DNA from: a virus | Lineage: Duplodnaviria; Heunggongvirae; Uroviricota; Caudoviricetes | DNA: 39,063 bases | Strand: one strand, 5' to 3' | Virus record (IMG/VR): IMGVR_UViG_3300029305_011318 | Part shown: piece after piece, positions 1-39,063 of the stretch | How positions within the stretch are numbered: position 1 is the first letter of the stretch | Layout of the letters: each line of letters begins with the position of its first letter | Made by a program: the position numbers and the translations under genes | The notes under the pieces: model-generated | The model's database searches: none | What the model was told of the DNA's origin: nothing | What the model saw: the letters and a program-made list of their open reading frames with translations, nothing else

Positions 1-45
1 ATGATGATAAATGTGTATAATACACAAATAAAGAGAGGAAAGAAT

Positions 46-1038
46 ATGACAGAAAAAAGTTATTGTATTTTATCAATTCAAAAAGTTAAATCATTTAATA
101 GTTTAAATGAACGACATTTGCATAATTTTCGAAAAATACCAACTATTAATGCTGAAGATTTTTCACAAAATGAAGAATTAATTGATAAAACAGGTATGGA
201 TTATAAAACACTTTGGTATAACCGTTTGCAACAAGAAAAATTATTACAAGGAAAAGAAGTTGCGGTTCGCAAAAATTCAGTATTAGCATATGAAATAGTT
301 ACAACATTTTCTAGAAATGCAGATATTGATATTGAAAAATGGAAACAACAAAATATTAAATGGATGCAACAAACATTTGGACCCGAAAATGTTATTTCTA
401 TGCAATATCATGGCGATGAAGCAACCCCTCATATTCATACAATTATTGTGCCTATAGATGAACGTGGTCATTTGTGTGCACGAAATTTTACTGGTGGTCG
501 TAAACAAATCATGGAGTTACATGATTCTTATAGTAAAGCAATGGAACCATTAGGTTTAAAACGTGGAGAACGTTTATCAAAAACAAAGAAAAATGATTTA
601 AAGCGATTTTATAAACAAATCAATGAGGCTATAGAGACAAAAGTACCGGAATTAGAACATGGTGAAACCGTAGATAGTTATGTACATAGAGTAAACGAAT
701 TTGTCCAAAATAGAGAACTTTATTTTGTACATGAAAAGTTAGTTATGCAACGCAAATTAGAACTTGAAAAAACTAAATTTATACAATTTTATAATCATTA
801 TAAAGAAGCAATAATTTTACAAAATGATATTGAAAAAAATATGTATGGTGATAAGAAATTAATACAAGAACGATTACAAACATATCGTAAAATAGAACAT
901 TCTGTACCCAGAAAAAAATTAGCAATTTTTTTGGAAAATTTAAAACAAAAATTTCCATTACAAGAAAATATTCGTTTTTGGGAATCAAAAAAGAAAAAGA
1001 AAAAATATCAAGAAAATAAAATGGAGCAAGATTTATAA
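46..1038 (+). CDS. mobV: MOBV/Pre (MobM-like) plasmid recombination enzyme/relaxase
   Basis: N-terminal SYCILSIQKVK...RHLHNFR and the HGDEATPHIH (HxDExxPHxH) motif. RBS AGAGGA precedes the ATG at 46. Confidence 0.88.
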   Translation: MTEKSYCILSIQKVKSFNSLNERHLHNFRKIPTINAEDFSQNEELIDKTGMDYKTLWYNRLQQEKLLQGKEVAVRKNSVLAYEIVTTFSRNADIDIEKWKQQNIKWMQQTFGPENVISMQYHGDEATPHIHTIIVPIDERGHLCARNFTGGRKQIMELHDSYSKAMEPLGLKRGERLSKTKKNDLKRFYKQINEAIETKVPELEHGETVDSYVHRVNEFVQNRELYFVHEKLVMQRKLELEKTKFIQFYNHYKEAIILQNDIEKNMYGDKKLIQERLQTYRKIEHSVPRKKLAIFLENLKQKFPLQENIRFWESKKKKKKYQENKMEQDL

Positions 1039-1069
1039 AAAGAGGAACTAATTTATAGTTCCTCTTTTT
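1037..1069. terminator. Bidirectional intrinsic terminator
   Basis: AAAAGAGGAACTA-ATTTA-TAGTTCCTCTTTT between convergent genes. Confidence 0.85.
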
Positions 1070-1070
1070 A

Positions 1071-2294
1071 TTATTCTTCTTCAACTGTTTCGGTTTCTTC
1101 TGCTACTTTTTCTTCAGTTTGAACTGGTTTATCAGCTAAAAAAATATAAGAAGTATCAATAACAATTGCTTTATTTAATTTAATAGATTCTTCTGTTGGA
1201 TTACCAACTACGATGGAAATTTCAATTGGCGCATAACCTTTAATTGCCTCTGTTAATGTCATGGTAATGGTATATTTTCCATTTGGTTCAAGTATAATGT
1301 CGTCTTCTACATCTTTATAACTTGGTTCCCAATAAAATGTACCTAACATACTTTCTTCAAAAATAGTTAAAACATTTTCCCATGTTAAATCTCTATTTGA
1401 AAAATCCCATTCTAAATCCATGTAACAGAATTTATTATTTCTAATAGATGCAGCTTTATGGTCAGATGCCGTATATACTTTATATTCGTGTGATTCCGGA
1501 TAATTAATAGCGGATACTTTACCTAATTCAGAATCAATCATGATAGTATATTCACTTGGACATAAACTAACTAAAAAATCATCTCCGGTAATACTTGTAT
1601 AGTCTGTATTAAACCAAATATCTTCCGGAATCATATAAGTCATATAAATATATTTCCCACTGGTATTTTCGGAAACATATTCTAAGCAGTATCCTTCCAT
1701 AAATTCTTGTACTTCGTCATATGTCATATCAATCGTTTTTGATGACATACCACCAAATAAAAATACATTATTTTTTATCCATTCTTCATCAAAAAATTTA
1801 AAATTTACAACAGTACAATCACTTAACGCTCTTGTTTTTCCATCTAAATATAAATTCATTGCTTCAACAGTAAAATAAGTATCTCCATTATATAAAATTT
1901 TAAGTGGAACCTTTTCATCCGGTGTAATTAATTTATCCGGATTATAATCATAAGTCCATTCAATTTTACTGTCTGCAATAATTTCCATTATTTCTTTTAA
2001 TGGACCGCCTGGAGACATAATCATATCACCAATTTGTACAATACTTTCTTTTGTTGGATTAGTATTCATAATTGTACTGGTTGGTTCATATTCGTGTGGA
2101 ATTAGTGGTTTTTCTTCGGGTACATCCACTACAATCTCTTCTACTGCAGTTTCTTCTACTGTAGTTTCTTCTACTACTTCTTCAGTAAAACCCATTTCCT
2201 CTAAATCTTCTTGTACTCTTGATGTATTACCACATCCAGATAACATCCCAAAAACCATAATACCTACTAATAAGGATGTAATAGTTTTTTTCAT
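1071..2294 (-). CDS. Acidic lipoprotein of unknown function
   Basis: Signal peptide with lipobox LSG-C; Glu/Thr-rich linker; RBS AAGGAG. Confidence 0.8.
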   Translation of the reverse strand: MKKTITSLLVGIMVFGMLSGCGNTSRVQEDLEEMGFTEEVVEETTVEETAVEEIVVDVPEEKPLIPHEYEPTSTIMNTNPTKESIVQIGDMIMSPGGPLKEIMEIIADSKIEWTYDYNPDKLITPDEKVPLKILYNGDTYFTVEAMNLYLDGKTRALSDCTVVNFKFFDEEWIKNNVFLFGGMSSKTIDMTYDEVQEFMEGYCLEYVSENTSGKYIYMTYMIPEDIWFNTDYTSITGDDFLVSLCPSEYTIMIDSELGKVSAINYPESHEYKVYTASDHKAASIRNNKFCYMDLEWDFSNRDLTWENVLTIFEESMLGTFYWEPSYKDVEDDIILEPNGKYTITMTLTEAIKGYAPIEISIVVGNPTEESIKLNKAIVIDTSYIFLADKPVQTEEKVAEETETVEEE

Positions 2295-2343
2295 AAATGT
2301 GTAACTCTCCTTTAATTTTTATTTTGAGAAATATCTCTATGTA

Positions 2344-2368
2344 TATATGTATAAAATTTTGCTGAAAA
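2344..2368 (-). promoter_or_regulatory. Copy of recurrent promoter-like motif (variant)
   Basis: Minus strand TTTTCAGCAAAATTTTATACATATA, between a terminator and the lipoprotein RBS. Confidence 0.55.
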
Positions 2369-2391
2369 ATAAATAAAATGCATAATTTTAT

Positions 2392-2422
2392 AAAAAAAGA
2401 GAGAAGACTTTTATCTTCTCTC
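2392..2422 (-). terminator. Intrinsic terminator
   Basis: GAGAGAAGA/TCTTCTCTC stem followed by a U-tract on the minus strand. Confidence 0.8.
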
Positions 2423-2465
2423 CGTTTGTTTTGCAAAATCCACATAAAAAATAGCGACTTTGTAT

Positions 2466-5207
2466 TTAGTATATACCTGTTGGAATGTGTGCCCAATTTT
2501 TAATATAAATAGATTGTTTACTGTTATTATTGTCAGTAATTGAATATAATACATGACCATCACTATCACGTAAATACACATAAGCTACTAGAGTATCACC
2601 AAAAGATAAATTCCGGCTATCAAAAATAAAAGGAATGGTTAAAATTGTTTTATTATCTTTTTTAATAAAATCAATAGATTGTTCTATTTTTTTACCTTTA
2701 TTGTCAATATAAATTTCGCCGGTTTTTATATCTCTTAAAATACAAGTTAAAGTATATGTTTTTCCTGTAGTCCCATATCCATTAATCGTATATTTTGTTG
2801 TAATTCGAGTCGATGACGACGGCTTTGTTAAAATATTGCCATTAGTAGCAATAACTTCGCTCTTAAATGTTTTTATCGCATTTAATTTTGTATGCTTTAA
2901 AAGCGATGGTAAAGGTTTTTTTGCAATTACCGGGCGTACAGGTAAAATTTTTAAAGATTTAATTGGTTCCCATTTTGCATATAAGGTCATATCTTCTGTA
3001 CATTTATTTTTATTAAAATCCCATTGATTTTGCACACAACTTTTATCTGTGTACCATCCTTTAAATATATATCCTTTTTTAGTCGGATTGGATGGTTGCT
3101 TTATTAATTCATTGTACGGAACAGATTGATTTATAATGAATGTTCCTCCATTAGAATTAAAATTAACAATTTGTAAATTTCCTTCAAATAATCCATAAAC
3201 TGTAGTGTTTTCTAAAATCGGTTTGGTAAAATTAAATTTTTCAGAATAAGTAGTATCTGTGTACCAATCTTTAAATGTATAATGTTTAACAGACATAACG
3301 GTAGGTTCAGATATTGTATTGCCTTCTTTTATGTGAATTGGGTCAATAGTAATTAAATTATTTGTATCAAATGTAACTTCATAATAATGTGTCCATTTTG
3401 CATATAAAGTTATATCTTTCGAAATTGTATAAGGGTATTCTAGTGGTTGTGTATATTCAGCATCGAAATACCAACCAAAAAATGTTGCATTTTCTTTTGC
3501 CGGTTTTGGAATGAGAATATTTGTTTCTTCATTGTCATGAAGCACATATCCATTAGGAAATATTAATGGAGTAAATTCATTCCCTCCACAAGTATTAAGT
3601 GTAATGGTACGTTTTTCATCAAATTTAGCAATTAATGTAATATCATCTAAGACTGGGAAAAATGAAAAATACCACGGATTTAATTTATTCATATTTTCTG
3701 GACTTGGGTATCCTTCTTCTTCTATCCATTCTGTATATGTTGGATGGGTAAAATCAAAATACCAATCAGAAAATAATGTATTTTCATTTTGATATGGTGT
3801 AGTCGGTATTTGAATTAAACTTCCATGATAAACTTCTTGTGGTAAAATTTCATTTCCATTTATGTCTTTTAATAAATTTCCATTTTTATCTGTAAATGTA
3901 ACAGTGTGTGTATTGGTCGTTGTTGTTTTCAATTCAACAAAATTTATAGTATTTAAATTTGAAACAATTGAAAAATTATTATATTTAATTGTGTCCCCTA
4001 ATATTTGTTTGCCAACTGTAATACCTGTTGGTAGTGTTGAATCATTTGAATGTTTATCAATAAACTCATTTGCAGATAAAATTGAAGTAACTACTACATT
4101 TTCTGTAAAGTATTCTTCTGGAATTTTCGTTATGGATAAATTGTTTTCAGTGCTAATTTCTTTATAAGCAATATTAGAATGAAAATCACTCGTATAAGAA
4201 TTATCATCTAAATAAGCCATATCGGTACTAGTTAAACTATCATTTGTGTTTATACCAAAAGGGGATGAAAACATATATATAAGATTATCATTTTCATCAA
4301 TAGTATATAAAATTACCCCATCGACAGTATCATTATTACAATTATATGTATTATAAATTAAAGCTCCCGGAGCTAATATTGTGCCTTCTGTTAATTCGTT
4401 TGCATTAATAGAAGTCACTACAGATTCGTTTTTAGTTTTTAAAATTGGAACGATTGGAATTTCCACAAATGTACATCCAAACGCTTCATAAGTTAACCAT
4501 GTTGGATTTGGTAAAGTAGAAGATAAAATATGACTTGTATCTTTTACACCGGCATACCAATTATCTATAATTTTATCATCTACTACAATCGGTTGCGAAT
4601 TTTGATAAATAGTGTCATTTATATGACTATCCATTTTTGTAAATTGTTTAATTTTATATATGCCGGTAGTATGGTCTAATATAATAGCATTAGAATTTAT
4701 AAGACTATCTTTAATATAATTTTCAATATTTTTTACTGTATCATAAGAATATGTATCGTTTGTGGCTGTAACAATATTTTTGGGTATATTATCTAATGCA
4801 TTTGTTAATTCGTACCAACCTAATGATTTTAAATCTTGAACAAATGCTCCAATTTCATTATTTTCATAGGGAAAAGGAGCATTTCCCCATTCAGTAGATA
4901 ATGACACGGAAAAACATTGTATCATTTGTATCCATTTTGAAAAATATGAAACATTGTCTTGTGCATAATGAGGTATATATATAACACCATCATGTAATGT
5001 TATACCACTTGTCTCTACATTAAACCCATATAAAGGAGAATATTTATCATTATTTAAATTTAAATAAAAAGCTTCTTTATTTGGAATTGTAGATGCAGAA
5101 ACTGAAAGACAATTATTAATAAATAAAAGACAAATTAAAATTAATATTAAACAACGTTTCATTTTTAATAATTTATTTTTCATTGATAACCTCGTTAATT
5201 CTTTCAT
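2466..5207 (-). CDS. Secreted/surface protein with Listeria-Bacteroides (InlB B-type) repeats and a C-terminal VaFE-like Ig domain; ends in IPTG
   Basis: Signal peptide; several 'P.K.GY.F.GWY.D...T.YAKW' repeats; C-terminus HIPTGIY; adjacent to a sortase gene. Confidence 0.75.
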   Translation of the reverse strand: MKELTRLSMKNKLLKMKRCLILILICLLFINNCLSVSASTIPNKEAFYLNLNNDKYSPLYGFNVETSGITLHDGVIYIPHYAQDNVSYFSKWIQMIQCFSVSLSTEWGNAPFPYENNEIGAFVQDLKSLGWYELTNALDNIPKNIVTATNDTYSYDTVKNIENYIKDSLINSNAIILDHTTGIYKIKQFTKMDSHINDTIYQNSQPIVVDDKIIDNWYAGVKDTSHILSSTLPNPTWLTYEAFGCTFVEIPIVPILKTKNESVVTSINANELTEGTILAPGALIYNTYNCNNDTVDGVILYTIDENDNLIYMFSSPFGINTNDSLTSTDMAYLDDNSYTSDFHSNIAYKEISTENNLSITKIPEEYFTENVVVTSILSANEFIDKHSNDSTLPTGITVGKQILGDTIKYNNFSIVSNLNTINFVELKTTTTNTHTVTFTDKNGNLLKDINGNEILPQEVYHGSLIQIPTTPYQNENTLFSDWYFDFTHPTYTEWIEEEGYPSPENMNKLNPWYFSFFPVLDDITLIAKFDEKRTITLNTCGGNEFTPLIFPNGYVLHDNEETNILIPKPAKENATFFGWYFDAEYTQPLEYPYTISKDITLYAKWTHYYEVTFDTNNLITIDPIHIKEGNTISEPTVMSVKHYTFKDWYTDTTYSEKFNFTKPILENTTVYGLFEGNLQIVNFNSNGGTFIINQSVPYNELIKQPSNPTKKGYIFKGWYTDKSCVQNQWDFNKNKCTEDMTLYAKWEPIKSLKILPVRPVIAKKPLPSLLKHTKLNAIKTFKSEVIATNGNILTKPSSSTRITTKYTINGYGTTGKTYTLTCILRDIKTGEIYIDNKGKKIEQSIDFIKKDNKTILTIPFIFDSRNLSFGDTLVAYVYLRDSDGHVLYSITDNNNSKQSIYIKNWAHIPTGIY

Positions 5208-5999
5208 TTAATAAGTTTCTTCAATATCTTTTTCATAGATTAAATATAACCGGTTTGGAGCACTTACATCTTTTCCGTTACATGTTGATAAAACTAACAT
5301 ATTTTTGTTAGGATTATATTTATCTTGTAATTTAACTACACTAGTAGTATCTATATTGTCTAGTAAATAAGTCCAATCAGAAGTGCCTTTAATATATGGT
5401 GTGTAATATATAAAATCTGTTTCAAAACCATTATTTACACTATATAATTTATATCTGGTTACAGTATCTTTTGTATAAAAATATGCATAAGGATGCTGTT
5501 TAGCATAAGATTGTTTTTCAAATTTAGATAATGGTCCAAAGTATAAATCATGATTTTTTAAACTATGGCCATAAATAATTATATGGTCATCTTTTATATC
5601 TCCTAAATTATGTACAAATAAACTACCCATTTCAGAATCATCTCCATATGGGGTTTTATTAAGGTATTTTAATGCATCATCTTCTGGCCCTTGCATAACA
5701 ATATAATCAATGTTTGTATCTGGAATAAATAACCATCCATAACAATCTTTTTCATTAATTACTTTTTCAACTATTTCAAAATTAATTTTTTCATTAATAT
5801 TATTATCATTAATTGGTTCTGATATATCTATATTTTCATTAGGTAATATTATATTAGAAACATCATTGGCTAATTGTTTATTGTCTTCCTTAACAATATT
5901 TGCTTGTAAATGTTTTTCTGATGTATGGAAAAATAAAAAATATCCGACAATTAATATACTAATAATACTAACGATAAGAGCGATAATTTTTTTATTCAT
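5208..5999 (-). CDS. srtB: Class B sortase
   Basis: N-terminal TM anchor, WLFIPDTNIDY..MQG, IIIYGH, LVLSTC and a downstream catalytic Arg. Confidence 0.88.
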   Translation of the reverse strand: MNKKIIALIVSIISILIVGYFLFFHTSEKHLQANIVKEDNKQLANDVSNIILPNENIDISEPINDNNINEKINFEIVEKVINEKDCYGWLFIPDTNIDYIVMQGPEDDALKYLNKTPYGDDSEMGSLFVHNLGDIKDDHIIIYGHSLKNHDLYFGPLSKFEKQSYAKQHPYAYFYTKDTVTRYKLYSVNNGFETDFIYYTPYIKGTSDWTYLLDNIDTTSVVKLQDKYNPNKNMLVLSTCNGKDVSAPNRLYLIYEKDIEETY

Positions 6000-6011
6000 T
6001 GGTTATTTCCT

Positions 6012-6800
6012 TTATTCGTATAATTTAATATTTTGGTATAAGGATAATGGAGTAATAACATCTGCATGTTCTAAATGATAAACATACTGTGAAGATGTAA
6101 TATGAGAAATTTCCCCAAAATCATATAAAGAATATAATTCTTTTGATAATTGTAATAATACAATGTATTTATTATTTTGTTTTATAAAACAATTATTTGG
6201 ATGATAAATGTTTGACAGTATGGATGCAATTTGTAATACTTCTTGAAAAGAATTACAAATAATTTGAATATAATGGTTTGTTGAAATATTTTGGTGATTA
6301 GTTTTTTCTGTTGTGACATTCTGATTATCTAAATTTTCAAAAACACCACTTTCTGTTATTAATTCCCAAAATTCTGTTGATGACGGGTCTACATCTTTTA
6401 ACGTATAAATAAGAGTCACAAAATCATCAAACGCTGTGGATAATGAAATTTCTGATGTATGTGGTAATGAATTTTTAATTGAATTTATTGTTTTATTAAT
6501 TAGTGTAATAAATTCTTGTTTGTCAAAAGTACAATTTGCAATATAAATAAAAATTGTAGAATCTATGGCATACATATAATATGTCGTATACATAGAAGAA
6601 AATGACAAATAAGATTCATTATACAAATATTCCACTATACCATTTAATAAAATTCCTATTAATTCATTATTATGTTTTTTGTTCGGGTCTAAAAATTGTA
6701 TTGTAGAAAATAATAATTCGTCCGCATATTTATCAATACGAACAACGCTTCCTAATACTTGTTTATTATGTTTTTGCATAGTTAGATTAATGAGTTTCAT
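6012..6800 (-). CDS. Hypothetical protein; C-terminus resembles the MecA adaptor domain
   Basis: SFQEVLQIASIL...KYIVLL...LYDFGE...HLEHADVI resembles the MecA C-terminal pattern (by eye only). Confidence 0.45.
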   Translation of the reverse strand: MKLINLTMQKHNKQVLGSVVRIDKYADELLFSTIQFLDPNKKHNNELIGILLNGIVEYLYNESYLSFSSMYTTYYMYAIDSTIFIYIANCTFDKQEFITLINKTINSIKNSLPHTSEISLSTAFDDFVTLIYTLKDVDPSSTEFWELITESGVFENLDNQNVTTEKTNHQNISTNHYIQIICNSFQEVLQIASILSNIYHPNNCFIKQNNKYIVLLQLSKELYSLYDFGEISHITSSQYVYHLEHADVITPLSLYQNIKLYE

Positions 6801-8432
6801 GAATTTATTTCTAGTCCTTCGTATTCTCTTGTATCTTGAATATCATAAACTTCATCAGCAATAAATTGTGGAGTTTCAATACCTCTAAAAACATTTCCTC
6901 CAATATGTCCTTTCATACCAAAATGTTCTGGATTAGAAAGTTCATTCGGAATATGATTAAAATGCATAATTTTATATCTATCTGCATTAATAGCTAAATG
7001 ATTTTTATTATTCCCAATATAAGTGAATTTATCTGTTTCAGAATCTACTTCTAATTTAAACTCTGGGGTAGAGTTTCCTTGTCCAAATGGTCTAAATTTA
7101 TTTAATATATTGTAAATTCCTGGAATTTCCCATGAATTAATATCCATTGAAATTAAAGTATTATCAATTTCATTTTCAATTTGAGATAAAGGGATTTGAT
7201 ATGTTTTTGCTTTTTCAAATTTATCTAGTGATAACGATAAGCCAGCGGCACCTTTATGACCACCCATTTTTGTAAAAATATCATCCGGTAAATTACTTAG
7301 ATATTCAAATAAATTAAAAGTTCCATAACTTCTTCCAGAACCTTTTACCATTCCAGGTTGTTGTTCAATATCTGTTACAATAATAGCCGGTCTTTGATAT
7401 TGTTCTGCTATTCTACCTGCAATAATTCCAACAATACCTTCATGTAAGTTTGGTGCATATACCCATAAAGGACATTCATTTTCTTGGTGATTATTTATAA
7501 TAATTTGATTTACTAATGCAGTTTCTTCTTCCGCTAATTGTTTGCGTCTTTCATTTATTTGTATGATGTGTTCTGCACCTTCTTGTGTTGGATTATATAA
7601 ATAACGTAATACATTTGCCGCACCATTATCTTGTAAGCGTCCTGGGGCATTAAATGCTGGACCTAAATAAAAACCAAAACTATCTTCATTACAAAATGTA
7701 GCATCTTGATTCATAGAATTTAATAGCATGGTTAAGGCTTTGGGTGCTTTATTTTCTTTGAATAATTTAAGAGCGTTGCGAACAAGTCCCCAATTACCTT
7801 CTTTTAATTCCATAACATCAGCTACGGTTGCTAAAGCTGCATATGTAGATAGTTCTTGAGATAATGATTCCGAAATAATAGGTTCGCATAATTTATACAC
7901 CACTCCTGCCCCACACCAATATCTTCCCGTTAATGGGTTTGGAATGCTTTCAACCGCCGGGTCAATTAACATATCTGCCTCTGGTAATGCTATTCCTTCT
8001 TTTGCTTCATGATGGTCAGTTACTAAAACAGTAAACCCGGCATTTTTAATTCTTTTAATAACTTCTCCGGCTGCAATTCCATTATCTACTGTAATGACAA
8101 CGGTTCCTTTTGGCATAGTAGTTATAATTTCATCGGCTATTGCGTGATTAATCCCATATCCTTCTGAAAAACGTCTTGGAATACGTACTTTAATTTTTTT
8201 CTCTGGAAAAATAGAATGAATTGATTGACTTAATTCATGTGAAGCACAAATACCATCTACATCATAATCGCCTATAATCACAATTGCTGATGCAGATTTA
8301 ATAAAAATTCCAAAATTTATTTACCACTTGACCATCTGCAGGATATGTGTCAGTTTCCCATGCTTGAAGCATTTCGTCTGTGCTACCAAAACGTTCATGT
8401 ATAAATATTTCTAATTTCTTTTTATTGTCCAT
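6797..8432 (-). pseudogene. recJ: RecJ-like DHH ssDNA exonuclease interrupted by a +1 frameshift near 8310-8320
   Basis: GDYDVDG, TVDNG, TDHH, NAPGRL, KGSGRS and GGHKGAAG motifs. The N-terminal part (ATG 8432, RBS GAAAGGA) is in a different frame from ...NFGIFIKSASAIVIIGDYD. Confidence 0.8.
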
Positions 8433-8476
8433 AAAAATCCTTTCAAAATAAGTTGCGTATATATAGTATCTAATTA

Positions 8477-8500
8477 TATATGTGTAAAAACTTATCAAAA
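8477..8500 (-). promoter_or_regulatory. Copy of recurrent 24-bp promoter-like motif
   Basis: Minus strand TTTTGATAAGTTTTTACACATATA upstream of recJ. Confidence 0.6.
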
Positions 8501-8538
8501 ACGTAAAAAAGGACCACAAATTTGTAGTCCTCTTTTAT

Positions 8539-9471
8539 TTAAAATTTGATTTTGTGTGTTTTTTTATAAATAAAATAAATAATTCCTCCAATAATAACAA
8601 TAACCCAGGCAGTATAAGTATTAATAAACCAAATTATTTTTTCTAAAATTGTAGGTTTTGTTTCCACTATTTCTTCTAAAATAATTTCTGGTTCTGATTG
8701 AATCATATTTTCTACTTCAGTTGTTGAGATTATGTCTTGTTGTAATGCTGGTTTTTCTACAATAGTTACCGTCGGTTCATGTGATTTATCAATTGTTGTT
8801 TTTATATTATCATTACGTTGTTGGTGTTCTTTTGCCCATTTAATAAATTCTTGTTTGTTGTCTTCTATCCACTCTTCACTATCTGCATACATACCATATA
8901 AAATTATTTGTTCATCTTGAACTATAAATAATTCATTTTCGGTAAGTTTTTGATTAATTGTAAATTCAAAATTTTCATCTAATAAATAAGCATAACCAAA
9001 TCTATTTGCACAATTTTCATGATTATATAAAAGATATGTTCCATTTAATAAGTAGCCTTGTAATGTCCATAATTCACCATTCATAAATCCAGTATCTGCA
9101 GCAGTATCTCGATAGTTATATGGATTTAATAAAAATTGTATATTCATATATTGTGGAGTGTCTTCAAATACATCGTCTAAATAACGTCCTATTTTCATAA
9201 CATTTTCTATTGATAATGTATTACGACCTTTTTCTGTATAAAGATATACAATAATGCTACTATCAAATTTATTAGGATTTGTAGCATCTAAATATACACC
9301 CATTTCATCTCCATTTATATTTGTTTGATAATAAGATGTATATTCGGAATGAGAATCTGGATTAGAATCTACTAAAATAGTAGATGTTGGTATTTCTTCC
9401 GTGGCAAATACAGTAATTTGCGAAAATAATAAAAGAAAAACACTTAATAAAAGAATAAATTTATTTTTCAT
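8539..9471 (-). CDS. Secreted protein with C-terminal membrane anchor, function unknown
   Basis: Signal peptide ending in VFA; C-terminal hydrophobic helix followed by a basic tail. Confidence 0.75.
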   Translation of the reverse strand: MKNKFILLLSVFLLLFSQITVFATEEIPTSTILVDSNPDSHSEYTSYYQTNINGDEMGVYLDATNPNKFDSSIIVYLYTEKGRNTLSIENVMKIGRYLDDVFEDTPQYMNIQFLLNPYNYRDTAADTGFMNGELWTLQGYLLNGTYLLYNHENCANRFGYAYLLDENFEFTINQKLTENELFIVQDEQIILYGMYADSEEWIEDNKQEFIKWAKEHQQRNDNIKTTIDKSHEPTVTIVEKPALQQDIISTTEVENMIQSEPEIILEEIVETKPTILEKIIWFINTYTAWVIVIIGGIIYFIYKKTHKIKF

Positions 9472-9932
9472 AATGCCTCCTTATTATCTTCAATTTCATC
9501 AATATAGATTTCTAGCCCATTATTAAAAATAATTTTAGCGTATGACATATACTCTGATGAAGATGGTGGTAATATGGGGTTTAAATATGCTTTATATAAT
9601 TTTTCTCCTAATTTTAAAAGTTCTTTTTGATTGATAATTCTAAATGAATGAAATTGATGTATCTTTTCTTCATTATTCCATGAAGTAAATACAAAACTAT
9701 TATCTGTTTGTTTTGTATAACATTTTTTTATGTAAGATGATTGTATTCCTTCATAAACTTGATATTCTTTGATGGAATATAAAAATTCTAAAATTTTTGT
9801 TTCGTGTTGTTTTCGTTTATTTTTTTCATAAGAAAAAAACAAACCGGTTGTTAATAAAAAAATAAAATAAAAAATGGGTGATATTTTAGAATTACTAGAT
9901 AAATTATATTTTTGCATCGATTGTCCTTTCAT
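9468..9932 (-). CDS. Hypothetical membrane protein
   Basis: One N-terminal hydrophobic segment; 4-nt overlap with the next gene. Confidence 0.65.
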   Translation of the reverse strand: MKGQSMQKYNLSSNSKISPIFYFIFLLTTGLFFSYEKNKRKQHETKILEFLYSIKEYQVYEGIQSSYIKKCYTKQTDNSFVFTSWNNEEKIHQFHSFRIINQKELLKLGEKLYKAYLNPILPPSSSEYMSYAKIIFNNGLEIYIDEIEDNKEAL

Positions 9933-10127
9933 TTGTATATTTTAATAAAGAGATAGGATACTTAATAATATTGCTACTGTGAAGTATCCTATATCACTTA
10001 CTATGTTTATATGCCAACAATATTGTTATAAATCATCGGTTTTTACATTGTTTTTTATATTCACATTCTAAACAAGTAAGGTATAAGACATAATCCCCAG
10101 TTAAGGGGCATATTTTTGCTTTGAACA

Positions 10128-10919
10128 TCAGTTTAATATCCTTTTCAATGTATTAAATTTGCTTTTTAATACTTTATATATAGCATCTTTTCTGTCGTCA
10201 CCAAAACACATTTGTATTTGGAATGCCAAACTAGTATCTGCATCTGTAGCCCCTTTAATAGCTTCATATAAAAAGATAATATCTTTATCAATATCAAATG
10301 CCGTGGTATTAATATTCTCTAATGTGGTAATAAATTTTTCCGGAATATAACTTGGTTTTTTATTCATAATATCTGTTTGAGAATGTACACTTAAAGATTT
10401 AGTTTTTTTTGTTTTTACAACATAAGTAGATGTTTCTTTTTTAGGTTTAATTTCTTGTTTGGAAATTGTAGGTTGTTTTTTAATATCTGATTTTATGTTT
10501 GTATTTTCTGTATTAATATTTTCTGTTTTTGGTTTTCGTGTTCGTTTTACTGGTTGTTTGTCATTTTTATCATTAATAAAATGTGATTGTACAATAATTT
10601 GAGTTGTATTTTTTCCAATGTCAAATATTTTATCTTTTAAACAAGAAAATGTATCAGTCCGTGATAATATAAAATAAATACTGCCGTTATTTTCTTTACA
10701 CATTAAACCTAATGAAAAAGCTAAGGCTTCTTCTGAAATATCAGCATATATTATTTGTACGTTACAAGATAAAGTTTTAAAATGTGGATACAGGGCAATA
10801 GGCATTGTACCGTTTTTTTCAGTAATAAGATAAATAATATCCGTTTTATCTAAATTTTGTGCTTCTTTAAGTAATTCCTCCGTTAAGTGTGTTATTCGTG
10901 TCACATAAATATTTTTCAT
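10128..10919 (-). CDS. Hypothetical protein, possibly with a degenerate PIN-like N-terminal domain
   Basis: Long ORF with RBS AAGGAG. ALAFSLGLM...YFILSRTDTF loosely resembles PIN-like families. Confidence 0.6.
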   Translation of the reverse strand: MKNIYVTRITHLTEELLKEAQNLDKTDIIYLITEKNGTMPIALYPHFKTLSCNVQIIYADISEEALAFSLGLMCKENNGSIYFILSRTDTFSCLKDKIFDIGKNTTQIIVQSHFINDKNDKQPVKRTRKPKTENINTENTNIKSDIKKQPTISKQEIKPKKETSTYVVKTKKTKSLSVHSQTDIMNKKPSYIPEKFITTLENINTTAFDIDKDIIFLYEAIKGATDADTSLAFQIQMCFGDDRKDAIYKVLKSKFNTLKRILN

Positions 10920-10933
10920 GACAATCTCCTTTT

Positions 10934-11371
10934 TTAATATAATATTTTAGTAATTGATACATAATTATAAATTCCTAATGGAAATTCTCTTTTAAAAATT
11001 ACCTCACTAACAATTACTTCTTCAATTATATGCTCTTGATTCTTAACAATTGCGTTTTTGCAATCTAAAGTCATAATTTCTCCAGATTTTTGTGTAAAAA
11101 CTAATTGTTCAACTTTTGATTTATCATCATTAAAGATTGGTTCAATTTTTTCAGATAATACCGTATAACTTTCTAAAATGTTTTCATTTTCGTAAACATA
11201 TGAATAATGACCTATACCATTCAATACCCAAAATACAATAGTAAAGATTAACAAACAACTACCAAGTGCCGTACAGATAATTTTTCCAATTTTAGGCATA
11301 ATGGTAATCCAAATAAATGCAACTAATAAAGTAATAATAATTGTAATAATAGTTAATGTTGTTAAATTCAT
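10934..11371 (-). CDS. Hypothetical membrane protein (2 TM)
   Basis: Two N-terminal hydrophobic helices; RBS AGGAG. Confidence 0.7.
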   Translation of the reverse strand: MNLTTLTIITIIITLLVAFIWITIMPKIGKIICTALGSCLLIFTIVFWVLNGIGHYSYVYENENILESYTVLSEKIEPIFNDDKSKVEQLVFTQKSGEIMTLDCKNAIVKNQEHIIEEVIVSEVIFKREFPLGIYNYVSITKILY

Positions 11372-11380
11372 TTTTATCTC

Positions 11381-12301
11381 CTATCTTCGGTTTATAGTTA
11401 ATGTTTGTAAAGATAAATCAAACATCGCTTGGTCTACTAAATTATTTGTGCTAATATTTTTTACTAAAATAAGTTCTTTTGAAGGTATTAACTCAATATA
11501 AATTTCATTATCTTTTGAAATTAAAGTGCCATCACATATATGGTTCATTAATTTATGTTCTTGTGACGAGGAAATTGATTTTAATTGATTCATCTTATCA
11601 AATTTATGGATAATACTGATATAGATTATCCATATCATTAAAGATAATAAAGACATCCAATATTTTCCAAAAAAGAAAATCAAAAATGTTATCATGATTA
11701 ATAAATTATCGACAAACAAATATAAATTAGAATCTGTAAAAGATTTATAATTATTTTGTGCTGGGTTCGCTATAAAATGTATATCCGGTAAAAATAATGG
11801 TAGCGAAAATATAGAATCATTTTTTTGTGAATGTTTTATTTTTTGTTTGTCTTGATATTGTATAATTTTAGTAATTTGATTTAAAAAATCATCATGAAAT
11901 TTGTTGCCTTTTAATTGATTGCAATTATTACAGGTACATTGTAAATTTGATTCATCATTGGTCCCACCTTTTGATAATGGCACAATATGGTCAATAGTCA
12001 TTTCTGATTCAATATAATAATCACCACAATAAGAACAAAGCCCTTTTTGATTCATATAAATATTATGTTTTGTATTATAACTAATTGGTCTACGTATATT
12101 AGCACCAATAGTTTCATCGTTTTTTATCTCAAGGGGTGTCCAATTTTTTAATTTGCTGGGTGCATTCTGTAAAATATAATTTGCTTTATTAAAAGTTGGA
12201 AAAATAGTTGCCTTGTCTTTACGTGATACTTTTTTAATCCCATTATTTTTATTTAATTGAACAAATAAATTTTGACTTGGATTAATTAATATATATGGCA
12301 T
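11381..12301 (-). CDS. HNH endonuclease domain protein with a C-terminal hydrophobic region
   Basis: CSYCG...TIDHIVPLSKGGTNDESNLQCTCNNCNQLKG; later segment LLIMITFLIFFF...LMIWIIYISII. Confidence 0.8.
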   Translation of the reverse strand: MPYILINPSQNLFVQLNKNNGIKKVSRKDKATIFPTFNKANYILQNAPSKLKNWTPLEIKNDETIGANIRRPISYNTKHNIYMNQKGLCSYCGDYYIESEMTIDHIVPLSKGGTNDESNLQCTCNNCNQLKGNKFHDDFLNQITKIIQYQDKQKIKHSQKNDSIFSLPLFLPDIHFIANPAQNNYKSFTDSNLYLFVDNLLIMITFLIFFFGKYWMSLLSLMIWIIYISIIHKFDKMNQLKSISSSQEHKLMNHICDGTLISKDNEIYIELIPSKELILVKNISTNNLVDQAMFDLSLQTLTINRR

Positions 12302-12345
12302 AAAATCTCCTTTCTTTGTTTGATTATAAAAAATGCTTCTATTTT

Positions 12346-12369
12346 TATATGTTTAAAATTTTATTAAAA
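12346..12369 (-). promoter_or_regulatory. Copy of recurrent 24-bp promoter-like motif
   Basis: Minus strand TTTTAATAAAATTTTAAACATATA upstream of the HNH gene. Confidence 0.5.
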
Positions 12370-12373
12370 CATT

Positions 12374-12405
12374 AAAAAAACGCCCTAAATATTAGAGCGT
12401 TTTTA
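12374..12405. terminator. Intrinsic terminator
   Basis: AAAACGCCCTAA-AT-ATTAGAGCGTTTT hairpin flanked by A/T tracts. Confidence 0.7.
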
Positions 12406-12411
12406 TTATTT

Positions 12412-15400
12412 TTATAATTCATCATAATCTAATTCAAAGTTTCTTGATGAATCATTATTATGCGTTTGATTAATAGCACATAATACATTATTTAAAATTT
12501 CCGGATTGCGAATAATGCTTGCTGCATTTCTATTTTGTTGTACTGCTGCAATCATTTCTTCATCCGTTGGATTTTTTAAGGCACGTAATGCATATCCATT
12601 TTGTTGTACTGCAACCATTCGTAAATTTGGATATTGATATTGGAAATTACGAATTAATAATCCATTTTTTTCAACGGCTGTTTTTACTGCAGAATATGTT
12701 GGGTTGCTAATTTCGTTTATTACGTATGGGTCTGCTTTTACTGCAATTTTTTGAAGGTGTTCACTTGGATTATTCATTAAAGCAATAATGTGTGGGTCTT
12801 TTTTAATTGCTGTTTCTTGTACTCTTTCACTAGCATAAGGAATCATGGTAACAATTTTTGGTGTACTTTTAACAGCAAGTAATTGAACTTCTTCACTGGG
12901 TTGACGTACAAATTTAATTGCATATCCATTTTGTTTGACGGCTTCTTTTATAACCGCTTCAGTAGGATTTTGAATTGCTTCTAACAATAATCCATTTTTA
13001 CGAACTGCTAATAAACAAACTTGTTCACTTGGGTTGGATAATTTGCGAATATAATTTGGGTCTTTTTCAAACAACATTAATTGAACTTCATCACAAGGAT
13101 TTTGAATTAATGCCGCATATGAAGCATCTGCACGAACTGCAATTATTTGTGCTTCCGGAGTGGCATTTTCAATATGTTGAATTACTGCAGGATTCATTCG
13201 TACTGCTTCTAATTGTAATTCCGGTGTGGGATTTTCAATAAATCTTTGTGCAAAATCAATACGTTCTTGAATTGTTTTTTGAAAACAATTTAACATAAAC
13301 GATGTATCTGGTCTTGTTAATACATCCCATCTGGTTGGTTCATCCGGTTGAGAAGTTACATGTACATTTGTTTTTTCGGAAATTAACATTTCTCCATTTG
13401 CTTTAATTGCTCTGGCATCAGAATGATAATCTGTATAGCAATGTCCATTACTTAATGTAGTAGGTAATGTAACTTGATGTGTAATTTGTTTACCCCATCC
13501 ACGCATACCTTGATTATAACCAGTTCCAATATGAATGTTTTGATATGGCATTTCTCTTGCCCATGCTGCAAATAAACTAGTAAATTGAGAAATATCTCTA
13601 TCATTAGCAAATTCTACATTATCAAAAACTAATGTATCGTTTGCTTCATCCGTCCATACAAATCCTTGTGCTAAAATGGCTCCATCTCTTTCGATAACAA
13701 CACAACCGGCAAATGGGTCTGTGGTATATTTCCATACACAAGATTCTCCGGCATTTCCATAATGTTGACAACAATGGGTATCATATCCAACAGTAAAATT
13801 ACGGTAATCATCTTTTTGTAACATATACATTTTCATTTTGCCTTCTCTGGCTTGTATATGTCTGCCACGTATTGCTAATTCATTATTGGAAAAATGATAA
13901 TTATATCTTCTTTCCATTAATAAACTCTGAGATTTTCCATAAGCATTATCTAAATTAAATACAATATCTTTAGCAGATTTATTCATATCAAACTTATCAA
14001 TATCATTAATTCTATTTAATAAATCTACTAATTCAGACGTTGGTGTATCTTTATTTTTATTATACCATTCTACAAAGCCTTTTTGGATTAATGGACAAAT
14101 TTGAGAAGGTTTAACATAAGTTCCAATAACAACTGCATGTTCTGCACGGATTTCTGCAAAATTTAATTTATCAGATAATGCAAATAATACTGGTGATTTA
14201 TATTTGGCAATTTTAGATACTGATGTTTGTGAAAAATTAGTGGCTATTGTTCTAATTTGATTATTAGTTAACTGACTAACATCTTTTCCTAATGTAAGTG
14301 CTTGTGCTGCCATATATTCGGATAATACTCTTGGGGCGTGACCATGATATAATTCTTTAAAAACTTCTTCTGCCTTTGTAATTACCGGAAACTCATATAT
14401 TGGTAATTTAGATTGAATAAAATTTTCTAAATCTTCATCATGATAGCCATCTGGATATTGTGTTATAAATTCTGTAAATAAATTATTAGCAAATTCTTGA
14501 TAAATTGTATGGGATATATCTAATAAAGATGTATCATTTTTGATACCATCAATAATAAAATCTGGAAAAATGCAATTATCTAATAACTTTAACGCAAATA
14601 ATGTTTGAATTGTTTGTTGTTGTTCAGAATAAATCCGTGTTATTATATCTTCTGACATTTCTTCAGTAATGATTTTGCTATATATTTGTTGAATTCTACC
14701 AATTGACATATTTGCGGTAATTGATAAATCTGATATAAATTGTGATTGAACATTTAATGCTAAATTATTGCGTAAATTATTTATATATTGAGAAAGATAA
14801 GATGTCGTTATTTGATTATATAAACAATATCCATAAAAATTTATTTGTGATGGCAAATAATTAATATTAATATATGAATTTTCTCTTTTTACTAATGATA
14901 ATATAAATTTTCCATATTGAGAAGATAATGGATATTTACTAATAGATGATAAAATTTTTGATATATCAAAAGAATTTTTAACAATATCATGCGCCATATA
15001 TTCATCATTTACTGTTAACAATCTATTATTATCATTTTTTTTCAGTTTTTTTGCTGTATATAAAAGTGTCATTGGATGAACGCCACTTTCATTTATAATA
15101 CGTTGTTCATATGGATTTAATTTATCATAAATTTCAATTTCTGCTAAATTAGGAAGTCGATTAACATTATCTAAATCCATATAACCCCAATATAATCTAT
15201 CTCCTAAGTGAGATAATCTTTGTAATTCCGTAATATCTTTATCCGGTAAATCTTTAATATTTGGATTAATATTTAAACAACAAGATAATTGTAATTGAAG
15301 CATATCTTTTGTAATGTCTGTACGTTTAAATGGATAGGATTTCCAAGGATGATTAAATTGAAAAGCTTCAAAAGCTTCTAAAATCCGAGGTCTGTTTTCT

Positions 15401-15687
15401 AAAGCATTTTCATAATCTTCTTCCATATCTTGTCTATCATCTTCATCTAATATAAGAGCTAATTTACCATTGTCGTCATCATAATCCCAATCATCTTGTG
15501 CTTGTGTTACAACATTTCCTTCACCTGTAATATATGCATAAACAGTTAATTCATCATCTGTAATTTCTTCATTATTACGTAATTTGCTTAATAATTCAAT
15601 GGGTGTTAATAAACTTCTAATTTCAATAACCATTTCATCTTCGCGCATATATCTGGATGGCATTTCTTTATTATTATAAATAATCAT
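12412..15687 (-). CDS. Large hypothetical protein with a central Cys/His-containing globular domain and C-terminal ~22-aa helical repeats (DUF4116-like)
   Basis: Repeats of type P.EE.QL.AV.QNG.AI..I.N; central HCCQHYGNAGESC...LAQGFVW...LVFDNVE. Confidence 0.75.
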   Translation of the reverse strand: MIIYNNKEMPSRYMREDEMVIEIRSLLTPIELLSKLRNNEEITDDELTVYAYITGEGNVVTQAQDDWDYDDDNGKLALILDEDDRQDMEEDYENALENRPRILEAFEAFQFNHPWKSYPFKRTDITKDMLQLQLSCCLNINPNIKDLPDKDITELQRLSHLGDRLYWGYMDLDNVNRLPNLAEIEIYDKLNPYEQRIINESGVHPMTLLYTAKKLKKNDNNRLLTVNDEYMAHDIVKNSFDISKILSSISKYPLSSQYGKFILSLVKRENSYININYLPSQINFYGYCLYNQITTSYLSQYINNLRNNLALNVQSQFISDLSITANMSIGRIQQIYSKIITEEMSEDIITRIYSEQQQTIQTLFALKLLDNCIFPDFIIDGIKNDTSLLDISHTIYQEFANNLFTEFITQYPDGYHDEDLENFIQSKLPIYEFPVITKAEEVFKELYHGHAPRVLSEYMAAQALTLGKDVSQLTNNQIRTIATNFSQTSVSKIAKYKSPVLFALSDKLNFAEIRAEHAVVIGTYVKPSQICPLIQKGFVEWYNKNKDTPTSELVDLLNRINDIDKFDMNKSAKDIVFNLDNAYGKSQSLLMERRYNYHFSNNELAIRGRHIQAREGKMKMYMLQKDDYRNFTVGYDTHCCQHYGNAGESCVWKYTTDPFAGCVVIERDGAILAQGFVWTDEANDTLVFDNVEFANDRDISQFTSLFAAWAREMPYQNIHIGTGYNQGMRGWGKQITHQVTLPTTLSNGHCYTDYHSDARAIKANGEMLISEKTNVHVTSQPDEPTRWDVLTRPDTSFMLNCFQKTIQERIDFAQRFIENPTPELQLEAVRMNPAVIQHIENATPEAQIIAVRADASYAALIQNPCDEVQLMLFEKDPNYIRKLSNPSEQVCLLAVRKNGLLLEAIQNPTEAVIKEAVKQNGYAIKFVRQPSEEVQLLAVKSTPKIVTMIPYASERVQETAIKKDPHIIALMNNPSEHLQKIAVKADPYVINEISNPTYSAVKTAVEKNGLLIRNFQYQYPNLRMVAVQQNGYALRALKNPTDEEMIAAVQQNRNAASIIRNPEILNNVLCAINQTHNNDSSRNFELDYDEL

Positions 15688-15775
15688 AAATAATATCCTC
15701 TCTTATTAAAAGTGGGGAAGATGTCTAACATTTATACTATAAACATAGACATCTTATCCCTATTTTATATGGTTG

Positions 15776-18670
15776 TTATGCAAATTCAATTTCTGCATCT
15801 TCAAACTCTGTTATGTGTTGTGTAATTAGCTCTTGCGTTTGTGTTGATTGAAATTGTTCTTCTTTGTTATCTTTATGATGTACGCGATAAACATCACGTA
15901 CATCATGTCCTTTTGGTTTTGCGTTAGGGTCGGTTTGTATTTTTTCTTCTAATTTTGCTCTAATTTTATTTAAATTAGGGGCTAATTTAGAAATACTATT
16001 TTCTAAAGATTCTTGTTTTTCTCGTTCTTTCGTTTCCCAATACATTCCGGATGCATAACCATACGCTTTTCCTAATAAATCATAGGCTTGTTTTACATAA
16101 TCATTTAATACTAAATCTCTTTGTGTGAATTTAACTACATATTCACCAGTCATTACTAATTTTTCCCTGGCTCTTGTCGCTCCAACAAACCATTTTCGAT
16201 TTGTTTCTTCTTTACTGGAATTGGTTCTAAAACGATTAGCTAATGTATGATATTTTTCATTATCAAATTTTGACAAAGATAAATATGTAACATCCCATTC
16301 CAAACCTTTTGCAGAGTGCACTGTTGTTAAACATACGCCTTCATATTTTCCTTCACGTTTAAATCTGGAATCATTGCCGTATAATTTAAAATCACGGAAA
16401 AATTCACTTAATTCCATTGTATTTTGACAAGCCTCTACTTTTTCCATAAAAGATTGGTAACATTCATCTAATTTTTCTTCATCTAACGCTCTCGCATATT
16501 CTAAAAAACGATTTAATGTAATATCACCATTATGGATTTCTTCAGAAAATTCTTCTGCAAGGGCTTCCATTTCTTGTGCATTAGCGCCTTTAAGTGCTCC
16601 ATGCATTAATACATTTTTATAATCTAATAAACCTCTGGTGCTACCTTCAAAAAAACTTTCATAAAATGTTGTTAATGCCGCCACTCTGGAGTTTTGATTA
16701 TATGGAACAGGATTCATTAAGATAGATGGAACTCCTGCTTCTGTTAAAATAGATGCCATTTTAGTAAGTTCTGTTCTATCACTTGCTAAAAATGCAATAT
16801 CAGAAGGATTTTTTCCGTTTTCAATATCTTCAATAATTTGTTTTGCTACCCATTCATATTCTGATTTTTGTGAGTAAAAACCATTAATTTGTGGTCCGAT
16901 ACCATCCGCTTTTGTTGCAATCAAATCTTTTTCAACACGATTTTCATTTAAAGCATTAACTTTATTGGCAAAATCAATAATATCACCTGCACTTCTATGA
17001 TTTTCTACTAAATTAAAATCATCAAAACGACCAAAATATTCATCAAAATGAATCATATATTCTGGTGATGTGTGTCTAAAGGCAAATATAGATTGACTAT
17101 CATCTCCAACGGCCATAAAAGATTTAAAAGATGTTGTATCCATAATTTGATTTAATAACCGGATTTGTGGTAAATCAGTATCTTGAAATTCGTCAACAAT
17201 AATATGTTTATAGCCGATTTCTTCAAATAAAGTTGGATGGACCTTTAATAATTCAAATACTTTTATTAATTGGTCATCATATTCAACCATATTTCGCATT
17301 TTTAATGTGAATTCAAATTCATTATACATTTGGAAAATAAGGTCTAATGAAACTGGTGAATATTGATGTTCATATGGATTATTTTCTCTTGTATAACCTT
17401 CTTTTTTTATTTCCGCAAATAAATATTTAGCTGCATTTAATGCTGTTTTTGCCCATGCATTATATTTTCCTGCTGATGAATTAGAGTAATTCCATTCTTC
17501 AATTCTTGGATATTGGTCTAAAATTCGATTAATAATGCCAGAACGTGATTCTTCCGGTAATACTCTTGGAGGTGCACTATAGCCTAATTCTTCATAATGA
17601 ACATTTAAAATATTTTGACAAAAAGCATTAAATGTTGTCGAAGTTAATTTTCCTGGGTCTACTTCAATTCCATATCCGGAACAATATTGAACAACTCTGG
17701 CTGTCATTTCTTCTGCTCCGGCATTTGTAAATGTTAATAAACAAATATCTTCTGGTTGATACCCTTTTTTTAATAATTCAACAATACGCATTGCAACAAC
17801 TAAAGTTTTTCCTGCACCTGCCCCGGCATTAATACGTGCTACACCTTGTTCATAATCAATAACTCTTTGTTGTGCATTAGTTAAACGAATTTCAGAAATT
17901 GGTTTAACTTCTTTCATTACGTCTATACTAATTGGTGGTTCTTCAAAATGACAAATATTATTCATGGAGCATCCGGCACAATCATCTGGTCCACAACCAC
18001 TTCCTAATTCAAGTTCTTGACTATGTTTTTGTTGGAAATATTGTTCTGCCGCTTCATCAAATAATAATTCTTGTGTTTTATTAACATCTTCATATGGTTT
18101 CGTCATTGCCATACGTTCTGTTTTTCCATCAATATCACCTAAATGATTAAATTCAACAATAATACGGTCATTAGGGAATAATTTCTTTCCTAATAATCCC
18201 AATGCATAAGATTCGTATTTTTGTATGTCTTCTGATTTGTTTTTGGGAACTCTAGATGTTTTGATTTTAACAACTCTTGTAATTCCATTTTCTCGTACAA
18301 AATAATCTGGTTGTGCTTTAATTATTTCACCAAAGAAATCAACCGTTTTATCCATATTATCTGGAAAAATTAATTGAACACCTTCTTGTGACATTCTGCA
18401 TCGTTCAAAGTCTAAATAACGATTAATACGATTTTTATAAATAAATAAATTTTGACGTTTTTGAACGTTATTTTCGAAGGTACATTTTTTACTAATTAGT
18501 AAATTGTCAATTTCTCCTTGAATATCTTCAATTGGTTCTTCTCTTAACATTCTTAAAAGAACATTTTTTTGTGCTAATGCTCTTGTAATATGGTCGGAAG
18601 ATTGAGTGATATTTGCACGAGGATGAAATTCACATTGTTCCACTTTTGTTAATTGACTTGATGTTCTCAT
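15776..18670 (-). CDS. UvrD/PcrA-family SF1A helicase with an N-terminal Cas4/AddB-like (PD-(D/E)XK, Cys-cluster) domain
   Basis: AGAGAGKT, LLTFTN, VDEFQDT, VGDDSQSIFAFR, NHRS, TVHSAKGLEW and VGATRARE motifs. Start placed at MRTSS (RBS AGAAAGG). Confidence 0.88.
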   Translation of the reverse strand: MRTSSQLTKVEQCEFHPRANITQSSDHITRALAQKNVLLRMLREEPIEDIQGEIDNLLISKKCTFENNVQKRQNLFIYKNRINRYLDFERCRMSQEGVQLIFPDNMDKTVDFFGEIIKAQPDYFVRENGITRVVKIKTSRVPKNKSEDIQKYESYALGLLGKKLFPNDRIIVEFNHLGDIDGKTERMAMTKPYEDVNKTQELLFDEAAEQYFQQKHSQELELGSGCGPDDCAGCSMNNICHFEEPPISIDVMKEVKPISEIRLTNAQQRVIDYEQGVARINAGAGAGKTLVVAMRIVELLKKGYQPEDICLLTFTNAGAEEMTARVVQYCSGYGIEVDPGKLTSTTFNAFCQNILNVHYEELGYSAPPRVLPEESRSGIINRILDQYPRIEEWNYSNSSAGKYNAWAKTALNAAKYLFAEIKKEGYTRENNPYEHQYSPVSLDLIFQMYNEFEFTLKMRNMVEYDDQLIKVFELLKVHPTLFEEIGYKHIIVDEFQDTDLPQIRLLNQIMDTTSFKSFMAVGDDSQSIFAFRHTSPEYMIHFDEYFGRFDDFNLVENHRSAGDIIDFANKVNALNENRVEKDLIATKADGIGPQINGFYSQKSEYEWVAKQIIEDIENGKNPSDIAFLASDRTELTKMASILTEAGVPSILMNPVPYNQNSRVAALTTFYESFFEGSTRGLLDYKNVLMHGALKGANAQEMEALAEEFSEEIHNGDITLNRFLEYARALDEEKLDECYQSFMEKVEACQNTMELSEFFRDFKLYGNDSRFKREGKYEGVCLTTVHSAKGLEWDVTYLSLSKFDNEKYHTLANRFRTNSSKEETNRKWFVGATRAREKLVMTGEYVVKFTQRDLVLNDYVKQAYDLLGKAYGYASGMYWETKEREKQESLENSISKLAPNLNKIRAKLEEKIQTDPNAKPKGHDVRDVYRVHHKDNKEEQFQSTQTQELITQHITEFEDAEIEFA

Positions 18671-18786
18671 GAATATACCCTTTCTAAAATATTTCTTGAA
18701 TAAAGTCTTCATATATATTTGTGAAAAATAATTTCAAAAATAGGTAAATAAAAAAACCAATCTTTTTTTAGATTGGCTTTTGATTT

Positions 18787-19152
18787 TTATGGTCGTGTAT
18801 ATTTTTGTTCATTAAATAACTCATAATAATTTGGTTGCATAGAATTAAACATTTTTTCCATAAACTCTTCTACTTCTTCCAATGTCCAATCGGAAAAAAA
18901 ATTTAAATTTATAGATTTGGCTTTTTCAAACATTGTAAGATGTACTTCATAATAATAAGAAATTGGTTCCCAAAAATTGTCTTGATTTGAAGGCGTAATA
19001 GGTTCATTTTCCCATTTGATAACATTAATAAAATATTTTTTACCATCATTATCTGTAAAAAATTTTTGAAAACGTGCTAAAACATTTGGTAAATCTAATA
19101 ATGCTGGAGAATGTTTTTTATATCCATGTTTAATTAAATATTCATCTGTCAT
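18787..19152 (-). CDS. Hypothetical protein
   Basis: 121-aa ORF with RBS AAAGGA in the operon orientation. Confidence 0.7.
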   Translation of the reverse strand: MTDEYLIKHGYKKHSPALLDLPNVLARFQKFFTDNDGKKYFINVIKWENEPITPSNQDNFWEPISYYYEVHLTMFEKAKSINLNFFSDWTLEEVEEFMEKMFNSMQPNYYELFNEQKYTRP

Positions 19153-19168
19153 ATTATATATCCTTTGT

Positions 19169-19714
19169 TTATGATGCTATTTGTTTTGCATTATTACAAT
19201 ACATGGTTGTTTTTGTAACTTTACTATATCCGGAACCATATGTGTTTTGAAATTTTTCAAAATTTTTGTTGGTCAAAAATACGTAGGGCATATTATTTAA
19301 TGGTGTTTGAAATTCATTATAGGATTTAATATGTAATGTAATATTTTTTCCACCATCTATATTTAATTCTGTATATGGTGTACCATTAGATGTATATCTT
19401 GTTTTCGTGTTTTTAATTTTTTCTTGCGGAATCACGATTCCGGCTAATAATTTATTATCATAAGGCATTTGATATACTTTTATTTTATTATATGCTAACA
19501 ATGATTCCATAATATATACTTCAAAATTATCATTCTCTAATTGTTTGCCTAAAATAATAACATCATTATATTCTGTTTCAATAACATTACCTAATAAATG
19601 TAATTTTTTGCGAACCAAACCACCATTTTGTGATGTAGTATAACTTACATCAGTTGGAGATACTAATCGTCCTACAATAATTCCGTATCCATCTGAAAAT
19701 AAACTTGCTTTCAT
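19169..19714 (-). CDS. Hypothetical protein (possible OB-fold/SSB-like N-terminus)
   Basis: RBS AGAAAGGA; IIVGRLVSPTDVSYT loosely resembles SSB beta-1. Confidence 0.6.
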   Translation of the reverse strand: MKASLFSDGYGIIVGRLVSPTDVSYTTSQNGGLVRKKLHLLGNVIETEYNDVIILGKQLENDNFEVYIMESLLAYNKIKVYQMPYDNKLLAGIVIPQEKIKNTKTRYTSNGTPYTELNIDGGKNITLHIKSYNEFQTPLNNMPYVFLTNKNFEKFQNTYGSGYSKVTKTTMYCNNAKQIAS

Positions 19715-19766
19715 TTATATATTATCCTTTCTAAAAATATAGAAGTAAAAATACAATCTTTATTTT

Positions 19767-19790
19767 TATATGGGTAAAGTTTTCTCAAAA
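19767..19790 (-). promoter_or_regulatory. Copy of recurrent 24-bp promoter-like motif
   Basis: Minus strand TTTTGAGAAAACTTTACCCATATA. Confidence 0.65.
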
Positions 19791-19841
19791 CATAGTTTAT
19801 TCCCTATGTAACGGAATATATATTTTTATTACTATTTTAAA

Positions 19842-19915
19842 ATACATCTAAGGGGAGTCGAACCCCTATTTTAAAGTTCGTAGCTTTAACGTTTATCCAT
19901 TAGCTTATAGATGTA
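19842..19915 (-). tRNA. tRNA-Arg(ACG)
   Basis: Cloverleaf; acceptor TACATCT/AGATGTA; anticodon loop CT-ACG-AA. Confidence 0.85.
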
Positions 19916-19918
19916 TAA

Positions 19919-19991
19919 CTAGCGGTATAGGATTTGAACCTATATTGTCGGAGTCAAAGTCCGATGTCATAACCAATTAGACCAACTGCCA
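19919..19991 (-). tRNA. tRNA-Gln(TTG)
   Basis: TCGGA-CT TTG AC-TCCGA; T-arm ATAGG-TTCAAAT-CCTAT. Confidence 0.88.
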
Positions 19992-19998
19992 ATATAAA

Positions 19999-20087
19999 CG
20001 CCGTACCTGGGATTCGAACCCAGAAACCAAATGAATGATTACCGGTTTAGCAAACCGGAGGGGTGCCAATTACCTTTATAATACGGC
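19999..20087 (-). tRNA. tRNA-Ser(GCT)
   Basis: CCGGT-TT GCT AA-ACCGG; long variable arm. Confidence 0.8.
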
Positions 20088-20092
20088 ATGAG

Positions 20093-20165
20093 AGACTCCG
20101 GTGGGATTTGAACCCACGAAAAACAGTTTTGCAGACTGTTGCCTTAACCATTGGGCTACGAAGTC
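20093..20165 (-). tRNA. tRNA-Cys(GCA)
   Basis: ACAGT-CT GCA AA-ACTGT; discriminator U. Confidence 0.9.
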
Positions 20166-20169
20166 CTAA

Positions 20170-20241
20170 TATCCCCAGAACGATTTGAACGTTCAAATGC
20201 GGGGTAGAAACCCGGTGTTTTATCCATTAGACTATGGGGAC
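20170..20241 (-). tRNA. tRNA-Arg(TCT)
   Basis: Acceptor GTCCCCA/TGGGGAT; anticodon loop TT-TCT-AC. Confidence 0.85.
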
Positions 20242-20247
20242 ATAAAA

Positions 20248-20318
20248 CAGAAAATGTAGGAGTCGAACCCACGCTTTTGGTTTTGGAGACCAACGTGCTA
20301 CCATTACACCAATCATCT
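20248..20318 (-). tRNA. tRNA-Trp(CCA)
   Basis: TTGGT-CT CCA AA-ACCAA. Confidence 0.85.
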
Positions 20319-20480
20319 ATGTGCAATTCCTTAATTAAATTAAAATATGTCTAGCGAAGTAAAGGTCCGTTTCGTAAATCAGCATTGTACACTACTGACT
20401 CCATATTTTTTCATTAAGACATTGTTATTCTTTGTGAGGATTCTGCCACTCTCACATCAGTTAGGAGCGACCTAACAATA

Positions 20481-20569
20481 CGCTATCTTAGGGATTTGAA
20501 CCCCAACTGCGATTCAAGCCGCAGACTACGGTTTTCAAGACCGATGCAATACCATTCTGCCAAGATAGC
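20481..20569 (-). tRNA. tRNA-Ser(TGA)
   Basis: Loop CT-TGA-AA; long variable arm; discriminator G. Confidence 0.88.
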
Positions 20570-20575
20570 TTATAG

Positions 20576-20647
20576 TCCGAATGATAGGATTTGAACCTAT
20601 GACTCTCGGTATATCAGACCGATGCTCTACCACTGAACTACATTCGG
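20576..20647 (-). tRNA. tRNA-Ile(GAT)
   Basis: TCGGT-CT GAT AT-ACCGA; acceptor CCGAATG/CATTCGG. Confidence 0.9.
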
Positions 20648-20652
20648 ATAAT

Positions 20653-20695
20653 AAAAAAAGAGATAATTTATCAAACTTATGATAAATTATCTCTT
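20653..20695 (-). terminator. Terminator/attenuator hairpin directly upstream of tRNA cluster A
   Basis: Perfect 16-bp stem AAGAGATAATTTATCA/TGATAAATTATCTCTT followed by a U-run. Confidence 0.85.
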
Positions 20696-20763
20696 ATAAA
20701 AGAAAGAAAAGCTGAAAAAATGTAAAGTTGGAGATAGTTACATAATTATTTAAAGCATTGTAA

Positions 20764-20871
20764 TTAATCATAAGAAAAATATTTAATTGCAGAACAAATA
20801 GAACTACATGACTGTTGCCATCTAATTTGCGAACAACTTTGTGCAATTCGAATTCGTTTGAAATTAAACAT
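20764..20871 (-). CDS. Leader micro-ORF A (35 aa) MFNFKRIRIAQSCSQIRWQQSCSSICSAIKYFSYD
   Basis: RBS AAGGAG 8 nt before the ATG. It contains codons read by all 8 tRNAs of the downstream cluster. Confidence 0.75.
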   Translation of the reverse strand: MFNFKRIRIAQSCSQIRWQQSCSSICSAIKYFSYD

Positions 20872-20987
20872 ATCGCTTTCTCCTTATAATTTTTGTTAAA
20901 TGCCTGGGCATAATAACTATGCCCAAACATCTGACAAACAACGCAACGTATTTCCCAAAAGAGTTATAGCACATAACTCTCTATCTT

Positions 20988-21011
20988 TATATGTATAAAA
21001 TTTTGTCAAAA
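20988..21011 (-). promoter_or_regulatory. Copy of recurrent 24-bp promoter-like motif (upstream of leader A and tRNA cluster A)
   Basis: Minus strand TTTTGACAAAATTTTATACATATA. Confidence 0.7.
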
Positions 21012-21259
21012 CTTTTCAAAAAAATAACAAAATTTAAAAAAAATAATAAATTTTATTTATCAATTTCGTATTCTTCATTATTTAAATCAATATTGTGGTT
21101 ATTAATAGAAAAAATTATTTGTTTTTTATTTTTATTAGTTAAAATTTTATCCTCTTATATATTGATTATTTTCCTATATTTTGTAAATCAAAACTTTCAC
21201 AAATAATATCTGTTGCCATATCTTCATCTACAGTATGTAATCCAGGATAATATTGACCT

Positions 21260-21748
21260 TTAATCTAATGAAATATCTTCCATTTCTTGATTTAATTCAA
21301 TTTCAGCTTCTTTTTCATAACACCAAGCTCTCATTAATTGTAATCCTTTTTTGCATAATGCAATTTCATCTGATGTAATATTATGATAATTAGCAGTATC
21401 CGGATACCGAACATTATAATATAAACTTTCTATCTTTTTAACATGGGTGCGTAAATTTTCTGAGGCTTGAATATCAAAACGTCGTTGTAATTCAGAAAAC
21501 ATAGCATGAATATTATGCCCAAATGTTTTATATTGTTTTTGATTAAATGAATTTGTCGTTTTATATGTTAATTTATTAATATCTTGTGGTTCAATATTAT
21601 GCGCCTTACATAAAATATGTTTTGCATATTTTTCAATGGCTTGTTGTGTAATATAACCAATGGCATTAGAGTCATTAAATTTAAGCAATTCAATAACGGT
21701 TTTATAATCATTTTCTGCAGCATGAAGCCAATTTAATTGCGTTTCCAT
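21260..21748 (-). CDS. HEPN-domain protein
   Basis: WLHAAENDY...GYITQQAIEKYAK...GHNI...YYNVRYP, typical of MNT-associated HEPN proteins. Confidence 0.82.
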   Translation of the reverse strand: METQLNWLHAAENDYKTVIELLKFNDSNAIGYITQQAIEKYAKHILCKAHNIEPQDINKLTYKTTNSFNQKQYKTFGHNIHAMFSELQRRFDIQASENLRTHVKKIESLYYNVRYPDTANYHNITSDEIALCKKGLQLMRAWCYEKEAEIELNQEMEDISLD

Positions 21749-21978
21749 AATAATACTACCTCTTCTTCATCATCTTTAAAAGAAAAAGGAGCAAAATGGA
21801 GTGTTTCTGGGTCGTTAAAAATTTGTAAATTTATAATTTGATTCATAATATCCATATGGTCATTGGGAGTATTATTTGTAACATAATAAAACGTATCGGA
21901 ACTTACCGATTCATATACCTCTAATAAATATGTAATATTATTAAATAAATCTATTTTTTTTTGCATAATAATCTCCAT
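21733..21978 (-). CDS. Small acidic hypothetical protein overlapping the HEPN start (possible partner)
   Basis: 16-nt overlap with the HEPN gene; upstream promoter motif; no GSxARG MNT motif. Confidence 0.6.
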   Translation of the reverse strand: MEIIMQKKIDLFNNITYLLEVYESVSSDTFYYVTNNTPNDHMDIMNQIINLQIFNDPETLHFAPFSFKDDEEEVVLLWKRN

Positions 21979-21997
21979 TTTTATTTCTTTATATTGT

Positions 21998-22021
21998 TAT
22001 ATGTATAAATTTATCTCAAAG
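21998..22021 (-). promoter_or_regulatory. Copy of recurrent 24-bp promoter-like motif
   Basis: Minus strand CTTTGAGATAAATTTATACATATA. Confidence 0.62.
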
Positions 22022-22227
22022 ATACTTGTTTTATTATTCTAAATCAATTATATATTTCATAAACATAAAAAACAAATTATTGAATAAATAAGGGATATAG
22101 AATATATCTATACCCCCAGGTAGCGTCCGAAGAACCGAGTCTGCAGCCTCTACATCTTTTACAAAATTTCCAGCCAAGGTCATGACTCCTTTACCAAAAA
22201 AACGTAAACATGATGAACTACCACACA

Positions 22228-22300
22228 TGGAACATATGAGATTTGAACTCATGACCCCCTACTTGCAAGGCAGGTGCTCTCCCAACTGAGCTAATGCCCC
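22228..22300 (-). tRNA. tRNA-Ala(TGC)
   Basis: GGGGCAT acceptor with G3:U70; CCTGC-CT TGC AA-GTAGG. Confidence 0.92.
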
Positions 22301-22440
22301 AAATTGACTGGCTACCTCTCAAAACCAGTCGGACTTGGACTTCTCACCCGTAGGCTTCACTCTTGCCTTATCGGTTCACATACATCCAATATAACCACAA
22401 TTATTTATAAGTGAATCGTCAAGAGGTTTTTATTATAAAA

Positions 22441-22676
22441 AACAAATAGTAAGTGATTTCCGTTATTGCAAACGCAAGGCACAGTATAGCACCTTATGAA
22501 CAGTCGGTTCTTCGTATTTCAACGAATCCTATTTCACATGCCGGTTTCATCCAGATTTCTTGGCTCTTTTCCGGTCTTATCCTCTTGTTAATAGAGTCCC
22601 CACTTTTCCTTACAGTCTCCTTTTATTTTCGTTTCAGTAAGTGCTACTTGTAGTCAGATAAACCCTTTTGCAACTA
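22441..22676 (-). ncRNA. Candidate structured non-coding RNA, family unknown
   Basis: GC-enriched, with no supported ORF. Nested pairings CAAATAGT/ACTATTTG, TGCAAA/TTTGCA and GTAGCAC/GTGCTAT; internal hairpin TTCGT-TGAAAT-ACGAA. Confidence 0.5.
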
Positions 22677-22685
22677 TTTGTATTT

Positions 22686-23969
22686 TTATTCTTTTAATAA
22701 TTCTTTATATTTTTTAATTTTATGATTTTCATAAGTGTTTTTATAATCCGTTAAATATTGAATTAGGTCTTGTCCTATTAAACGTTTTTGTTGTAATTCT
22801 CGTAAAAATGATTTTTTTTCTTCATACATAGTAAGTAAAAATTCTTTACGATTCAACGTTAACCCTCTACATTGATTAAAGATATTTTGAACTTCTTCTT
22901 TGGTTGGTAATTTATCAATATTAATCAATGAAAAGTTTTTCACATGACTTAAACATTCAAATTCGGTATTATATAAACCATTTACTGTAGTTTCAACTAA
23001 ATTTTCTGGATATTCGCCCTCTTTAGTTTTTGAACTTCCATTATCAAAAATTGGTGCTGGGCTTATAAATTTTAATGTTTCGGAATTTCGTAAAAATCCA
23101 ATATTTCCTTGATGTCTATCTCTATTTGAAATTAAAAAATCCACAATTGTTTGTATATCTAAATAGTTATGCGTTTCTTGTTTGCTTAATCCATAATGAG
23201 ATGCTAATTCAACAATTTTATCCCAGATGTTATCAAGTTGTGTCATGTTATATTCTTCTAATAAATCATACGCAGATACAAATTCTATATTTTCATTAGT
23301 AAAACATTGACATATACAACCTATGATATTATTTGTTTTGTCATATACAAAATCATAATTACAGAAATTATTATATCCTTGTTTACGATAAATTAAAGAC
23401 GCAATAATTTCACGAGCAATTAAAATATCATATTGCATATCAATTTTTTTACAAAGCATAATATCTTGGTCTTTTTTATACCAAAATTTTTCTAATTGTC
23501 CTCCTAATGTAGAATTATGACCTTTATAAATATGATTGTTATCTTTAACAGTATAAAATTCATCAAGCGATTTAAATTTATCTTGAATATCTTTCCATGT
23601 TAAATTCTCTTTTTCTGATTCAATCCAATAACAATCATTAAAAGAATATCCATTGTTTTCTAACAACCATTTACGAGGAGAATAATCTTTTTGAATATAA
23701 GAATCGTAATTGTAACGATTAATTGGAATTTCTCTATCTGATAACCATCCATCAAATAAAATACAGCCATCTTCATTAAGAATAATATAATTATTATCTT
23801 CTGATTTAGATTCTATAAATTCAATATCATACCCTGGTTTTATTAATCGTTTTAATGGCAATGGTAGGGAATCTAAATATTGTGTGTTAATAATACAGGA
23901 GGTAATATCTTTATGTAAAGTTTCAAAAACAGCAAGATTAATATCTTTATGTTTTAATGTATATAACAT
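22686..23969 (-). CDS. HipA-like (HipA_C) Ser/Thr kinase
   Basis: STLGGQLEKFW; AREIIAS; DFLISNRDRHQGNIGF; APIFDNGSS. Confidence 0.85.
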   Translation of the reverse strand: MLYTLKHKDINLAVFETLHKDITSCIINTQYLDSLPLPLKRLIKPGYDIEFIESKSEDNNYIILNEDGCILFDGWLSDREIPINRYNYDSYIQKDYSPRKWLLENNGYSFNDCYWIESEKENLTWKDIQDKFKSLDEFYTVKDNNHIYKGHNSTLGGQLEKFWYKKDQDIMLCKKIDMQYDILIAREIIASLIYRKQGYNNFCNYDFVYDKTNNIIGCICQCFTNENIEFVSAYDLLEEYNMTQLDNIWDKIVELASHYGLSKQETHNYLDIQTIVDFLISNRDRHQGNIGFLRNSETLKFISPAPIFDNGSSKTKEGEYPENLVETTVNGLYNTEFECLSHVKNFSLINIDKLPTKEEVQNIFNQCRGLTLNRKEFLLTMYEEKKSFLRELQQKRLIGQDLIQYLTDYKNTYENHKIKKYKELLKE

Positions 23970-23981
23970 AATATATTCCTC

Positions 23982-24116
23982 CTATTTGGATTGATTTACA
24001 CGAAATTTGTTTATAGCATATTGAATAATATACTGTTTATCTTTTTTTTCGTTTGATTGATGTTGTTTTAATAAACTTGTTAATTTTTCTTTATCAGAAT
24101 TTATTTTCATAATCAT
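23982..24116 (-). CDS. Small ORF (44 aa) MIMKINSDKEKLTSLLKQHQSNEKKDKQYIIQYAINKFRVNQSK immediately upstream of the HipA-like kinase
   Basis: RBS AAAAGGA. Its stop codon overlaps the AGGAGG RBS of the kinase gene. Confidence 0.55.
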   Translation of the reverse strand: MIMKINSDKEKLTSLLKQHQSNEKKDKQYIIQYAINKFRVNQSK

Positions 24117-24181
24117 GTCCTTTTGTAATATAAATTAATATGTATTATACCACAAACAACACTATAAAAATATATTTTGGA

Positions 24182-24222
24182 AAAATTCCCTCTATATTGA
24201 AATATAATATAGGGGGAATTAT
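24182..24222. terminator. Intrinsic terminator
   Basis: AATTCCCTCTATATT/AATATAGGGGGAATT hairpin. Confidence 0.75.
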
Positions 24223-24223
24223 T

Positions 24224-24334
24224 TTACTTGGATTTTGTAGTTTTCTTCAATTTTTCTTTTTCTTTGTCTAATTCGTTCTTCATTTTTTTATGAAGACTAC
24301 CAATTTTTCCAACTGGTTTACAAGAAAGACCCAT
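24224..24334 (-). CDS. Small basic protein (36 aa) MGLSCKPVGKIGSLHKKMKNELDKEKEKLKKTTKSK
   Basis: RBS AAGGAG; own promoter motif upstream and terminator downstream. Confidence 0.65.
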   Translation of the reverse strand: MGLSCKPVGKIGSLHKKMKNELDKEKEKLKKTTKSK

Positions 24335-24382
24335 AATATACCTTCTCCTTTGTAATTTATAATTAAATTGTATTTACATGTA

Positions 24383-24406
24383 TATATGTTTAAAATCTTC
24401 TCAAAA
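24383..24406 (-). promoter_or_regulatory. Copy of recurrent 24-bp promoter-like motif
   Basis: Minus strand TTTTGAGAAGATTTTAAACATATA. Confidence 0.68.
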
Positions 24407-24442
24407 TCTTTAAAAATTTACTAAAATTTTAAAAAATAAAAA

Positions 24443-24519
24443 TGCCTTGTGTTGGAGTCGAACCAACTTCTCTGGATTTTCAGTCCAGTGCATGAAATTA
24501 CCGAATCTGCTTACAAGGC
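24443..24519 (-). tRNA. tRNA-Phe(GAA)
   Basis: CTGGA-CT GAA AA-TCCAG; acceptor GCCTTGT/ACAAGGC. Confidence 0.88.
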
Positions 24520-24566
24520 TAGGTAAAGTCAATGATTTCTTTACCTTTGCTAAATCGTTGTTTCAT
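24519..24566 (-). CDS. Micro-ORF (15 aa) MKQRFSKGKEIIDFT abutting tRNA-Phe
   Basis: RBS AGAAAGGA; CGA-TTT at codons 4-5; the G of the TAG stop is tRNA nucleotide 1. Confidence 0.62.
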   Translation of the reverse strand: MKQRFSKGKEIIDFT

Positions 24567-24603
24567 ATACTATTATCCTTTCTATATTTTTTTGATTACA
24601 TTT

Positions 24604-24885
24604 CTAATATAATATACATTGATTTACTAATTTTTCTACTAATTCTCGGTCAATTGGTCTTACACAGTGTCTACAATGCATCAAATATTGCACCAAGAAA
24701 AGTGCTCGTTCTTCAATTTGAACTTTTTCATATTCTAAAAAATAAACATTGTATTTGTGTAATAGTTTAAAAATATCGCTTCTGACAGGACCAACCTCTG
24801 CATCTTTGTTACCAAGAAACATTTTTGTAATTTCTCGGTTAAATTCCATCCTTTTATTCAGATTGTTCATTATATAAATCCCCAT
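24604..24885 (-). CDS. Hypothetical protein within the tRNA array
   Basis: 93-aa ORF filling the spacer between tRNA-Leu(TAG) and the Phe micro-ORF. Confidence 0.6.
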   Translation of the reverse strand: MGIYIMNNLNKRMEFNREITKMFLGNKDAEVGPVRSDIFKLLHKYNVYFLEYEKVQIEERALFLVQYLMHCRHCVRPIDRELVEKLVNQCILY

Positions 24886-24941
24886 ACCAAATCATTTGTG
24901 CATATTTGTTTTCTTTTCTATATATAAGTTTTTATATCAAA

Positions 24942-25023
24942 TACGGGTAATGGGAGTCGAACCCATAAGTAATTAAACCACTATATCCTAAGTATAGCCT
25001 CTGTTCCATTCGAGTACACCCGC
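24942..25023 (-). tRNA. tRNA-Leu(TAG)
   Basis: CTATA-CT TAG GA-TATAG; long variable arm; A73. Confidence 0.87.
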
Positions 25024-25029
25024 TTAAAG

Positions 25030-25093
25030 TACCCGAAGTTGGATTTAAACTAATAATATTATGATTTTAAATCATACATGTATTATTCGGGTA
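25030..25093 (-). pseudogene. Degenerate tRNA-like element lacking a D-arm (TAA anticodon-like loop)
   Basis: TACCCGAA/TTCGGGTA closing stem; TATGA-TTTAAAA-TCATA hairpin; degraded T-loop TTTAAAT. Confidence 0.5.
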
Positions 25094-25096
25094 TAG

Positions 25097-25179
25097 TACA
25101 CCCGATGAGATTCGAACTCACATGAGCAAGCTCCTTAGATTTTAAGTCTAATGCGTATACCAAGTTCCGCCACGGGTGC
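25097..25179 (-). tRNA. tRNA-Leu(TAA)
   Basis: TTAGA-CT TAA AA-TCTAA; Leu-type D-loop; long variable arm. Confidence 0.9.
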
Positions 25180-25185
25180 ATAATA

Positions 25186-25227
25186 TTATGTTTTGGTTAA
25201 TAAAGATAATAATTGGAGTCGCAACAT
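25186..25227 (-). CDS. Micro-ORF (13 aa) MLRLQLLSLLTKT upstream of the tRNA-Leu genes
   Basis: RBS AGAAAGGA; codons TTG CGA CTC CAA TTA TTA TCT TTA TTA; stop 6 nt before tRNA-Leu(TAA). Confidence 0.7.
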   Translation of the reverse strand: MLRLQLLSLLTKT

Positions 25228-25257
25228 ATTATGTTCCTTTCTATAATAAAAGTTGAG

Positions 25258-25328
25258 TTGCTATAACCAGGTTCGAACTGATTACACTATCCTTATGAGG
25301 GACAGCCGCTTCCACTAGCGTTATAGCA
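25258..25328 (-). tRNA. tRNA-Met/Ile2 (CAT)
   Basis: Loop CT-CAT-AA; acceptor TGCTATA/TATAGCA. Met versus Ile2 cannot be resolved by eye. Confidence 0.75.
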
Positions 25329-25337
25329 ATATGAATA

Positions 25338-25409
25338 AGCACATGAAGGGAGTTGAACCCTCGCTTCTTGCTTGGAAGGCAAGCGTCATAGCCGTTAGAC
25401 CACATATGC
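25338..25409 (-). tRNA. tRNA-Gly(TCC)
   Basis: CTTGC-CT TCC AA-GCAAG; U73. Confidence 0.9.
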
Positions 25410-25525
25410 ATATATTAGGCTAATAAGAAAATCAGTCTTTTCCACTCATAATATAGACTATTCGCTTCTTTTTTCTATGATTAAACTCTGTTGTTCTATT
25501 CATAAATTCTCTTTGATATTTTAAC

Positions 25526-25597
25526 TAGGAAGGGAGGGAATCGAACCCTCGACAACCCGCTTATAAGACGTGCTTTCTGCCACTGAATTACCTTCCC
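25526..25597 (-). tRNA. tRNA-Ile(TAT)
   Basis: Loop CT-TAT-AA; acceptor GGGAAGG/CCTTCCT; T-arm GAGGG-TTCGATT-CCCTC. Confidence 0.82.
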
Positions 25598-25638
25598 GTA
25601 TTTTTGTAAATATGGTTCGGTATTCGTATTCGTTTCAT
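25588..25638 (-). CDS. Micro-ORF (16 aa) MKRIRIPNHIYKNTGR running into tRNA-Ile(TAT)
   Basis: RBS AGAAAGG; codons AAA CGA ATA CGA ATA; the last 10 nt overlap the tRNA 5' end. Confidence 0.68.
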   Translation of the reverse strand: MKRIRIPNHIYKNTGR

Positions 25639-25671
25639 AAATATTATTACCTTTCTTATTTATAATAGAAA

Positions 25672-25745
25672 TAGCGGGAGTAGGATTCGAACCTACGTAT
25701 CCAAGGTTATGAGCCTTGTGAGCATCCTCTACTCGTCATCCCGCA
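25672..25745 (-). tRNA. tRNA-Met(CAT), initiator-like
   Basis: GG-CTCATAA-CC anticodon arm; mismatched 1:72 pair; only two G-C pairs at the stem base. Confidence 0.78.
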
Positions 25746-25750
25746 TATAG

Positions 25751-25823
25751 TGACTCCTGCCGGACTTGAACCGAGCATTACATCCTTGAAAGGGATGTGT
25801 CCTAACCTCTAGACCAAGGAGCC
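25751..25823 (-). tRNA. tRNA-Glu(TTC)
   Basis: CATCC-CT TTC AA-GGATG. Confidence 0.88.
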
Positions 25824-25969
25824 AAATAATAAATTGACTAAGGTTGGTTTTAACAGTTCCAACAACTTTGTACTTTTTATACTGCACCACGCAGTTTGTG
25901 TAGTCCCTCACAATTCTTATTATTCTAATAAGCAACTATCTTAAACATGTGCACATCCATTTTAGAAAG

Positions 25970-26043
25970 AGCCGATAGAGGGACTTGAACCCCCAACAAT
26001 CTGCTTACAAGGCAGTCGCTCTACCAATTGGAGCTATATCGGC
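25970..26043 (-). tRNA. tRNA-Thr(TGT)
   Basis: Loop CT-TGT-AA; acceptor GCCGATA/TATCGGC. Confidence 0.9.
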
Positions 26044-26075
26044 AAATAACTGATTCGTTACATTTTGGTTATTTA

Positions 26076-26789
26076 TTACCCCATTGCTCTACGACACACT
26101 CTTTTTTCAAGTAATGGCGTATCGATTTCAAAATAACCATTAATTATACGGTCATATTGAAACCATTGTGTTTCAGATGGAATAGGTTTAGAAATACCTT
26201 CTTCAAATGCTTCAATACATGCATATTGATAACATGTTTCATTTAAATCTGTTAAATTAAAATGTAATGCTTCAATGGCATTCAATTTATCGGTATAAAA
26301 TCCCCATACTCTACTTGCTCCATGATTATTAAATCCAGCAGGTCGTCTTTCGATTTCACCATTTTCATTTTGTTTTTCATATATAACTTCTTCTAATGTT
26401 TCGCACACATAAATGGTATAAATTTTGTGTGTATTTGTTTTTTGTGTGTTTAATCGAATAAAAGCAAGAATTTTATCCGATGGTAAATCGAATTCACATA
26501 TGTAATGAAAATTAATCGTATCTTTTAAAGATTTCCCATTTGTAGATAATATATCTTGATAATTCGTTGGGTTTTTTTTGTACGAAACTATATCTACAAT
26601 TGTACCTAATGTTAAATTGTCCATAGATTTTTCTTTATCTTCGATAATAACAGTGGAGGCTACAATTTGTCTTATATCATGCCATAAACCATGTACTTTA
26701 TATTGTGGATGATTTGTAGTAATTGTAATCTGTGGCATAAAATATTTTTGGATGTCTTTTTGAGATAACATATAAATTGCCTCCATCAA
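26076..26789 (-). CDS. Hypothetical protein within the tRNA array
   Basis: 237-aa ORF. A GGAGG RBS suggests the real start is the internal MLSQK. Confidence 0.75.
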   Translation of the reverse strand: MMEAIYMLSQKDIQKYFMPQITITTNHPQYKVHGLWHDIRQIVASTVIIEDKEKSMDNLTLGTIVDIVSYKKNPTNYQDILSTNGKSLKDTINFHYICEFDLPSDKILAFIRLNTQKTNTHKIYTIYVCETLEEVIYEKQNENGEIERRPAGFNNHGASRVWGFYTDKLNAIEALHFNLTDLNETCYQYACIEAFEEGISKPIPSETQWFQYDRIINGYFEIDTPLLEKRVCRRAMG

Positions 26790-26814
26790 AAATAATAAAA
26801 TCGTTTTGGATTAA

Positions 26815-26900
26815 GGGTGAAAGATGAGACTTGAACTCACAAGGGCATTTACCCGCCGGAACCACAATCCGGTGCGTTTACCAATTCCGCCACTAACACC
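26815..26900 (-). tRNA. tRNA-His(GTG) with a long variable arm
   Basis: CCGGA-TT GTG GT-TCCGG; G-1:C73; Leu-like D-loop; extra arm CGGG-TAAATG-CCC. Confidence 0.82.
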
Positions 26901-27065
26901 ATATGTAAGGGTGACACTAAGCATATGACTACAACCGAATCATCTACAGTCATAATCAATCTTCTCCGAGGTTTTACCCCTTACTATTTTATCAAGGCAC
27001 AACTTGATAAACCTTAGACATAAGTTTTTTGTATAGAAATCTTGTACTACTCTATACATGCTTCG

Positions 27066-27139
27066 TTGGAATAGTGGGATTCGAACCCACACATTCTCCC
27101 ATCCAACGGGAGTTGGCTACCAATTACCTCTATATTCCA
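27066..27139 (-). tRNA. tRNA-Pro(TGG)
   Basis: CTCCC-GT TGG AT-GGGAG; T-arm GTGGG-TTCGAAT-CCCAC. Confidence 0.82.
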
Positions 27140-27235
27140 TTAACATTATCAGTTAATACTTTTAATTCAGATGTCTTATATGGTAATCCATATTTTTTAC
27201 ACCATTTTCTATCATTACACCACATTCTCGCTATA

Positions 27236-27487
27236 TTATGCAGAAATGTATTCTGTTTCATAATCTTTCATATCTGCAGATACGATTTCTTTGTCTTTCA
27301 TTTCTGCAATAGTTGGTAAATTATAATGCTTACCATATTTACATAATTTGCAGCTACAATGAATTTTATTTTTTGAATATTGTCCATCATGTTCATACCA
27401 ATTATCTCTATAAATAGCATGACAAATGGCTTTTTTACGCATGATGTGTTTATTTCGTAAACGTCTTCGTTCTGCTCTATAATGCAT
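27236..27487 (-). CDS. Small basic Cys/His-containing hypothetical protein
   Basis: RBS AGGAGA; HCSCKLC motif. Confidence 0.72.
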   Translation of the reverse strand: MHYRAERRRLRNKHIMRKKAICHAIYRDNWYEHDGQYSKNKIHCSCKLCKYGKHYNLPTIAEMKDKEIVSADMKDYETEYISA

Positions 27488-27516
27488 AAGGTATCTCCTA
27501 TAATGGTGTTTTATAA

Positions 27517-27597
27517 TGCGTCTGACAGGATTCGAACCTGCGATGGATTGCTCCCACGGATTAAAAGTCCGGTGCCCTACCTCTAGGCGACAGACGC
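27517..27597 (-). tRNA. tRNA-Lys(TTT) with an enlarged variable region
   Basis: Loop CT-TTT-AA; acceptor GCGTCTG/CAGACGC; extra hairpin GGA-GCAA-TCC. Confidence 0.85.
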
Positions 27598-27639
27598 TTA
27601 TGGTTTTCGTACTTTTGATTTACGTTTTCGTTTCTTCAT
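27598..27639 (-). CDS. Micro-ORF (13 aa) MKKRKRKSKVRKP abutting tRNA-Lys(TTT)
   Basis: RBS AGAAAGGA; codons AAG AAA CGA AAA CGT AAA TCA AAA GTA CGA AAA; the TAA directly precedes tRNA nucleotide 1. Confidence 0.72.
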   Translation of the reverse strand: MKKRKRKSKVRKP

Positions 27640-27825
27640 AATAATATGTTTCCTTTCTATTTCTTAATTTTTAATTACTAGGCTCCCAATCTGCTACTCT
27701 ATATATAATGGTTCATTACAAATGTTTCTAGCTAATCATCTTGTAATATAATATATATTTCATTGGTTGATTTAAGGTGCAGTTTCGCCTCGGTTCTTAT
27801 GTTAAACTGAACTCCACCTAGTAAA

Positions 27826-27897
27826 TGCCTAATGAGGGATTCGAACCTACAACTTTTCGGTTAACAGCCGCTTGCTCTACCATTGAACTACACGCCC
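27826..27897 (-). pseudogene. Chimeric/defective tRNA-Asn(GTT)
   Basis: Normal D and anticodon arms, but 5' GGGCGTG does not pair with 3' ATTAGGC and T-stem GTAGG does not pair with CCCTC. Confidence 0.72.
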
Positions 27898-27937
27898 AAA
27901 AAAATACCACCTATTACATCATATAATAAGTGGTATC
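27898..27937 (-). terminator. Terminator/attenuator directly abutting tRNA cluster B
   Basis: 13-bp stem ATACCACTTATTA/TAATAGGTGGTAT plus U6, ending at tRNA-Asn nucleotide 1. Confidence 0.85.
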
Positions 27938-28001
27938 TTTTCATTAATCTAAGAAAGTGAGATATTTATCTGGGCAAACATATTGTTTGTTCCATTTATT
28001 A

Positions 28002-28127
28002 TTATACAATGAAATGGTCTATATCTTTATTTGATTGTTTGTTTTTATCCATAGGGAAATAAAAGCTTTTTTCAAGCCCACGTTCTAAATTCATAGTATT
28101 AATTGTATTTTTTACCATGTTTATCAT
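28002..28127 (-). CDS. Leader micro-ORF B (41 aa) MINMVKNTINTMNLERGLEKSFYFPMDKNKQSNKDIDHFIV
   Basis: RBS AGAAAGG; lies between the promoter motif and the attenuator hairpin. Confidence 0.68.
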   Translation of the reverse strand: MINMVKNTINTMNLERGLEKSFYFPMDKNKQSNKDIDHFIV

Positions 28128-28227
28128 AACTTTTCCCTTTCTGTTTGTTTCTTAATATTACTATACGGTAATTTTTATTTTTTGAAAGTATTTTTCAAAA
28201 ATTTTTTATTTTTTTCTTATCTATGTA

Positions 28228-28251
28228 TATATGTATAAAAATTTCTCAAAA
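28228..28251 (-). promoter_or_regulatory. Copy of recurrent 24-bp promoter-like motif (upstream of leader B and tRNA cluster B)
   Basis: Minus strand TTTTGAGAAATTTTTATACATATA. Confidence 0.7.
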
Positions 28252-28283
28252 ATCATCAAAAAATAGATAATTTTTAAAATTTT

Positions 28284-29003
28284 TTATTTTTTTTCATATT
28301 CTTCAATACAATCTGCAATACTTTCTAAGTCTTGCCGACTAAAAACATCTGTTAATAATGTATAAGTTGCATTATCGAAATATTTTAAATAATGTCCTTT
28401 CATAATATATCCAAGGGGTGCTGTTTTAGAAAATATATGTGCAAATCCATTTTCTTTTGGATTTTCAAAAACTGATAATTTTCGATAACTATATGGCTGT
28501 ACATCCATCGGAATGGTTTTATAAGAGGACATTAGTTTTATTAATGAAAATCGATTATCTAAATAGATAGATAATAAATCATTCATTTTATATAATGGGT
28601 TCATCAAAATTAAAGATAATCCGGTTGTATAAATTATATTAGATAATGAATTAGTTTCATGTGTTAAAAAATGATGATGGTAAAATAACGTATATGTAGT
28701 TGGTTGTATTTGTTGACCAAATACAATTGGAGAATATTCTTGAATACCAAAATCTAATATTTGATTATTTAAAGTAAGCCAAATATGGTCTTTTGTATTA
28801 TCTTTCCATAATTGTGGAATAGATATTTGTCCATAATGTAAAATTGGTTTATATCCATATTCACATAACAAAATATATAACGCAATATTCGTTAAAACAT
28901 TTGTATCTTCCGGAATATTCTCATAAGCATGAAATAACAAATTTTGTAATACTTTATCATGCGAAATATTTTTGTGCAAAATTTGATTTATTGTTAATGA
29001 CAT
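28284..29003 (-). CDS. Hypothetical protein
   Basis: 239-aa ORF with RBS GAGGA. Confidence 0.7.
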   Translation of the reverse strand: MSLTINQILHKNISHDKVLQNLLFHAYENIPEDTNVLTNIALYILLCEYGYKPILHYGQISIPQLWKDNTKDHIWLTLNNQILDFGIQEYSPIVFGQQIQPTTYTLFYHHHFLTHETNSLSNIIYTTGLSLILMNPLYKMNDLLSIYLDNRFSLIKLMSSYKTIPMDVQPYSYRKLSVFENPKENGFAHIFSKTAPLGYIMKGHYLKYFDNATYTLLTDVFSRQDLESIADCIEEYEKK

Positions 29004-29018
29004 GATATATTCCTCATA

Positions 29019-29288
29019 TTACTTTTTCATTTCTCTATGTTCTGTTAAAAATGAATGAACTATTTCTTCACAACGAAATTCCAACATTGCTTTAAAATTT
29101 AAACTATAATGATGAACAATATCTAATACTTTAAAACGGACACCATTATATTGAATAATTTCACCAATACGAGGAATCGTATAAAAAGGACATTTAATAT
29201 CTATTGTTTTATTTGGTAATTTAATCATAACATTCATGTTTTCACATAAATCCATATTGTTTATTTTTGTAGTTTTTTTAAAAAGCAT
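29019..29288 (-). CDS. Hypothetical protein
   Basis: 89-aa ORF with RBS AAGGAG. Confidence 0.68.
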   Translation of the reverse strand: MLFKKTTKINNMDLCENMNVMIKLPNKTIDIKCPFYTIPRIGEIIQYNGVRFKVLDIVHHYSLNFKAMLEFRCEEIVHSFLTEHREMKK

Positions 29289-29317
29289 AAATTTTCTCCT
29301 TATTCAATCATTATTAT

Positions 29318-29341
29318 TATATGTAAAAAATCTTCTCAAAA
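29318..29341 (-). promoter_or_regulatory. Copy of recurrent 24-bp promoter-like motif
   Basis: Minus strand TTTTGAGAAGATTTTTTACATATA. Confidence 0.68.
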
Positions 29342-29346
29342 AGTAT

Positions 29347-29378
29347 AAAAAAAGATACGACTTAAATCGTATCTTTTT
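29347..29378. terminator. Intrinsic terminator
   Basis: AAAAGATACGA-CTTAAA-TCGTATCTTTT. Confidence 0.82.
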
Positions 29379-30570
29379 CATCATATTCTTCTATTTTATT
29401 TATTTCATAATCTAAAGTATTATTTTTATCTTTAATAGGGATTTGTAATTCTTTTGCTCTTTCCATAAAAGATTGATATTGTCTATCTGTCAAAAACAAA
29501 TCTCTTGTAATGGGTTTTGTAAAATGAAAATCTACATGTTTCATGGCTTCTTTTGCAGTTTCATAAATAGATTCTCCGGTTAATTGATATTTGGCATTTT
29601 TATCTCGCATATAAGCAATATCAAACGCATTATTATGGTCGTACAAAGGATGACAACCTAATATTTCCATTGTATTACAATTATAGAAAAATCCCCAATT
29701 CATACCATGCCTATCACGATTACTAATTAAATAATCAACTATCATCATTTTATACATAGAATCCGGGTCTATTTTAATGGCTTCTCGTAATGTATCTAAT
29801 CCTTGTTGGTTACAATACGAATAAAAATCAACACCCGGTAAAATAGCAATATCTTCTGTTGTCATACATTTACATTTTACAGTATCTAAGATTTCATTTG
29901 TTTGTACATCCATAGATGTGCTCATTTCATAATGAAGATGTTCAACATTACAACAATCTAAAATATTGCTGCACATAGCTTCAATTTTTGATTCCCAAGA
30001 ACCATTTGCACCTAATTTATGTAAGTATAATCCATCTTCTTCTCTCTTCCATGCTTTTGCATAGGCTCCTTGTCCTGTTAATTCCGGTGTGGTTAAATTT
30101 CCATCTAAAGATAAACTACTGCCATGTAAAGATACTTGAATAACCACTTCACTTAATGAATTGGTTCGTAAATTAACATCTTCCCAAGTTTTAGTATCGC
30201 CTTCTAATTTTACCCAATAATTATCTTGTAAGGATACTGCCCGACATAATAATGCTATTTTGGCTTTATCATAATCAGATTGCAATTGTTCTAAATTAAA
30301 TAATGTGTAAATTTTCTTTGCATTATCACGAGTAATAGGTAATACCCGATGTGCTAAAAATGACTTTATTGAATCGTTATTAGCATTATTAACGATAGTG
30401 GCTTGCGTAACGTCATATTTAAAATTACCGGTTAATGGTTTATGTTCACGTAATCTATATTTTAATGTAAATGGAATTAATTGTTTATTTAATACATCAT
30501 ATTTACCTTCATCAAAATTAATTTGCATAACCGGTTCATTTTTCATCATTAATAATAAATCTCTTGCCAT
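29362..30570 (-). CDS. Second HipA-like (HipA_C) Ser/Thr kinase
   Basis: PELTGQGAYAKAW; DYLISNRDRHGMNWGF; HPLYDHNNAF; RBS AAGGAGAGG. Confidence 0.85.
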   Translation of the reverse strand: MARDLLLMMKNEPVMQINFDEGKYDVLNKQLIPFTLKYRLREHKPLTGNFKYDVTQATIVNNANNDSIKSFLAHRVLPITRDNAKKIYTLFNLEQLQSDYDKAKIALLCRAVSLQDNYWVKLEGDTKTWEDVNLRTNSLSEVVIQVSLHGSSLSLDGNLTTPELTGQGAYAKAWKREEDGLYLHKLGANGSWESKIEAMCSNILDCCNVEHLHYEMSTSMDVQTNEILDTVKCKCMTTEDIAILPGVDFYSYCNQQGLDTLREAIKIDPDSMYKMMIVDYLISNRDRHGMNWGFFYNCNTMEILGCHPLYDHNNAFDIAYMRDKNAKYQLTGESIYETAKEAMKHVDFHFTKPITRDLFLTDRQYQSFMERAKELQIPIKDKNNTLDYEINKIEEYDEKDTI

Positions 30571-30638
30571 ATCAACCTCTCCTTTATATTATAAGTATAA
30601 CATATTTATATATTTTCTAAAATTATAATCTTTATTTT

Positions 30639-30662
30639 TATATGTATAAAATATTGTCAAAA
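30639..30662 (-). promoter_or_regulatory. Copy of recurrent 24-bp promoter-like motif
   Basis: Minus strand TTTTGACAATATTTTATACATATA. Confidence 0.68.
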
Positions 30663-30705
30663 ATAAAAAAAGAGCAAAGGCGTTATGCTTCACTCTTTTT
30701 TATAC

Positions 30706-33700
30706 TTACATACTTATACGTTCTGAAATTTCCGCCATCTTCGCTTTATTTAAGCGAGTATCTCCATGAACTCGTGAAAATGAAAGATAGCCATTCATTC
30801 TGTCAATCTTAGTTAGATTACTGCTTCCGCATTTTGGACATACATCCATTTCTAACTGTTGATGACCACAATCATCACAATATGCTAATGATAAATTAAC
30901 TCCTTCATAGAATCCCATTTTCATTGCACGACGTACTAATGTTTTAATAGAATCTATATTATAATCAATTGGGTATCGTACATATTGAATTTTTCCACCA
31001 TTGAATAAATTCCAAAATCTATTTTCTAAATTTTGTTTTTCAATTGGTGTGATTTTTTCTGTAACATGACAATGAAAACTGTTAGATACATATTCTCTAT
31101 CTGATACGTTTTCAATAATGCCGAATTCTTTTCTAAATTGTGTTACTTGTTTACCCGTTAAACTTTCGGCAGGAGTCCCATATATAGCATAAAGGATATT
31201 ATCTTCTTTTTTATATTCATCTAATTTTTTATTAATATATTCCATTACTTCTAATGCAAATTGCCCATCTTCTACTATGGATTTACCATTATATAATCTT
31301 TGTAATTCGTTCAAAGCAGTAATACCAAAAGAGGCTGTTGATGATTTTAATACAGGAGCAATTTTATCATTCAAATCTAAATGCCCACCATAAAAACCAC
31401 CTTCACAAAAACCTAATGGATTCATAGATGCTTTCATATGGGATAAATGTTCATAAGTTCGTTTATGAATATTCCGTATCATTTCTAAATAATAATCTAA
31501 TTCTTCATAAAAATCTTTTCCGGTTCGTCTGGATTTTGCTAAAATCATTGGAAGATGTAAAGACACAACTCCGCAATTAAATCTTCCAACAAATACCGGT
31601 TTGTCATTTTCATCTACTGGATACATTCCACCATATTCATACCAAGGAGAAAGGAAAGCTCTACAATTATGACTATATATACCGCTAACTTCAAAATGCT
31701 CGCTATCTGTTGTAACATCATAACTATACATTTGTCTTTCTATTGGTAAGATTTCAACAATTTCCGCATACGTATTATAATGAGATGAAACTGCATCTCT
31801 ATAAAATTGACGTTTTTTTTCACAAATAATATAATTGAGCAATTCTTCTGTTGCGAAAAATTCAACTCTATAGCGAATAGCATTTGGATTATTTTTTAAA
31901 TAATGATTGTGATAAATTTTAGCGGGCATACCCAAGGCTTGTACTAATGCCATTTGTTGTAACGACAATTCTTTATTTGTGGAACCAATTTGAACAACTG
32001 AACCACCATGCGAACTTGCATTTAAATAACCATCAGCATCAATCATTCCTGCTAAAAACGCCATTTTAGATTCATAATCCCAAGAAAAAACTTCGTTAGG
32101 AATATGCCGATTAATCTTATTAATTCCGCCAAATTTTACAGTAAAATAATTTATAGTAGATTGTAAGTTATTATTTTCATCAGCTATTGCAACTAAATCT
32201 TTATATCGACCTTTCTTACCTCGTTCTTGTAAAATTGTTTTTGTTTTTAAATCAAAATATTTTGAAAAAACATAGTGGAACTTATTCTCGATTTCATCTT
32301 CTCCTTGTGCGGCTATTGACACATAAATTCTGTTAGATTGATAACAACCATCACAAAGCATAAATCCTAATAACCAAGCCTTATCTTTATTAAAAACAAT
32401 TGTTTCTTCATTATATTGGTTTGAATTTATCATAATTTTATCTGATATTTGTAAATTTTTAGCGATTATTTGACCTTTTTCAATAACTTCAAAAGGATGG
32501 TCCTCGGTACACAATAGTCGACGACCATTTGATAAATGTACATCAATCCATTTATCAGATACATTTCGTATGATTTTTTGTGTATTTACAAAACCTTTTT
32601 CAGTATCATATATCATTACATCTAATAAATTCATATACATGTGTGGTTGACCTAAAATTTGATATTGTGGTTCAAAAAAGTCCGATAGTCGTTTCCACAT
32701 TCTTTCAAAAGATTCAACATATAATTGATTTTTATATTTATATGTGATAATTTCTTTGCCATCTACGCAACCCATTGGCGAAACTACTTTTCCATATTTT
32801 TTATACATTTCTGCCACATAACCATCACCAGTTAAACTTAACCAGTCAGGATACATGGTTTTTGCAGAACATTGTATTCCTACCTCAAAAACATCTTCTA
32901 AAACTTTTCCAGGTCCATGTAAATTTTCATCATACAGGAAAACCAATTTCGGAAATAAAACCGGTTTTTTATGACCTTTTTTACCTTGACCATTCATTCT
33001 AGTTCTTAAAATAGATTTGGAAATCTCTTTACCCCATTTGGAAGTATTTAATCCAAAAGTTGCGGTAATAAATGGATAATCTCCACGGCTAGAAGCTACG
33101 GTATTAAATTTGTATTCCCAGCCTTGAAATCCTTGGTCTATATCTTTACATACTTTTTTTGTTGCATATTCATTAGCATCTTGTGATAAATTAATACCAT
33201 ACGCATCATATTCAATATTATGTTGTTGCATAATATCTAAATATTCATTATAATATCTTTGATATGATTTTTCGGCATATGGCTCTAATATAAAATCTAC
33301 TTCCGGAAGTGTGAAACCTCCATACTGCTGACTCGCGGCCATTAATGTAATATCTCCAATCACATCAAATGCAGTATCAATTGTTTTAGGTTCATTATAC
33401 CAAACATTTCCCATTTCAAATCCACCAGTAAGAATAGACTGAATATCGCAGAGACAGCAATTCATGGTATCAAGTCTGGCACCTTTATCATGAGGATAGA
33501 TATAACCTTCTGCCGCCGCTTTCCGTTCATCTGCATTAAGAAAATATTCTTCATATTGTGCTGTCTCTAAAATATCTAATTTTTTGACTCTTTTAGTAGA
33601 GACTAATGATGAATCTGCATTGGAATTGGATTTATCTCCTAAAAATTGAATAGCATTACATTCGGCTGTTACTTTAGCATTCATTTGTGCTTCTCGTTTA

Positions 33701-33969
33701 ATCCAATTACGATAATCTTTATAAGATTTCGCAACATCCGAGCGAATTTCTTCTAATGCCATTTCTACTAAAGAATGTACTGTTTCTACCGGAATAACAT
33801 TATCACTTCTAGTAAAAACTTGATTTTCGACTAATGCTATCACTTTTGCGTTTTCGTCATCCGATAATTGAGAAGCAATACGGTTAGCTGATTCGCTAAT
33901 GGCATGTATAATTTTGTTCGCATCCCACTCTTCTAAATTCCCGGATTTTTTTCTTACATAAATATCCAT
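30706..33969 (-). CDS. nrdD: Class III (anaerobic) ribonucleoside-triphosphate reductase with ATP-cone, containing an intein
   Basis: N-terminal ATP-cone; YGTPAESL; Zn ribbon CDDCG...CPKCG; glycyl-radical motif RMNGYL. Confidence 0.95.
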   Translation of the reverse strand: MDIYVRKKSGNLEEWDANKIIHAISESANRIASQLSDDENAKVIALVENQVFTRSDNVIPVETVHSLVEMALEEIRSDVAKSYKDYRNWIKREAQMNAKVTAECNAIQFLGDKSNSNADSSLVSTKRVKKLDILETAQYEEYFLNADERKAAAEGYIYPHDKGARLDTMNCCLCDIQSILTGGFEMGNVWYNEPKTIDTAFDVIGDITLMAASQQYGGFTLPEVDFILEPYAEKSYQRYYNEYLDIMQQHNIEYDAYGINLSQDANEYATKKVCKDIDQGFQGWEYKFNTVASSRGDYPFITATFGLNTSKWGKEISKSILRTRMNGQGKKGHKKPVLFPKLVFLYDENLHGPGKVLEDVFEVGIQCSAKTMYPDWLSLTGDGYVAEMYKKYGKVVSPMGCVDGKEIITYKYKNQLYVESFERMWKRLSDFFEPQYQILGQPHMYMNLLDVMIYDTEKGFVNTQKIIRNVSDKWIDVHLSNGRRLLCTEDHPFEVIEKGQIIAKNLQISDKIMINSNQYNEETIVFNKDKAWLLGFMLCDGCYQSNRIYVSIAAQGEDEIENKFHYVFSKYFDLKTKTILQERGKKGRYKDLVAIADENNNLQSTINYFTVKFGGINKINRHIPNEVFSWDYESKMAFLAGMIDADGYLNASSHGGSVVQIGSTNKELSLQQMALVQALGMPAKIYHNHYLKNNPNAIRYRVEFFATEELLNYIICEKKRQFYRDAVSSHYNTYAEIVEILPIERQMYSYDVTTDSEHFEVSGIYSHNCRAFLSPWYEYGGMYPVDENDKPVFVGRFNCGVVSLHLPMILAKSRRTGKDFYEELDYYLEMIRNIHKRTYEHLSHMKASMNPLGFCEGGFYGGHLDLNDKIAPVLKSSTASFGITALNELQRLYNGKSIVEDGQFALEVMEYINKKLDEYKKEDNILYAIYGTPAESLTGKQVTQFRKEFGIIENVSDREYVSNSFHCHVTEKITPIEKQNLENRFWNLFNGGKIQYVRYPIDYNIDSIKTLVRRAMKMGFYEGVNLSLAYCDDCGHQQLEMDVCPKCGSSNLTKIDRMNGYLSFSRVHGDTRLNKAKMAEISERISM
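31666..32769 (-). mobile_element. Intein (368 aa) with a LAGLIDADG homing endonuclease in nrdD
   Basis: SPMG|CVDG...YSHN|CRAF junctions; two LAGLIDADG motifs, WLLGFMLCDG and FLAGMIDADG. Confidence 0.92.
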
Positions 33970-34012
33970 TGTGTTTTTCCTTTCTTAAAATTTGATTTAT
34001 AATTGCTATTTA

Positions 34013-34035
34013 TATATGTAAAAAATTCCATAAAA
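34013..34035 (-). promoter_or_regulatory. Copy of recurrent promoter-like motif (variant)
   Basis: Minus strand TTTTATGGAATTTTTTACATATA upstream of nrdD. Confidence 0.5.
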
Positions 34036-34041
34036 TAAAAT

Positions 34042-34079
34042 AAAAAAAGACCTTGAATTATAAAAATTCAAAGTCTTTT
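34042..34079. terminator. Intrinsic terminator
   Basis: AAAAGACCTTGAATT/AATTCAAAGTCTTTT hairpin. Confidence 0.78.
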
Positions 34080-34123
34080 CGATTATATTAATACCGGAAT
34101 GATGTTTTAAAATATATACTGAA

Positions 34124-35992
34124 TTAACCTAATGCATCAACAATGACTGCATTTTCGGGAATGTTTTCTTCTTCCACTTCGTAATCTTCAATTACAGGAA
34201 TTTCATCTTCCCATGCTTCAAGGTCTTCTTCATATCCGTCTGCATAATCTACCATATTCGGAATTTCAGATTCCCAAGCATTATGGTCAGTAATATATGC
34301 TGTATCGGCTTCTTCCTGTGATGCATAAGTGTTTTCAAATCCCTCACCCATATCATCAACAGTTACAAAGTCTTCTGCTTTTGGTTCGGATGCTTCGTAA
34401 AGTTCTACTTCTAATTCATACCATTCAGTATCGATAAATTCTTCTGCTTTTGGAGCATTATTTTCCCATTCTGTATGGGCTGTTTCAAATACTTCTGTTG
34501 CAGCGTTTTGTGATTCATACTGATTGATTTTTGCTTTAAATACATCTTCGGTTGGAGTATTTTCATTATGCTGTGCAACGGCTTCATTAAATGCATCTAC
34601 ATCAATATAATCGTTTGATGACGGTGCTGATGCTGACCATGTATTATATGCTTCAGTAAATGCTACTCCAGCTGCTTCGGCACTTTCATATTCATTTTCA
34701 TGATATGTATATTCTGCTTCTGTAGGCTCGGTATTTGTTTCTAAAAATGTTTCAAGTGCTGTATTATATTCGTCAGTGTCTGGTGTTAAACCATTAAGTG
34801 CTTCTGCTTTTGCTGTTTCCCAGGCTGTTTTTGCATTGGCAAATGCTTGTGCTGCCGCTTCTGCACTTTCATATGTGTTTTCGTAGTATCTAAAATCACT
34901 TTCTTTTGGTTCGTTAGCTTCATACGTAGACATGGCTGTTGCAAATTCTTCTTCATTAACAAAGTCACTTACTGTTGGTGTGTTTGCTACATGAGTTGCA
35001 AAAGCCGCTTCATATGCAAGTCTTGCTGCTTCTTCATTATTATATCCATCTGCAAAATATGGATAATCTTCCACTACTGGTTCTGGATATTCTTCACAAT
35101 ATTCTTCTAATGCTACTTCATATGCTTCTTCATTAATAAAATCTTCTCTTGCCGGAGCACAATCTAACCATGTTTCGTAAGCAGATTCAAAAGCAGCGTT
35201 TGCTACATCTTCATTTTCATATGCAAAAATATAATCATCTTTACTTGGTTCATTTGCTTTCCAAGTATCCATTGCTTCATTATACGCAACTTCATTTAAA
35301 TAATTATATAATTCTGGTTCTTTATCAAGCCATGCATCATAATCTTTTTCAAATGCAGTAATATTATAATATGCACCTTCAGAATGTAAAATTTCAATTG
35401 GATTTACTGCTTCTGTTGGTTTAGATGTAGAACTTGTTTTTGTGCTAGAATTTGATGTACTAGCAACTGTCTTTGTCACTATTTTGCTTGCTTGTACAGA
35501 TGGTGACATAGCAACTCTACCTTCTGCTTTTCCACATGTTATATAGTGATTTTTATATGCAGAGAAGTCTAAACCAAATGCTGCAACCAAATCTGGATTA
35601 TTTTCCATATAAGTTACAATATCAAATTCTCCGCCACCATCTCTTTTTTCATTAATACCAAATTTAAGATAATGTGTTACATATAAAGACCAATCATCAC
35701 CAAATGCAGCTACAAGGTCTGGATATAATTTTTTGTATTTCTGAATATCAAAGGCAACACTAAAAGCTCTGCCTTCTTTCATACCATGTGTAAGATAATG
35801 ATTTAATAATGCGTCATAGTCATTTCCAAAGGCTGCTTTTACATCTGGATTCTGTTCTGTATAATACTCGGCATCAAATAAATCTTCTACATCTACAGAA
35901 ATAGATGCTGCCTGGGCTGTAATTAAACTAGATGAAATCATTGCTACTGTAAGTGCCATTGTTAAAATTGTTTTCGAGAGTTTTTTGAACAT
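34124..35992 (-). CDS. Secreted, highly acidic repeat protein
   Basis: Signal peptide ending AQA; three FD..Y...NPD..AAFG.D......HY...G..E.R repeats; then Glu/Ala-rich repeats. Confidence 0.8.
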   Translation of the reverse strand: MFKKLSKTILTMALTVAMISSSLITAQAASISVDVEDLFDAEYYTEQNPDVKAAFGNDYDALLNHYLTHGMKEGRAFSVAFDIQKYKKLYPDLVAAFGDDWSLYVTHYLKFGINEKRDGGGEFDIVTYMENNPDLVAAFGLDFSAYKNHYITCGKAEGRVAMSPSVQASKIVTKTVASTSNSSTKTSSTSKPTEAVNPIEILHSEGAYYNITAFEKDYDAWLDKEPELYNYLNEVAYNEAMDTWKANEPSKDDYIFAYENEDVANAAFESAYETWLDCAPAREDFINEEAYEVALEEYCEEYPEPVVEDYPYFADGYNNEEAARLAYEAAFATHVANTPTVSDFVNEEEFATAMSTYEANEPKESDFRYYENTYESAEAAAQAFANAKTAWETAKAEALNGLTPDTDEYNTALETFLETNTEPTEAEYTYHENEYESAEAAGVAFTEAYNTWSASAPSSNDYIDVDAFNEAVAQHNENTPTEDVFKAKINQYESQNAATEVFETAHTEWENNAPKAEEFIDTEWYELEVELYEASEPKAEDFVTVDDMGEGFENTYASQEEADTAYITDHNAWESEIPNMVDYADGYEEDLEAWEDEIPVIEDYEVEEENIPENAVIVDALG

Positions 35993-36051
35993 ATTTGTTC
36001 CTCCTTATTGATTTTAACGTTAATTTGTTTCCGGTATCTTTTTTCTACATT

Positions 36052-36075
36052 TATATGGGTAAAACTTTCTCAAAA
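36052..36075 (-). promoter_or_regulatory. Copy of recurrent 24-bp promoter-like motif
   Basis: Minus strand TTTTGAGAAAGTTTTACCCATATA. Confidence 0.68.
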
Positions 36076-36136
36076 TGTATCAAATTTAAACCTATTTTTC
36101 TAAAAAACATAAAAATTTTTATTTTTTTGTATCTTT

Positions 36137-36475
36137 TTATTGATATTTTGAAATCTCATATATTAGTTTCATATTATGATTTTTTATATCGTTGAAAAAT
36201 ACTTGATTCGGATTTTCAATATAATACGCAAAACGTTCTCCAAAAAAAACTCCATAAATATTTGTTGTTTTTTCTTCAATAACAGTTGTATATGCATCAG
36301 TCATTGCAGAACCGCCCCATCCACCAAAGCCTAATGCGGTGCTTCCCCATGTTTGATTAAACATAGTAAAATTAAAAGATGGTGCAATATGATTTCGTTC
36401 AAATATAGGCGTGCCTTTAATTATATTCCAAAAACGTTCTTGCAATAAAGGTAAACATGGTAATGTTGTTTTCAT
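36137..36475 (-). CDS. Hypothetical protein
   Basis: 112-aa ORF with RBS GGAGGA and an FGGWGGSAMT segment. Confidence 0.7.
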   Translation of the reverse strand: MKTTLPCLPLLQERFWNIIKGTPIFERNHIAPSFNFTMFNQTWGSTALGFGGWGGSAMTDAYTTVIEEKTTNIYGVFFGERFAYYIENPNQVFFNDIKNHNMKLIYEISKYQ

Positions 36476-36520
36476 TTATGAGAAATCCTCCGTGTATTTT
36501 ATTTGTTCATTAATACTTTT

Positions 36521-37237
36521 TTAATTAGCCATTATATTTGAAGGTTCAAGAAATAATTTTTCTGTTTGTAAAAGTAGTTCATTAAAAAATTTATCGTTTA
36601 ATTGATATTTTTTTATATTAAAATATGTTTTAATTTTAGGTTGGCGTTCTGTTATATGTATTTTTTTGATTTTTTCTTTTTGAGGATATGAAAAAAATGT
36701 TTGTAATTCTGGTATAAATAAGGATAATTGTATTACATACCAAATACTTAAAATTTCTATTGTGCGATGTAAAATAGTATTTGTATCTAGTTCTACAATA
36801 AAATGTTTATATCGTTCATTTCCAATTGCTATTGCCACTCCTGGAATTGGATATATTGTGTTTGTTGTTTTATTTAAGGCTAATGGAATAATTAAATGAT
36901 TATTAATACTATCTGTTTGAATGATTGCTCCAACATAAGTTATTTTAGTTGTTGGTATTTCCGGAAAGTGTAATTGTTCAAATAATATTACTCGAATTGT
37001 ATTGTTGCCCGATAAAAAAGATAATGTTAATTGTATATCTTTTAAAGGGTAATTAAAATTCGGTAATGATAAATTATTATCCATGATTGCATTATCTAAA
37101 TGTGAAATAATTATATTTTGAAACAATTCGCCCAATTGATAATACATGGCTTTATCTAATACAAAATTATGTGTTTGTGTAGATAGATGAATTTGATTTA
37201 ATAATATATCAGATTGTTTTTCATTTAAAATTTGCAT
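36521..37237 (-). CDS. Hypothetical protein
   Basis: 238-aa ORF with RBS AAGGA. Confidence 0.7.
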   Translation of the reverse strand: MQILNEKQSDILLNQIHLSTQTHNFVLDKAMYYQLGELFQNIIISHLDNAIMDNNLSLPNFNYPLKDIQLTLSFLSGNNTIRVILFEQLHFPEIPTTKITYVGAIIQTDSINNHLIIPLALNKTTNTIYPIPGVAIAIGNERYKHFIVELDTNTILHRTIEILSIWYVIQLSLFIPELQTFFSYPQKEKIKKIHITERQPKIKTYFNIKKYQLNDKFFNELLLQTEKLFLEPSNIMAN

Positions 37238-37272
37238 AATGGTATCCTTATAATATTATGTATTCTTGTTTT

Positions 37273-37296
37273 TATATGTCAAAAATTTTCTCAAAA
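37273..37296 (-). promoter_or_regulatory. Copy of recurrent 24-bp promoter-like motif
   Basis: Minus strand TTTTGAGAAAATTTTTGACATATA. Confidence 0.68.
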
Positions 37297-37311
37297 CATG
37301 AATATACCCAT

Positions 37312-37518
37312 TCAATCATCAGATTCAATGGGTATATATTCTTTCAACGCTTGTTTACTTGCTTCTTCCATTTTTAATTGTTGATACATTCGATTATTTT
37401 TACATCGTTCACAACTTCCATGATTACGACAAGTACAATCAATTGCTTTTGTTCCGGTATATGGTTTTCGATGTTCTTTTTTATATTGAATGGCTTTATC
37501 AAGGCTCATAATCTTCAC
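37312..37518 (-). CDS. Small Cys/His-containing hypothetical protein
   Basis: SLDKAIQ..KEHRKPY...AIDCTCRNHGSCERC; an AGGAG RBS is present upstream. Confidence 0.7.
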   Translation of the reverse strand: MKIMSLDKAIQYKKEHRKPYTGTKAIDCTCRNHGSCERCKNNRMYQQLKMEEASKQALKEYIPIESDD

Positions 37519-37607
37519 TCCTATTTTATTTTAGTTTCAATTATGGATATATATATTATTTAATTAAATTCCATAATTACCTTCAAAACGGTCTTAAAAT
37601 GAAAATT

Positions 37608-37912
37608 TTAACAATAATTTTTAGGATAATGGACACCACATTCTTTACATCCATCCCACAATAGGCTATCTTGTTCCTTGTCTATCATTCCTAAATAATC
37701 ACATTTCCATATTTCTTTCATGCAATTTGTACTGCCACCAGTCCAACACTCATGTTTACAAGTGTCTGCACAACTACATTTTTCAACCGGATTATTGAAA
37801 TTTTTTTTAGATTTCTATGAAGATAAATAGTGCCTAGAAAATGTCTCCATTTGCAATTTCCACAATACATTGTGTTTTTGGGAATATACTTTTTCATTGC
37901 TCTTTTCTTCAT
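37608..37912 (-). pseudogene. Cys-rich small protein split by a -1 frameshift in an A8 tract (37801-37808)
   Basis: Frame 0 gives IPKNTMYCGNCKW...; the -1 frame continues ...CDYLGMIDKEQDSLLWDGCKECG..YC to a stop at 37608. Confidence 0.62.
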
Positions 37913-38033
37913 ATCACACCTCCAAAACTACAATAGACCCGATGATTTATCAGATAAATCTGTTTGCTAACATAATTAAATGGTATTGGACCTTATTTCT
38001 ATCCATTTGTTCTCTTATGGAATCCCTTTATAT

Positions 38034-38412
38034 TTACTTATTCTCTTTCTCTAACTTATTCCAGTTATACCAACCATAGATACAATTGATAGTCCAAGCT
38101 ATGTACATTGCAACCATTGACCAATTTCCTGCTACAAACCACATTTTTAAACAAAGAACATCAATTACTAACCACCAAATCCACTGTTCTCTATATCTTT
38201 TAACCATTAAAATTTGTGCAAATATCGCAAGAATATTAGTGGCTGCATCTGTATATGCCTGATGACTTCCGATTGTGGTGAGCCAATAACCCATAGCAAT
38301 TGTACAAATTGCAGTTCCAAGAATGGACAATACCCACATCTTAGATGTAAACTTCAATGCTTCTACATGAGCAGAATCTTTATCATTTATTTTTTGTTTT
38401 TTATGTATAAAC
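38034..38412 (-). pseudogene. pnuC: 5'-truncated nicotinamide riboside transporter PnuC
   Basis: Only the C-terminal helices remain (DAATNILAIFAQILMVKRYREQWIWWLVID...GWYNW). The N-terminal half is absent and the fragment abuts the sir2 stop codon. Confidence 0.75.
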
Positions 38413-39063
38413 CTAATTTTTAAAAGCATTTTCAATTTCAGTGAAAACGTTTCCTAATGAATCACAAATAAATAAATCGTTGTCCGGATGTAATAATACT
38501 TTTATTTCTTCTTTATTAATAACGACTAAATGTTCTCCGGCAAAATCATAAATAAATGTAGATGCTGGATATACTTGTAAAAATGTTCCTGCTACAATTA
38601 ATAAATCTGCGTTGGCAATTGCTTCTCTTGCTTTATTGACTGCTTTGTCTGGTAATTGTTCTCCATATAAAACAACATCCGGTCTAATTAATCCACCACA
38701 TTCACATTTAGGAATAGATTCTTTTGTGTTAAATAAAAAATCTGTATGGTATTCCATTTTGCACTTGTGACAATAATTTTTATCAGTAGTCCCATGAATC
38801 TCATAAACTGTTTTACTACCAGCTTTTTGATGTAATCCATCAATATTCTGTGTGACTATTGCTTTTAATTTACCCATCTCTTCTAATTTAGCAAGAACTG
38901 TATGTGCAATGTTGGGTTTAAAATTTCTAGTATCCATTTTCTGTCTATAAAATTCATAGAATACTTTTGGATTGTTATACAAACAATCTTTACTAAGTAA
39001 ATATTCCGGATTATATTTATCAAATTTAATGTCATGTTGATTATATAACCCATTTTTACTTCT
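38413..39063 (-). CDS. cobB: Sir2/CobB NAD-dependent deacylase (5' end outside the window)
   Basis: RSKNGLY, PNIAH, VTQNIDGLHQKAGS, EIHG, two CxxC-type Zn pairs and RPDVVLYGE. The frame is open to the window edge. Confidence 0.9.
   Translation of the reverse strand, partial: RSKNGLYNQHDIKFDKYNPEYLLSKDCLYNNPKVFYEFYRQKMDTRNFKPNIAHTVLAKLEEMGKLKAIVTQNIDGLHQKAGSKTVYEIHGTTDKNYCHKCKMEYHTDFLFNTKESIPKCECGGLIRPDVVLYGEQLPDKAVNKAREAIANADLLIVAGTFLQVYPASTFIYDFAGEHLVVINKEEIKVLLHPDNDLFICDSLGNVFTEIENAFKN

What the first reader, a model, noticed from the sequence alone, without database searches (positions are those of the whole stretch)
20576..28251. Candidate new system: codon-sensing micro-ORFs matched to the tRNA genes that follow them
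Seen in sequence: six micro-ORFs of 13-41 aa each have a strong AGAAAGG or AAGGAG RBS and lie directly upstream of tRNA genes on the same strand. Four are cognate-matched to single tRNA loci: 24519-24566 has TTT x2 before tRNA-Phe, 25186-25227 has 6 Leu codons (TTA x4) before tRNA-Leu(TAA) and Leu(TAG), 25588-25638 has ATA x2 before tRNA-Ile(TAT), and 27598-27639 has AAA x5 plus AAG before tRNA-Lys(TTT). Two are operon leaders, 20764-20871 and 28002-28127, each followed by a terminator that precedes a tRNA cluster. Established knowledge: leader-peptide attenuation (trpL, hisL, pheM) senses charged-tRNA shortage for biosynthetic and synthetase genes. Inference: this element uses the same logic to control expression or processing of its own tRNA genes according to which host tRNA is limiting or has been destroyed, for example by anticodon-nuclease defence. 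I do not know of a described example for tRNA arrays, but novelty needs a literature check.
Basis: partly seen in the sequence, partly recalled or inferred. Interest (0 to 1): 0.93.

Follow-up and report, generated by a model that had tools for sequence, protein, structure and literature searches.

The report
Cognate-codon mini-genes before phage tRNAs
In this gut phage and about a dozen related uncultured phage-like contigs, several tRNA genes are preceded by a tiny reading frame with a strong ribosome-binding site, written in the codon that the tRNA decodes; this looks like a gauge that matches each tRNA's production to how well ribosomes can read its codon, and I found no such control described for tRNA genes.

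Summary
On the minus strand, four 13-16-codon ORFs each have an AGAAAGG Shine-Dalgarno 8-11 nt before the ATG. Each ends at or inside tRNA-Lys(UUU), Ile(UAU), Leu(UAA) or Phe(GAA) and is rich in the cognate codon.

Pattern scans that fixed neither the test codon nor the tRNA found the same cassettes in many uncultured phage-like contigs. On those loci, cassettes I had not selected for (Ile, Leu, Phe and a new Tyr family) also match their tRNA: 65 cognate codons against 20.4 +/- 5.3 after shuffling tRNA labels, p<5e-5. The ATG frame stays open up to the tRNA in 21 of 21 distinct Lys cassettes. The other two frames do so in 9 of 42.

The rare codon CGA sits directly before the cognate codon (34 vs 6; other Arg codons 5 vs 11).

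The 35-codon leader A is the best match in the window to the eight tRNAs behind its terminator (20 of 34 codons, P=3e-7). Leader B is not significant.

Best reading: translated cis-acting sensors of decoding capacity that tune tRNA output. How they act on the tRNA is inferred, not shown. I found no description in the literature. This scan has flagged similar leaders in at least eight other phage genomes.

The parts
28221..28260 (-). Phage-specific promoter-like box heading tRNA unit B. The same box occurs at 24376-24410 and 20983-21020.
Evidence: Read. Shared core TTTTGAnAAnnTTTTAnACATATA.
28002..28142 (-). Leader B: Shine-Dalgarno AGAAAGG (28136-28142) plus a 41-codon ORF (28002-28127).
   Evidence: Relatives carry a 50-55-codon ORF at the same distance (about -230 nt) from tRNA-Asn, sharing an NTINxM-like stretch. 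The codom match to downstream tRNAs is not significant (P=0.09).
27898..27942 (-). Terminator-like hairpin plus U-run directly abutting the first (Asn-like) tRNA of the array.
   Evidence: The same hairpin-then-tRNA-Asn layout occurs in L349, L424 and L413; L171 and L001 have a hairpin directly before their first array tRNA, Thr and Lys.
27829..27896 (-). Weak tRNA-Asn(GUU)-like gene.
   Evidence: Rfam 28.9 bits at 27834-27890, just under the gathering score of 29. ARAGORN does not call it.
27517..27658 (-). Lys cassette: SD 27652-27658, micro-ORF 27598-27639 (CGA-AAA twice), tRNA-Lys(UUU) 27517-27597.
   Evidence: Homologous cassettes in 21 distinct sequences.
25526..25656 (-). Ile cassette: SD 25650-25656, micro-ORF 25588-25638 (CGA-ATA twice; the stop lies inside the tRNA), tRNA-Ile(UAU) 25526-25597.
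   Evidence: Homologues in L349, L413, L310, L211 and L450.
24942..25242 (-). Leu cassette: SD 25236-25242, micro-ORF 25186-25227 (CGA-CTC, TTA x4), tRNA-Leu(UAA) 25096-25179, a 63-nt tRNA-like gene 25030-25092, tRNA-Leu(UAG) 24942-25023.
   Evidence: Homologues L413, L424 and L349 head runs of 2-4 Leu isoacceptors.
24443..24583 (-). Phe cassette: SD 24577-24583, micro-ORF 24519-24566 (CGA-TTT, with a second TTT 8 nt before the tRNA), tRNA-Phe(GAA) 24443-24519.
   Evidence: Nine homologues, all with CGA-TTT. AACGATTTAG is invariant in the 5-phage alignment A3.
20764..20885 (-). Leader A: SD AAGGAG (20880-20885) plus a 35-codon ORF (20764-20871) built from codons read by the next eight tRNAs. 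It opens with CGA-ATT twice, and the first tRNA after it is Ile(GAU).
   Evidence: 20 of 34 codons against a 19% background, P=3e-7; best of 20,983 windows. The ORF region also folds into a long hairpin.
20658..20695 (-). Intrinsic-terminator-like hairpin (16 bp) plus U-run, 10 nt before tRNA-Ile(GAU).
19842..20647 (-). Eight-tRNA cluster behind leader A: Ile(GAU), Ser(UGA), Trp, Arg(UCU), Cys, a 91-nt tRNA read here as Ser(GCU), Gln(UUG), Arg(ACG).
   Evidence: ARAGORN labels the 91-nt gene Gly(tcc); its anticodon loop reads TTGCTAA.

Best explanation
The four micro-ORFs are translated, cis-acting sensors of how well the cell can decode one codon, and each is physically fused to the tRNA gene or genes that decode it.

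Anatomy, shown by sequence: a strong Shine-Dalgarno site and an unstructured A-rich leader load ribosomes. Within the first 2-7 codons comes the test codon, usually placed directly after the rare Arg codon CGA (CGA-AAA, CGA-ATA, CGA-TTT, CGA-Leu). In the Tyr family found in relatives it is instead a run of Tyr codons. The frame is kept open until it reaches or enters the tRNA.

Mechanism, inferred: when tRNA-X is scarce, the first ribosome parks on the test codon, 19-53 nt before the tRNA. It blocks further initiation and leaves the nascent tRNA free to fold and to be cut by RNase P. It may also shield the precursor's 5' side. When tRNA-X is plentiful, ribosomes stream into the tRNA's 5' strand and interfere with folding and 5' maturation. 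The net effect would be homeostatic feedback on that tRNA. CGA is read through an I:A wobble. By analogy with yeast CGA codon pairs, it is proposed to make decoding of the next codon more dependent on tRNA supply.

Leader A applies the same sensing to a whole cluster, through a conventional terminator that abuts the first of eight tRNAs.
For: - Start signals match those of real genes, with correct spacing.
- Cassettes are conserved in 12 contigs that each carry two or more cassette families. These come from IMG/VR, one metagenome contig, and MAG contigs titled Lachnospiraceae, Ruminococcus and Acetatifactor.
- In scans that fixed neither the codon after CGA nor the tRNA: 24 Lys codon with tRNA-Lys, 6 and 6 mixed, 78 neither; Fisher p=8.5e-14. 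With an SD and an ORF ending near the tRNA, 21 of 22 are cognate. Without an SD, 2 of 49.
- Unselected non-Lys units: 65 cognate codons against 20.4 +/- 5.3 in 20,000 label shuffles.
- In the 5x5 family matrix the identity assignment is the best of 120 permutations.
- The ATG frame is open up to the tRNA in 21 of 21; other frames in 9 of 42; p=5e-10.
- Homologous Phe ORFs differ by 3-nt indels (read). AACGATTTAG is invariant in five phages while tRNA acceptor stems differ.
- CGA goes specifically with the cognate codon: 34/6 against 5/11 for other Arg codons, p=1.8e-4. In the Phe units all 8 CGA codons precede TTT and none of the 7 other Arg codons does.
- Isoacceptor-level specificity: ATA 12 of 12 before Ile(UAU), ATT before Ile(GAU).
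- Leaders are unstructured and the cloverleaf folds independently.
- Leader A statistics and its terminator.
- Published precedents: CGA-led inhibitory codon pairs that are partly rescued by more tRNA, in yeast (10.1101/755652); sensory short ORFs that act without a terminator (10.1101/834739).
Against: - No expression, ribosome-footprint or tRNA-level data exist. Only DNA runs hold this sequence.
- The cassettes have no terminator or competing fold, so the output step is conjecture.
- Phe and Tyr units have a second set of cognate codons only 6-10 nt before the tRNA. A ribosome paused there would cover the tRNA 5' end, which the simple model does not explain.
- Some SD-led ORFs that end at a tRNA-Lys carry few or no Lys codons: L119, L143, L147.
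- In the window, the 23-codon ORF 25432-25503 has CGA-ATA before Gly(UCC), and the 83-codon ORF 27236-27487 has CGA-AGA and CGA-AAT before Pro.
- Most tRNAs of these arrays have no micro-ORF.
- More distant relatives L001, L003 and L004 lack them.
- Each cassette family may have arisen only once, so the number of truly independent codon-anticodon pairings is about 5-6.
Confidence: 0.55

Rival explanations
1. The micro-ORFs sense the cognate tRNA, but with the opposite sign or a different output. For example, translation through the leader is needed to keep the precursor transcribed or stable (protection from Rho or RNases). In that case plentiful tRNA-X would give more of the array: feed-forward rather than homeostasis.
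For: The frame always reaches the tRNA. Late cognate codons sit 6-10 nt before the tRNA in Phe and Tyr units. No terminator or switch structure is present.
Against: A design that shuts off tRNA-X when tRNA-X is lacking seems pointless for a phage that carries tRNA-X. Leader A, with a terminator behind it, has the classical geometry in which stalling favours read-through.
Confidence: 0.17
2. The micro-ORFs are translated only to keep ribosomes on a long untranslated tRNA transcript, or they encode small functional peptides. Either way, the codon match is a by-product.
For: Lys-unit peptides are highly basic. The Phe units keep a peptide-like pattern, RFSxxK..DF. Ordinary small genes are interspersed in the array.
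Against: A by-product would not follow the immediately adjacent tRNA among more than 20 phage tRNAs. It would not choose ATA or ATT according to the Ile isoacceptor, nor CGA only before the cognate codon. Peptide length and C-termini are not conserved, and many frames end inside the tRNA at U8-A9-G10.
Confidence: 0.12
3. The leader is an untranslated RNA element whose codon-like triplet pairs with the anticodon of the tRNA (T-box-like or a folding aid).
For: Pairing would also produce codon-anticodon covariation. AACGATTTAG is invariant at the nucleotide level.
Against: Every member has an SD, a correctly spaced ATG and test codons in frame with it. The ATG frame alone is kept open. Copies differ by 3-nt indels. 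No complementarity extends beyond the triplet (read). Rfam finds no T-box or other family here, even at E<=1. The leaders are unstructured.
Confidence: 0.06
4. Chance, or the remains of truncated genes picked out after the fact.
For: Within the window alone, the Ile and Phe counts are unremarkable (P=0.14 and 0.13), and leader B is not significant.
Against: conservation across GC contents from 29% to 41%.
Confidence: 0.02

Closest known systems
Ribosome-mediated (leader-peptide) transcription attenuators: trpL, hisL, pheL, leuL, thrL, ilvL, and pheM before pheST
   Same: A short SD-led ORF enriched in regulatory codons, with ribosome speed as the signal. Leader A adds a terminator between the ORF and the regulated genes, and samples several amino acids, as the ilv and thr leaders do.
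   Different: The regulated genes are tRNA genes themselves. The specificity is for a codon or isoacceptor (ATA versus ATT), not only for an amino acid. The four cassettes have no terminator or antiterminator; instead the ORF runs into the tRNA. One or two test codons behind CGA replace a long codon run, except in the Tyr family.
Terminator-free sensory short ORFs: erm and cat leader peptides, and mycobacterial polycysteine short ORFs (10.1101/834739)
   Same: A ribosome paused on a tiny ORF changes the fate of the RNA immediately downstream, with no transcription terminator involved.
   Different: Those systems unmask the ribosome-binding site of a downstream protein gene through an RNA duplex. 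Here the downstream element is a tRNA, and no duplex with the leader is predicted.
Inhibitory CGA-led codon pairs of yeast (10.1101/755652)
   Same: CGA directly before another codon. In yeast such pairs slow decoding, and the slowing is partly relieved by more tRNA.
   Different: Known in eukaryotic ribosomes and as a defect, not as a regulatory device. Whether P-site CGA has this effect in bacteria was not tested here. That I:A decoding is inefficient in E. coli is my own recollection, not something I checked.
T-box riboswitches
   Same: A cis element that reads tRNA status through a codon-like triplet.
   Different: T-boxes are untranslated, structured RNAs of about 200 nt with a Stem I specifier and the T-box motif. 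None is present, and the elements here carry translation signals.
Phage lambda bar minigenes (own knowledge)
   Same: SD-led ORFs of a few codons in a phage, whose translation interacts with the pool of one tRNA (AUA-reading tRNA-Ile).
   Different: The bar minigenes are 2-3 codons long, act by peptidyl-tRNA drop-off, and are not joined to a tRNA gene.

Membership tests
Leader-peptide transcription attenuator (trpL/hisL type): the four cassettes | Short leader ORF with its own translation start signals | tested here: met
   AGAAAGG 8-11 nt before the ATG, as for real genes. The frame is kept open in 21 of 21 Lys cassettes. Translation itself was not measured.
Leader-peptide transcription attenuator (trpL/hisL type): the four cassettes | Regulatory codons cognate to the regulated function | tested here: met
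Leader-peptide transcription attenuator (trpL/hisL type): the four cassettes | Intrinsic terminator between the leader ORF and the regulated gene | tested here: not met
   The ORF ends from 6 nt before to 10 nt inside the tRNA. The scan finds no qualifying terminator between ORF and tRNA (its one minus-strand site nearby, 24705-24690, lies upstream of the Phe cassette) and the folds show none.
Leader-peptide transcription attenuator (trpL/hisL type): the four cassettes | Mutually exclusive antiterminator fold overlapping the ORF | tested here: not met
   The leaders fold as single strands and the cloverleaf is unaffected.
Leader-peptide transcription attenuator: leader A (20764-20871) | Leader ORF with SD and enrichment in regulatory codons | tested here: met
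   AAGGAG plus ATG. 20 of 34 codons are read by the 8 downstream tRNAs against a 19% background, P=3e-7; top of 20,983 windows.
Leader-peptide transcription attenuator: leader A (20764-20871) | Intrinsic terminator before the regulated genes | tested here: met
   16-bp stem plus U-run at 20658-20695, 10 nt before tRNA-Ile(GAU).
Leader-peptide transcription attenuator: leader A (20764-20871) | Antiterminator alternative controlled by ribosome position | tested here: inconclusive
   The stop-codon region UGAUUAAUUA can pair 9 of 10 with the terminator 5' arm (read). By my own rough estimate, about one such match is expected by chance in A/U-rich sequence. The minimum-free-energy fold instead pairs the two halves of the ORF with each other. 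No homologue of leader A was found to test covariation.
Leader-peptide transcription attenuator: leader A (20764-20871) | Regulated genes are amino-acid biosynthesis or synthetase genes | tested here: not met
   The downstream genes are eight tRNAs.
T-box riboswitch | Stem I specifier loop and T-box sequence (Rfam RF00230) | tested here: not met
   In 19500-28600 at E<=1 the only matches besides tRNA were sub-threshold Plastid-ycf2 hits on the antisense strand of tRNA genes; no T-box.
Cognate-codon micro-ORF/tRNA cassette (the family defined here) | SD plus ATG 33-54 nt before a tRNA, the frame open up to the tRNA, and cognate codons within the first 2-7 codons, usually after CGA | tested here: met
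   All four window cassettes fit. The window's Lys and Phe cassettes align to homologues over SD, ORF and tRNA at 72-80% identity.

The most novel reading that the evidence does not exclude
A new class of ribosome-gated tRNA maturation switch. Each cassette uses a CGA-X dicodon as a tuned kinetic sensor. It uses the collision between leader translation and folding or RNase P processing of the abutting tRNA as the output. This would let large phages of gut Clostridia restore exactly those tRNAs (Lys, Tyr, Phe, Leu, Ile(AUA)) that are limiting in the host or have been destroyed by anticodon-nuclease defences.
Probability: 0.3. Interest if true: 0.92.

Novelty: new variant of a known kind. Interest (0 to 1): 0.85.

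Why it matters
tRNA genes are usually treated as constitutively expressed or growth-rate-controlled. I found no codon-specific, ribosome-read feedback on individual tRNA genes described.

If real, this would show three things:
- how phages meter their own tRNA supply;
- a terminator-free way for translation to control maturation of a non-coding RNA;
- a natural bacterial use of a sensitising codon pair (CGA-X).

It would also bear on the open question of why phages carry tRNAs. A tRNA gene fitted with a shortage sensor is what one would expect if the tRNA replaces a pool that can become limiting or be attacked.

The cassettes are compact (about 130 nt) and modular, so they can be tested directly. 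They could also serve as sensors of single-tRNA availability.

Tried and rejected
- No whole genome is held for this window.
- There are no near relatives in GenBank phages or IMG/VR, by DNA or by three proteins. The Lys and Phe cassettes have no homologue in GenBank phages beyond the tRNA body.
- The contigs that carry the identical 237-aa protein could not be fetched.
- A profile scan of the metagenome contigs found nothing.
- Relatives reached through the 237-aa protein (L001-L005, 44-62% identity) have different arrays without micro-ORFs, so they say nothing about conservation.
- The first pattern scan (AGAAAGG...ATGAAACGA) returned mostly ordinary genes that start MKR. It also gave the first outside cassette, L080.
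- Sequencing runs: six fecal DNA metagenomes hold the stretch in part (33-62% of its sampled words). In the four runs laid (X1-X4) the listed contig pieces are identical to the window. There is no RNA run and no variation in the micro-ORFs, so no evidence on expression or microdiversity.
- Sigma-70 promoter scan: fewer hits than in shuffles, uninformative.
- Rejected: extended leader-anticodon-loop pairing (only the triplet is complementary).
- Rejected: leader B as a codon-matched leader (P=0.09).
- Rejected: hits without an SD, such as L157/L160/L188 (promoter-like TTG...TATAAT before tRNA-Ser), L174 (Cys) and L205 (CAU), as family members.

Full report
**What the window is.** The window has 28.7% GC. 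Nearly all long ORFs and all tRNA genes lie on the minus strand. PHROG matches include a RecJ-like exonuclease, a UvrD-type helicase and an NrdD carrying an endonuclease insert, which marks it as a large phage-like element. ARAGORN finds 20 tRNAs. Rfam adds tRNA-Phe at 24443-24519, a 63-nt tRNA-like gene at 25030-25092 and a weak Asn-like gene at 27834-27890. None of the tRNA genes printed ends in an encoded CCA.

**Checking the observation.**
- The four micro-ORFs and leader B each have AGAAAGG 8-11 nt before the ATG.
- Ten of the eleven copies of this heptamer lie on the minus strand, and the heptamer also precedes real genes.
- By my own knowledge it pairs with the extreme 3' end of Firmicute 16S rRNA, which would explain the longer spacing.
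- The Lys ORF stops exactly at tRNA nucleotide 1. The Phe stop shares its G with nucleotide 1. The Ile ORF stops at tRNA positions 8-10. The Leu ORF stops 6 nt upstream.
- Leader A (SD AAGGAG) and leader B are each followed by a strong hairpin and U-run that abuts the first tRNA of a cluster.

**Statistics within the window.** Against the codon usage of 22 long ORFs:
- Lys 6 of 12, P=8.6e-5.
- Leu 5 of 12, P=1.2e-3.
- Ile 2 of 15, P=0.14.
- Phe 2 of 14, P=0.13.
- Leader A: 20 of 34 codons are read by the eight tRNAs behind it, against a 19% background (P=3e-7). All 24-codon windows scoring 18 or more, among 20,983 stop-free windows in six frames, lie in leader A.
- Leader B: 25 of 40 against 51% (P=0.09), not significant.

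CGA makes up only 0.44% of codons in the long ORFs. The pairs are CGA-AAA twice, CGA-ATA twice, CGA-TTT, CGA-CTC, and in leader A CGA-ATT twice with Ile(GAU) as the next tRNA.

**Finding relatives.** GenBank phages and IMG/VR hold no close relative. Relatives reached through the 237-aa array protein are too distant and lack the ORFs. I therefore scanned with patterns that leave open what is being tested.
- AGAAAGG-N7-11-ATG-N80-110-GGTTCGAATCC, with no constraint on ORF, codon or tRNA, gave 35 loci. Three of them carry SD-led ORFs with (A)AA-CGA-AAA ending on tRNA-Lys(UUU): L080, L137, L144.
- ATGAAACGA-N75-105-GGTTCGAATCC was run on IMG/VR and on GTDB contigs. After removing duplicates: 24 cases with a Lys codon after CGA and tRNA-Lys downstream, 6 and 6 mixed, 78 neither (Fisher p=8.5e-14). 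Among hits with an SD and an ORF ending near the tRNA, 21 of 22 are cognate. Without an SD, 2 of 49 are.
- Restricting the codon after CGA to NTN, with the tRNA left free, found CGA-ATA before tRNA-Ile(UAU) in the L159 family, L211 and L310. In L182 the tRNA was not called by ARAGORN, but a CTTATAA loop is visible. The same scan found CGA-TTT before tRNA-Phe in L171. The non-matching hits all lack an SD.

**Cassettes that were not selected for.** The loci fetched through their Lys cassette also carry other cassettes that I did not search for:
- Ile(UAU) units in L349, L413 and L450.
- Leu units in L413, L424 and L349, each heading runs of 2-4 Leu isoacceptors and using both UUR and CUN codons.
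- Phe units in nine loci, all with CGA-TTT.
- A new Tyr family in seven loci, for example MESYYYEKTDYY and MEEYYYYQK, mostly ending exactly at tRNA-Tyr.

Twelve contigs, counting the window, carry two or more families. Their flanking genes hit PHROG families. The GTDB record titles name Lachnospiraceae, Ruminococcus and Acetatifactor MAGs.

The tests on these data:
- Shuffling anticodon labels among 43 non-Lys SD-led ORFs on loci not selected through their own codons, noise included: 65 cognate codons observed against 20.4 +/- 5.3, maximum 46 in 20,000 shuffles.
- A family-level 5x5 matrix has diagonals of 12-35% against mostly 0-7% off the diagonal. The identity assignment is the best of 120 permutations.
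- In 21 distinct Lys cassettes the ATG frame is open up to the tRNA in 21 of 21. The other frames are open in 9 of 42 (p=5e-10).
- Among Arg codons not fixed by my patterns, CGA is followed by a cognate codon 34 times and by another codon 6 times. Other Arg codons score 5 and 11 (p=1.8e-4). In the Phe units all 8 CGA codons precede TTT, and none of the 7 other Arg codons (AGA, CGG, AGG) precedes a cognate codon.
- The window's Lys and Phe cassettes align with homologues across SD, ORF and tRNA.
- Homologous Phe ORFs differ by 3-nt indels (read). In alignment A3, AACGATTTAG is invariant while acceptor stems differ.
- Ile(UAU) units use ATA for all 12 Ile codons within their first eight codons. 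Leader A uses ATT before Ile(GAU). So the element follows the isoacceptor, not just the amino acid.

**Leaders A and B.** Leader A has a promoter-like box, an SD, a codon-matched ORF and a 16-bp terminator 10 nt before the eight-tRNA cluster. A possible antiterminator exists: the stop-codon region pairs 9 of 10 with the terminator 5' arm. This is not significant on its own, and the ORF region also forms a long hairpin (z=-4.7). No homologue was found.

Leader B has positional homologues in L349, L424 and L413. These are 50-55 codons long and start about 230 nt before tRNA-Asn. In L349 and L424 the conserved ORF end, GGA-CGA-TTG-CGA-TGT-stop, is complementary to the terminator 5' arm. That is attenuator-like geometry, but the codon match of the window's leader B is not significant.

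**How it may work (inference).**
- The leaders are unstructured and do not compete with the cloverleaf.
- The first cognate codon lies 19-53 nt (mostly 25-40 nt) before tRNA +1.
- By my own estimate of ribosome footprint size, not a tool result, a ribosome waiting there clears the RNase P site and covers its own start codon.
- A ribosome that is not delayed must enter the tRNA 5' strand, because the frame is always open that far and often ends at U8-A9-G10.

Hence the model: scarcity of tRNA-X leads to a parked ribosome, the tRNA folds and is processed. Plenty of tRNA-X leads to ribosomes invading the tRNA, and maturation is hindered.

CGA as a sensitiser is by analogy with yeast CGA-led codon pairs, which slow elongation and are partly rescued by more tRNA (10.1101/755652). 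A precedent for sensory short ORFs that act without a terminator is 10.1101/834739.

Unexplained: the second cognate site 6-10 nt before the tRNA in Phe and Tyr units.

**Novelty.** Seven full-text searches and one paper on related recoded gut phages gave no description of leader ORFs controlling tRNA genes. Within this scan, analogous codon-matched leaders before phage tRNA operons were reported for at least eight other genomes, one of them of the cassette type. So the class recurs in the scan but appears undescribed in the literature I could search. New in this report are the cross-phage cassette families, the CGA-X dicodon statistics, the open-frame-into-tRNA rule and the isoacceptor-level tracking.

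Noticed in passing
window 20420-20478 (-); L171 5164-5224 (-): A two-hairpin element of about 60 nt, conserved between the window and a 394-kb phage contig and lying inside the tRNA arrays. It is not a tRNA and has no Rfam match. One stem shows a compensatory change (TTAGG/CCTAA versus TAAGG/CCTTA).
   Followed up: partly
L002 ~684; L001 11048-11120; L003 10649-10721: Relatives appear to use recoded stop codons. The L002 homologue of the 237-aa protein has an in-frame TAG where the window has Gln. L001 and L003 carry tRNA(UCA) suppressors inside their arrays.
   Followed up: no
window 22686-23969, 29362-30570, 21260-21748: Two HipA_C-like ORFs (427 and 402 aa) and a HEPN-like 162-aa ORF flank the tRNA arrays (weak or faint precomputed Pfam hits). 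They may bear on tRNA or synthetase-directed conflict.
   Followed up: no
window 30706-33969: The anaerobic ribonucleotide reductase NrdD is interrupted by an intein with a LAGLIDADG endonuclease.
   Followed up: no
window 25030-25092: A 63-nt tRNA-like gene (Rfam 36 bits) lies between tRNA-Leu(UAA) and tRNA-Leu(UAG). It is very A/T-rich and seems to have a UAA-type anticodon loop and a reduced arm.
   Followed up: no
window 28221-28260, 24376-24410, 20983-21020: Three copies of a promoter-like box (TTTTGAnAAnnTTTTAnACATATA) head the two tRNA units and the gene block after tRNA-Phe. The sigma-70 consensus scan was uninformative.
   Followed up: partly
L349, L413, L424 spacers: The motif A(A/C)CAGGCAC(T/C) recurs in spacers before tRNA-Gly(UCC) and between tRNA-Asn and the Phe cassette in three relatives. 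Its function is unknown.
   Followed up: no
window 27236-27487 and 25432-25503: An 83-codon Cys-rich ORF with a basic N-terminus, and a 23-codon ORF, lie inside the array. Both contain CGA followed by codons that are not cognate to the next tRNA. They are the local counter-examples to the CGA-X rule.
   Followed up: partly
L413 ~4540-4632: A 10-codon ORF, MINKRKILRF, overlaps a terminator hairpin just before tRNA-Met, Asn and Ile(GAU). Its first three codons name exactly those three tRNAs, but three codons are too few to judge.
   Followed up: no

What the first reader, a model, noticed from the sequence alone, without database searches (positions are those of the whole stretch)
20653..21011. 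Leader A peptide is built from the amino acids of the 8 downstream tRNAs
Residues 6-29 of the 35-aa ORF (RIRIAQSCSQIRWQQSCSSICSAI) are R/I/Q/S/C/W at 22 of 24 positions. The cluster behind the terminator is Ile(GAT), Ser(TGA), Trp, Arg(TCT), Cys, Ser(GCT), Gln(TTG), Arg(ACG). Both isoacceptor classes are sampled: AGA and CGA for Arg, AGT and TCN for Ser. A perfect 16-bp terminator follows. Segment 20745-20731 (TTATGTAACTATCTC) can pair imperfectly (about 14 bp with bulges) with the terminator 5' arm and loop. A competing TTACA/TGTAA hairpin starts right after the stop codon. The 5' UTR carries two further hairpins (20960-20980 and 20906-20924).
Basis: partly seen in the sequence, partly recalled or inferred. 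Interest (0 to 1): 0.87.

Follow-up and report, generated by a model that had tools for sequence, protein, structure and literature searches.

The report
Codon-matched leader gating phage tRNA genes
A large gut phage puts a 35-codon "test" gene, written almost only in the codons read by the eight tRNA genes behind it, plus a transcription stop signal in front of those genes, so it probably makes these tRNAs only when ribosomes read those codons slowly; I found no published case of this control for tRNA genes.

Summary
ORF 20871-20764 (minus strand, 35 aa, AAGGAG Shine-Dalgarno site) has 22 of 24 core codons that the eight tRNAs directly downstream can read, and each tRNA is used at least once. 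It is the extreme outlier among 798 open six-frame segments of the window (22; next best 18).

A 16-bp hairpin with a U7 tract ends 5 nt before tRNA-Ile, so there is no room for a separate tRNA promoter. A 30-nt motif recurs before at least 11 transcription units of this phage and also precedes the leader.

Two related phages (HipA-like neighbour about 62% identical) carry homologous leaders before homologous tRNA clusters. Composition tracks content: the relative whose cluster lacks tRNA-Trp and tRNA-Gln has no Trp and only two Gln codons in its leader.

In all three lineages, folding gives an ORF fold-back that sequesters the ribosome-binding site or start codon. A segment at codons 33-38 can pair either with that region or with the terminator 5' arm, which is attenuator logic. 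This part rests on folding only and its statistics are modest.

Best reading: a multivalent leader-peptide attenuator giving feedback control of phage tRNA supply. Earlier notes of this scan report the same design in other giant phages, and I found no paper describing it. No expression data exist.

The parts
20981..21011 (-). Promoter-like motif TTTTGACAAAATTTTATACATATAAAGATAG
   Evidence: The core TTTTATACATATA occurs with 0-1 mismatch 10 times on the minus strand, against a shuffle mean of 16 versus 34 observed at up to 2 mismatches. The aligned 30-nt consensus lies upstream of protein genes, Leader A and Leader B. It does not have canonical sigma-70 spacing, so the polymerase or sigma factor that uses it is unknown.
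20958..20982 (-). 5' UTR hairpin 1 (11 bp)
   Evidence: Minimum-free-energy fold. Not present in the L085 and L172 leaders, so it is lineage-specific.
20898..20932 (-). 5' UTR hairpin 2 (15 bp)
   Evidence: Lineage-specific.
20862..20891 (-). Segment 1: Shine-Dalgarno site (AAGGAG 20885-20880), spacer and start codon
   Evidence: The AAGGAG ends 8 nt before the ATG. It pairs with 20788-20766 in the fold of the free RNA.
20764..20871 (-). Leader ORF, 35 codons plus stop
   Evidence: Homologous ORFs occur in L085 (8287-8436) and L172 (3700-3822) at 44-50% identity.
20785..20856 (-). Regulatory core, codons 6-29: 22 of 24 codons readable by the 8 downstream tRNAs
20762..20788 (-). Segment 2: 3' end of the ORF plus stop codon; pairs either with segment 1 or with the terminator 5' arm and loop
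   Evidence: 1:2 pairing. The 2:3 pairing CUUAUGAU.UAAUU with AAUUU.AUCAUAAG appears in the fold of the nascent RNA when the ORF 5' half is masked, and is lost with the ribosome at codon 34 or later. Duplex energy -10.2 kcal/mol, shuffle p 0.04-0.10.
20731..20745 (-).
   Evidence: -8.0 kcal/mol. It lies beyond the reach of a ribosome at the stop codon, so it is less satisfying mechanistically.
20653..20695 (-). Segments 3 and 4: intrinsic terminator (16-bp stem, loop of 6, U7)
19842..20647 (-). Regulated tRNA cluster: Ile GAT, Ser TGA, 160-nt spacer, Trp CCA, Arg TCT, Cys GCA, Ser GCT (atypical), Gln TTG, Arg ACG

Best explanation
Leader A is a multivalent leader-peptide transcription attenuator that controls the phage's own 8-tRNA operon.

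Proposed steps:
1. Transcription starts at the phage promoter motif (about 20981).
2. A ribosome loads at the AAGGAG site and translates the 35-codon ORF. Codons 6-29 form a checklist of the codons read by the eight tRNAs downstream.
3. If all these aminoacyl-tRNAs are plentiful, the ribosome runs on to codons 33-36 and covers segment 2 (20788-20762). The 16-bp terminator then forms, and transcription stops at the U-tract 5 nt before tRNA-Ile.
4. If no ribosome loads, segment 2 pairs with the Shine-Dalgarno/start region, and the terminator also forms.
5. If any of the tested tRNAs is scarce (codon-usage mismatch, host shut-off, or cleavage by host anticodon nucleases), the ribosome stalls inside the core. 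Segment 2 stays free and pairs with the terminator's 5' arm and loop. RNA polymerase then reads through into the tRNA genes.
6. RNase P is expected to release the tRNAs from the read-through transcript. Restored supply closes the loop, giving negative feedback.

Shown here: the ORF, the codon match, the terminator, the promoter motif, conservation, and covariation with tRNA content.
Inferred: translation of the ORF, the alternative pairings (from folding only), the direction of the switch, and the physiological trigger.
For: Codon match
- 22 of 24 core residues belong to the cluster's six amino acids, against a 23.6% background. The ORF is the top outlier of 798 open segments.
- All 8 anticodons are represented in the ORF.

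Transcription-unit layout
- Strong Shine-Dalgarno site.
- Promoter-like motif shared with at least 10 other units.
- Strong intrinsic terminator 5 nt from tRNA-Ile.

Homologous leaders in two other lineages
- L085 8287-8436 stands before Ser, Leu, Ile, Ser, Ser, Gln, Cys, Trp, Gln, Cys and Arg tRNAs.
- L172 3700-3822 stands before Ser, Ser, Cys, Arg, Ile and Arg tRNAs.
- Each leader scores 19 of 20 for its own cluster and is the top outlier of its locus.
- Trp appears only where tRNA-Trp is in the cluster. Gln counts are 4, 2 and 2 in the whole leaders; of L172's two, one is codon 2 and one is in the core.
- Aligned Ser positions switch between the AGY and TCN codon boxes while remaining Ser. 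That points to selection on decoding, not on RNA sequence.

RNA structure
- The ORF folds back on itself in all three lineages (z = -4.4, -2.1, -3.4).
- A segment at codons 33-38 is complementary both to the Shine-Dalgarno/start region and to the terminator 5' arm and loop in all three. In L085 the same 8-mer, CUAUCAGA, occurs both as segment 1 and as segment 3.
- Leader B in the same window repeats the layout.

Family-wide pattern
- All 12 Shine-Dalgarno-bearing short ORFs before tRNA heads in 6 non-redundant loci are enriched for cognate residues. Permutation p = 5e-5, or 1e-4 without the Leader A family.
Against: - No expression, 3'-end or ribosome-profiling data exist. No RNA run holding the stretch was listed, and the four DNA runs laid show no variants.
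- Antiterminator complementarity is only modestly above chance: p = 0.10, 0.011 and 0.18 per lineage, about 0.01 combined by my own Fisher calculation. It is weaker (-10 kcal/mol) than the terminator (-18 kcal/mol).
- The loop enclosed by the 2:3 pairing is long, about 74 nt.
- Because the ORF is a hairpin, codons on its two arms are not independent, which inflates naive binomial p-values.
- Only three independent lineages carry this leader, so the Trp/Gln covariation rests on one contrast.
- Two Ala codons in the core have their tRNA (Ala TGC, 22227-22301) outside the regulated cluster.
- The sixth tRNA is atypical.
- The promoter motif is not a canonical sigma-70 promoter, and no transcription start is mapped.
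Confidence: 0.65

Rival explanations
1. The ORF is translated and senses the same tRNAs, but the output is not classical termination versus antitermination. Ribosome position might instead control RNase P, E or III processing, transcript stability or Rho access, or the leader RNA might act as an sRNA.
For: - In the same array, micro-ORFs abut or overlap tRNA 5' ends with no terminator between them: Lys, Leu, Ile-TAT and Phe in the window, and a Tyr run in L085. Some translation-to-tRNA coupling therefore must work without a terminator.
- The antiterminator statistics are modest.
- A perfect 16-bp AU-rich helix could also be an RNase III substrate.
Against: The hairpin has a canonical U7 tract in all three lineages, even though its stem sequence is unrelated between them. 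The three-way complementarity of segments 1, 2 and 3 recurs at the same codon positions.
Confidence: 0.15
2. The logic is reversed (feed-forward). Smooth translation opens the structure and allows read-through, while stalling causes termination, so tRNAs are made only when translation is healthy.
For: In L085 a ribosome modelled at the stop codon frees a short segment (215-225) that can pair with the terminator arm.
Against: In the window and in L172 the modelled antiterminator forms only with ribosomes stalled before codon 30-34 and disappears when the ribosome reaches the ORF end. Positive feedback on tRNA supply has no obvious benefit and would not explain a checklist of rare residues such as Trp and Cys.
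Confidence: 0.07
3. It is an ordinary small phage protein gene (for example a Cys/Ser-rich peptide) with its own terminator. The tRNAs are made by constitutive leak-through, and the codon match is coincidence or shared compositional bias.
For: Three Cys are conserved in all three peptides. Small ORFs are common in phage genomes.
Against: - The ORF is an outlier in three separate loci.
- The N- and C-terminal parts are not conserved, while the composition of the core is.
- Trp and Gln content follows the tRNA set.
- The peptide is never seen away from a tRNA cluster in the loci fetched.
- The family-wide permutation test is significant.
Confidence: 0.06
4. It is an untranslated structured RNA, such as a phage sRNA or a processing signal. 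The open frame would then be a by-product of a long hairpin.
For: The whole leader folds far better than shuffles (z = -8.1), and the ORF itself is one long fold-back helix.
Against: - A Shine-Dalgarno site, ATG and open frame are kept in three lineages whose helix sequences differ.
- Ser is kept across codon boxes.
- No Rfam family matches.
- A hairpin alone does not predict which amino acids the frame spells.
Confidence: 0.05

Closest known systems
Multivalent leader-peptide attenuators of enterobacterial amino-acid operons (thrL sensing Thr and Ile; ilvL of ilvGMEDA sensing Leu, Val and Ile; also trpL, hisL, leuL, pheL)
   Same: A short translated leader rich in the sensed codons, an intrinsic terminator, and mutually exclusive 1:2, 2:3 and 3:4 pairings set by ribosome position. 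From my own recollection of the E. coli trp attenuator (about -11 kcal/mol for 1:2 and 2:3, about -20 for 3:4), the energies here are similar: about -8 to -15 for 1:2, -10 for 2:3 and -18 for 3:4.
   Different: - The regulated genes are tRNAs, not biosynthetic enzymes, so the product directly relieves the sensed shortage.
- Six amino acids and eight isoacceptors are tested at once.
- The element is phage-encoded.
- Segment 1 is the ribosome-binding site itself.
- No sequence or Rfam relationship exists.
pheST (phenylalanyl-tRNA synthetase) leader-peptide attenuator of E. coli
   Same: Leader-peptide attenuation applied to a gene of the translation apparatus, sensing the charged-tRNA level (from established knowledge).
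   Different: It controls a synthetase and senses a single amino acid, and it is chromosomal. Here the tRNA genes themselves are controlled.
T-box riboswitches
   Same: They sense tRNA status by codon-like recognition and switch between a terminator and an antiterminator upstream of translation-related genes in Firmicutes.
   Different: T-boxes bind uncharged tRNA directly, without translation, and have a conserved specifier loop and T-box sequence. No T-box match was found, and this element has a Shine-Dalgarno site and an ORF instead.
Codon-matched leader attenuators before tRNA clusters in other giant phages, as noted earlier by this scan (unpublished AI notes)
   Same: The same design: a short ORF spelling the amino acids of the tRNAs behind a terminator.
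   Different: Those notes concern other lineages, several attributed to Bacteroidota or flavobacterial-type phages. This one is a Shine-Dalgarno-using animal-gut phage whose HipA-like neighbour has homologues in Lachnospiraceae and Oribacterium assemblies. No sequence similarity to earlier windows was found.

Membership tests
Ribosome-mediated (leader-peptide) transcription attenuator | Short ORF with a ribosome-binding site in the 5' leader of the regulated transcription unit | tested here: met
   AAGGAG lies 8 nt before the ATG of the 35-codon ORF. The Shine-Dalgarno site and ORF are conserved in L085 and L172.
Ribosome-mediated (leader-peptide) transcription attenuator | Regulatory codons enriched for the amino acids linked to the regulated genes | tested here: met
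   22 of 24 core codons, and all 8 anticodons represented. Top outlier in three loci.
Ribosome-mediated (leader-peptide) transcription attenuator | Intrinsic terminator between the leader ORF and the regulated genes, with no promoter after it | tested here: met
   16-bp stem plus U7, 5 nt from tRNA-Ile. L085 and L172 also have a hairpin plus U-run; the spacers behind them, about 17 nt and about 40 nt by my reading of the sequences, show no copy of the phage promoter motif.
Ribosome-mediated (leader-peptide) transcription attenuator | Antiterminator that excludes the terminator and whose formation depends on where the ribosome sits | tested here: inconclusive
   Folding predicts it in all three lineages at codons 33-38. 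Complementarity is only modestly above shuffles (p = 0.10, 0.011, 0.18), and folding is not proof.
Ribosome-mediated (leader-peptide) transcription attenuator | Read-through rises when the cognate charged tRNA is limiting | not testable with these tools
   No RNA run was listed. This needs reporter or Term-seq experiments.
Rfam leader families (His_leader, Trp_leader, Thr_leader, Leu_leader and others) and T-box | Match to the family covariance model | tested here: not met
   A cmscan of 19000-29000 at E up to 1 found only tRNA matches and chance Plastid-ycf2 matches.
RiPP or secreted-peptide precursor | Conserved peptide with nearby modification or export genes, independent of tRNA genes | tested here: not met
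   The neighbours are a HEPN protein, tRNAs and small unknown ORFs. Homologues were found only in front of tRNA clusters.

The most novel reading that the evidence does not exclude
The leader is a phage-encoded sensor of tRNA depletion. It is a single checklist ORF that detects the loss of any one of eight isoacceptors, for example through host anticodon nucleases, tRNA-targeting toxins or phage-induced host shut-off. It answers by switching on the phage's replacement tRNAs. Together with Leader B and the cognate micro-ORFs that abut single tRNAs, it would form a modular, translation-read control layer over the whole tRNA array. The array is embedded among HipA-like kinases, and related contigs also carry SmpB and an Rnl1-type ligase.
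Probability: 0.45. Interest if true: 0.88.

Novelty: new variant of a known kind. Interest (0 to 1): 0.8.

Why it matters
Phage tRNA genes have been explained by codon compensation or, more recently, as replacements for tRNAs destroyed by host defences (van den Berg et al. 2023, PMC10264068, seen). How their expression is controlled is essentially unknown.

A leader peptide that reads out decoding speed for exactly the codons served by the downstream tRNAs would be a direct feedback regulator of tRNA supply. It would be the first use of classical attenuation on tRNA genes that I could find, and it would sense six amino acids at once.

The question of when a phage needs its tRNAs becomes testable with a simple reporter. 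The design also offers a natural, compact sensor for the decoding capacity of chosen codons.

This instance adds a Shine-Dalgarno-using gut or rumen phage lineage, with conservation and covariation evidence. Together with the scan's earlier notes on other phages, this suggests the design is widespread or convergent.

Tried and rejected
- blastn of the region against the phage collection found only tRNA matches.
- The search for related loci in IMG/VR with the two flanking proteins, the helicase and a helicase alignment found no close relatives, only generic UvrD at about 26% identity.
The downstream 181-aa protein found only itself.
- An exact look-up of the leader peptide found it not on record.
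- Read laying on four animal-faeces runs gave identical sequence at about 3x in short contigs, so there was no population variation to use.
- No RNA holder was listed in either run search.
- No whole genome is held for the window, and Logan/ENA records cannot be searched by handle.
- Helicase-anchored relatives L001-L004 carry no tRNAs near the helicase, so synteny there is not conserved.
- Most HipA-anchored loci (L087-L089, L099-L103, L110-L171, L174, L175) have no array or a different one, and none has a Leader A homologue.
- Folding the full-length RNA with only a ribosome footprint masked was too noisy because of spurious long-range pairs. It was replaced by folding only the RNA ahead of the ribosome.
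- Three literature searches found no description of leader-peptide control of tRNA genes. The library is incomplete, so this is absence of evidence only.
- The search of protein representatives with the 237-aa protein embedded in the array gave nothing useful for this question.

Full report
CONTEXT

The window is AT-rich (28.7% G+C) and nearly all its genes lie on the minus strand. It carries an NrdD-type reductase, a UvrD-type helicase and two HipA-like kinases. ARAGORN finds 20 tRNA genes, and Rfam's tRNA model adds further matches that include Asn-, Phe- and pseudo-tRNA-like genes.

The same sequence occurs at low depth in several animal-faeces metagenomes. The helicase's own cluster sits on a 128-kb contig. 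Homologues of the helicase and the kinases occur on 100-670 kb contigs from gut and rumen metagenomes and on contigs binned with Lachnospiraceae and Oribacterium. I read it as a large uncultured phage of a Shine-Dalgarno-using Firmicute. The host is an inference.

THE OBSERVATION

- Codons 6-29 are CGA ATT CGA ATT GCA CAA AGT TGT TCG CAA ATT AGA TGG CAA CAG TCA TGT AGT TCT ATT TGT TCT GCA ATT.
- With ordinary wobble rules, every codon except the two GCA can be read by one of the eight tRNAs downstream, and every one of the eight is used at least once.
- The six amino acids make up 23.6% of the window's long ORFs.
- Among 798 stop-free segments in all six frames, the best 24-codon count is 22 for this ORF and 18 for the next.
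- The gene at 19998-20088 is miscalled Gly by ARAGORN and not reported by Rfam. Its anticodon loop reads GCT, and in the relatives a Ser(GCT) gene sits in the same cluster.

THE TRANSCRIPTION UNIT

A 30-nt motif, consensus tTTTGAgAAaaTTTTAtACATATAaAaATAGa, precedes at least 11 units on the minus strand. These include protein genes, Leader A (21011-20981) and Leader B. In several cases it follows the T-run of the previous gene's terminator. It is not spaced like a sigma-70 promoter, so I call it promoter-like.

The terminator (20695-20658, -18.3 kcal/mol, U7) ends 5 nt before nucleotide 1 of tRNA-Ile. The tRNAs can therefore only be made by read-through.

RNA STRUCTURE

The leader folds far better than shuffles (z = -8.1). 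The ORF itself is one long interrupted hairpin. AAUUAUAAGGAGA (the Shine-Dalgarno region) pairs with UUUUCUUAUGAUU (the last codons), and AUGUUUAAUU pairs with AAUUAAAUAU (z = -4.4 for this part alone).

When only the RNA ahead of a ribosome stalled in the core is folded, up to the terminator loop, the ORF's 3' end behaves differently. CUUAUGAU.UAAUU (20776-20763, covering the stop codon) pairs with AAUUU.AUCAUAAG, the distal half of the terminator 5' arm plus loop. With the ribosome at codon 34 or later, this pairing is lost.

This is the classical 1:2, 2:3, 3:4 arrangement, with the ribosome-binding site as segment 1. It lies out of reach of a terminating ribosome. The proposed TTACA/TGTAA hairpin is not stable.

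RELATIVES

DNA and close-protein searches in the phage and IMG/VR collections found nothing. Anchoring on the HipA-like kinase inside the array gave two further lineages with a homologous unit.

- L085 (identical to L086 in this part). It has the same promoter motif and an AGAAAGGA Shine-Dalgarno site. Its ORF is MNANTIRISISSCSSQIRCWQSSRNC..., followed by a hairpin with U7. The tRNAs behind it are Ser TGA, Leu CAA, Ile GAT, Ser GCT, Ser AGA, Gln TTG, Cys, Trp, Gln CTG, Cys and Arg TCT.
- L172. Its ORF is MQNVFSRRISQSCSRIRISCSSSICRETEYRC..., followed by a GC-rich hairpin with a U-run. The tRNAs behind it are Ser GCT, Ser TGA, Cys, Arg ACG, Ile GAT and Arg TCT.

The peptides are 44-50% identical to Leader A.

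- In each locus the leader scores 19 of 20 for its own cluster's amino acids and is the top outlier of all open segments; the runners-up score 15, 17 and 14.
- The L172 cluster has no Trp or Gln tRNA. Its leader has no Trp and two Gln, one at codon 2 and one in the core. The window's leader scores only 14 of 20 against the L172 tRNA set, because it carries Trp and four Gln.
- Aligned Ser positions change between AGY and TCN codons while staying Ser. That is hard to explain unless the frame is decoded.
- Each tRNA of each cluster has at least one codon in its leader.

STRUCTURE IN THE RELATIVES

Both relatives again fold the ORF into one long hairpin, using different sequences (z = -2.1 and -3.4). 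In both, a segment at codons 33-38 is complementary to the Shine-Dalgarno/start side and also to the terminator 5' arm and loop. In L085 the same 8-mer, CUAUCAGA, occurs as segment 1 and as segment 3, both complementary to UCUGAUAG.

Shuffle tests of the 2:3 complementarity give p = 0.10, 0.011 and 0.18. Combined by my own Fisher calculation this is about 0.01. It is supportive but not decisive.

THE WIDER PATTERN

Leader B (28127-28002) has the same promoter motif, a sequestered Shine-Dalgarno site, a post-stop segment that can pair with either the ORF or the terminator arm, and a terminator abutting tRNA-Asn.

Short Shine-Dalgarno-bearing ORFs also abut single tRNAs:
- MKKRKRKSKVRKP before tRNA-Lys;
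- MLRLQLLSLLTKT before tRNA-Leu;
- an ATA-containing ORF running into tRNA-Ile(UAU);
- MDVDYYYYQ... running into tRNA-Tyr in L085;
- a conserved Lys-rich 48-aa ORF before tRNA-Lys in the L090 group.

Over 12 such ORFs from 6 non-redundant loci, all are enriched for cognate residues. Permuting the ORF-to-tRNA pairings gives p = 5e-5, or 1e-4 without the Leader A family.

INTERPRETATION

The codon match, its conservation and its covariation with the tRNA set make a regulatory link between translation of the ORF and the tRNA genes very likely; my estimate is about 0.85. The terminator and the recurrent three-way complementarity make classical attenuation, with stalling giving read-through, the best mechanism (0.65).

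The rivals are:
- other translation-coupled outputs such as processing, stability or Rho access (0.15);
- reversed logic (0.07);
- a plain small-protein gene (0.06);
- an untranslated structured RNA (0.05).

One caveat on the statistics: because the ORF is a hairpin, codons on its two arms are partly dependent, so the naive binomial p-value is too small. The empirical outlier status in three loci does not depend on that assumption.

COMPARISON AND NOVELTY

In mechanism it resembles the multivalent attenuators thrL and ilvL and the pheST leader. It matches no Rfam leader family and no T-box.

What differs is the cargo (tRNA genes), the breadth (six amino acids, eight isoacceptors) and the owner (a phage). 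Three full-text searches found no description of such control.

This scan has noted the same design in other giant phages on other DNA. Those are unchecked AI notes and share no sequence with this window. I class the finding as a new variant of a known kind.

Noticed in passing
window 27639-27598, 25227-25186, 25637-25588, 24566-24519 (minus strand); L085 1996-2050; L090 3320-3466: Short ORFs with AGAAAGG-type Shine-Dalgarno sites end at or run into single tRNA genes and are rich in the cognate residue: Lys 6 of 13, Leu 6 of 13, two ATA codons before tRNA-Ile(UAU), YYYY before tRNA-Tyr, and a Lys-rich 48-aa ORF before tRNA-Lys. No terminator lies between ORF and tRNA, so a different coupling (processing or folding?) must apply.
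   Followed up: partly
window, minus strand: 2344, 8477, 12346, 20988, 21998, 24383, 28228, 29318, 30639, 34013, 37273 (motif core positions): A conserved 30-nt motif, tTTTGAgAAaaTTTTAtACATATAaAaATAGa, lies upstream of most transcription units. It does not have sigma-70 spacing and is a candidate phage-specific promoter.
   Followed up: partly
window 20320-20480 (minus strand); L085 8905-9066: A 160-nt spacer with no tRNA sits inside the regulated cluster, between tRNA-Ser(TGA) and tRNA-Trp. It has no Rfam match, and L085 has a 162-nt gap inside its homologous cluster. Other contigs in the faecal runs differ here (20441-20446). It may be an unknown small RNA or a decayed tRNA.
   Followed up: no
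window 19998-20088 (minus strand): An atypical 91-nt tRNA with a GCT anticodon loop and a long variable arm. ARAGORN calls it Gly(TCC), and Rfam's tRNA model does not report it. Its D-arm is unusual.
   Followed up: partly
window 22686-23969 and 29362-30570; loci L085-L175: HipA-like kinases are conserved beside or inside tRNA arrays in this phage family. There are 66 metagenome loci, and some lie on 100-670 kb contigs. Related contigs also carry SmpB (L002, L173) and a T4 Rnl1-type RNA ligase (L004). Together these suggest a toolkit for translation stress and tRNA repair.
   Followed up: partly
window 22305-22399: A 521-nt contig in the faecal runs matches this stretch next to tRNA-Ala with 5 differences, so a related copy exists elsewhere in those samples.
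   Followed up: no
window 30706-33969: The NrdD-like anaerobic ribonucleotide reductase is split in its PHROG matches by a stretch similar to an endonuclease (residues 510-701). This suggests an intein or homing-endonuclease insertion.
   Followed up: no

Follow-up and report, generated by a model that had tools for sequence, protein, structure and literature searches.

CGA-led codon pairs in micro-ORFs ahead of phage tRNA genes: a possible tuning element in the proposed sensing of tRNA supply

The window analysed here is the whole of a 39,063-nt stretch of DNA from a phage of the class Caudoviricetes (IMG/VR record IMGVR_UViG_3300029305_011318), which is a gut phage. The minus strand carries all genes, among them an array of tRNA genes accompanied by five micro-ORFs. 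One of these, termed leader A, precedes a cluster of eight tRNA genes, and four internal ones precede tRNAs for Lys, Ile, Leu and Phe. The features are as follows:

28210..28260, minus strand: phage promoter-like motif (TTTTGAnAAnATTTT..ACATATA), heading the transcript with the four internal micro-ORFs
27598..27639, minus strand: Lys micro-ORF, 13 aa with 6 Lys codons
27630..27625 and 27609..27604, minus strand: CGA-AAA pairs of the Lys micro-ORF, codons 4-5 and 11-12
27517..27597, minus strand: tRNA-Lys(TTT), adjoining the TAA of the Lys micro-ORF
25588..25638, minus strand: Ile micro-ORF, 16 aa
25632..25627 and 25626..25621, minus strand: CGA-ATA pairs of the Ile micro-ORF, codons 3-4 and 5-6
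25526..25597, minus strand: tRNA-Ile(TAT), overlapping the Ile micro-ORF by 10 nt
25186..25227, minus strand: Leu micro-ORF, 13 aa with 6 Leu codons
25221..25216, minus strand: CGA-CTC pair of the Leu micro-ORF, codons 3-4
24519..24566, minus strand: Phe micro-ORF, 15 aa
24557..24552, minus strand: CGA-TTT pair of the Phe micro-ORF, codons 4-5
24443..24519, minus strand: tRNA-Phe(GAA), found by Rfam and missed by ARAGORN
20764..20871, minus strand: leader A micro-ORF, 35 aa
20856..20851 and 20850..20845, minus strand: CGA-ATT pairs of leader A, codons 6-7 and 8-9
20658..20695, minus strand: intrinsic-terminator-like hairpin (16 bp and a T-run) in the gap between leader A and the eight-tRNA cluster
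19842..20647, minus strand: eight-tRNA cluster downstream of leader A
19842..19915, minus strand: tRNA-Arg(ACG), in the leader A cluster, the only CGA-reading tRNA of the array

The cluster behind leader A comprises Ile(GAT), Ser(TGA), Trp, Arg(TCT), Cys, a 91-nt type-II-like tRNA, Gln and Arg(ACG), and the amino acids of leader A are those of this cluster. Leader A itself is conserved in the related phages L011 and L105. Leader A alone has a trpL-type terminator (hairpin 20695..20658), and its homologues in L011 and L105 have equivalent hairpins downstream as well. No terminator hairpin or T-run was found between the Lys, Ile, Leu and Phe frames and their tRNAs. The stop codons of these four frames fall between 6 nt upstream of the tRNA 5' end and 10 nt inside the tRNA; the Leu frame ends 6 nt before tRNA-Leu(TAA) (start 25179), and the last base of the Phe frame's TAG is the first base of tRNA-Phe. 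Further copies resembling the promoter motif occur at 24389, 22004 and 20994, and none was found directly upstream of the four internal micro-ORFs. Folding predicts that the leaders are unstructured and would thus be accessible to ribosomes. The Ile unit is the only internal one in whose predicted minimum-energy fold leader bases pair with the 5' strand of the tRNA.

Frames led by a Shine-Dalgarno (SD) sequence abut the 5' ends of tRNA genes non-randomly and are enriched both in cognate codons and in CGA. Counting frames with an SD and ATG, at least 10 codons and an end between -10 and +35 of the tRNA 5' end, micro-ORFs adjoin 4 of 12 tRNA spacers, compared with a shuffle mean of 0.23, and 0/5000 shuffles reach 4. 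As in known leader peptides, these SD-led frames are rich in the presumed regulatory codons, with 6/13 Lys codons and 6/13 Leu codons in the respective frames.

The sequence-only reading had described eight CGA-led pairs in the five micro-ORFs, each with a codon for the amino acid of the next tRNA, and all eight (8/8) were located where it had placed them. It was also correct that the array includes an ACG anticodon but none that is TCG; the other Arg tRNA is Arg(TCT), and the tRNA-Arg(ACG) has a CUACGAA loop. The chance tests on CGA were all post hoc, they are not wholly independent because leader A and the Ile leader have a common 15-nt motif, and tandem hexamers and possible paralogy lower their independence; read in that light, CGA supplies 8/11 Arg codons of the micro-ORFs versus 16.9% across 28 genes (binomial P about 7e-5, or 5e-4 with tandem hexamers collapsed), and 8/9 versus 36% when only codons read by the ACG anticodon are counted (P 1.7e-3). 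A codon for the cognate amino acid stands directly 3' of CGA in 8/8 cases, with CGA always first; the P value for this adjacency is about 8e-6 as the product of per-ORF shuffle rates and 2.3e-4 after collapsing, and 0/200,000 joint codon-order shuffles equalled it. Since the CGA trinucleotide shows no enrichment in the array spacers overall (24 observed, 20 expected), the excess is confined to the micro-ORF frames.

The codon that follows CGA tracks the identity of the tRNA: ATT, ATA, AAA, TTT or CTC. The motif AAA-CGA-ATN-CGA-ATN occurs both in leader A and in the Ile(TAT) leader, the two copies differing solely at the Ile wobble base, with ATT before tRNA-Ile(GAT) and ATA before tRNA-Ile(TAT). 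Calling these codons cognate holds by amino acid, but CTC lies outside standard wobble for tRNA-Leu(UAA); it might be read by tRNA-Leu(UAG), whose gene is the second one downstream. In the window, the five frames have their first CGA at codon 3, 3, 4, 4 and 6, and in the related phages L011 and L036 it occupies codon 2; as with early hungry codons, a weak codon falls at about +2 to +8 in a frame of very few codons. Cognate codons already occur upstream of the first CGA in the Lys and Leu leaders, and the Lys micro-ORF has one CGT-AAA besides its two CGA-AAA pairs. In the phage's genes, CGA makes up 47/278 Arg codons, the third commonest of six and 4.7 per 1000 codons, and the pairs CGA-ATT/ATA/AAA/TTT/CTC are not avoided (8 observed, 9.1 expected). 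The sequence-only reading had named a common occurrence of CGA in the element's genes as evidence against it, and this is seen in part.

Related phages contain homologues of two of the leaders:

L011:6287-6436 and L105:3701-3823: leader A homologues
L011:3448-3525 and L036:1631-1723: homologous Leu leaders, with CGA-Leu twice in each

At the sequence level, the CGA-Leu pair is conserved in the Leu leader. Across the window, L011 and L036, CGA accounts for 5/5 Arg codons in this leader against a baseline of 15-17%, and the frames start M-(L)-R-L-x-R-L, beyond which they have diverged and use different Leu codons (CTC, TTA, TTG). Leader A varies more: L011 encodes Arg-Ile by one AGA-ATT, L105 by two AGA-ATT and one CGA-ATT, and CGA is present only where the controlled cluster contains tRNA-Arg(ACG). 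Free replacement of CGA in homologues, which had been named in advance as telling against a role for this codon, is seen in leader A, where CGA and AGA interchange, and not in the Leu leader, which keeps CGA. No CGA was found in the Phe leader of L032, a member of the separate lineage group 2, or in the Thr/Ile/Asp/Asn-rich leader of that group. Over all leaders found, CGA represents 13 of about 21 Arg codons immediately 5' of a cognate codon by hand tally. Leader A and the Leu leader persist as frames in phages whose kinase is only 54-62% identical.

These frames resemble the attenuator leaders trpL, hisL, pheL, leuL, thrL and ilvL in being short, SD-led and rich in tRNA-reporting codons, and leader A matches their terminator as well. 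The thrL peptide, too, starts with M-K-R-I. In contrast to the amino-acid operons, the genes regulated in the phage would be tRNA genes, 4/5 frames lack a terminator and stop at the tRNA 5' end, and the regulatory codons alternate with Arg whereas those of attenuators come in runs.

Several experimental systems offer precedents for the codon pair itself. In yeast, a P-site CGA paired by I:A wobble displaces the mRNA and makes decoding in the A site less favourable (10.1101/755652); CGA is read there by tRNA-Arg(ICG) alone, as may also hold for the phage. The yeast list of 17 inhibitory pairs includes CGA-AUA, AUA-CGA and GUA-CGA (PMC13492127), which appear verbatim in the phage Ile and Lys leaders; its 5'-CGA members are CGA-CGA, CGA-CCG, CGA-AUA and CGA-CUG (Gamble et al. 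2016, tabulated in PMC13492127). CGA-AUA, third among 3721 pairs by yeast ribosome density (PMC13492127), is used twice ahead of tRNA-Ile(UAU), whereas the phage partners AAA, UUU, AUU and CUC are unlisted, CGA-CUG being a near match to CGA-CUC. The yeast pairs show measured inhibition and act as a brake inside a protein gene; the phage pair, known from sequence and belonging to a bacterial host and its phage, is a putative sensor in a leader of 13-35 codons. In E. coli, peptidyl-tRNA is more prone to drop off when hungry codons lie at +2 to +8, an effect that varies with position (PMC2490762), and the drop-off minigenes (PMC2490762, PMC2034473) likewise combine a rare or weak Arg codon at +2 to +8 with a very short frame, the effect depending strongly on distance from the start codon. 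Those studies used AGA/AGG in laboratory constructs with toxicity or low expression as the readout, and describe no natural regulatory use ahead of tRNA genes (PMC2490762, PMC2034473). Similarly, in the Salmonella his-leader 'speedometer', P- and E-site codons set the speed of A-site reading and attenuation is the readout, but the pair is UCA-UAC in an engineered leader, with no CGA or tRNA genes (PMC11805395).

We consider that the five micro-ORFs are probably translated leader frames that monitor the availability of the tRNAs whose genes follow directly. The reading that we prefer, with a probability of roughly 0.35, is that CGA directly 5' of the sensor codon is an optional codon-pair handicap to decoding that sharpens this sensor. 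The Arg tRNA presumably carries I34, and CGA would be readable solely by this tRNA-Arg(ICG) through a purine-purine I:A wobble. With CGA in the P site at codons 2-6, the next cognate codon would be decoded less robustly, and the short peptidyl-tRNA after such an early CGA would be prone to pause or drop off, so that even a modest shortage of the cognate tRNA could hold the ribosome early in the leader. At leader A, an early-held ribosome would favour read-through of the downstream terminator. At the four internal leaders, an early pause may leave the tRNA free for folding and RNase P cutting, whereas a ribosome that continued to the stop codon would mask the 5' strand of the acceptor. This further step, in which the codon pair amplifies the sensor and, in units without a terminator, ribosome position gates tRNA folding and RNase P cutting and so influences tRNA maturation, is one that we regard as doubtful. 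Because relatives have AGA or no Arg codon, CGA would be a tuning rather than a defining element, and the pattern looks like a tuning device more than an essential part.

The proposal that a P-site CGA sensitises the A-site codon draws on the codon bias, the adjacency, the Leu leader conservation and the yeast and E. coli precedents; it is weakened by the frequency of CGA in genes, the AGA swaps and the Phe leader devoid of CGA. Its premise of inefficient CGA reading fails in B. subtilis, the sole Firmicute tested, where four consecutive CGA codons leave expression undiminished (PMC10454642). The hosts of these phages are likely Lachnospiraceae or other Clostridia.

A possible although rather unlikely alternative is that hexamer duplication and the copying of a leader module within the array gave rise to an Arg-X repeat (RIRI, KRKRK, RLxRL), leaving CGA as an undrifted founder codon. 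What would count then is a basic N-terminus or an R/K-x-R/K nascent-chain motif and not the codon. Motifs of the R/K-x-R/K type are linked to ribosome arrest in macrolide arrest peptides, and 4/5 frames contain one. The tandem hexamers CGAATT-CGAATT, CGAATA-CGAATA and CGAAAA-CGTAAA fit this origin, as do the 15-nt motif common to leader A and the Ile leader and the leader A family, in which the Arg-Ile dipeptide is constant while its Arg codon alternates between CGA and AGA. However, the CGA excess (P 5e-4) and the adjacency (P 2e-4) persist when duplicates are collapsed, and the Lys, Leu and Phe frames are alike only in their Shine-Dalgarno context, which ordinary genes have too. In the Leu family, the adjacent Leu codons have drifted (CTC, TTA, TTG) while 5/5 CGA codons were retained, which argues against founder descent.

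Alternatively, the leader Arg codons may report the phage's own Arg tRNAs (ACG and TCT), with pairing to neighbours a result of packing sensor codons and CGA chosen as the weakest codon read by tRNA-Arg(ICG); we hold this, too, to be somewhat improbable. Codon use in the leaders does follow the Arg tRNAs of their clusters. Leader A, whose cluster has Arg(TCT) and Arg(ACG), uses CGA, CGA and AGA; the L105 cluster has both tRNAs and its leader three AGA, one CGA and two CGT codons; the L011 cluster has Arg(TCT) only and its leader three AGA, one CGT and no CGA. In addition, group 2 has a locus without Arg(ACG), CGA at 2% of Arg codons and leaders without CGA. Nevertheless, this co-variation spans n=3 phages, the tRNAs behind the four internal micro-ORFs are for Lys, Ile, Leu and Phe and none is for Arg, and Arg(ACG) is the final gene of a different transcription unit from theirs. 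The constant cognate codon after CGA is also left unexplained.

It is distinctly improbable that the frames are untranslated, or that the eye has singled out a chance dicodon from A-rich spacers in which the ACGA context is frequent. At 29% GC, open frames of 13-16 codons arise often, CGA occurs at its expected rate across the spacers, A-CGA-A is found outside frames too, and the post hoc nature of every CGA test leaves room for such selection; on the other hand, the spacing of SD- and ATG-led frames at tRNA ends, their Lys and Leu codon content and the conservation of the leader A and Leu frames despite the kinase divergence all argue against it. It is very improbable that CGA acts as a signal at the nucleic-acid level, whether as part of a site for a protein or an RNase, of a -10 region and its start site, or of leader sequence that pairs with the tRNA. 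Although several frames have a TAATAT-like sequence across their ATG, a sigma-70-like match lies at 27667..27638, TGCGA is invariant across three Leu leaders and the leader A sequence AATTCGAATT is a palindrome, the strongly conserved phage promoter motif is missing before the internal frames, sigma-70-like matches are not in excess (44, versus 54.7 in shuffles), leader-tRNA pairing is absent from the predicted folds of 3/4 internal leaders, and the bases 3' of CGA vary codon-wise with tRNA identity.

We found no published description of tRNA-supply sensing by micro-ORFs ahead of phage tRNA genes. If CGA proves to be merely a founder codon or an Arg sensor, codon-by-codon matching of leaders to tRNAs would still be better supported, examples being the choice of ATT or ATA according to which of the two Ile tRNAs follows, and the choice of AGA or CGA in step with the Arg tRNAs of the cluster. 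If CGA does sensitise the next codon, these leaders would hold the first natural regulatory CGA-led codon pair beyond yeast, and changing CGA to CGT or AGA would offer a simple mutable handle on whether micro-ORFs ahead of phage tRNA genes sense tRNA supply at all. The answer would also help to show whether ribosomes in general are subject to the P-site I:A effect. Should the pair truly act as an amplifier, it would point to translation-coupled control of tRNA maturation and to an equivalent of the yeast inhibitory pairs that exists naturally in bacteria.

All five micro-ORFs and all eight CGA-X pairs (the arginine codon CGA directly 5' of a codon for the amino acid of the downstream tRNA) described in the sequence-only reading were recovered in the window, and each frame has a Shine-Dalgarno site of the AAGG or AGGA type 7-10 nt upstream. 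The frames are as follows.

20871..20764, minus strand: leader A frame, ahead of a cluster of eight tRNAs; CGA-ATT twice
24566..24519, minus strand: Phe frame; CGA-TTT
25227..25186, minus strand: Leu frame; CGA-CTC
25638..25588, minus strand: Ile frame; CGA-ATA twice
27639..27598, minus strand: Lys frame; CGA-AAA twice and one CGT-AAA

The codon after CGA had been described as cognate to the next tRNA, and this holds for the amino acid in every case; for CTC and tRNA-Leu(UAA) it holds at that level only. The frames match their tRNAs in their cognate codons, including the use of ATT and ATA for the two Ile tRNAs.

The window comes from a faecal or gut metagenome, where it is part of the 127-kb contig of an uncultured phage; it has a GC content of 28.7% and carries all of its genes on the minus strand. 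The same phage was present in four faecal DNA sequencing runs at about 3x with identical sequence, and thus offers no variation; the runs listed as containing it included none of RNA. ARAGORN identified 20 tRNA genes between 19842 and 27900, with ACG and TCT as the Arg anticodons and TCG absent, which confirms the earlier description of the array. Three further tRNA-like genes were added by Rfam.

24443..24519, minus strand: tRNA-Phe(GAA), missed by ARAGORN
25030..25092, minus strand: 63-nt AT-rich tRNA-like element between two Leu tRNAs
27834..27890, minus strand: partial Asn(GTT)-like tRNA, 28.9 bits

The counterpart of the 63-nt element in the related phage L036 is a 74-nt tRNA. The 91-nt gene at 19998-20088, called Gly(tcc) by ARAGORN, has, judged by eye, TT-GCT-AA in its loop together with a long variable arm and is more likely a type-II tRNA-Ser(GCT); AGT is present twice in leader A. 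The tRNA-Lys(UUU) gene at 27517-27597 is 81 nt long with an extra stem in its variable region, which is unusual for a Lys tRNA.

Frames abutting tRNA 5' ends exceed chance. Shine-Dalgarno-led ATG frames that are 10 or more codons long and stop between -10 and +35 of a tRNA 5' end were found in 4 of 12 spacers compared with a mean of 0.23 in shuffled spacers, and none of 5000 shuffles reached four. Relative to the first base of the tRNA, the stop codons lie at -6 (Leu), 0 (Lys), +1 (Phe) and +10 (Ile). Behind leader A come a 16-bp hairpin and T-run (20695..20658), and no terminator was found between frame and tRNA in the four internal units. Folding predicted the leaders to be unstructured and with no Stem I-like structure, and a T-box-like specifier was therefore dropped. 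Pairing of the leader with the tRNA or T-loop was likewise dropped as the signal, since it was not seen in the predicted folds of three of the four internal leaders, although in the fold of the Ile unit bases of the leader are paired to the 5' strand of the tRNA. In Phass-1, an independent dispersed array of 50% GC, inspection by eye of the 100 nt ahead of the tRNAs showed no obvious leader frames.

Operons in this phage are headed by a strongly conserved promoter-like motif, TTTTGAnAAnATTTT..ACATATA, with array-region copies at 28234, 24389, 22004 and 20994, and the spacing of this motif is unlike that of a standard sigma-70 -35/-10 pair.

37279, 34019, 30645, 29324, 28234, 24389, 22004, 20994, 12352, 8483, 2350, minus strand: eleven copies of TTTTGA(g/c)AAnATTTT..ACATATA before operons

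Leader A has its own copy upstream, at 20994. Since the copy at 28234 heads an operon, the Lys, Ile, Leu and Phe micro-ORFs lie inside one long transcript from near 28234. The idea that CGA marks the start site of a -10 box was rejected because the phage has a promoter motif of its own, which these frames lack.

The reading that we tentatively put first, with a probability of roughly 0.35 for the whole mechanism, is that the leaders sense tRNA supply and that CGA sensitises them. The frames would be translated, and the phage tRNA-Arg(ACG), whose loop CUACGAA presumably fits a TadA substrate, would carry I34. A P-site CGA at codons 2-6 would then make a pause or the loss of a short peptidyl-tRNA likelier when the tRNA for the next codon is scarce. 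In leader A an early pause would allow bypass of the terminator; in the other four units, which have none, folding and processing of the tRNA would stay unhindered, whereas a ribosome at the stop codon would be expected to cover the acceptor 5' strand.

In yeast, a P-site CGA in an I:A pair shifts the mRNA backbone, and the resulting conformation of the A-site codon disfavours decoding (10.1101/755652). The 17 inhibitory yeast pairs include CGA-AUA, AUA-CGA, GUA-CGA and CGA-CUG, and CGA-AUA has the third highest ribosome density among 3721 yeast pairs (PMC13492127). The Ile(UAU) leader is therefore three listed pairs in succession, and GUA-CGA is present in the Lys leader. Position-dependent peptidyl-tRNA drop-off is caused in E. 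coli by hungry codons from +2 to +8 (PMC2490762), and CGN pairs at +2 and +3 lead to poor expression (PMC2034473). In the Salmonella his leader, A-site reading is altered by P- and E-site context (PMC11805395). The arrangement resembles a CGA-led inhibitory codon pair placed within a leader peptide, a likeness that does not demonstrate membership of either family: unlike classical attenuators, four of the five frames lack a terminator, and the slowdown that defines inhibitory codon pairs is doubtful in Firmicutes. No description of leader peptides before phage tRNA genes was found in the literature.

Close relatives were absent among GenBank phages, where DNA searches, near and distant alike, hit nothing beyond tRNA bodies and kinase protein matches had just 25-30% identity. 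Searching IMG/VR with three single proteins gave no match, and two tRNA-based patterns returned unrelated contigs or none. Helicase homologues (64-71% identity) had no tRNAs within 10 kb, and homologues of a 237-aa array protein occur in more distant phages with tRNAs but no leader frames. Related arrays were located via homologues of the HipA-like kinase within the array (22686..23969).

L011-L013: kinase 62% identical
L105: kinase 62% identical
Group 1 (L018-L026, L036, L041, L084): kinase about 54% identical
Group 2 (L032-L037): kinase about 53% identical; 26.6% GC

Leaders were compared in three families (Leu leader, leader A and Phe leader), and the conservation of the dicodon, a check proposed with the original observation, held in the first but not throughout the other two. 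The Leu leader at L011:3448 starts ATG CGA TTA TAT CGA TTG and extends 32 nt into tRNA-Leu(CAA); that at L036:1631, which occupies the Leu block also seen in the window, starts ATG CGA CTC GAA CGA TTA and has an apparent 5'-truncated Leu(TAA) gene downstream. TGCGA is the invariant part of the alignment, the Leu codons and all else having diverged, and at the leader start CGA supplies 5/5 Arg codons against a genomic share of 15-17% in each phage. The leader A homologues, at L011:6287 and L105:3701, encode peptides rich in Ile, Arg, Ser, Cys, Gln and Trp, and both have the promoter-like motif upstream and a terminator and tRNA cluster downstream. Their Arg-Ile pair is retained and its Arg codon varies.

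Window: CGA-ATT twice
L105: CGA-ATT once and AGA-ATT twice
L011: AGA-ATT once

Among these three phages only, leader A has CGA where tRNA-Arg(ACG) is in the controlled cluster (window, L105) and lacks it where Arg(TCT) stands alone (L011), which suggests that its Arg codons are themselves sensor codons. Leader A thus gives the best support for the alternative that CGA is a sensor codon for Arg(ACG), an explanation we consider unlikely overall. An inherited Arg-X repeat, with either CGA as its founder codon or a motif at the peptide level, would be another source of such pairs and is also rather improbable.

The group 2 Phe leader has 15 codons, three of them TTT, ends 10 nt inside tRNA-Phe and contains no CGA; it persists, altered, in L037. 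CGA makes up 2% of Arg codons in group 2 phages. A further candidate leader in this group, L032:9814-9897, is a frame of 27 codons with many for Thr, Ile, Asp and Asn and none for Arg; it lies 72 nt upstream of a cluster of 16 tRNAs, among them tRNAs for these four amino acids. In a hand tally of all leaders, CGA accounts for 13 of about 21 Arg codons directly before a cognate codon, and is thus strongly favoured but not obligatory. In the window, a 36-aa Lys-rich ORF (24224-24334), followed by a strong terminator hairpin (24184-24220), may be a displaced Lys leader; its group 1 homologue (L018:1320-1466) has 48 aa, 16 of them Lys, and ends 30 nt before tRNA-Lys(TTT).

The leaders combine a bias towards CGA, its adjacency to cognate codons and its partial conservation. 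Commonness of CGA in the element's genes had been named as counting against CGA-sensitised sensing, and CGA accounts for 47 of the 278 Arg codons (16.9%, or 4.7 per 1000 codons; AGA 128, CGT 67) in a set of 28 ordinary genes totalling 10,021 codons; it is therefore no rare codon in this element. In tests that were all post hoc, chosen after the pattern was noticed, CGA made up 8 of 11 Arg codons in the five frames (binomial P = 7e-5, or 5e-4 with each tandem hexamer counted once) and 8 of the 9 codons read by the ACG tRNA, compared with 36% in genes (P = 1.7e-3). A cognate-amino-acid codon follows every CGA, with P of about 8e-6 when codon order was shuffled within frames (the product of per-ORF rates; 0 of 200,000 joint shuffles reached the observed pattern) and 2.3e-4 with duplicates collapsed; AAA-CGA-ATN-CGA-ATN is common to leader A and the Ile frame, which are therefore not independent. 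Codon context was rejected as the cause, CGA being only 8 of 56 (14%) Arg codons before ATT, ATA, AAA or TTT in genes, as was gene-start bias (3 of 13 Arg codons within the first 12 codons). The density of CGA-X pairs is 87 per 1000 codons in the frames versus 0.8 in genes, a difference of about 100-fold. Genes contain 8 pairs against 9.1 expected; they do not avoid them, which argues against a strongly harmful pair. Chance, or frames that are not translated, is a poor explanation for us, and a nucleic-acid signal is the least probable one. The CGA trinucleotide occurs 24 times in array spacers overall versus 20 expected, so the excess belongs to the frames and not to the DNA.

Two HipA_C-like kinase paralogues are encoded, at 22686-23969 (inside the array) and 29362-30570, and three further phage lineages have homologues next to their tRNA arrays. 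Among species-representative genomes, homologues occur in Lachnospiraceae and Oribacterium with the arrays absent, and such cellular homologues place the likely hosts among Lachnospiraceae, Oribacterium and other Clostridia. The known targets of HipA are aminoacyl-tRNA synthetases, and a link between HipA-type kinases and tRNA supply may therefore be worth study. A GC-enriched non-coding stretch of about 380 nt (22302-22685) between the kinase gene and tRNA-Ala matched no Rfam family at E values up to 1. A large structured RNA may be encoded in L105, where some 800 nt of GC-rich non-coding sequence (L105:60-900) separate the 3' end of a tRNA-Asn from a block of Thr, Pro, His and Glu tRNAs. The NrdD (anaerobic ribonucleotide reductase) gene (30706-33969) contains an intein with a LAGLIDADG endonuclease domain. 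A tmRNA lies inside the arrays of L026 and L036, and the related phages L001, L003, L004 and L102 encode SmpB, a T4 Rnl1-type RNA ligase, a CCA-adding enzyme and a PTH2 peptidyl-tRNA hydrolase; judged by its gene content, this is a phage group with heavy investment in tRNA repair and ribosome rescue. In more distant relatives a tRNA with anticodon UCA (L102:9048-9120, L104:8649-8721) suggests UGA recoding.

The main value of the CGA-X pairs is that they offer a clean experimental handle on the larger leader-tRNA system.

What the first reader, a model, noticed from the sequence alone, without database searches (positions are those of the whole stretch)
27517..27660. Lys-rich micro-ORF whose stop codon abuts tRNA-Lys nucleotide 1
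MKKRKRKSKVRKP has 6 Lys codons and its TAA directly precedes the tRNA, with no terminator between them. A terminating ribosome would therefore cover the RNase P cleavage site and the acceptor 5' strand, while a ribosome stalled on AAA codons would leave them free. This points to translation-gated tRNA maturation rather than attenuation (inference).
Basis: partly seen in the sequence, partly recalled or inferred. Interest (0 to 1): 0.72.

Follow-up and report, generated by a model that had tools for sequence, protein, structure and literature searches.

The report
Lysine-rich mini-gene abutting phage tRNA-Lys
In an uncultured gut phage, a 13-codon reading frame that is half lysine codons ends exactly where a tRNA-Lys gene begins; it is one of four such codon-matched mini-genes, which probably let ribosome speed report how much of each tRNA is needed, a control I could not find described for tRNA genes.

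Summary
On the minus strand, ATG 27639 to TAA 27598 encodes MKKRKRKSKVRKP. It has 6 Lys codons and an extended Shine-Dalgarno sequence (AGAAAGGA). Its stop touches nucleotide 1 of a well-scoring tRNA-Lys(UUU), with no hairpin or terminator between them.

It is not an isolated case. Three sibling micro-ORFs with the same SD end from 6 nt before to 10 nt inside tRNA-Leu(UAA), tRNA-Ile(UAU) and tRNA-Phe, and each is enriched in the cognate amino acid:
- Cognate enrichment: combined P about 1e-6.
- 84 comparable ORFs from 41 other phage loci: none reaches the 0.5 cognate fraction of the Lys and Leu ORFs; all four siblings are at or above the controls' 95th percentile.
- The rare codon CGA: 6 in 53 codons, P = 2e-7, each followed by a cognate codon.

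A codon-sensing leader is therefore well supported. The proposed output, ribosome position gating RNase P access, fits the geometry of all four modules but is untested.

No close relative carrying the Lys module and no RNA data could be found. One divergent faecal contig keeps the Ile sibling's frame open.

This scan has noted codon-matched leaders before phage tRNA genes in at least 27 other genomes, mostly with terminators. My literature searches found no published case.

The parts
27651..27658 (-). Extended Shine-Dalgarno AGAAAGGA, 11 nt before the ATG
   Evidence: Eight of the 10 minus-strand AGAAAGG sites lie 7-12 nt before a start codon (3 long genes, 4 micro-ORFs, leader B). The motif is complementary to the 16S 3' end of Firmicutes (established knowledge).
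27598..27639 (-). Lys micro-ORF MKKRKRKSKVRKP plus TAA. Lys codons at positions 2, 3, 5, 7, 9 and 12; CGA/CGT/CGA at positions 4, 6 and 11
27517..27597 (-). tRNA-Lys(UUU), 81 nt, with a 14-nt variable arm (GGA-GCAA-UCC hairpin), discriminator A and no encoded CCA
25186..25227 (-). Sibling: Leu micro-ORF MLRLQLLSLLTKT (TTG, CTC, TTA x4). Its stop lies 6 nt before tRNA-Leu(UAA) at 25096-25179
25588..25638 (-). Sibling: Ile micro-ORF MKRIRIPNHIYKNTGR (ATA x2, ATT). It runs 10 nt into tRNA-Ile(UAU) at 25526-25597
24519..24566 (-). Sibling: Phe micro-ORF MKQRFSKGKEIIDFT (TTT x2). The G of its TAG is nt 1 of tRNA-Phe(GAA) at 24443-24519
28002..28127 (-). 41-codon leader B ORF at the head of the transcription unit that contains the Lys module
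   Evidence: scan note e1-5386037
27906..27944 (-). Hairpin plus T-run (ATACCAC...GTGGTAT TTTTTTT) after leader B, immediately before a degenerate tRNA-Asn-like sequence
28220..28279 (-). Repeated promoter-like box. The next copy downstream is at 24375-24434, so the Lys module is internal to one unit
   Evidence: families D2, D8, D12, D14
20764..20871 (-). Leader A. 23 of its 34 residues are amino acids of the tRNAs that follow. It contains AAA-CGA-ATT-CGA-ATT and is followed by a terminator hairpin and tRNA-Ile(GAU)
   Evidence: P = 8e-8

Best explanation
The Lys micro-ORF is a translated, cis-acting leader that measures how fast ribosomes decode AAA/AAG. It is one of four per-tRNA sensors embedded in a polycistronic phage tRNA-mRNA transcript.

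Proposed working:
- When Lys-tRNA is plentiful, ribosomes loaded at the strong SD run to the stop codon. There they sit on the RNase P cleavage site and melt the 5' acceptor strand (about tRNA nt 1-10), which delays or diverts maturation of tRNA-Lys.
- When Lys-tRNA is scarce, the first ribosome is held at Lys codons 2-9. This is possibly sharpened by CGA or CGT in the P site. Its leading edge then stays upstream of the tRNA, it blocks further initiation, and the tRNA folds and is cut out.
- The net effect is negative feedback on each heavily used tRNA.

Shown: the anatomy, the SD strength, the cognate and CGA enrichment, the absence of a terminator and the common geometry.

Inferred: translation, stalling, RNase P occlusion and the sign of the effect.
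For: - The ORF, stop and tRNA junction are as described.
- SD strength: 8 of 10 AGAAAGG sites on the coding strand precede a start codon, and 5 of these 8 are tRNA-linked leaders.
- Four micro-ORFs are matched to the next tRNA: K 6/12, L 6/12, I 3/15, F 2/14. Fisher-combined P = 8e-7 with gene amino-acid usage and 8e-6 with iid nucleotides.
- Empirical control: 84 SD-preceded ORFs next to tRNAs in 41 other phage loci have a mean cognate fraction of 0.048, a 95th percentile of 0.13 and a maximum of 0.33. Upstream regions of 272 other phage tRNAs show no cognate bias (z = -0.02 +/- 0.06), so composition alone does not produce the match.
- CGA: 6 in 53 codons against 0.48% in the phage's genes, P = 2e-7. 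All 6 are followed by a codon for the cognate amino acid (about 7e-4). The same AAA-CGA-X-CGN-X core occurs in leader A.
- The four peptides have unrelated chemistry (polybasic versus hydrophobic), which argues for a cis role.
- The Lys codons are interleaved, so no A-run exceeds 4.
- There is no hairpin or terminator, and no Rfam element other than tRNAs.
- All four stops lie between -6 and +10 of tRNA nt 1. A ribosome's leading edge is about 12-13 nt past the first A-site nucleotide (toeprint knowledge), so termination always covers the cleavage site.
- The same window holds leader A, a codon-matched ORF (P = 8e-8) followed by a terminator hairpin.
- A divergent faecal contig keeps the Ile sibling open despite 7 substitutions and indels that sum to 3 nt. 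Its CGA-ATA core is identical.
- Possible independent analogue: L014, where AGAAAGGA-ATG-MKRKAKKT lies 57 nt before a block of three tRNA-Lys genes.
Against: - No homologous Lys module was found in any relative. Phages that share neighbouring genes (L004-L006, L042-L048) and the nearest tRNA-Lys relative (L041) lack it.
- Ile (P = 0.15) and Phe (P = 0.13) are individually weak. The four tRNAs read all-A/T codons, which an AT-rich spacer favours.
- A permutation of the four ORFs among the four tRNAs can give at best P = 1/24.
- RNase P cleavage is irreversible, so transient occlusion alone changes timing, not yield.
- Lys codon 12 would itself place a stalled ribosome over tRNA nt 1-4.
- The Pro-stop ending, which could prolong termination, is not shared by the siblings.
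Confidence: 0.4

Rival explanations
1. Same sensor, different output. The ribosome stalled at cognate codons acts as a roadblock that shields the downstream precursor from 5'-to-3' or scanning nucleases (RNase J1/Y/E), as in ermC-type induced stability. Alternatively it alters RNA polymerase coupling. Either way, scarcity raises tRNA yield without any role for RNase P occlusion.
For: - All the evidence for a sensor applies.
- The module lies inside a long polycistronic unit where processing creates new 5' ends.
- Stalls at codons 2-3 sit at the 5' edge of the leader.
- It gives a yield effect without a competing decay path having to be assumed separately.
Against: - It does not explain why all four stops fall within -6..+10 of the tRNA start.
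- The nucleases of the unknown host are not known.
Confidence: 0.22
2. The micro-ORFs are translated or ribosome-bound but do not sense codons. The strong SD serves as a stabiliser of the STAB-SD type, or keeps inter-tRNA spacers covered, and the cognate match is a by-product of AT-rich spacers lying next to tRNAs for AT-rich codons.
For: - The strongest SDs of the window are concentrated here.
- The four tRNAs read AAA, UUA, AUA and UUU, which are all-A/T codons.
- Ile and Phe enrichment is weak on its own.
- The module is absent from relatives.
Against: - 6/12 Lys and 6/12 Leu each have P of about 1e-4 even under an AT-rich iid model.
- Other phage tRNA upstream regions show no cognate bias.
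- CGA, which is GC-rich and rare, is enriched at P = 2e-7 and is always followed by a cognate codon.
Confidence: 0.13
3. Chance ORF in an A-rich, hexamer-periodic spacer (AAANNN repeats) with no function.
For: - A 13-codon ORF is trivial in itself.
- Exact stop-tRNA abutment occurs in about 0.6% of control tRNAs.
- MKKRKRK-type starts are common in phage DNA: more than 104 IMG/VR hits, none next to a tRNA.
Against: Family-level statistics, the shared SD and CGA motif, the control sets, and the codon-matched leader A in the same window.
Confidence: 0.07
4. RNA-level, T-box-like sensing. The Lys codons of the leader pair with the anticodon of a tRNA, in cis or in trans, without translation.
For: Cognate codons are by definition complementary to the anticodon, and the host is probably a Firmicute, where T-boxes are common.
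Against: - No T-box or other cis-regulatory family matched at E <= 1.
- The leader is unstructured, with no Stem I and no terminator or antiterminator.
- A strong SD and ATG at the correct spacing, and in-frame periodicity of the cognate codons, point to translation.
Confidence: 0.02

Closest known systems
Ribosome-mediated transcription attenuators (trpL, hisL, leuL, pheL, thrL, ilvL; pheM leader of pheST)
   Same: A short leader ORF with its own SD, packed with codons cognate to the product under control. Ribosome speed is the signal. pheM already applies this logic to a gene of the translation apparatus.
   Different: There is no terminator or antiterminator, the controlled product is a tRNA rather than a protein, and the ORF stop touches the tRNA. 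My literature searches found no case for tRNA genes.
Terminator-containing codon-matched leaders before phage tRNA blocks (leader A and leader B of this window; scan notes from at least 27 other genomes)
   Same: Same phage and same SD. Leader A also has the same AAA-CGA-cognate core, and its composition matches the tRNAs downstream.
   Different: Those leaders act on whole blocks through a hairpin plus T-run. The Lys, Leu, Ile and Phe micro-ORFs are each dedicated to one tRNA, are internal to the unit and have no terminator.
Translational attenuation and induced RNA stability by a ribosome stalled in a short leader (ermC, ermB, cat)
   Same: The position of a stalled ribosome in a leader of about 10-20 codons decides the fate of the RNA just downstream without transcription termination. 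The leaders also contain R/K-x-R/K motifs.
   Different: The signal there is an antibiotic and the output is unmasking of a downstream SD. Here no downstream SD is involved, and the adjacent element is a tRNA.
tRNA punctuation of mitochondrial transcripts, and bacterial mRNA-tRNA co-transcripts separated by RNase P (secG-leuU, tufB operon; PMC2241853)
   Same: A coding frame directly abuts or overlaps a tRNA, and RNase P cleavage defines the 3' end of the message. In the Phe and Ile siblings the cut would remove the stop codon.
   Different: No sensing function is attached to those junctions, and the ORFs there encode real proteins.
T-box riboswitches
   Same: They monitor the charging or supply of one tRNA species in order to control a translation-related gene in Firmicutes.
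   Different: They work by direct RNA-tRNA binding with Stem I, a specifier loop and a terminator. None of these is present.

Membership tests
tRNA (Rfam RF00005) | Cloverleaf covariance-model score above the gathering threshold (29 bits) | tested here: met
   60.7 bits, full-length model match at 27517-27597. ARAGORN calls Lys(ttt). The minimum-energy fold is a cloverleaf with an extra variable-arm hairpin.
Leader-peptide transcription attenuator | Short ORF with SD and start codon upstream of the regulated gene | tested here: met
   AGAAAGGA, then 11 nt, then ATG, 13 codons
Leader-peptide transcription attenuator | Regulatory codons cognate to the controlled product | tested here: met
   6 of 12 codons are Lys, P = 1e-4. 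The siblings are matched to Leu, Ile and Phe.
Leader-peptide transcription attenuator | Intrinsic terminator between the leader and the regulated gene | tested here: not met
   There are 0 nt between the stop and the tRNA, and no hairpin plus T-run on this strand
Leader-peptide transcription attenuator | Alternative antiterminator pairing overlapped by the leader ORF | tested here: not met
   The leader is essentially unpaired in both the minimum-energy and centroid folds. The z-score of the whole fold is -1.0.
T-box riboswitch | Stem I with specifier loop, T-box sequence and terminator/antiterminator | tested here: not met
   No Rfam match other than tRNAs at E <= 1 in 19000-29000, and the leader is unstructured
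erm/cat-type translational attenuation | Downstream gene's SD sequestered in a hairpin that a stalled leader ribosome opens | tested here: not met
   The element immediately downstream is a tRNA, not a translated gene, and there is no hairpin
Cognate-codon micro-ORF abutting a tRNA (family defined in this window) | AGAAAGG-type SD; ATG; CGA within codons 3-5 followed by a cognate codon; stop within -6..+10 of tRNA nt 1 | tested here: met
   All features are present in the Lys, Leu, Ile and Phe modules
Cognate-codon micro-ORF abutting a tRNA (family defined in this window) | Translation of the ORF and dependence of tRNA output on it | not testable with these tools
   No RNA run was listed. This needs ribosome profiling and northern blots.

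The most novel reading that the evidence does not exclude
Ribosome position directly gates RNase P processing. In this reading, a phage runs two tiers of feedback on its tRNA supply. Operon-level attenuators (leaders A and B) act on whole blocks. Per-tRNA micro-ORFs act on single tRNAs, because their terminating ribosomes physically occlude and unfold the abutting tRNA 5' end, while ribosomes stalled at CGA-sensitised cognate codons release it. This would be a new class of post-transcriptional control of a non-coding RNA by translation.
Probability: 0.3. Interest if true: 0.9.

Novelty: new variant of a known kind. Interest (0 to 1): 0.75.

Why it matters
Phage-encoded tRNAs are usually treated as constitutive supplements for codon bias, or as replacements for tRNAs destroyed by host defences. 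A leader that reads the decoding rate of exactly the codons served by the next tRNA would mean that phages measure each tRNA and adjust its supply individually.

The terminator-less form would also extend leader-peptide sensing to a new output, namely processing or stability of a structured RNA that the ribosome runs into. This gives a direct and simple test system for how translation and RNase P compete on one transcript.

The CGA-cognate dicodon is a concrete and testable design rule for tuning the sensitivity of such sensors.

Tried and rejected
Searches for relatives that carry the Lys module:
- GenBank phages by blastn: only tRNA-sized hits.
- IMG/VR with three neighbouring proteins and with the exact tRNA: one distant hit for the 83-aa protein (L001, 38% identity) with no tRNA in the locus, and nothing for the others.
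- One metagenome scan with a tRNA-Lys pattern: only L041, a distant AT-rich contig. Its tRNA-Lys follows the end of an ordinary ORF and has no leader.
- GTDB genomes with the Ile-leader 23-mer and with the tRNA-Lys pattern: nothing.
- The Ile-leader 23-mer in IMG/VR: nothing.
- Homologues of the flanking 237-aa and 83-aa proteins were fetched (L004-L006, L042-L048). They sit in different tRNA contexts or have no tRNA-Lys.
- The 93-aa neighbour has no homologue other than itself.

Other checks:
- Degenerate MKKRKRK pattern in IMG/VR: more than 104 loci, none next to a tRNA.
- General test for cognate-rich upstream regions in 272 other phage tRNAs: no trend. The top outliers in L010 are C-termini of ordinary proteins.
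- Sequencing runs: no RNA holder was listed. Four faecal DNA runs hold the identical phage at 2-4x with no variation in the Lys leader.
- A joint at 27634->25981 in one X2 contig (32 nt on its shorter side) could be a Lys-leader-like stretch elsewhere or a low-complexity artefact, and I did not interpret it.
- A sigma-70-like match (TTAAGA-18-TATTAT) overlaps the SD and ATG, but such matches are no more frequent than in shuffles (22 against 26.4), so I did not treat it as a promoter.
- Leader-tRNA alternative pairing: none.
- Literature searches for leader peptides or uORFs controlling tRNA genes, for ribosome-RNase P interplay, for T5 tRNA-region small ORFs and for long-arm tRNA-Lys in phages found no description.

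Full report
**Observation.** The minus strand reads AGAAAGGAAACATATTATT ATG AAG AAA CGA AAA CGT AAA TCA AAA GTA CGA AAA CCA TAA, followed at once by GCGTCTGTCGCC....
- The ORF is 27639..27598 and encodes MKKRKRKSKVRKP, with six Lys codons (AAG x1, AAA x5).
- ARAGORN places tRNA-Lys(ttt) at 27517-27597. Rfam's tRNA model matches the same coordinates end to end at 60.7 bits. The TAA therefore touches nucleotide 1 of a perfect 7-bp acceptor stem.
- Folding the SD, leader and tRNA gives an almost unpaired leader and a cloverleaf.
- The terminator scan finds nothing on this strand between the ORF and the tRNA or just after the tRNA.
- No other Rfam family matches at E <= 1 in 19000-29000.

**Source.** The window is part of a 127-kb JGI metagenome contig.
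- It has 28% GC and nearly all its genes are on the minus strand.
- It carries phage-like genes: an anaerobic ribonucleotide reductase with an intein, a UvrD-type helicase and two HipA_C-like proteins.
- No whole genome is held for it.
- Six animal-faeces DNA runs hold parts of it.

**The ORF is one of a family.** I listed the 70 nt upstream of every tRNA and then all SD-preceded short ORFs in the cluster. The same module appears three more times.

| Module | ORF (minus strand) | Peptide | Cognate codons | Stop relative to the tRNA |
|---|---|---|---|---|
| Lys | 27639-27598 | MKKRKRKSKVRKP | AAG, AAA x5 | abuts nt 1 of tRNA-Lys(UUU) |
| Leu | 25227-25186 | MLRLQLLSLLTKT | TTG, CTC, TTA x4 | 6 nt before tRNA-Leu(UAA) |
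| Ile | 25638-25588 | MKRIRIPNHIYKNTGR | ATA x2, ATT | 10 nt inside tRNA-Ile(UAU) |
| Phe | 24566-24519 | MKQRFSKGKEIIDFT | TTT x2 | the G of its TAG is nt 1 of tRNA-Phe(GAA) |

The tRNA-Phe gene was seen only by Rfam, at 57 bits.
- All four ORFs are preceded by AGAAAGG(A/T) 7-12 nt before the ATG.
- That heptamer occurs ten times on the coding strand. Eight copies sit at a start codon: three long genes including nrdD, the four micro-ORFs, and the 41-codon leader B.
- The micro-ORFs therefore carry the best ribosome-binding sites the phage has.

**Is the match to the tRNA more than chance?**
- With the amino-acid usage of the window's 27 long ORFs, the probabilities of the observed cognate counts are 9.5e-5 (Lys), 2.1e-4 (Leu), 0.15 (Ile) and 0.13 (Phe). 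The Fisher-combined value is 8e-7. An iid model with the strand's base composition gives 8e-6.
- As an empirical null I used tRNA clusters fetched for other reasons: 445 tRNAs in 38 sources at that stage.
  - Among 126 ATG ORFs ending within about 18 nt of a tRNA start, the Leu and Lys ORFs rank first.
  - Among 93 that also have an SD, the 84 from other phages have a mean cognate fraction of 0.048, a 95th percentile of 0.13 and a maximum of 0.33. The window's four have 0.50, 0.50, 0.20 and 0.14.
- Upstream regions of 272 other phage tRNAs show no cognate bias (z = -0.02 +/- 0.06). An AT-rich spacer beside a tRNA for an AT-rich codon is therefore not enough to explain the match.
- Caveats: the Ile and Phe cases are weak alone, the four tRNAs read all-A/T codons, and a permutation of four ORFs over four tRNAs can give no better than 1/24.

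**A second, independent signature.**
- CGA makes up 0.48% of codons in the phage's genes but occurs six times in the 53 sense codons of the four micro-ORFs (P = 2e-7; 1e-5 under iid).
- All six are followed by a codon for the cognate amino acid (about 7e-4 if codon order were shuffled).
- The core reads AAA-CGA-AAA-CGT-AAA (Lys), AAA-CGA-ATA-CGA-ATA (Ile), CGA-CTC (Leu) and CGA-TTT (Phe).
- Leader A, in front of the next tRNA block, has AAA-CGA-ATT-CGA-ATT. It is built 23/34 from the amino acids of the tRNAs behind it (P = 8e-8) and is followed by a terminator hairpin that ends just before tRNA-Ile(GAU).
- CGA is read through an I:A wobble, which is known to be slow (my knowledge: Curran 1995; yeast CGA codon pairs). 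That it sensitises the following A-site codon here is inference.
- The four peptides share no chemistry (polybasic versus hydrophobic), which points to a cis-acting role.
- The Lys codons are interleaved so that no A-run exceeds four, which avoids slippery poly(A).

**Transcription context.**
- A repeated promoter-like box lies at 28279-28220 and again at 24434-24375, with three further copies.
- Between those two copies lie, in order: leader B, a hairpin plus T-run, a degenerate tRNA-Asn-like sequence, the Lys module, an 83-codon gene, then Pro, His, a 237-codon gene, Thr, Glu, Met, the Ile module, Gly, Met, the Leu module with two further tRNA-like genes, a 93-codon gene, and the Phe module.
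- The Lys micro-ORF is therefore internal to one long tRNA-mRNA transcript. Terminator-based control at the head of that transcript cannot tune individual tRNAs, which is where a local per-tRNA device would make sense.

**Mechanism.** There is no terminator, so classical attenuation is excluded at this site. I used the toeprint rule that a ribosome's leading edge lies about 12-13 nt beyond the first A-site nucleotide (established knowledge).
- A terminating ribosome would cover tRNA nt 1-10 (Lys), 1-4 (Leu), 1-11 (Phe) and 1-20 (Ile). In every case it also covers the RNase P site.
- A ribosome waiting at Lys codons 2-9 ends at ORF nt 16-37, short of the tRNA (nt 43). It also blocks the start site.
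- It also has weaknesses:
  - Lys codon 12 would itself put the ribosome over tRNA nt 1-4.
  - RNase P cleavage is irreversible, so transient occlusion changes timing unless the precursor also decays.
  - Only the Lys ORF ends in Pro-stop, a slow-termination context in E. coli (from memory).
- A stalled ribosome acting as a nuclease roadblock fits the sequence about as well.
- My estimates: about 0.65 that the ORF is a codon-sensing leader, about 0.4 for the full occlusion model, and about 0.2 for the same sensor working through another output.

**Relatives.** I found no homologous Lys module.
- There is no close relative in GenBank phages, IMG/VR, the JGI metagenome collection or GTDB genomes.
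- L041 has a related long-arm tRNA-Lys but no leader.
- Phages sharing the 237-aa or 83-aa neighbours have other arrangements.
- Four faecal runs contain the identical phage at low depth.
- One divergent 5.9-kb contig in run X3 covers tRNA-Ile(UAU) and its leader. My reconstruction from the listed differences keeps ATG AAA CGA ATA CGA ATA CCG AA unchanged, while the rest has seven substitutions and two deletions that sum to 3 nt.
  - The frame stays open to the same TAA, giving MKRIRIPKIRMIKRR with four Ile.
  - The same contig appears to join the end of tRNA-Ile directly to the start of the Leu leader (table 5).
  - This is weak but positive evidence that the modules are maintained. The gap placement is uncertain and it rests on one contig at 6.7x.
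- In an unrelated IMG/VR phage (L014), AGAAAGGA-8 nt-ATG AAA CGC AAG GCC AAG AAA ACC TAA lies 57 nt before a block of three tRNA-Lys genes (binomial 4.8e-4 among 81 ORFs tested). This is a possible independent analogue.

**Comparison with what is known.**
- The sensing logic is that of leader-peptide attenuators (trpL, hisL, leuL, pheL; pheM for pheST). The defining terminator and antiterminator were tested and are absent, so I do not file it as a member.
- It is not a T-box and not an erm-type translational attenuator, because no downstream SD is involved.
- The zero-nucleotide ORF-tRNA junction recalls mitochondrial tRNA punctuation and RNase P-separated mRNA-tRNA co-transcripts such as secG-leuU (PMC2241853), which carry no sensor.
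- Five full-text searches found no description of leader peptides or uORFs controlling tRNA genes.
- Notes of this scan report codon-matched leaders before phage tRNA blocks in at least 27 other genomes, mostly with terminators. One reports micro-ORFs close to this type. The notes for this window list the same family, the CGA dicodon and leaders A and B.
- I had found the family independently and re-tested the claims I use.

**Verdict.** The feature is real, is statistically well supported as a family, and is most likely a per-tRNA codon-sensing leader. It is a new variant of leader-peptide sensing, and its terminator-less output mechanism remains open.

Noticed in passing
window 27517-27597; L007-L040 (e.g. 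L013:4584-4670, L026:6608-6698); L041: tRNA-Lys(UUU) with a long, class-II-like variable arm (81-91 nt; the hairpin often has a GNRA-type loop, and the stems differ in sequence but stay complementary). It occurs in 34 IMG/VR phage tRNA clusters, usually beside a normal tRNA-Lys. In many copies the D-arm resembles tRNA-Tyr. It may be a way to escape tRNA-Lys-targeting anticodon nucleases. No paper was found.
   Followed up: partly
L014:5287-5313 (-), upstream of tRNA-Lys 5144-5231: In an unrelated phage with higher GC, a strong SD plus MKRKAKKT* and an 8-bp hairpin without a T-run lie 57 nt before a Lys-Lys-Lys tRNA block. This may be an independent Lys-leader analogue.
   Followed up: partly
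window 27834-27905 (-): A degenerate tRNA-Asn-like sequence (Rfam 28.9 bits, just under threshold; T-stem and acceptor stem mismatched) lies directly after the leader-B hairpin plus T-run.
   Followed up: no
window 24443-24519, 25030-25092, 19998-20088 (-): The two tRNA tools disagree at three places. tRNA-Phe(GAA) (57 bits) and a 63-nt minimal tRNA-like gene between the two Leu tRNAs (36 bits) are seen only by Rfam. ARAGORN's 91-nt 'tRNA-Gly' has no Rfam support.
   Followed up: partly
window 28220-28279, 24375-24434, 21979-22023, 20970-21039, 19749-19790: Five copies of a box of about 40-60 nt (plus strand ...TATGTATATATGTATAAAA.TTTCTCAAAA...) stand in front of leader A, leader B and other units. 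This is probably the phage's own promoter class.
   Followed up: partly
window 22686-23969 and 29362-30570 (-): Two HipA_C-like kinase genes (E about 1e-5 to 1e-6, below Pfam cut-offs) flank the tRNA cluster. HipA-family kinases are known to target aminoacyl-tRNA synthetases, which would create the kind of hungry codons these leaders would read. Relatives L042 and L044 also pair HipA_C with the 83-aa gene family.
   Followed up: no
window 26815-26899 (-): tRNA-His is 85 nt long and also has an expanded variable region.
   Followed up: no
window 22302-22371 (-), upstream of tRNA-Ala: An unusually GC-rich stretch of about 70 nt in a 28% GC genome, which looks structured. It has no Rfam match.
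   Followed up: no
L004:11048-11120, L006:10649-10721; L006:11928-11999: Distant relatives carry a tRNA with anticodon UCA (reads UGA) and tRNAs with odd anticodons (Ser ACU, Tyr AUA). This hints at stop-codon recoding or decoding peculiarities in that lineage.
   Followed up: no
window 30706-33969 (-): The anaerobic ribonucleotide reductase gene nrdD is interrupted by an intein with a LAGLIDADG homing endonuclease.
   Followed up: no

What the first reader, a model, noticed from the sequence alone, without database searches (positions are those of the whole stretch)
27898..28251. Leader B has textbook attenuator geometry in front of the 13-tRNA cluster
The order on the minus strand is promoter motif (28228-28251), RBS, 41-aa ORF, 13-bp terminator whose U-tract ends at tRNA nucleotide 1. 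The 10 nt immediately after the stop codon (TAATAAATGG, 28001-27992) are complementary at 9 of 10 positions to the terminator 5' arm (CCACTTATTA, 27933-27924). A ribosome reaching the stop would mask this antiterminator and allow termination, while a ribosome stalled earlier would allow read-through, as in trp attenuation. All 11 amino acids served by the downstream cluster (N, K, P, H, T, E, M, I, G, L, F) occur in the peptide, making up 31 of 41 residues. Those residues are common in AT-rich proteomes, so the geometry is the stronger evidence.
Basis: partly seen in the sequence, partly recalled or inferred. Interest (0 to 1): 0.85.

Follow-up and report, generated by a model that had tools for sequence, protein, structure and literature searches.

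The report
Leader-peptide attenuator before phage tRNAs
In an uncultured gut phage, a short translated reading frame followed by a transcription stop signal sits between a phage promoter and a block of tRNA genes. It probably lets the phage make those tRNAs only when ribosomes read the matching codons slowly, a control I found described for amino-acid genes but not for tRNA genes.

Summary
There is a phage promoter box (11 copies in the window against 0.04 expected), a Shine-Dalgarno site, a 41-codon ORF, a strong intrinsic terminator, and a 9-of-10 complement between the bases after the stop codon and the terminator's 5' arm.

Three corrections apply:
- The "tRNA" that touches the U-tract is a decayed tRNA-Asn chimera. 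The first intact tRNA (Lys) lies 300 nt further on.
- A 1:2 hairpin also exists, so only stalls in the last five or so codons could cause read-through.
- The antiterminator is weak (about -5 kcal/mol net, with a 6-9 kcal/mol barrier).

The leader's codons cover all 12 downstream tRNA classes (p about 0.02), but overall enrichment is modest (28/40, p 0.07). The strongest support is a parallel unit, leader A, in front of the other tRNA cluster. Its peptide uses 23 of 34 codons read by its eight tRNAs (p 1e-8), and its stop-spanning antiterminator is stronger.

Only near-identical strains exist, so covariation cannot be tested, and no RNA data were found. I read leader B as a probable (about 0.5) ribosome-mediated attenuator. 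This scan has noted the same design in other phages, and I re-checked one case (phiCbK gp083). I found no publication describing it.

The parts
28228..28251 (-). Phage promoter box TTTTGAGAAATTTTTATACATATA
   Evidence: One of 11 minus-strand copies, against 0.04 expected by chance. The other copies lie directly upstream of ordinary genes.
28179..28201 (-). 5'-UTR hairpin (UUUUUGAAA / AAUAC loop / UUUCAAAAA)
   Evidence: Present in the minimum-energy fold. The two non-coding SNPs seen among strains (28190 in L026, 28188 in L001) both fall in its loop.
28134..28142 (-). Shine-Dalgarno site AGAAAGGGA, 6 nt before the ATG
   Evidence: Read from the sequence. It is the same AGAAAGG-type site used by ordinary genes and by the micro-ORFs of this element.
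28002..28127 (-). 41-codon leader ORF MINMVKNTINTMNLERGLEKSFYFPMDKNKQSNKDIDHFIV plus its stop codon; two further in-frame TAA codons follow (to 27996)
   Evidence: It has no Pfam or PHROG match. In 5.8 billion proteins only identical or 98%-identical copies exist. Of its 40 codons after the start, 28 are read by the cluster-B tRNAs, and all 12 tRNA classes are covered.
28006..28017 (-). Segment 1, inside the last four codons of the ORF
   Evidence: Pairs with segment 2 in an 11-bp hairpin of -5.4 kcal/mol.
27992..28003 (-). Segment 2, the stop codon and the 10 nt after it; it can pair with segment 1 or with segment 3
   Evidence: 9/10 complement to 27933-27924. Best duplex with the terminator 5' arm is -7.6 kcal/mol at 28003-27991.
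27924..27941 (-). Segment 3, the terminator 5' arm (core 27936-27924, A-rich extension to 27941)
27898..27916 (-). Segment 4, the terminator 3' arm (27916-27904), and the U-tract (27904-27898)
   Evidence: Hairpin energy is -15.5 kcal/mol (13-bp core) to -20.5 kcal/mol (extended). P(terminator) exceeds 0.99 in the full transcript.
27826..27897 (-). Decayed, chimeric tRNA-Asn-like sequence. The 5' two thirds are of tRNA-Asn(GTT) type. The 3' end (CCCTC / ATTAGGCA) does not pair with the 5' strands.
   Evidence: No ARAGORN call. Rfam 28.9 bits against a cut-off of 29, positions 8-63 only. BLAST shows 81-87% identity to phage tRNA-Asn genes over about 27900-27834 only. The chimera reading is an inference from the sequence.
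27517..27639 (-). First intact downstream unit: Lys-rich micro-ORF MKKRKRKSKVRKP (27639-27598) whose stop abuts tRNA-Lys(TTT) (27597-27517)
   Evidence: Six Lys in 12 codons, binomial p 1e-4.
24443..27139 (-). Rest of tRNA cluster B, interspersed with 83-, 237- and 93-aa ORFs: Pro, His, Thr, Glu, Met, Ile(TAT), Gly, Met, Leu(TAA), an armless tRNA-like, Leu(TAG), Phe(GAA)
   Evidence: No promoter box lies between 28228 and 24406.
20658..21011 (-). Parallel unit 'leader A'. It has a promoter box at 21011-20988. Its 35-codon ORF runs 20871-20764. A stop-spanning segment (20775-20761) is complementary (13 bp) to the top and loop of the terminator at 20695-20658. tRNA-Ile(GAT) follows at 20647.
   Evidence: 23/34 codons are read by the eight downstream tRNAs (p 1e-8), all 8 classes are covered, and it is the unique top scorer among 161 small ORFs. 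Its antiterminator duplex is -11.1 kcal/mol, matched by 1.7% of shuffles, with a barrier of 11.3 kcal/mol.

Best explanation
Leader B is a ribosome-mediated (leader-peptide) transcription attenuator. It gates read-through from a phage promoter into tRNA cluster B.

Shown by sequence:
- The order is promoter box, SD, 41-codon ORF, then three mutually exclusive pairings: 1:2 (-5.4 kcal/mol), 2:3 (9/10) and 3:4. The 3:4 pairing is an intrinsic terminator of -15 to -20 kcal/mol with a 7-U tract.
- No further promoter box lies in the 3.8 kb that hold the tRNAs.

Inferred mechanism:
- A ribosome that reaches the UAA covers segment 2 (28003-27992), so the terminator forms and the transcript ends.
- With no translation, or with a stall early in the ORF, 1:2 forms and the terminator again forms.
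- A ribosome that stalls with its A site on roughly GAT ATA GAC CAT TTC covers segment 1 but leaves segment 2 free. Three of these codons (ATA, CAT, TTC) are read by the cluster's own Ile(TAT), His and Phe tRNAs.
- Free segment 2 pairs with the terminator's 5' arm and delays hairpin formation, so RNA polymerase runs on into the tRNA genes.
- Once those tRNAs are abundant the ribosome no longer stalls and transcription is cut back, giving a negative feedback on tRNA supply.

Because the 2:3 helix is weak, the switch is probably leaky and partial. Leader B is one of two such units in the window and is the weaker of the two.
For: - The promoter box is real, with 11 copies against 0.04 expected. 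No copy lies between 28228 and 24406, so it is the only recognisable promoter for cluster B. Extended -10 motifs are not enriched, and none lies between the terminator and tRNA-Lys.
- The other terminators followed by a promoter box have it within a few bases (30663, 29353, 12380, 8510). This one is followed by tRNA sequence.
- The 9/10 2:3 complement sits exactly in the ribosome shadow of the stop codon. An identity-based hit of this kind occurs in 0.35% of spacer shuffles.
- With the RNA 5' of the stop codon excluded, 2:3 is the minimum-energy fold of the nascent RNA, with P 0.8-0.98 and a net gain of -5.1 kcal/mol.
- The leader covers 12 of 12 downstream tRNA classes, as do 201 of 8922 gene windows. 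Combined with 28/40 cognate codons, 15 of 8922 windows and 1 of 161 small ORFs match it. It does not match cluster A (6/40).
- Leader A replicates the design independently. Its stop-spanning segment is complementary to its terminator's top at -11.1 kcal/mol (1.7% of shuffles), while eight control terminators give z -0.7 to +1.4. Its peptide has 23/34 cognate codons (p 1e-8) and does not match cluster B (6/34).
- SD-bearing micro-ORFs rich in the cognate codon precede tRNA-Lys (6/12, p 1e-4) and tRNA-Leu (6/12, p 2e-4).
- The same layout exists in an unrelated published phage. In phiCbK, gp083 (23/44 P/K/L/S, p 2e-5, 0 of 10980 windows) is followed by an annotated terminator and then Pro, Pro, Lys, Lys, Leu, Leu, Leu, Ser, Ser tRNAs.
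Against: - Codon enrichment of leader B alone is not significant (28/40 against a 57% background, p 0.066; strict wobble p 0.35).
- By duplex energy the antiterminator is matched by 13% of shuffles.
- In whole-transcript equilibrium folds, with any single ribosome mask, P(2:3) is at most 0.02 and the terminator wins with P > 0.99.
- The estimated refolding barrier from the 2:3 state is only 5.9-8.6 kcal/mol.
- Two of the five best-placed sensor codons are Asp, for which the window holds no tRNA.
- The first gene after the terminator is a dead chimeric tRNA.
- The upstream 239-aa gene has no terminator of its own, so this hairpin could simply close the 89-239-41 aa unit.
- A third promoter, micro-ORF and terminator module (leader C, 24406-24185) is followed by its own conserved extended -10 promoter. 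Such modules can therefore be plain small genes.
- Only near-identical strains exist (3 SNPs, none in segments 1-4), so there is no covariation evidence.
- Distant relatives (L023, L025) carry tRNAs without such leaders.
- From my own knowledge, not tested here: in Firmicutes such as B. subtilis RNA polymerase usually outruns the ribosome, which makes ribosome-coupled attenuation less common.
Confidence: 0.5

Rival explanations
1. The 41-codon ORF is an ordinary small gene with an ordinary terminator. It is the last cistron of the 89-239-41 aa unit and also has its own promoter. The hairpin is a constitutive operon-end terminator. The tRNAs are made from unrecognised promoters or from constitutive leakage. 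The 2:3 complement and the codon coverage are coincidences of AT-rich sequence.
For: - No terminator lies between the 239-aa gene (ends 28284) and the leader.
- Leader C shows that a promoter, micro-ORF and terminator module can be followed by an independent, conserved extended -10 promoter.
- Leader B's codon enrichment has p 0.07, and its antiterminator energy is matched by 13% of shuffles.
- In relative L027 a promoter-like box lies 12 nt before a tRNA with no leader.
Against: - No promoter box and no extended -10 motif lies between the terminator and tRNA-Lys.
- The combination of 12/12 class coverage with 28/40 cognate codons is reached by 1 of 161 small ORFs.
- The complement sits exactly at the stop codon, and the same coincidence recurs at leader A with p about 1e-8 for its codons.
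- The peptide has no homologues beyond near-identical strains.
Confidence: 0.25
2. The terminator is a timing gate that is overcome by a phage factor. This would be an antiterminator protein or a modified RNA polymerase, as with lambda N/Q or read-through into T4 delayed-early genes. The tRNAs would then be made only after an early protein appears, and the ORF and its codons would play no sensing role.
For: - Three promoter-proximal terminators (leaders A, B and C) sit in front of payloads.
- The terminator is very stable and the antiterminator is weak.
Against: - It does not explain why leader A's peptide is built from its cluster's codons (p 1e-8), nor why each leader matches only its own cluster.
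- It does not explain why the stop codon lies within the antiterminator segment in both leaders.
- No nut- or put-like conserved element is shared by the three leaders.
Confidence: 0.12
3. Leader B is a relic. It once controlled a cluster that began with tRNA-Asn. A deletion between the T-loops of two tRNA genes left a dead chimera, and the switch is now decaying. That would explain its weak 2:3 helix and modest codon match.
For: - The abutting tRNA-like has Asn-type 5' two thirds and an unrelated 3' end.
- Leader B is weaker than leader A by every measure.
Against: - The ORF, SD, terminator and all pairing segments are intact and identical in four strains.
- Twelve intact tRNAs still lie downstream with no other recognisable promoter.
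Confidence: 0.08

Closest known systems
Leader-peptide transcription attenuators of amino-acid biosynthetic operons (trpL; multivalent thrL and ilvL/ivbL) of enterobacteria
   Same: - A promoter-proximal short ORF with its own SD.
- Four segments giving 1:2, 2:3 and 3:4 alternatives.
- The 3:4 pairing is an intrinsic terminator.
- A ribosome at the stop codon covers segment 2.
- The codons of the leader relate to the product of the regulated genes.
- As in thrL and ilvL, several different amino acids are sampled.
   Different: - The regulated genes are tRNAs, not biosynthetic enzymes.
- There is no run of repeated regulatory codons. Instead there is a 'checklist' of one to six codons for each of 12 tRNA classes.
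- The antiterminator is much weaker.
- The host is probably a Firmicute and the element is a phage.
- There is no sequence match to any Rfam leader family.
T-box riboswitches of Firmicutes
   Same: They sense tRNA status and control a terminator/antiterminator choice in a leader, in the same broad host group.
   Different: - T-boxes bind uncharged tRNA directly, need no translation, and control aminoacyl-tRNA synthetase and amino-acid genes.
- No T-box match is found here.
- A translated ORF is present here instead.
Read-through or antitermination control of the phage T4 tRNA region and delayed-early genes (from my own knowledge, not tested here)
   Same: Phage tRNA genes lie downstream of a promoter-proximal region with small ORFs, and their expression depends on transcription running through upstream signals.
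   Different: To my knowledge no codon-matched leader peptide or stop-codon-linked antiterminator has been described there.
Codon-matched leader ORF plus terminator units before tRNA arrays in other phages
   Same: A small ORF enriched in the amino acids of the downstream tRNAs, then a terminator, then the tRNA array. In phiCbK gp083, 23 of 44 residues are P/K/L/S, before Pro, Pro, Lys, Lys, Leu, Leu, Leu, Ser, Ser tRNAs.
   Different: - The phages, hosts, base composition and sequences are unrelated.
- Those units are unpublished AI notes, apart from the public phiCbK annotation of the CDS and the terminator.
- Leader B's match is weaker than most of them.

Membership tests
Leader-peptide (ribosome-mediated) transcription attenuator | Short ORF with a ribosome-binding site between the promoter and the regulated genes | tested here: met
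   SD AGAAAGGGA lies 6 nt before the ATG of a 41-codon ORF, 100 nt after the promoter box.
Leader-peptide (ribosome-mediated) transcription attenuator | Intrinsic terminator between the leader ORF and the regulated genes | tested here: met
   A 13-20 bp hairpin of -15.5 to -20.5 kcal/mol with a 7-U tract ends at 27898.
Leader-peptide (ribosome-mediated) transcription attenuator | An antiterminator pairing that excludes the terminator and is itself excluded by a ribosome at the end of the ORF | tested here: inconclusive
   The 9/10 complement lies at the stop codon. It is the minimum-energy fold in a local nascent model (P 0.8-0.98). It reaches P <= 0.02 in whole-transcript models. The barrier is 6-9 kcal/mol. 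By energy it is matched by 13% of shuffles.
Leader-peptide (ribosome-mediated) transcription attenuator | Regulatory codons cognate to the regulated function, placed so that a stall frees the antiterminator | tested here: inconclusive
   12/12 tRNA classes are covered (p 0.02) and 28/40 codons are cognate (p 0.07). Of the five codons best placed for sensing, three (ATA, CAT, TTC) are cognate and two (GAT, GAC) are not.
Leader-peptide (ribosome-mediated) transcription attenuator | Read-through depends on translation of the leader | not testable with these tools
   No RNA run holds the sequence. This needs reporter assays, Term-seq or in vitro assays.
Leader-peptide (ribosome-mediated) transcription attenuator | Conservation or covariation of the alternative pairings in homologues | tested here: inconclusive
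   Only near-identical strains were found, with 3 SNPs and none in segments 1-4. More distant relatives lack the unit.
Rfam leader, T-box or other curated cis-regulatory families | Covariance-model match at the gathering score | tested here: not met
   Only tRNA hits reach the gathering score. The sub-threshold hits (trpB motif 20.4/59, rli61 18.7/50) match only the generic terminator hairpin.
tRNA (RF00005), for the sequence abutting the U-tract | Cloverleaf with an acceptor stem and a score at or above 29 bits | tested here: not met
   The score is 28.9 bits over positions 8-63 only. There are mispairs in the anticodon and T stems and no ARAGORN call.
Intrinsic (Rho-independent) terminator | Stable hairpin immediately followed by a U-tract | tested here: met
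   The simple scanner did not list it, probably because of its stem and loop limits.

The most novel reading that the evidence does not exclude
The phage runs a translation-coupled supply control for its own tRNAs at two levels. First, 'checklist' leader peptides with stop-codon-linked antiterminators gate whole tRNA clusters (leaders A and B). Second, SD-bearing micro-ORFs rich in the cognate codon sit directly before single tRNA genes (Lys, Leu, Ile-TAT, Phe). Together with look-alike units in unrelated phages such as phiCbK, this would be a widespread, undescribed class of attenuator that senses tRNA availability and regulates tRNA genes.
Probability: 0.45. Interest if true: 0.85.

Novelty: new variant of a known kind. 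Interest (0 to 1): 0.62.

Why it matters
Why phages carry tRNA genes, and how they time their expression, is a long-standing question. A leader peptide that reads the very codons served by the tRNAs behind it would be a direct feedback sensor of decoding capacity.

It would also extend classical attenuation from amino-acid genes to tRNA genes, and from bacteria to phages. The idea is directly testable with small reporter constructs.

Six literature searches found no description of such control. Leader B itself is a weak example. Its value lies mainly in being the second, independent unit of the system in this element, and in showing the design in a probable Firmicute phage.

Tried and rejected
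Searches for relatives:
- No relatives of the element turned up in INPHARED. Only tRNA-sized hits were found.
- IMG/VR gave nothing with three flanking proteins, the hairpin, or the promoter pattern. The 20 single hits to the promoter pattern are chance matches.
- The 239-aa neighbour and the 41-aa peptide have only identical or 98%-identical copies in 5.8 billion proteins.
- Strain contigs L001, L002 and L026 differ by 3 SNPs, which is too few to be informative.
- Relatives found through the 237-aa ORF (L023, L024, L025) and through the HipA-like kinase (L027, L028) were examined. They have tRNAs but no cognate leaders or micro-ORFs, and L029 is a bacterial hipBA locus.

Sequencing runs:
- No RNA holder is listed among the public runs.
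- Laying contigs of four DNA runs gave identical low-depth phage pieces plus many foreign tRNA matches. No usable variants came out.

Other checks:
- No whole genome is held for this window.
- The simple sigma-70 scan shows no enrichment, with 36 hits against 40.6 expected. TGNTANAAT is not enriched either.
- A ribozyme or other structured-RNA reading of the 380-nt spacer before tRNA-Ala was rejected. There is no Rfam hit and the fold z-score is -0.27.
- Leader C was rejected as a third attenuator. Its terminator starts 5 nt after the stop codon and is followed by a conserved extended -10 promoter.
- I looked for the missing acceptor 3' strand of the Asn-like sequence further downstream by eye and found none.
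Full report
**Setting.** The window is part of an AT-rich element of about 127 kb. It is phage-like and known only from animal gut or faeces metagenomes. All genes near the finding lie on the minus strand. Neither INPHARED nor IMG/VR holds a relative. Earlier notes of this scan call it a prophage-like element of a Lachnospiraceae or Clostridia bacterium. I did not test that. The strong Shine-Dalgarno (SD) sites of its genes fit a Firmicute host.

**The observation.**
- The 24-nt box at 28251-28228 is one of 11 minus-strand copies of TTTTGAGAANNTTTTNTACATATA, against 0.04 expected. The other copies sit directly in front of ordinary genes, so it is a genuine promoter-type motif of the element.
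- A small 5'-UTR hairpin follows at 28201-28179.
- The SD AGAAAGGGA lies at 28142-28134.
- The 41-codon ORF runs 28127-28005 and ends in three tandem TAA codons.
- A 56-nt spacer holds two small hairpins.
- The terminator hairpin has a core of 27936-27924 paired with 27916-27904, at -15.5 kcal/mol. It extends to 20 bp at -20.5 kcal/mol.
- The run of seven T lies at 27904-27898.
- TAATAAATGG (28001-27992) is complementary to CCACTTATTA (27933-27924) at 9 of 10 positions.

**Corrections to the observation.** The sequence that starts right after the U-tract (27897-27826) is not a working tRNA.
- ARAGORN does not call it.
- Rfam gives 28.9 bits against a cut-off of 29. The match covers model positions 8-63 only, with two mispairs each in the anticodon and T stems and no acceptor stem.
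- BLAST matches phage tRNA-Asn genes only over the 5' two thirds.
- Its 3' end (CCCTC, ATTAGGCA) looks like the end of a different tRNA. I infer a deletion between the T-loops of two neighbouring genes.

The first intact tRNA (Lys, 27597) is 300 nt further on. It pairs 28017-28006, the last four sense codons, with 28002-27992, at -5.4 kcal/mol.

**Is the 2:3 complement more than chance?**
- By identity, a 9/10 hit to the 13-nt core arm occurs in 0.35% of dinucleotide shuffles of the spacer. It occurs in 4.8% of shuffles of the whole leader, and at 3.6e-4 per base across the window.
- By energy, the best duplex between the arm plus loop and the upstream 100 nt is this site (-7.6 kcal/mol), but 13% of shuffles do as well.
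- The pairing is therefore real and well placed, but on its own only mildly unusual.

**Is it energetically competitive?** The answer depends on the model.
- I folded the whole nascent transcript from the start region, with or without a single 30-nt ribosome mask at six positions. P(2:3) never exceeds 0.02. Once the 3' arm is present the terminator has P > 0.99.
- If everything 5' of the stop codon is excluded, as when queued ribosomes cover the ORF, the 2:3 helix closes a three-way junction. It is then the minimum-energy fold before the 3' arm emerges, with P 0.8-0.98 and a net gain of -5.1 kcal/mol.
- The findpath barrier from that state to the terminator is 5.9-8.6 kcal/mol. That would delay terminator formation only briefly, so any switch here should be leaky.

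**Where a stall would have to occur.** This follows from standard footprint geometry, about 12-13 nt 3' of the first A-site base.
- A ribosome with UAA in the A site covers segment 2 entirely.
- One with its A site on ATA, GAC or CAT (28022-28014) covers segment 1 and leaves segment 2 free.
- Stalls much earlier leave 1:2 intact and should terminate.

**Codons.** I used 29 ORFs of the window (10,082 codons) as background and standard wobble rules.
- Of the 40 leader codons after the start, 28 are read by the downstream set. That set is Asn, Lys, Pro, His, Thr, Glu, Met, Ile-TAT, Gly, Leu-TAA, Leu-TAG and Phe. The background is 57% and p is 0.066.
- All 12 classes are represented, which 201 of 8922 gene windows achieve. 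Both criteria together are met by 15 of 8922 windows and by 1 of 161 six-frame ATG-ORFs of 25-60 codons, the leader itself.
- This is consistent with a 'checklist' leader, but the support is modest.

**The decisive context: leader A.** A second promoter box (21011-20988) precedes the other tRNA cluster. That cluster holds Ile-GAT, Ser-TGA, Trp, Arg-TCT, Cys, Ser-GCT, Gln and Arg-ACG. ARAGORN miscalls the 91-nt Ser-GCT as Gly.
- The box is followed by a strong SD, a 35-codon ORF (20871-20764), a 55-nt spacer, a 16-bp terminator (20695-20658) and tRNA-Ile.
- The segment spanning its stop codon (20775-20761) is complementary over 13 bp to the top of the terminator's 5' arm and its loop.
- That duplex is -11.1 kcal/mol, matched by 1.7% of shuffles. 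Eight ordinary terminators of the window give z between -0.7 and +1.4.
- The barrier is 11.3 kcal/mol.
- Its peptide, MFNFKRIRIAQSCSQIRWQQSCSSICSAIKYFSYD, uses 23 of 34 codons read by exactly those eight tRNAs. The background is 21.5%, binomial p is 1e-8, and no gene window out of 9096 matches. It covers 8/8 classes and is the unique top scorer among 161 small ORFs.
- The match is specific to each cluster. Leader A has 6/34 cluster-B codons, and leader B has 6/40 cluster-A codons.
- Leader A's stop-codon segment can also pair with its own SD region in the full-length fold. That is a 1:2 alternative.

The same three-way logic therefore occurs twice, built from unrelated sequences.

**Further context.** SD-bearing micro-ORFs lie directly before single tRNA genes:
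- MKKRKRKSKVRKP, whose stop abuts tRNA-Lys (6 Lys in 12 codons, p 1e-4);
- MLRLQLLSLLTKT, before tRNA-Leu(TAA) (6 Leu in 12 codons, p 2e-4);
- MKRIRI..., which runs into tRNA-Ile(TAT) (ATA twice, p 0.03);
- MKQRFSKGKEIIDFT, before tRNA-Phe (p 0.14).

Low-complexity AT-rich spacers could mimic part of this.

A third promoter, micro-ORF and terminator module (leader C, 24406-24185) differs. Its terminator starts 5 nt after the stop codon. It has no upstream complement (z +1.1). It is followed by an extended -10 promoter, TGTTGTTTGTGGTATAAT, which is conserved in relative L027. Such modules can therefore be plain small genes, and this keeps the ordinary reading of leader B alive.

**Comparative and expression data.**
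- Only near-identical strains exist. L001, L002 and L026 differ from the window by three SNPs in total. Two lie in the loop of the 5'-UTR hairpin and one changes Asn10 to Lys. None lies in segments 1-4.
- More distant relatives carry tRNAs but no such leaders.
- No RNA runs are listed. The DNA contigs laid on the region gave no variants.
- Covariation and expression therefore remain untested.

**Comparison with what is known.**
- The anatomy is that of enterobacterial leader-peptide attenuators. It is closest to the multivalent thrL and ilvL type, but it governs tRNA genes.
- No Rfam leader or T-box model matches.
- Six full-text searches found no description of leader-peptide attenuation of tRNA genes.
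- This scan has noted the same design in several unrelated phages. Those are unchecked notes, so I tested one lead myself in the public genome of Caulobacter phage phiCbK.
- There the annotated 45-aa gp083 is followed by an annotated terminator and then Pro, Pro, Lys, Lys, Leu, Leu, Leu, Ser, Ser tRNAs. 23 of its 44 residues are P/K/L/S, against a 23% background (p 2e-5, 0 of 10,980 windows).
- A 32-codon ORF before the Phe/Val/Ile/Gln array is only weakly matched (p 0.06).
- The class-level pattern therefore recurs outside this element.

**Verdict.**
- The attenuator reading is partly supported and is my best explanation, at about 0.5.
- A plain small gene with an operon-end terminator comes next (0.25), then factor-dependent antitermination (0.12), then a decaying relic (0.08).
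- It is a new variant of a known kind of control.
- Leader B is the weaker of two units in this window. Interest is moderate to high, mainly because of the system it belongs to.

Noticed in passing
window 20658-21011 (-): Leader A is a second promoter, 35-codon ORF and terminator unit before the Ile/Ser/Trp/Arg/Cys/Ser/Gln/Arg tRNA cluster. Its peptide uses 23/34 codons read by those tRNAs (p 1e-8), and a 13-bp antiterminator spans its stop codon. It is a much stronger case than leader B.
   Followed up: yes
window 19998-20088 (-): ARAGORN calls this 91-nt gene tRNA-Gly(tcc). The anticodon loop TTGCTAA and the long variable arm show that it is tRNA-Ser(GCT).
   Followed up: yes
window 27598-27639, 25186-25227, about 25598-25637, 24519-24566 (-): SD-bearing micro-ORFs sit directly before tRNA-Lys, tRNA-Leu(TAA), tRNA-Ile(TAT) and tRNA-Phe. 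Those before Lys and Leu are rich in the cognate codon (6/12 each). Their stop codons abut or overlap the tRNA 5' end, and there is no terminator between ORF and tRNA.
   Followed up: partly
window 27826-27897 (-): A chimeric pseudo-tRNA. Its 5' two thirds are of tRNA-Asn(GTT) type and are joined within the T-loop to the 3' end of a different tRNA. A deletion between neighbouring tRNA genes is the likely cause.
   Followed up: partly
window 25030-25092 (-): A 63-nt AT-rich tRNA-like between the two Leu tRNAs, with a good acceptor stem but no D arm (Rfam 36 bits, no ARAGORN call). Its anticodon loop could read TAA.
   Followed up: no
window 24185-24406 (-) and L027 640-690: Leader C consists of a promoter box, a Lys-rich 36-aa ORF and a terminator 5 nt after the stop codon. 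A conserved extended -10 promoter (TGTTGTTTGTGGTATAAT) follows. That promoter precedes a 42-aa ORF, a HipA-like kinase and tRNA-Ala. The promoter is also present in a relative with 65% protein identity.
   Followed up: partly
window 29362-30570 and 22686-23969 (-): Two paralogous HipA-like kinase genes (402 and 427 aa) flank the tRNA region. Each follows a promoter box. The family has about 1800 relatives at E <= 0.001 in the representative protein library. Kinases of this type are known to target aminoacyl-tRNA synthetases, so a link to the tRNA and translation theme is possible.
   Followed up: no
window 30706-33969 (-): An anaerobic ribonucleotide reductase (NrdD) gene interrupted by an intein with a LAGLIDADG endonuclease domain, according to the precomputed Pfam hits.
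   Followed up: no
window 28188 and 28190 (-): Both non-coding SNPs among the four strains fall in the 5-nt loop of the 5'-UTR hairpin (28201-28179). The stem is untouched.
   Followed up: partly
L023 about 5880-5910 and L025 about 5800-5830: A hairpin upstream of tRNA-Lys in two distant relatives keeps its pairing through different stem sequences (GGAGTCAAC...GTTGACTTC against GGAGCCGAT...ATCGGCTTC). Both loci also carry a tRNA with anticodon TCA (an opal suppressor type).
   Followed up: no
L031 2541-2868 (phiCbK 49540-49867): In the published Caulobacter phage phiCbK, the annotated 45-aa gp083 (23/44 residues P/K/L/S) is followed by an annotated terminator. Pro, Pro, Lys, Lys, Leu, Leu, Leu, Ser, Ser tRNAs come next. 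This is the same layout as the leaders here.
   Followed up: partly
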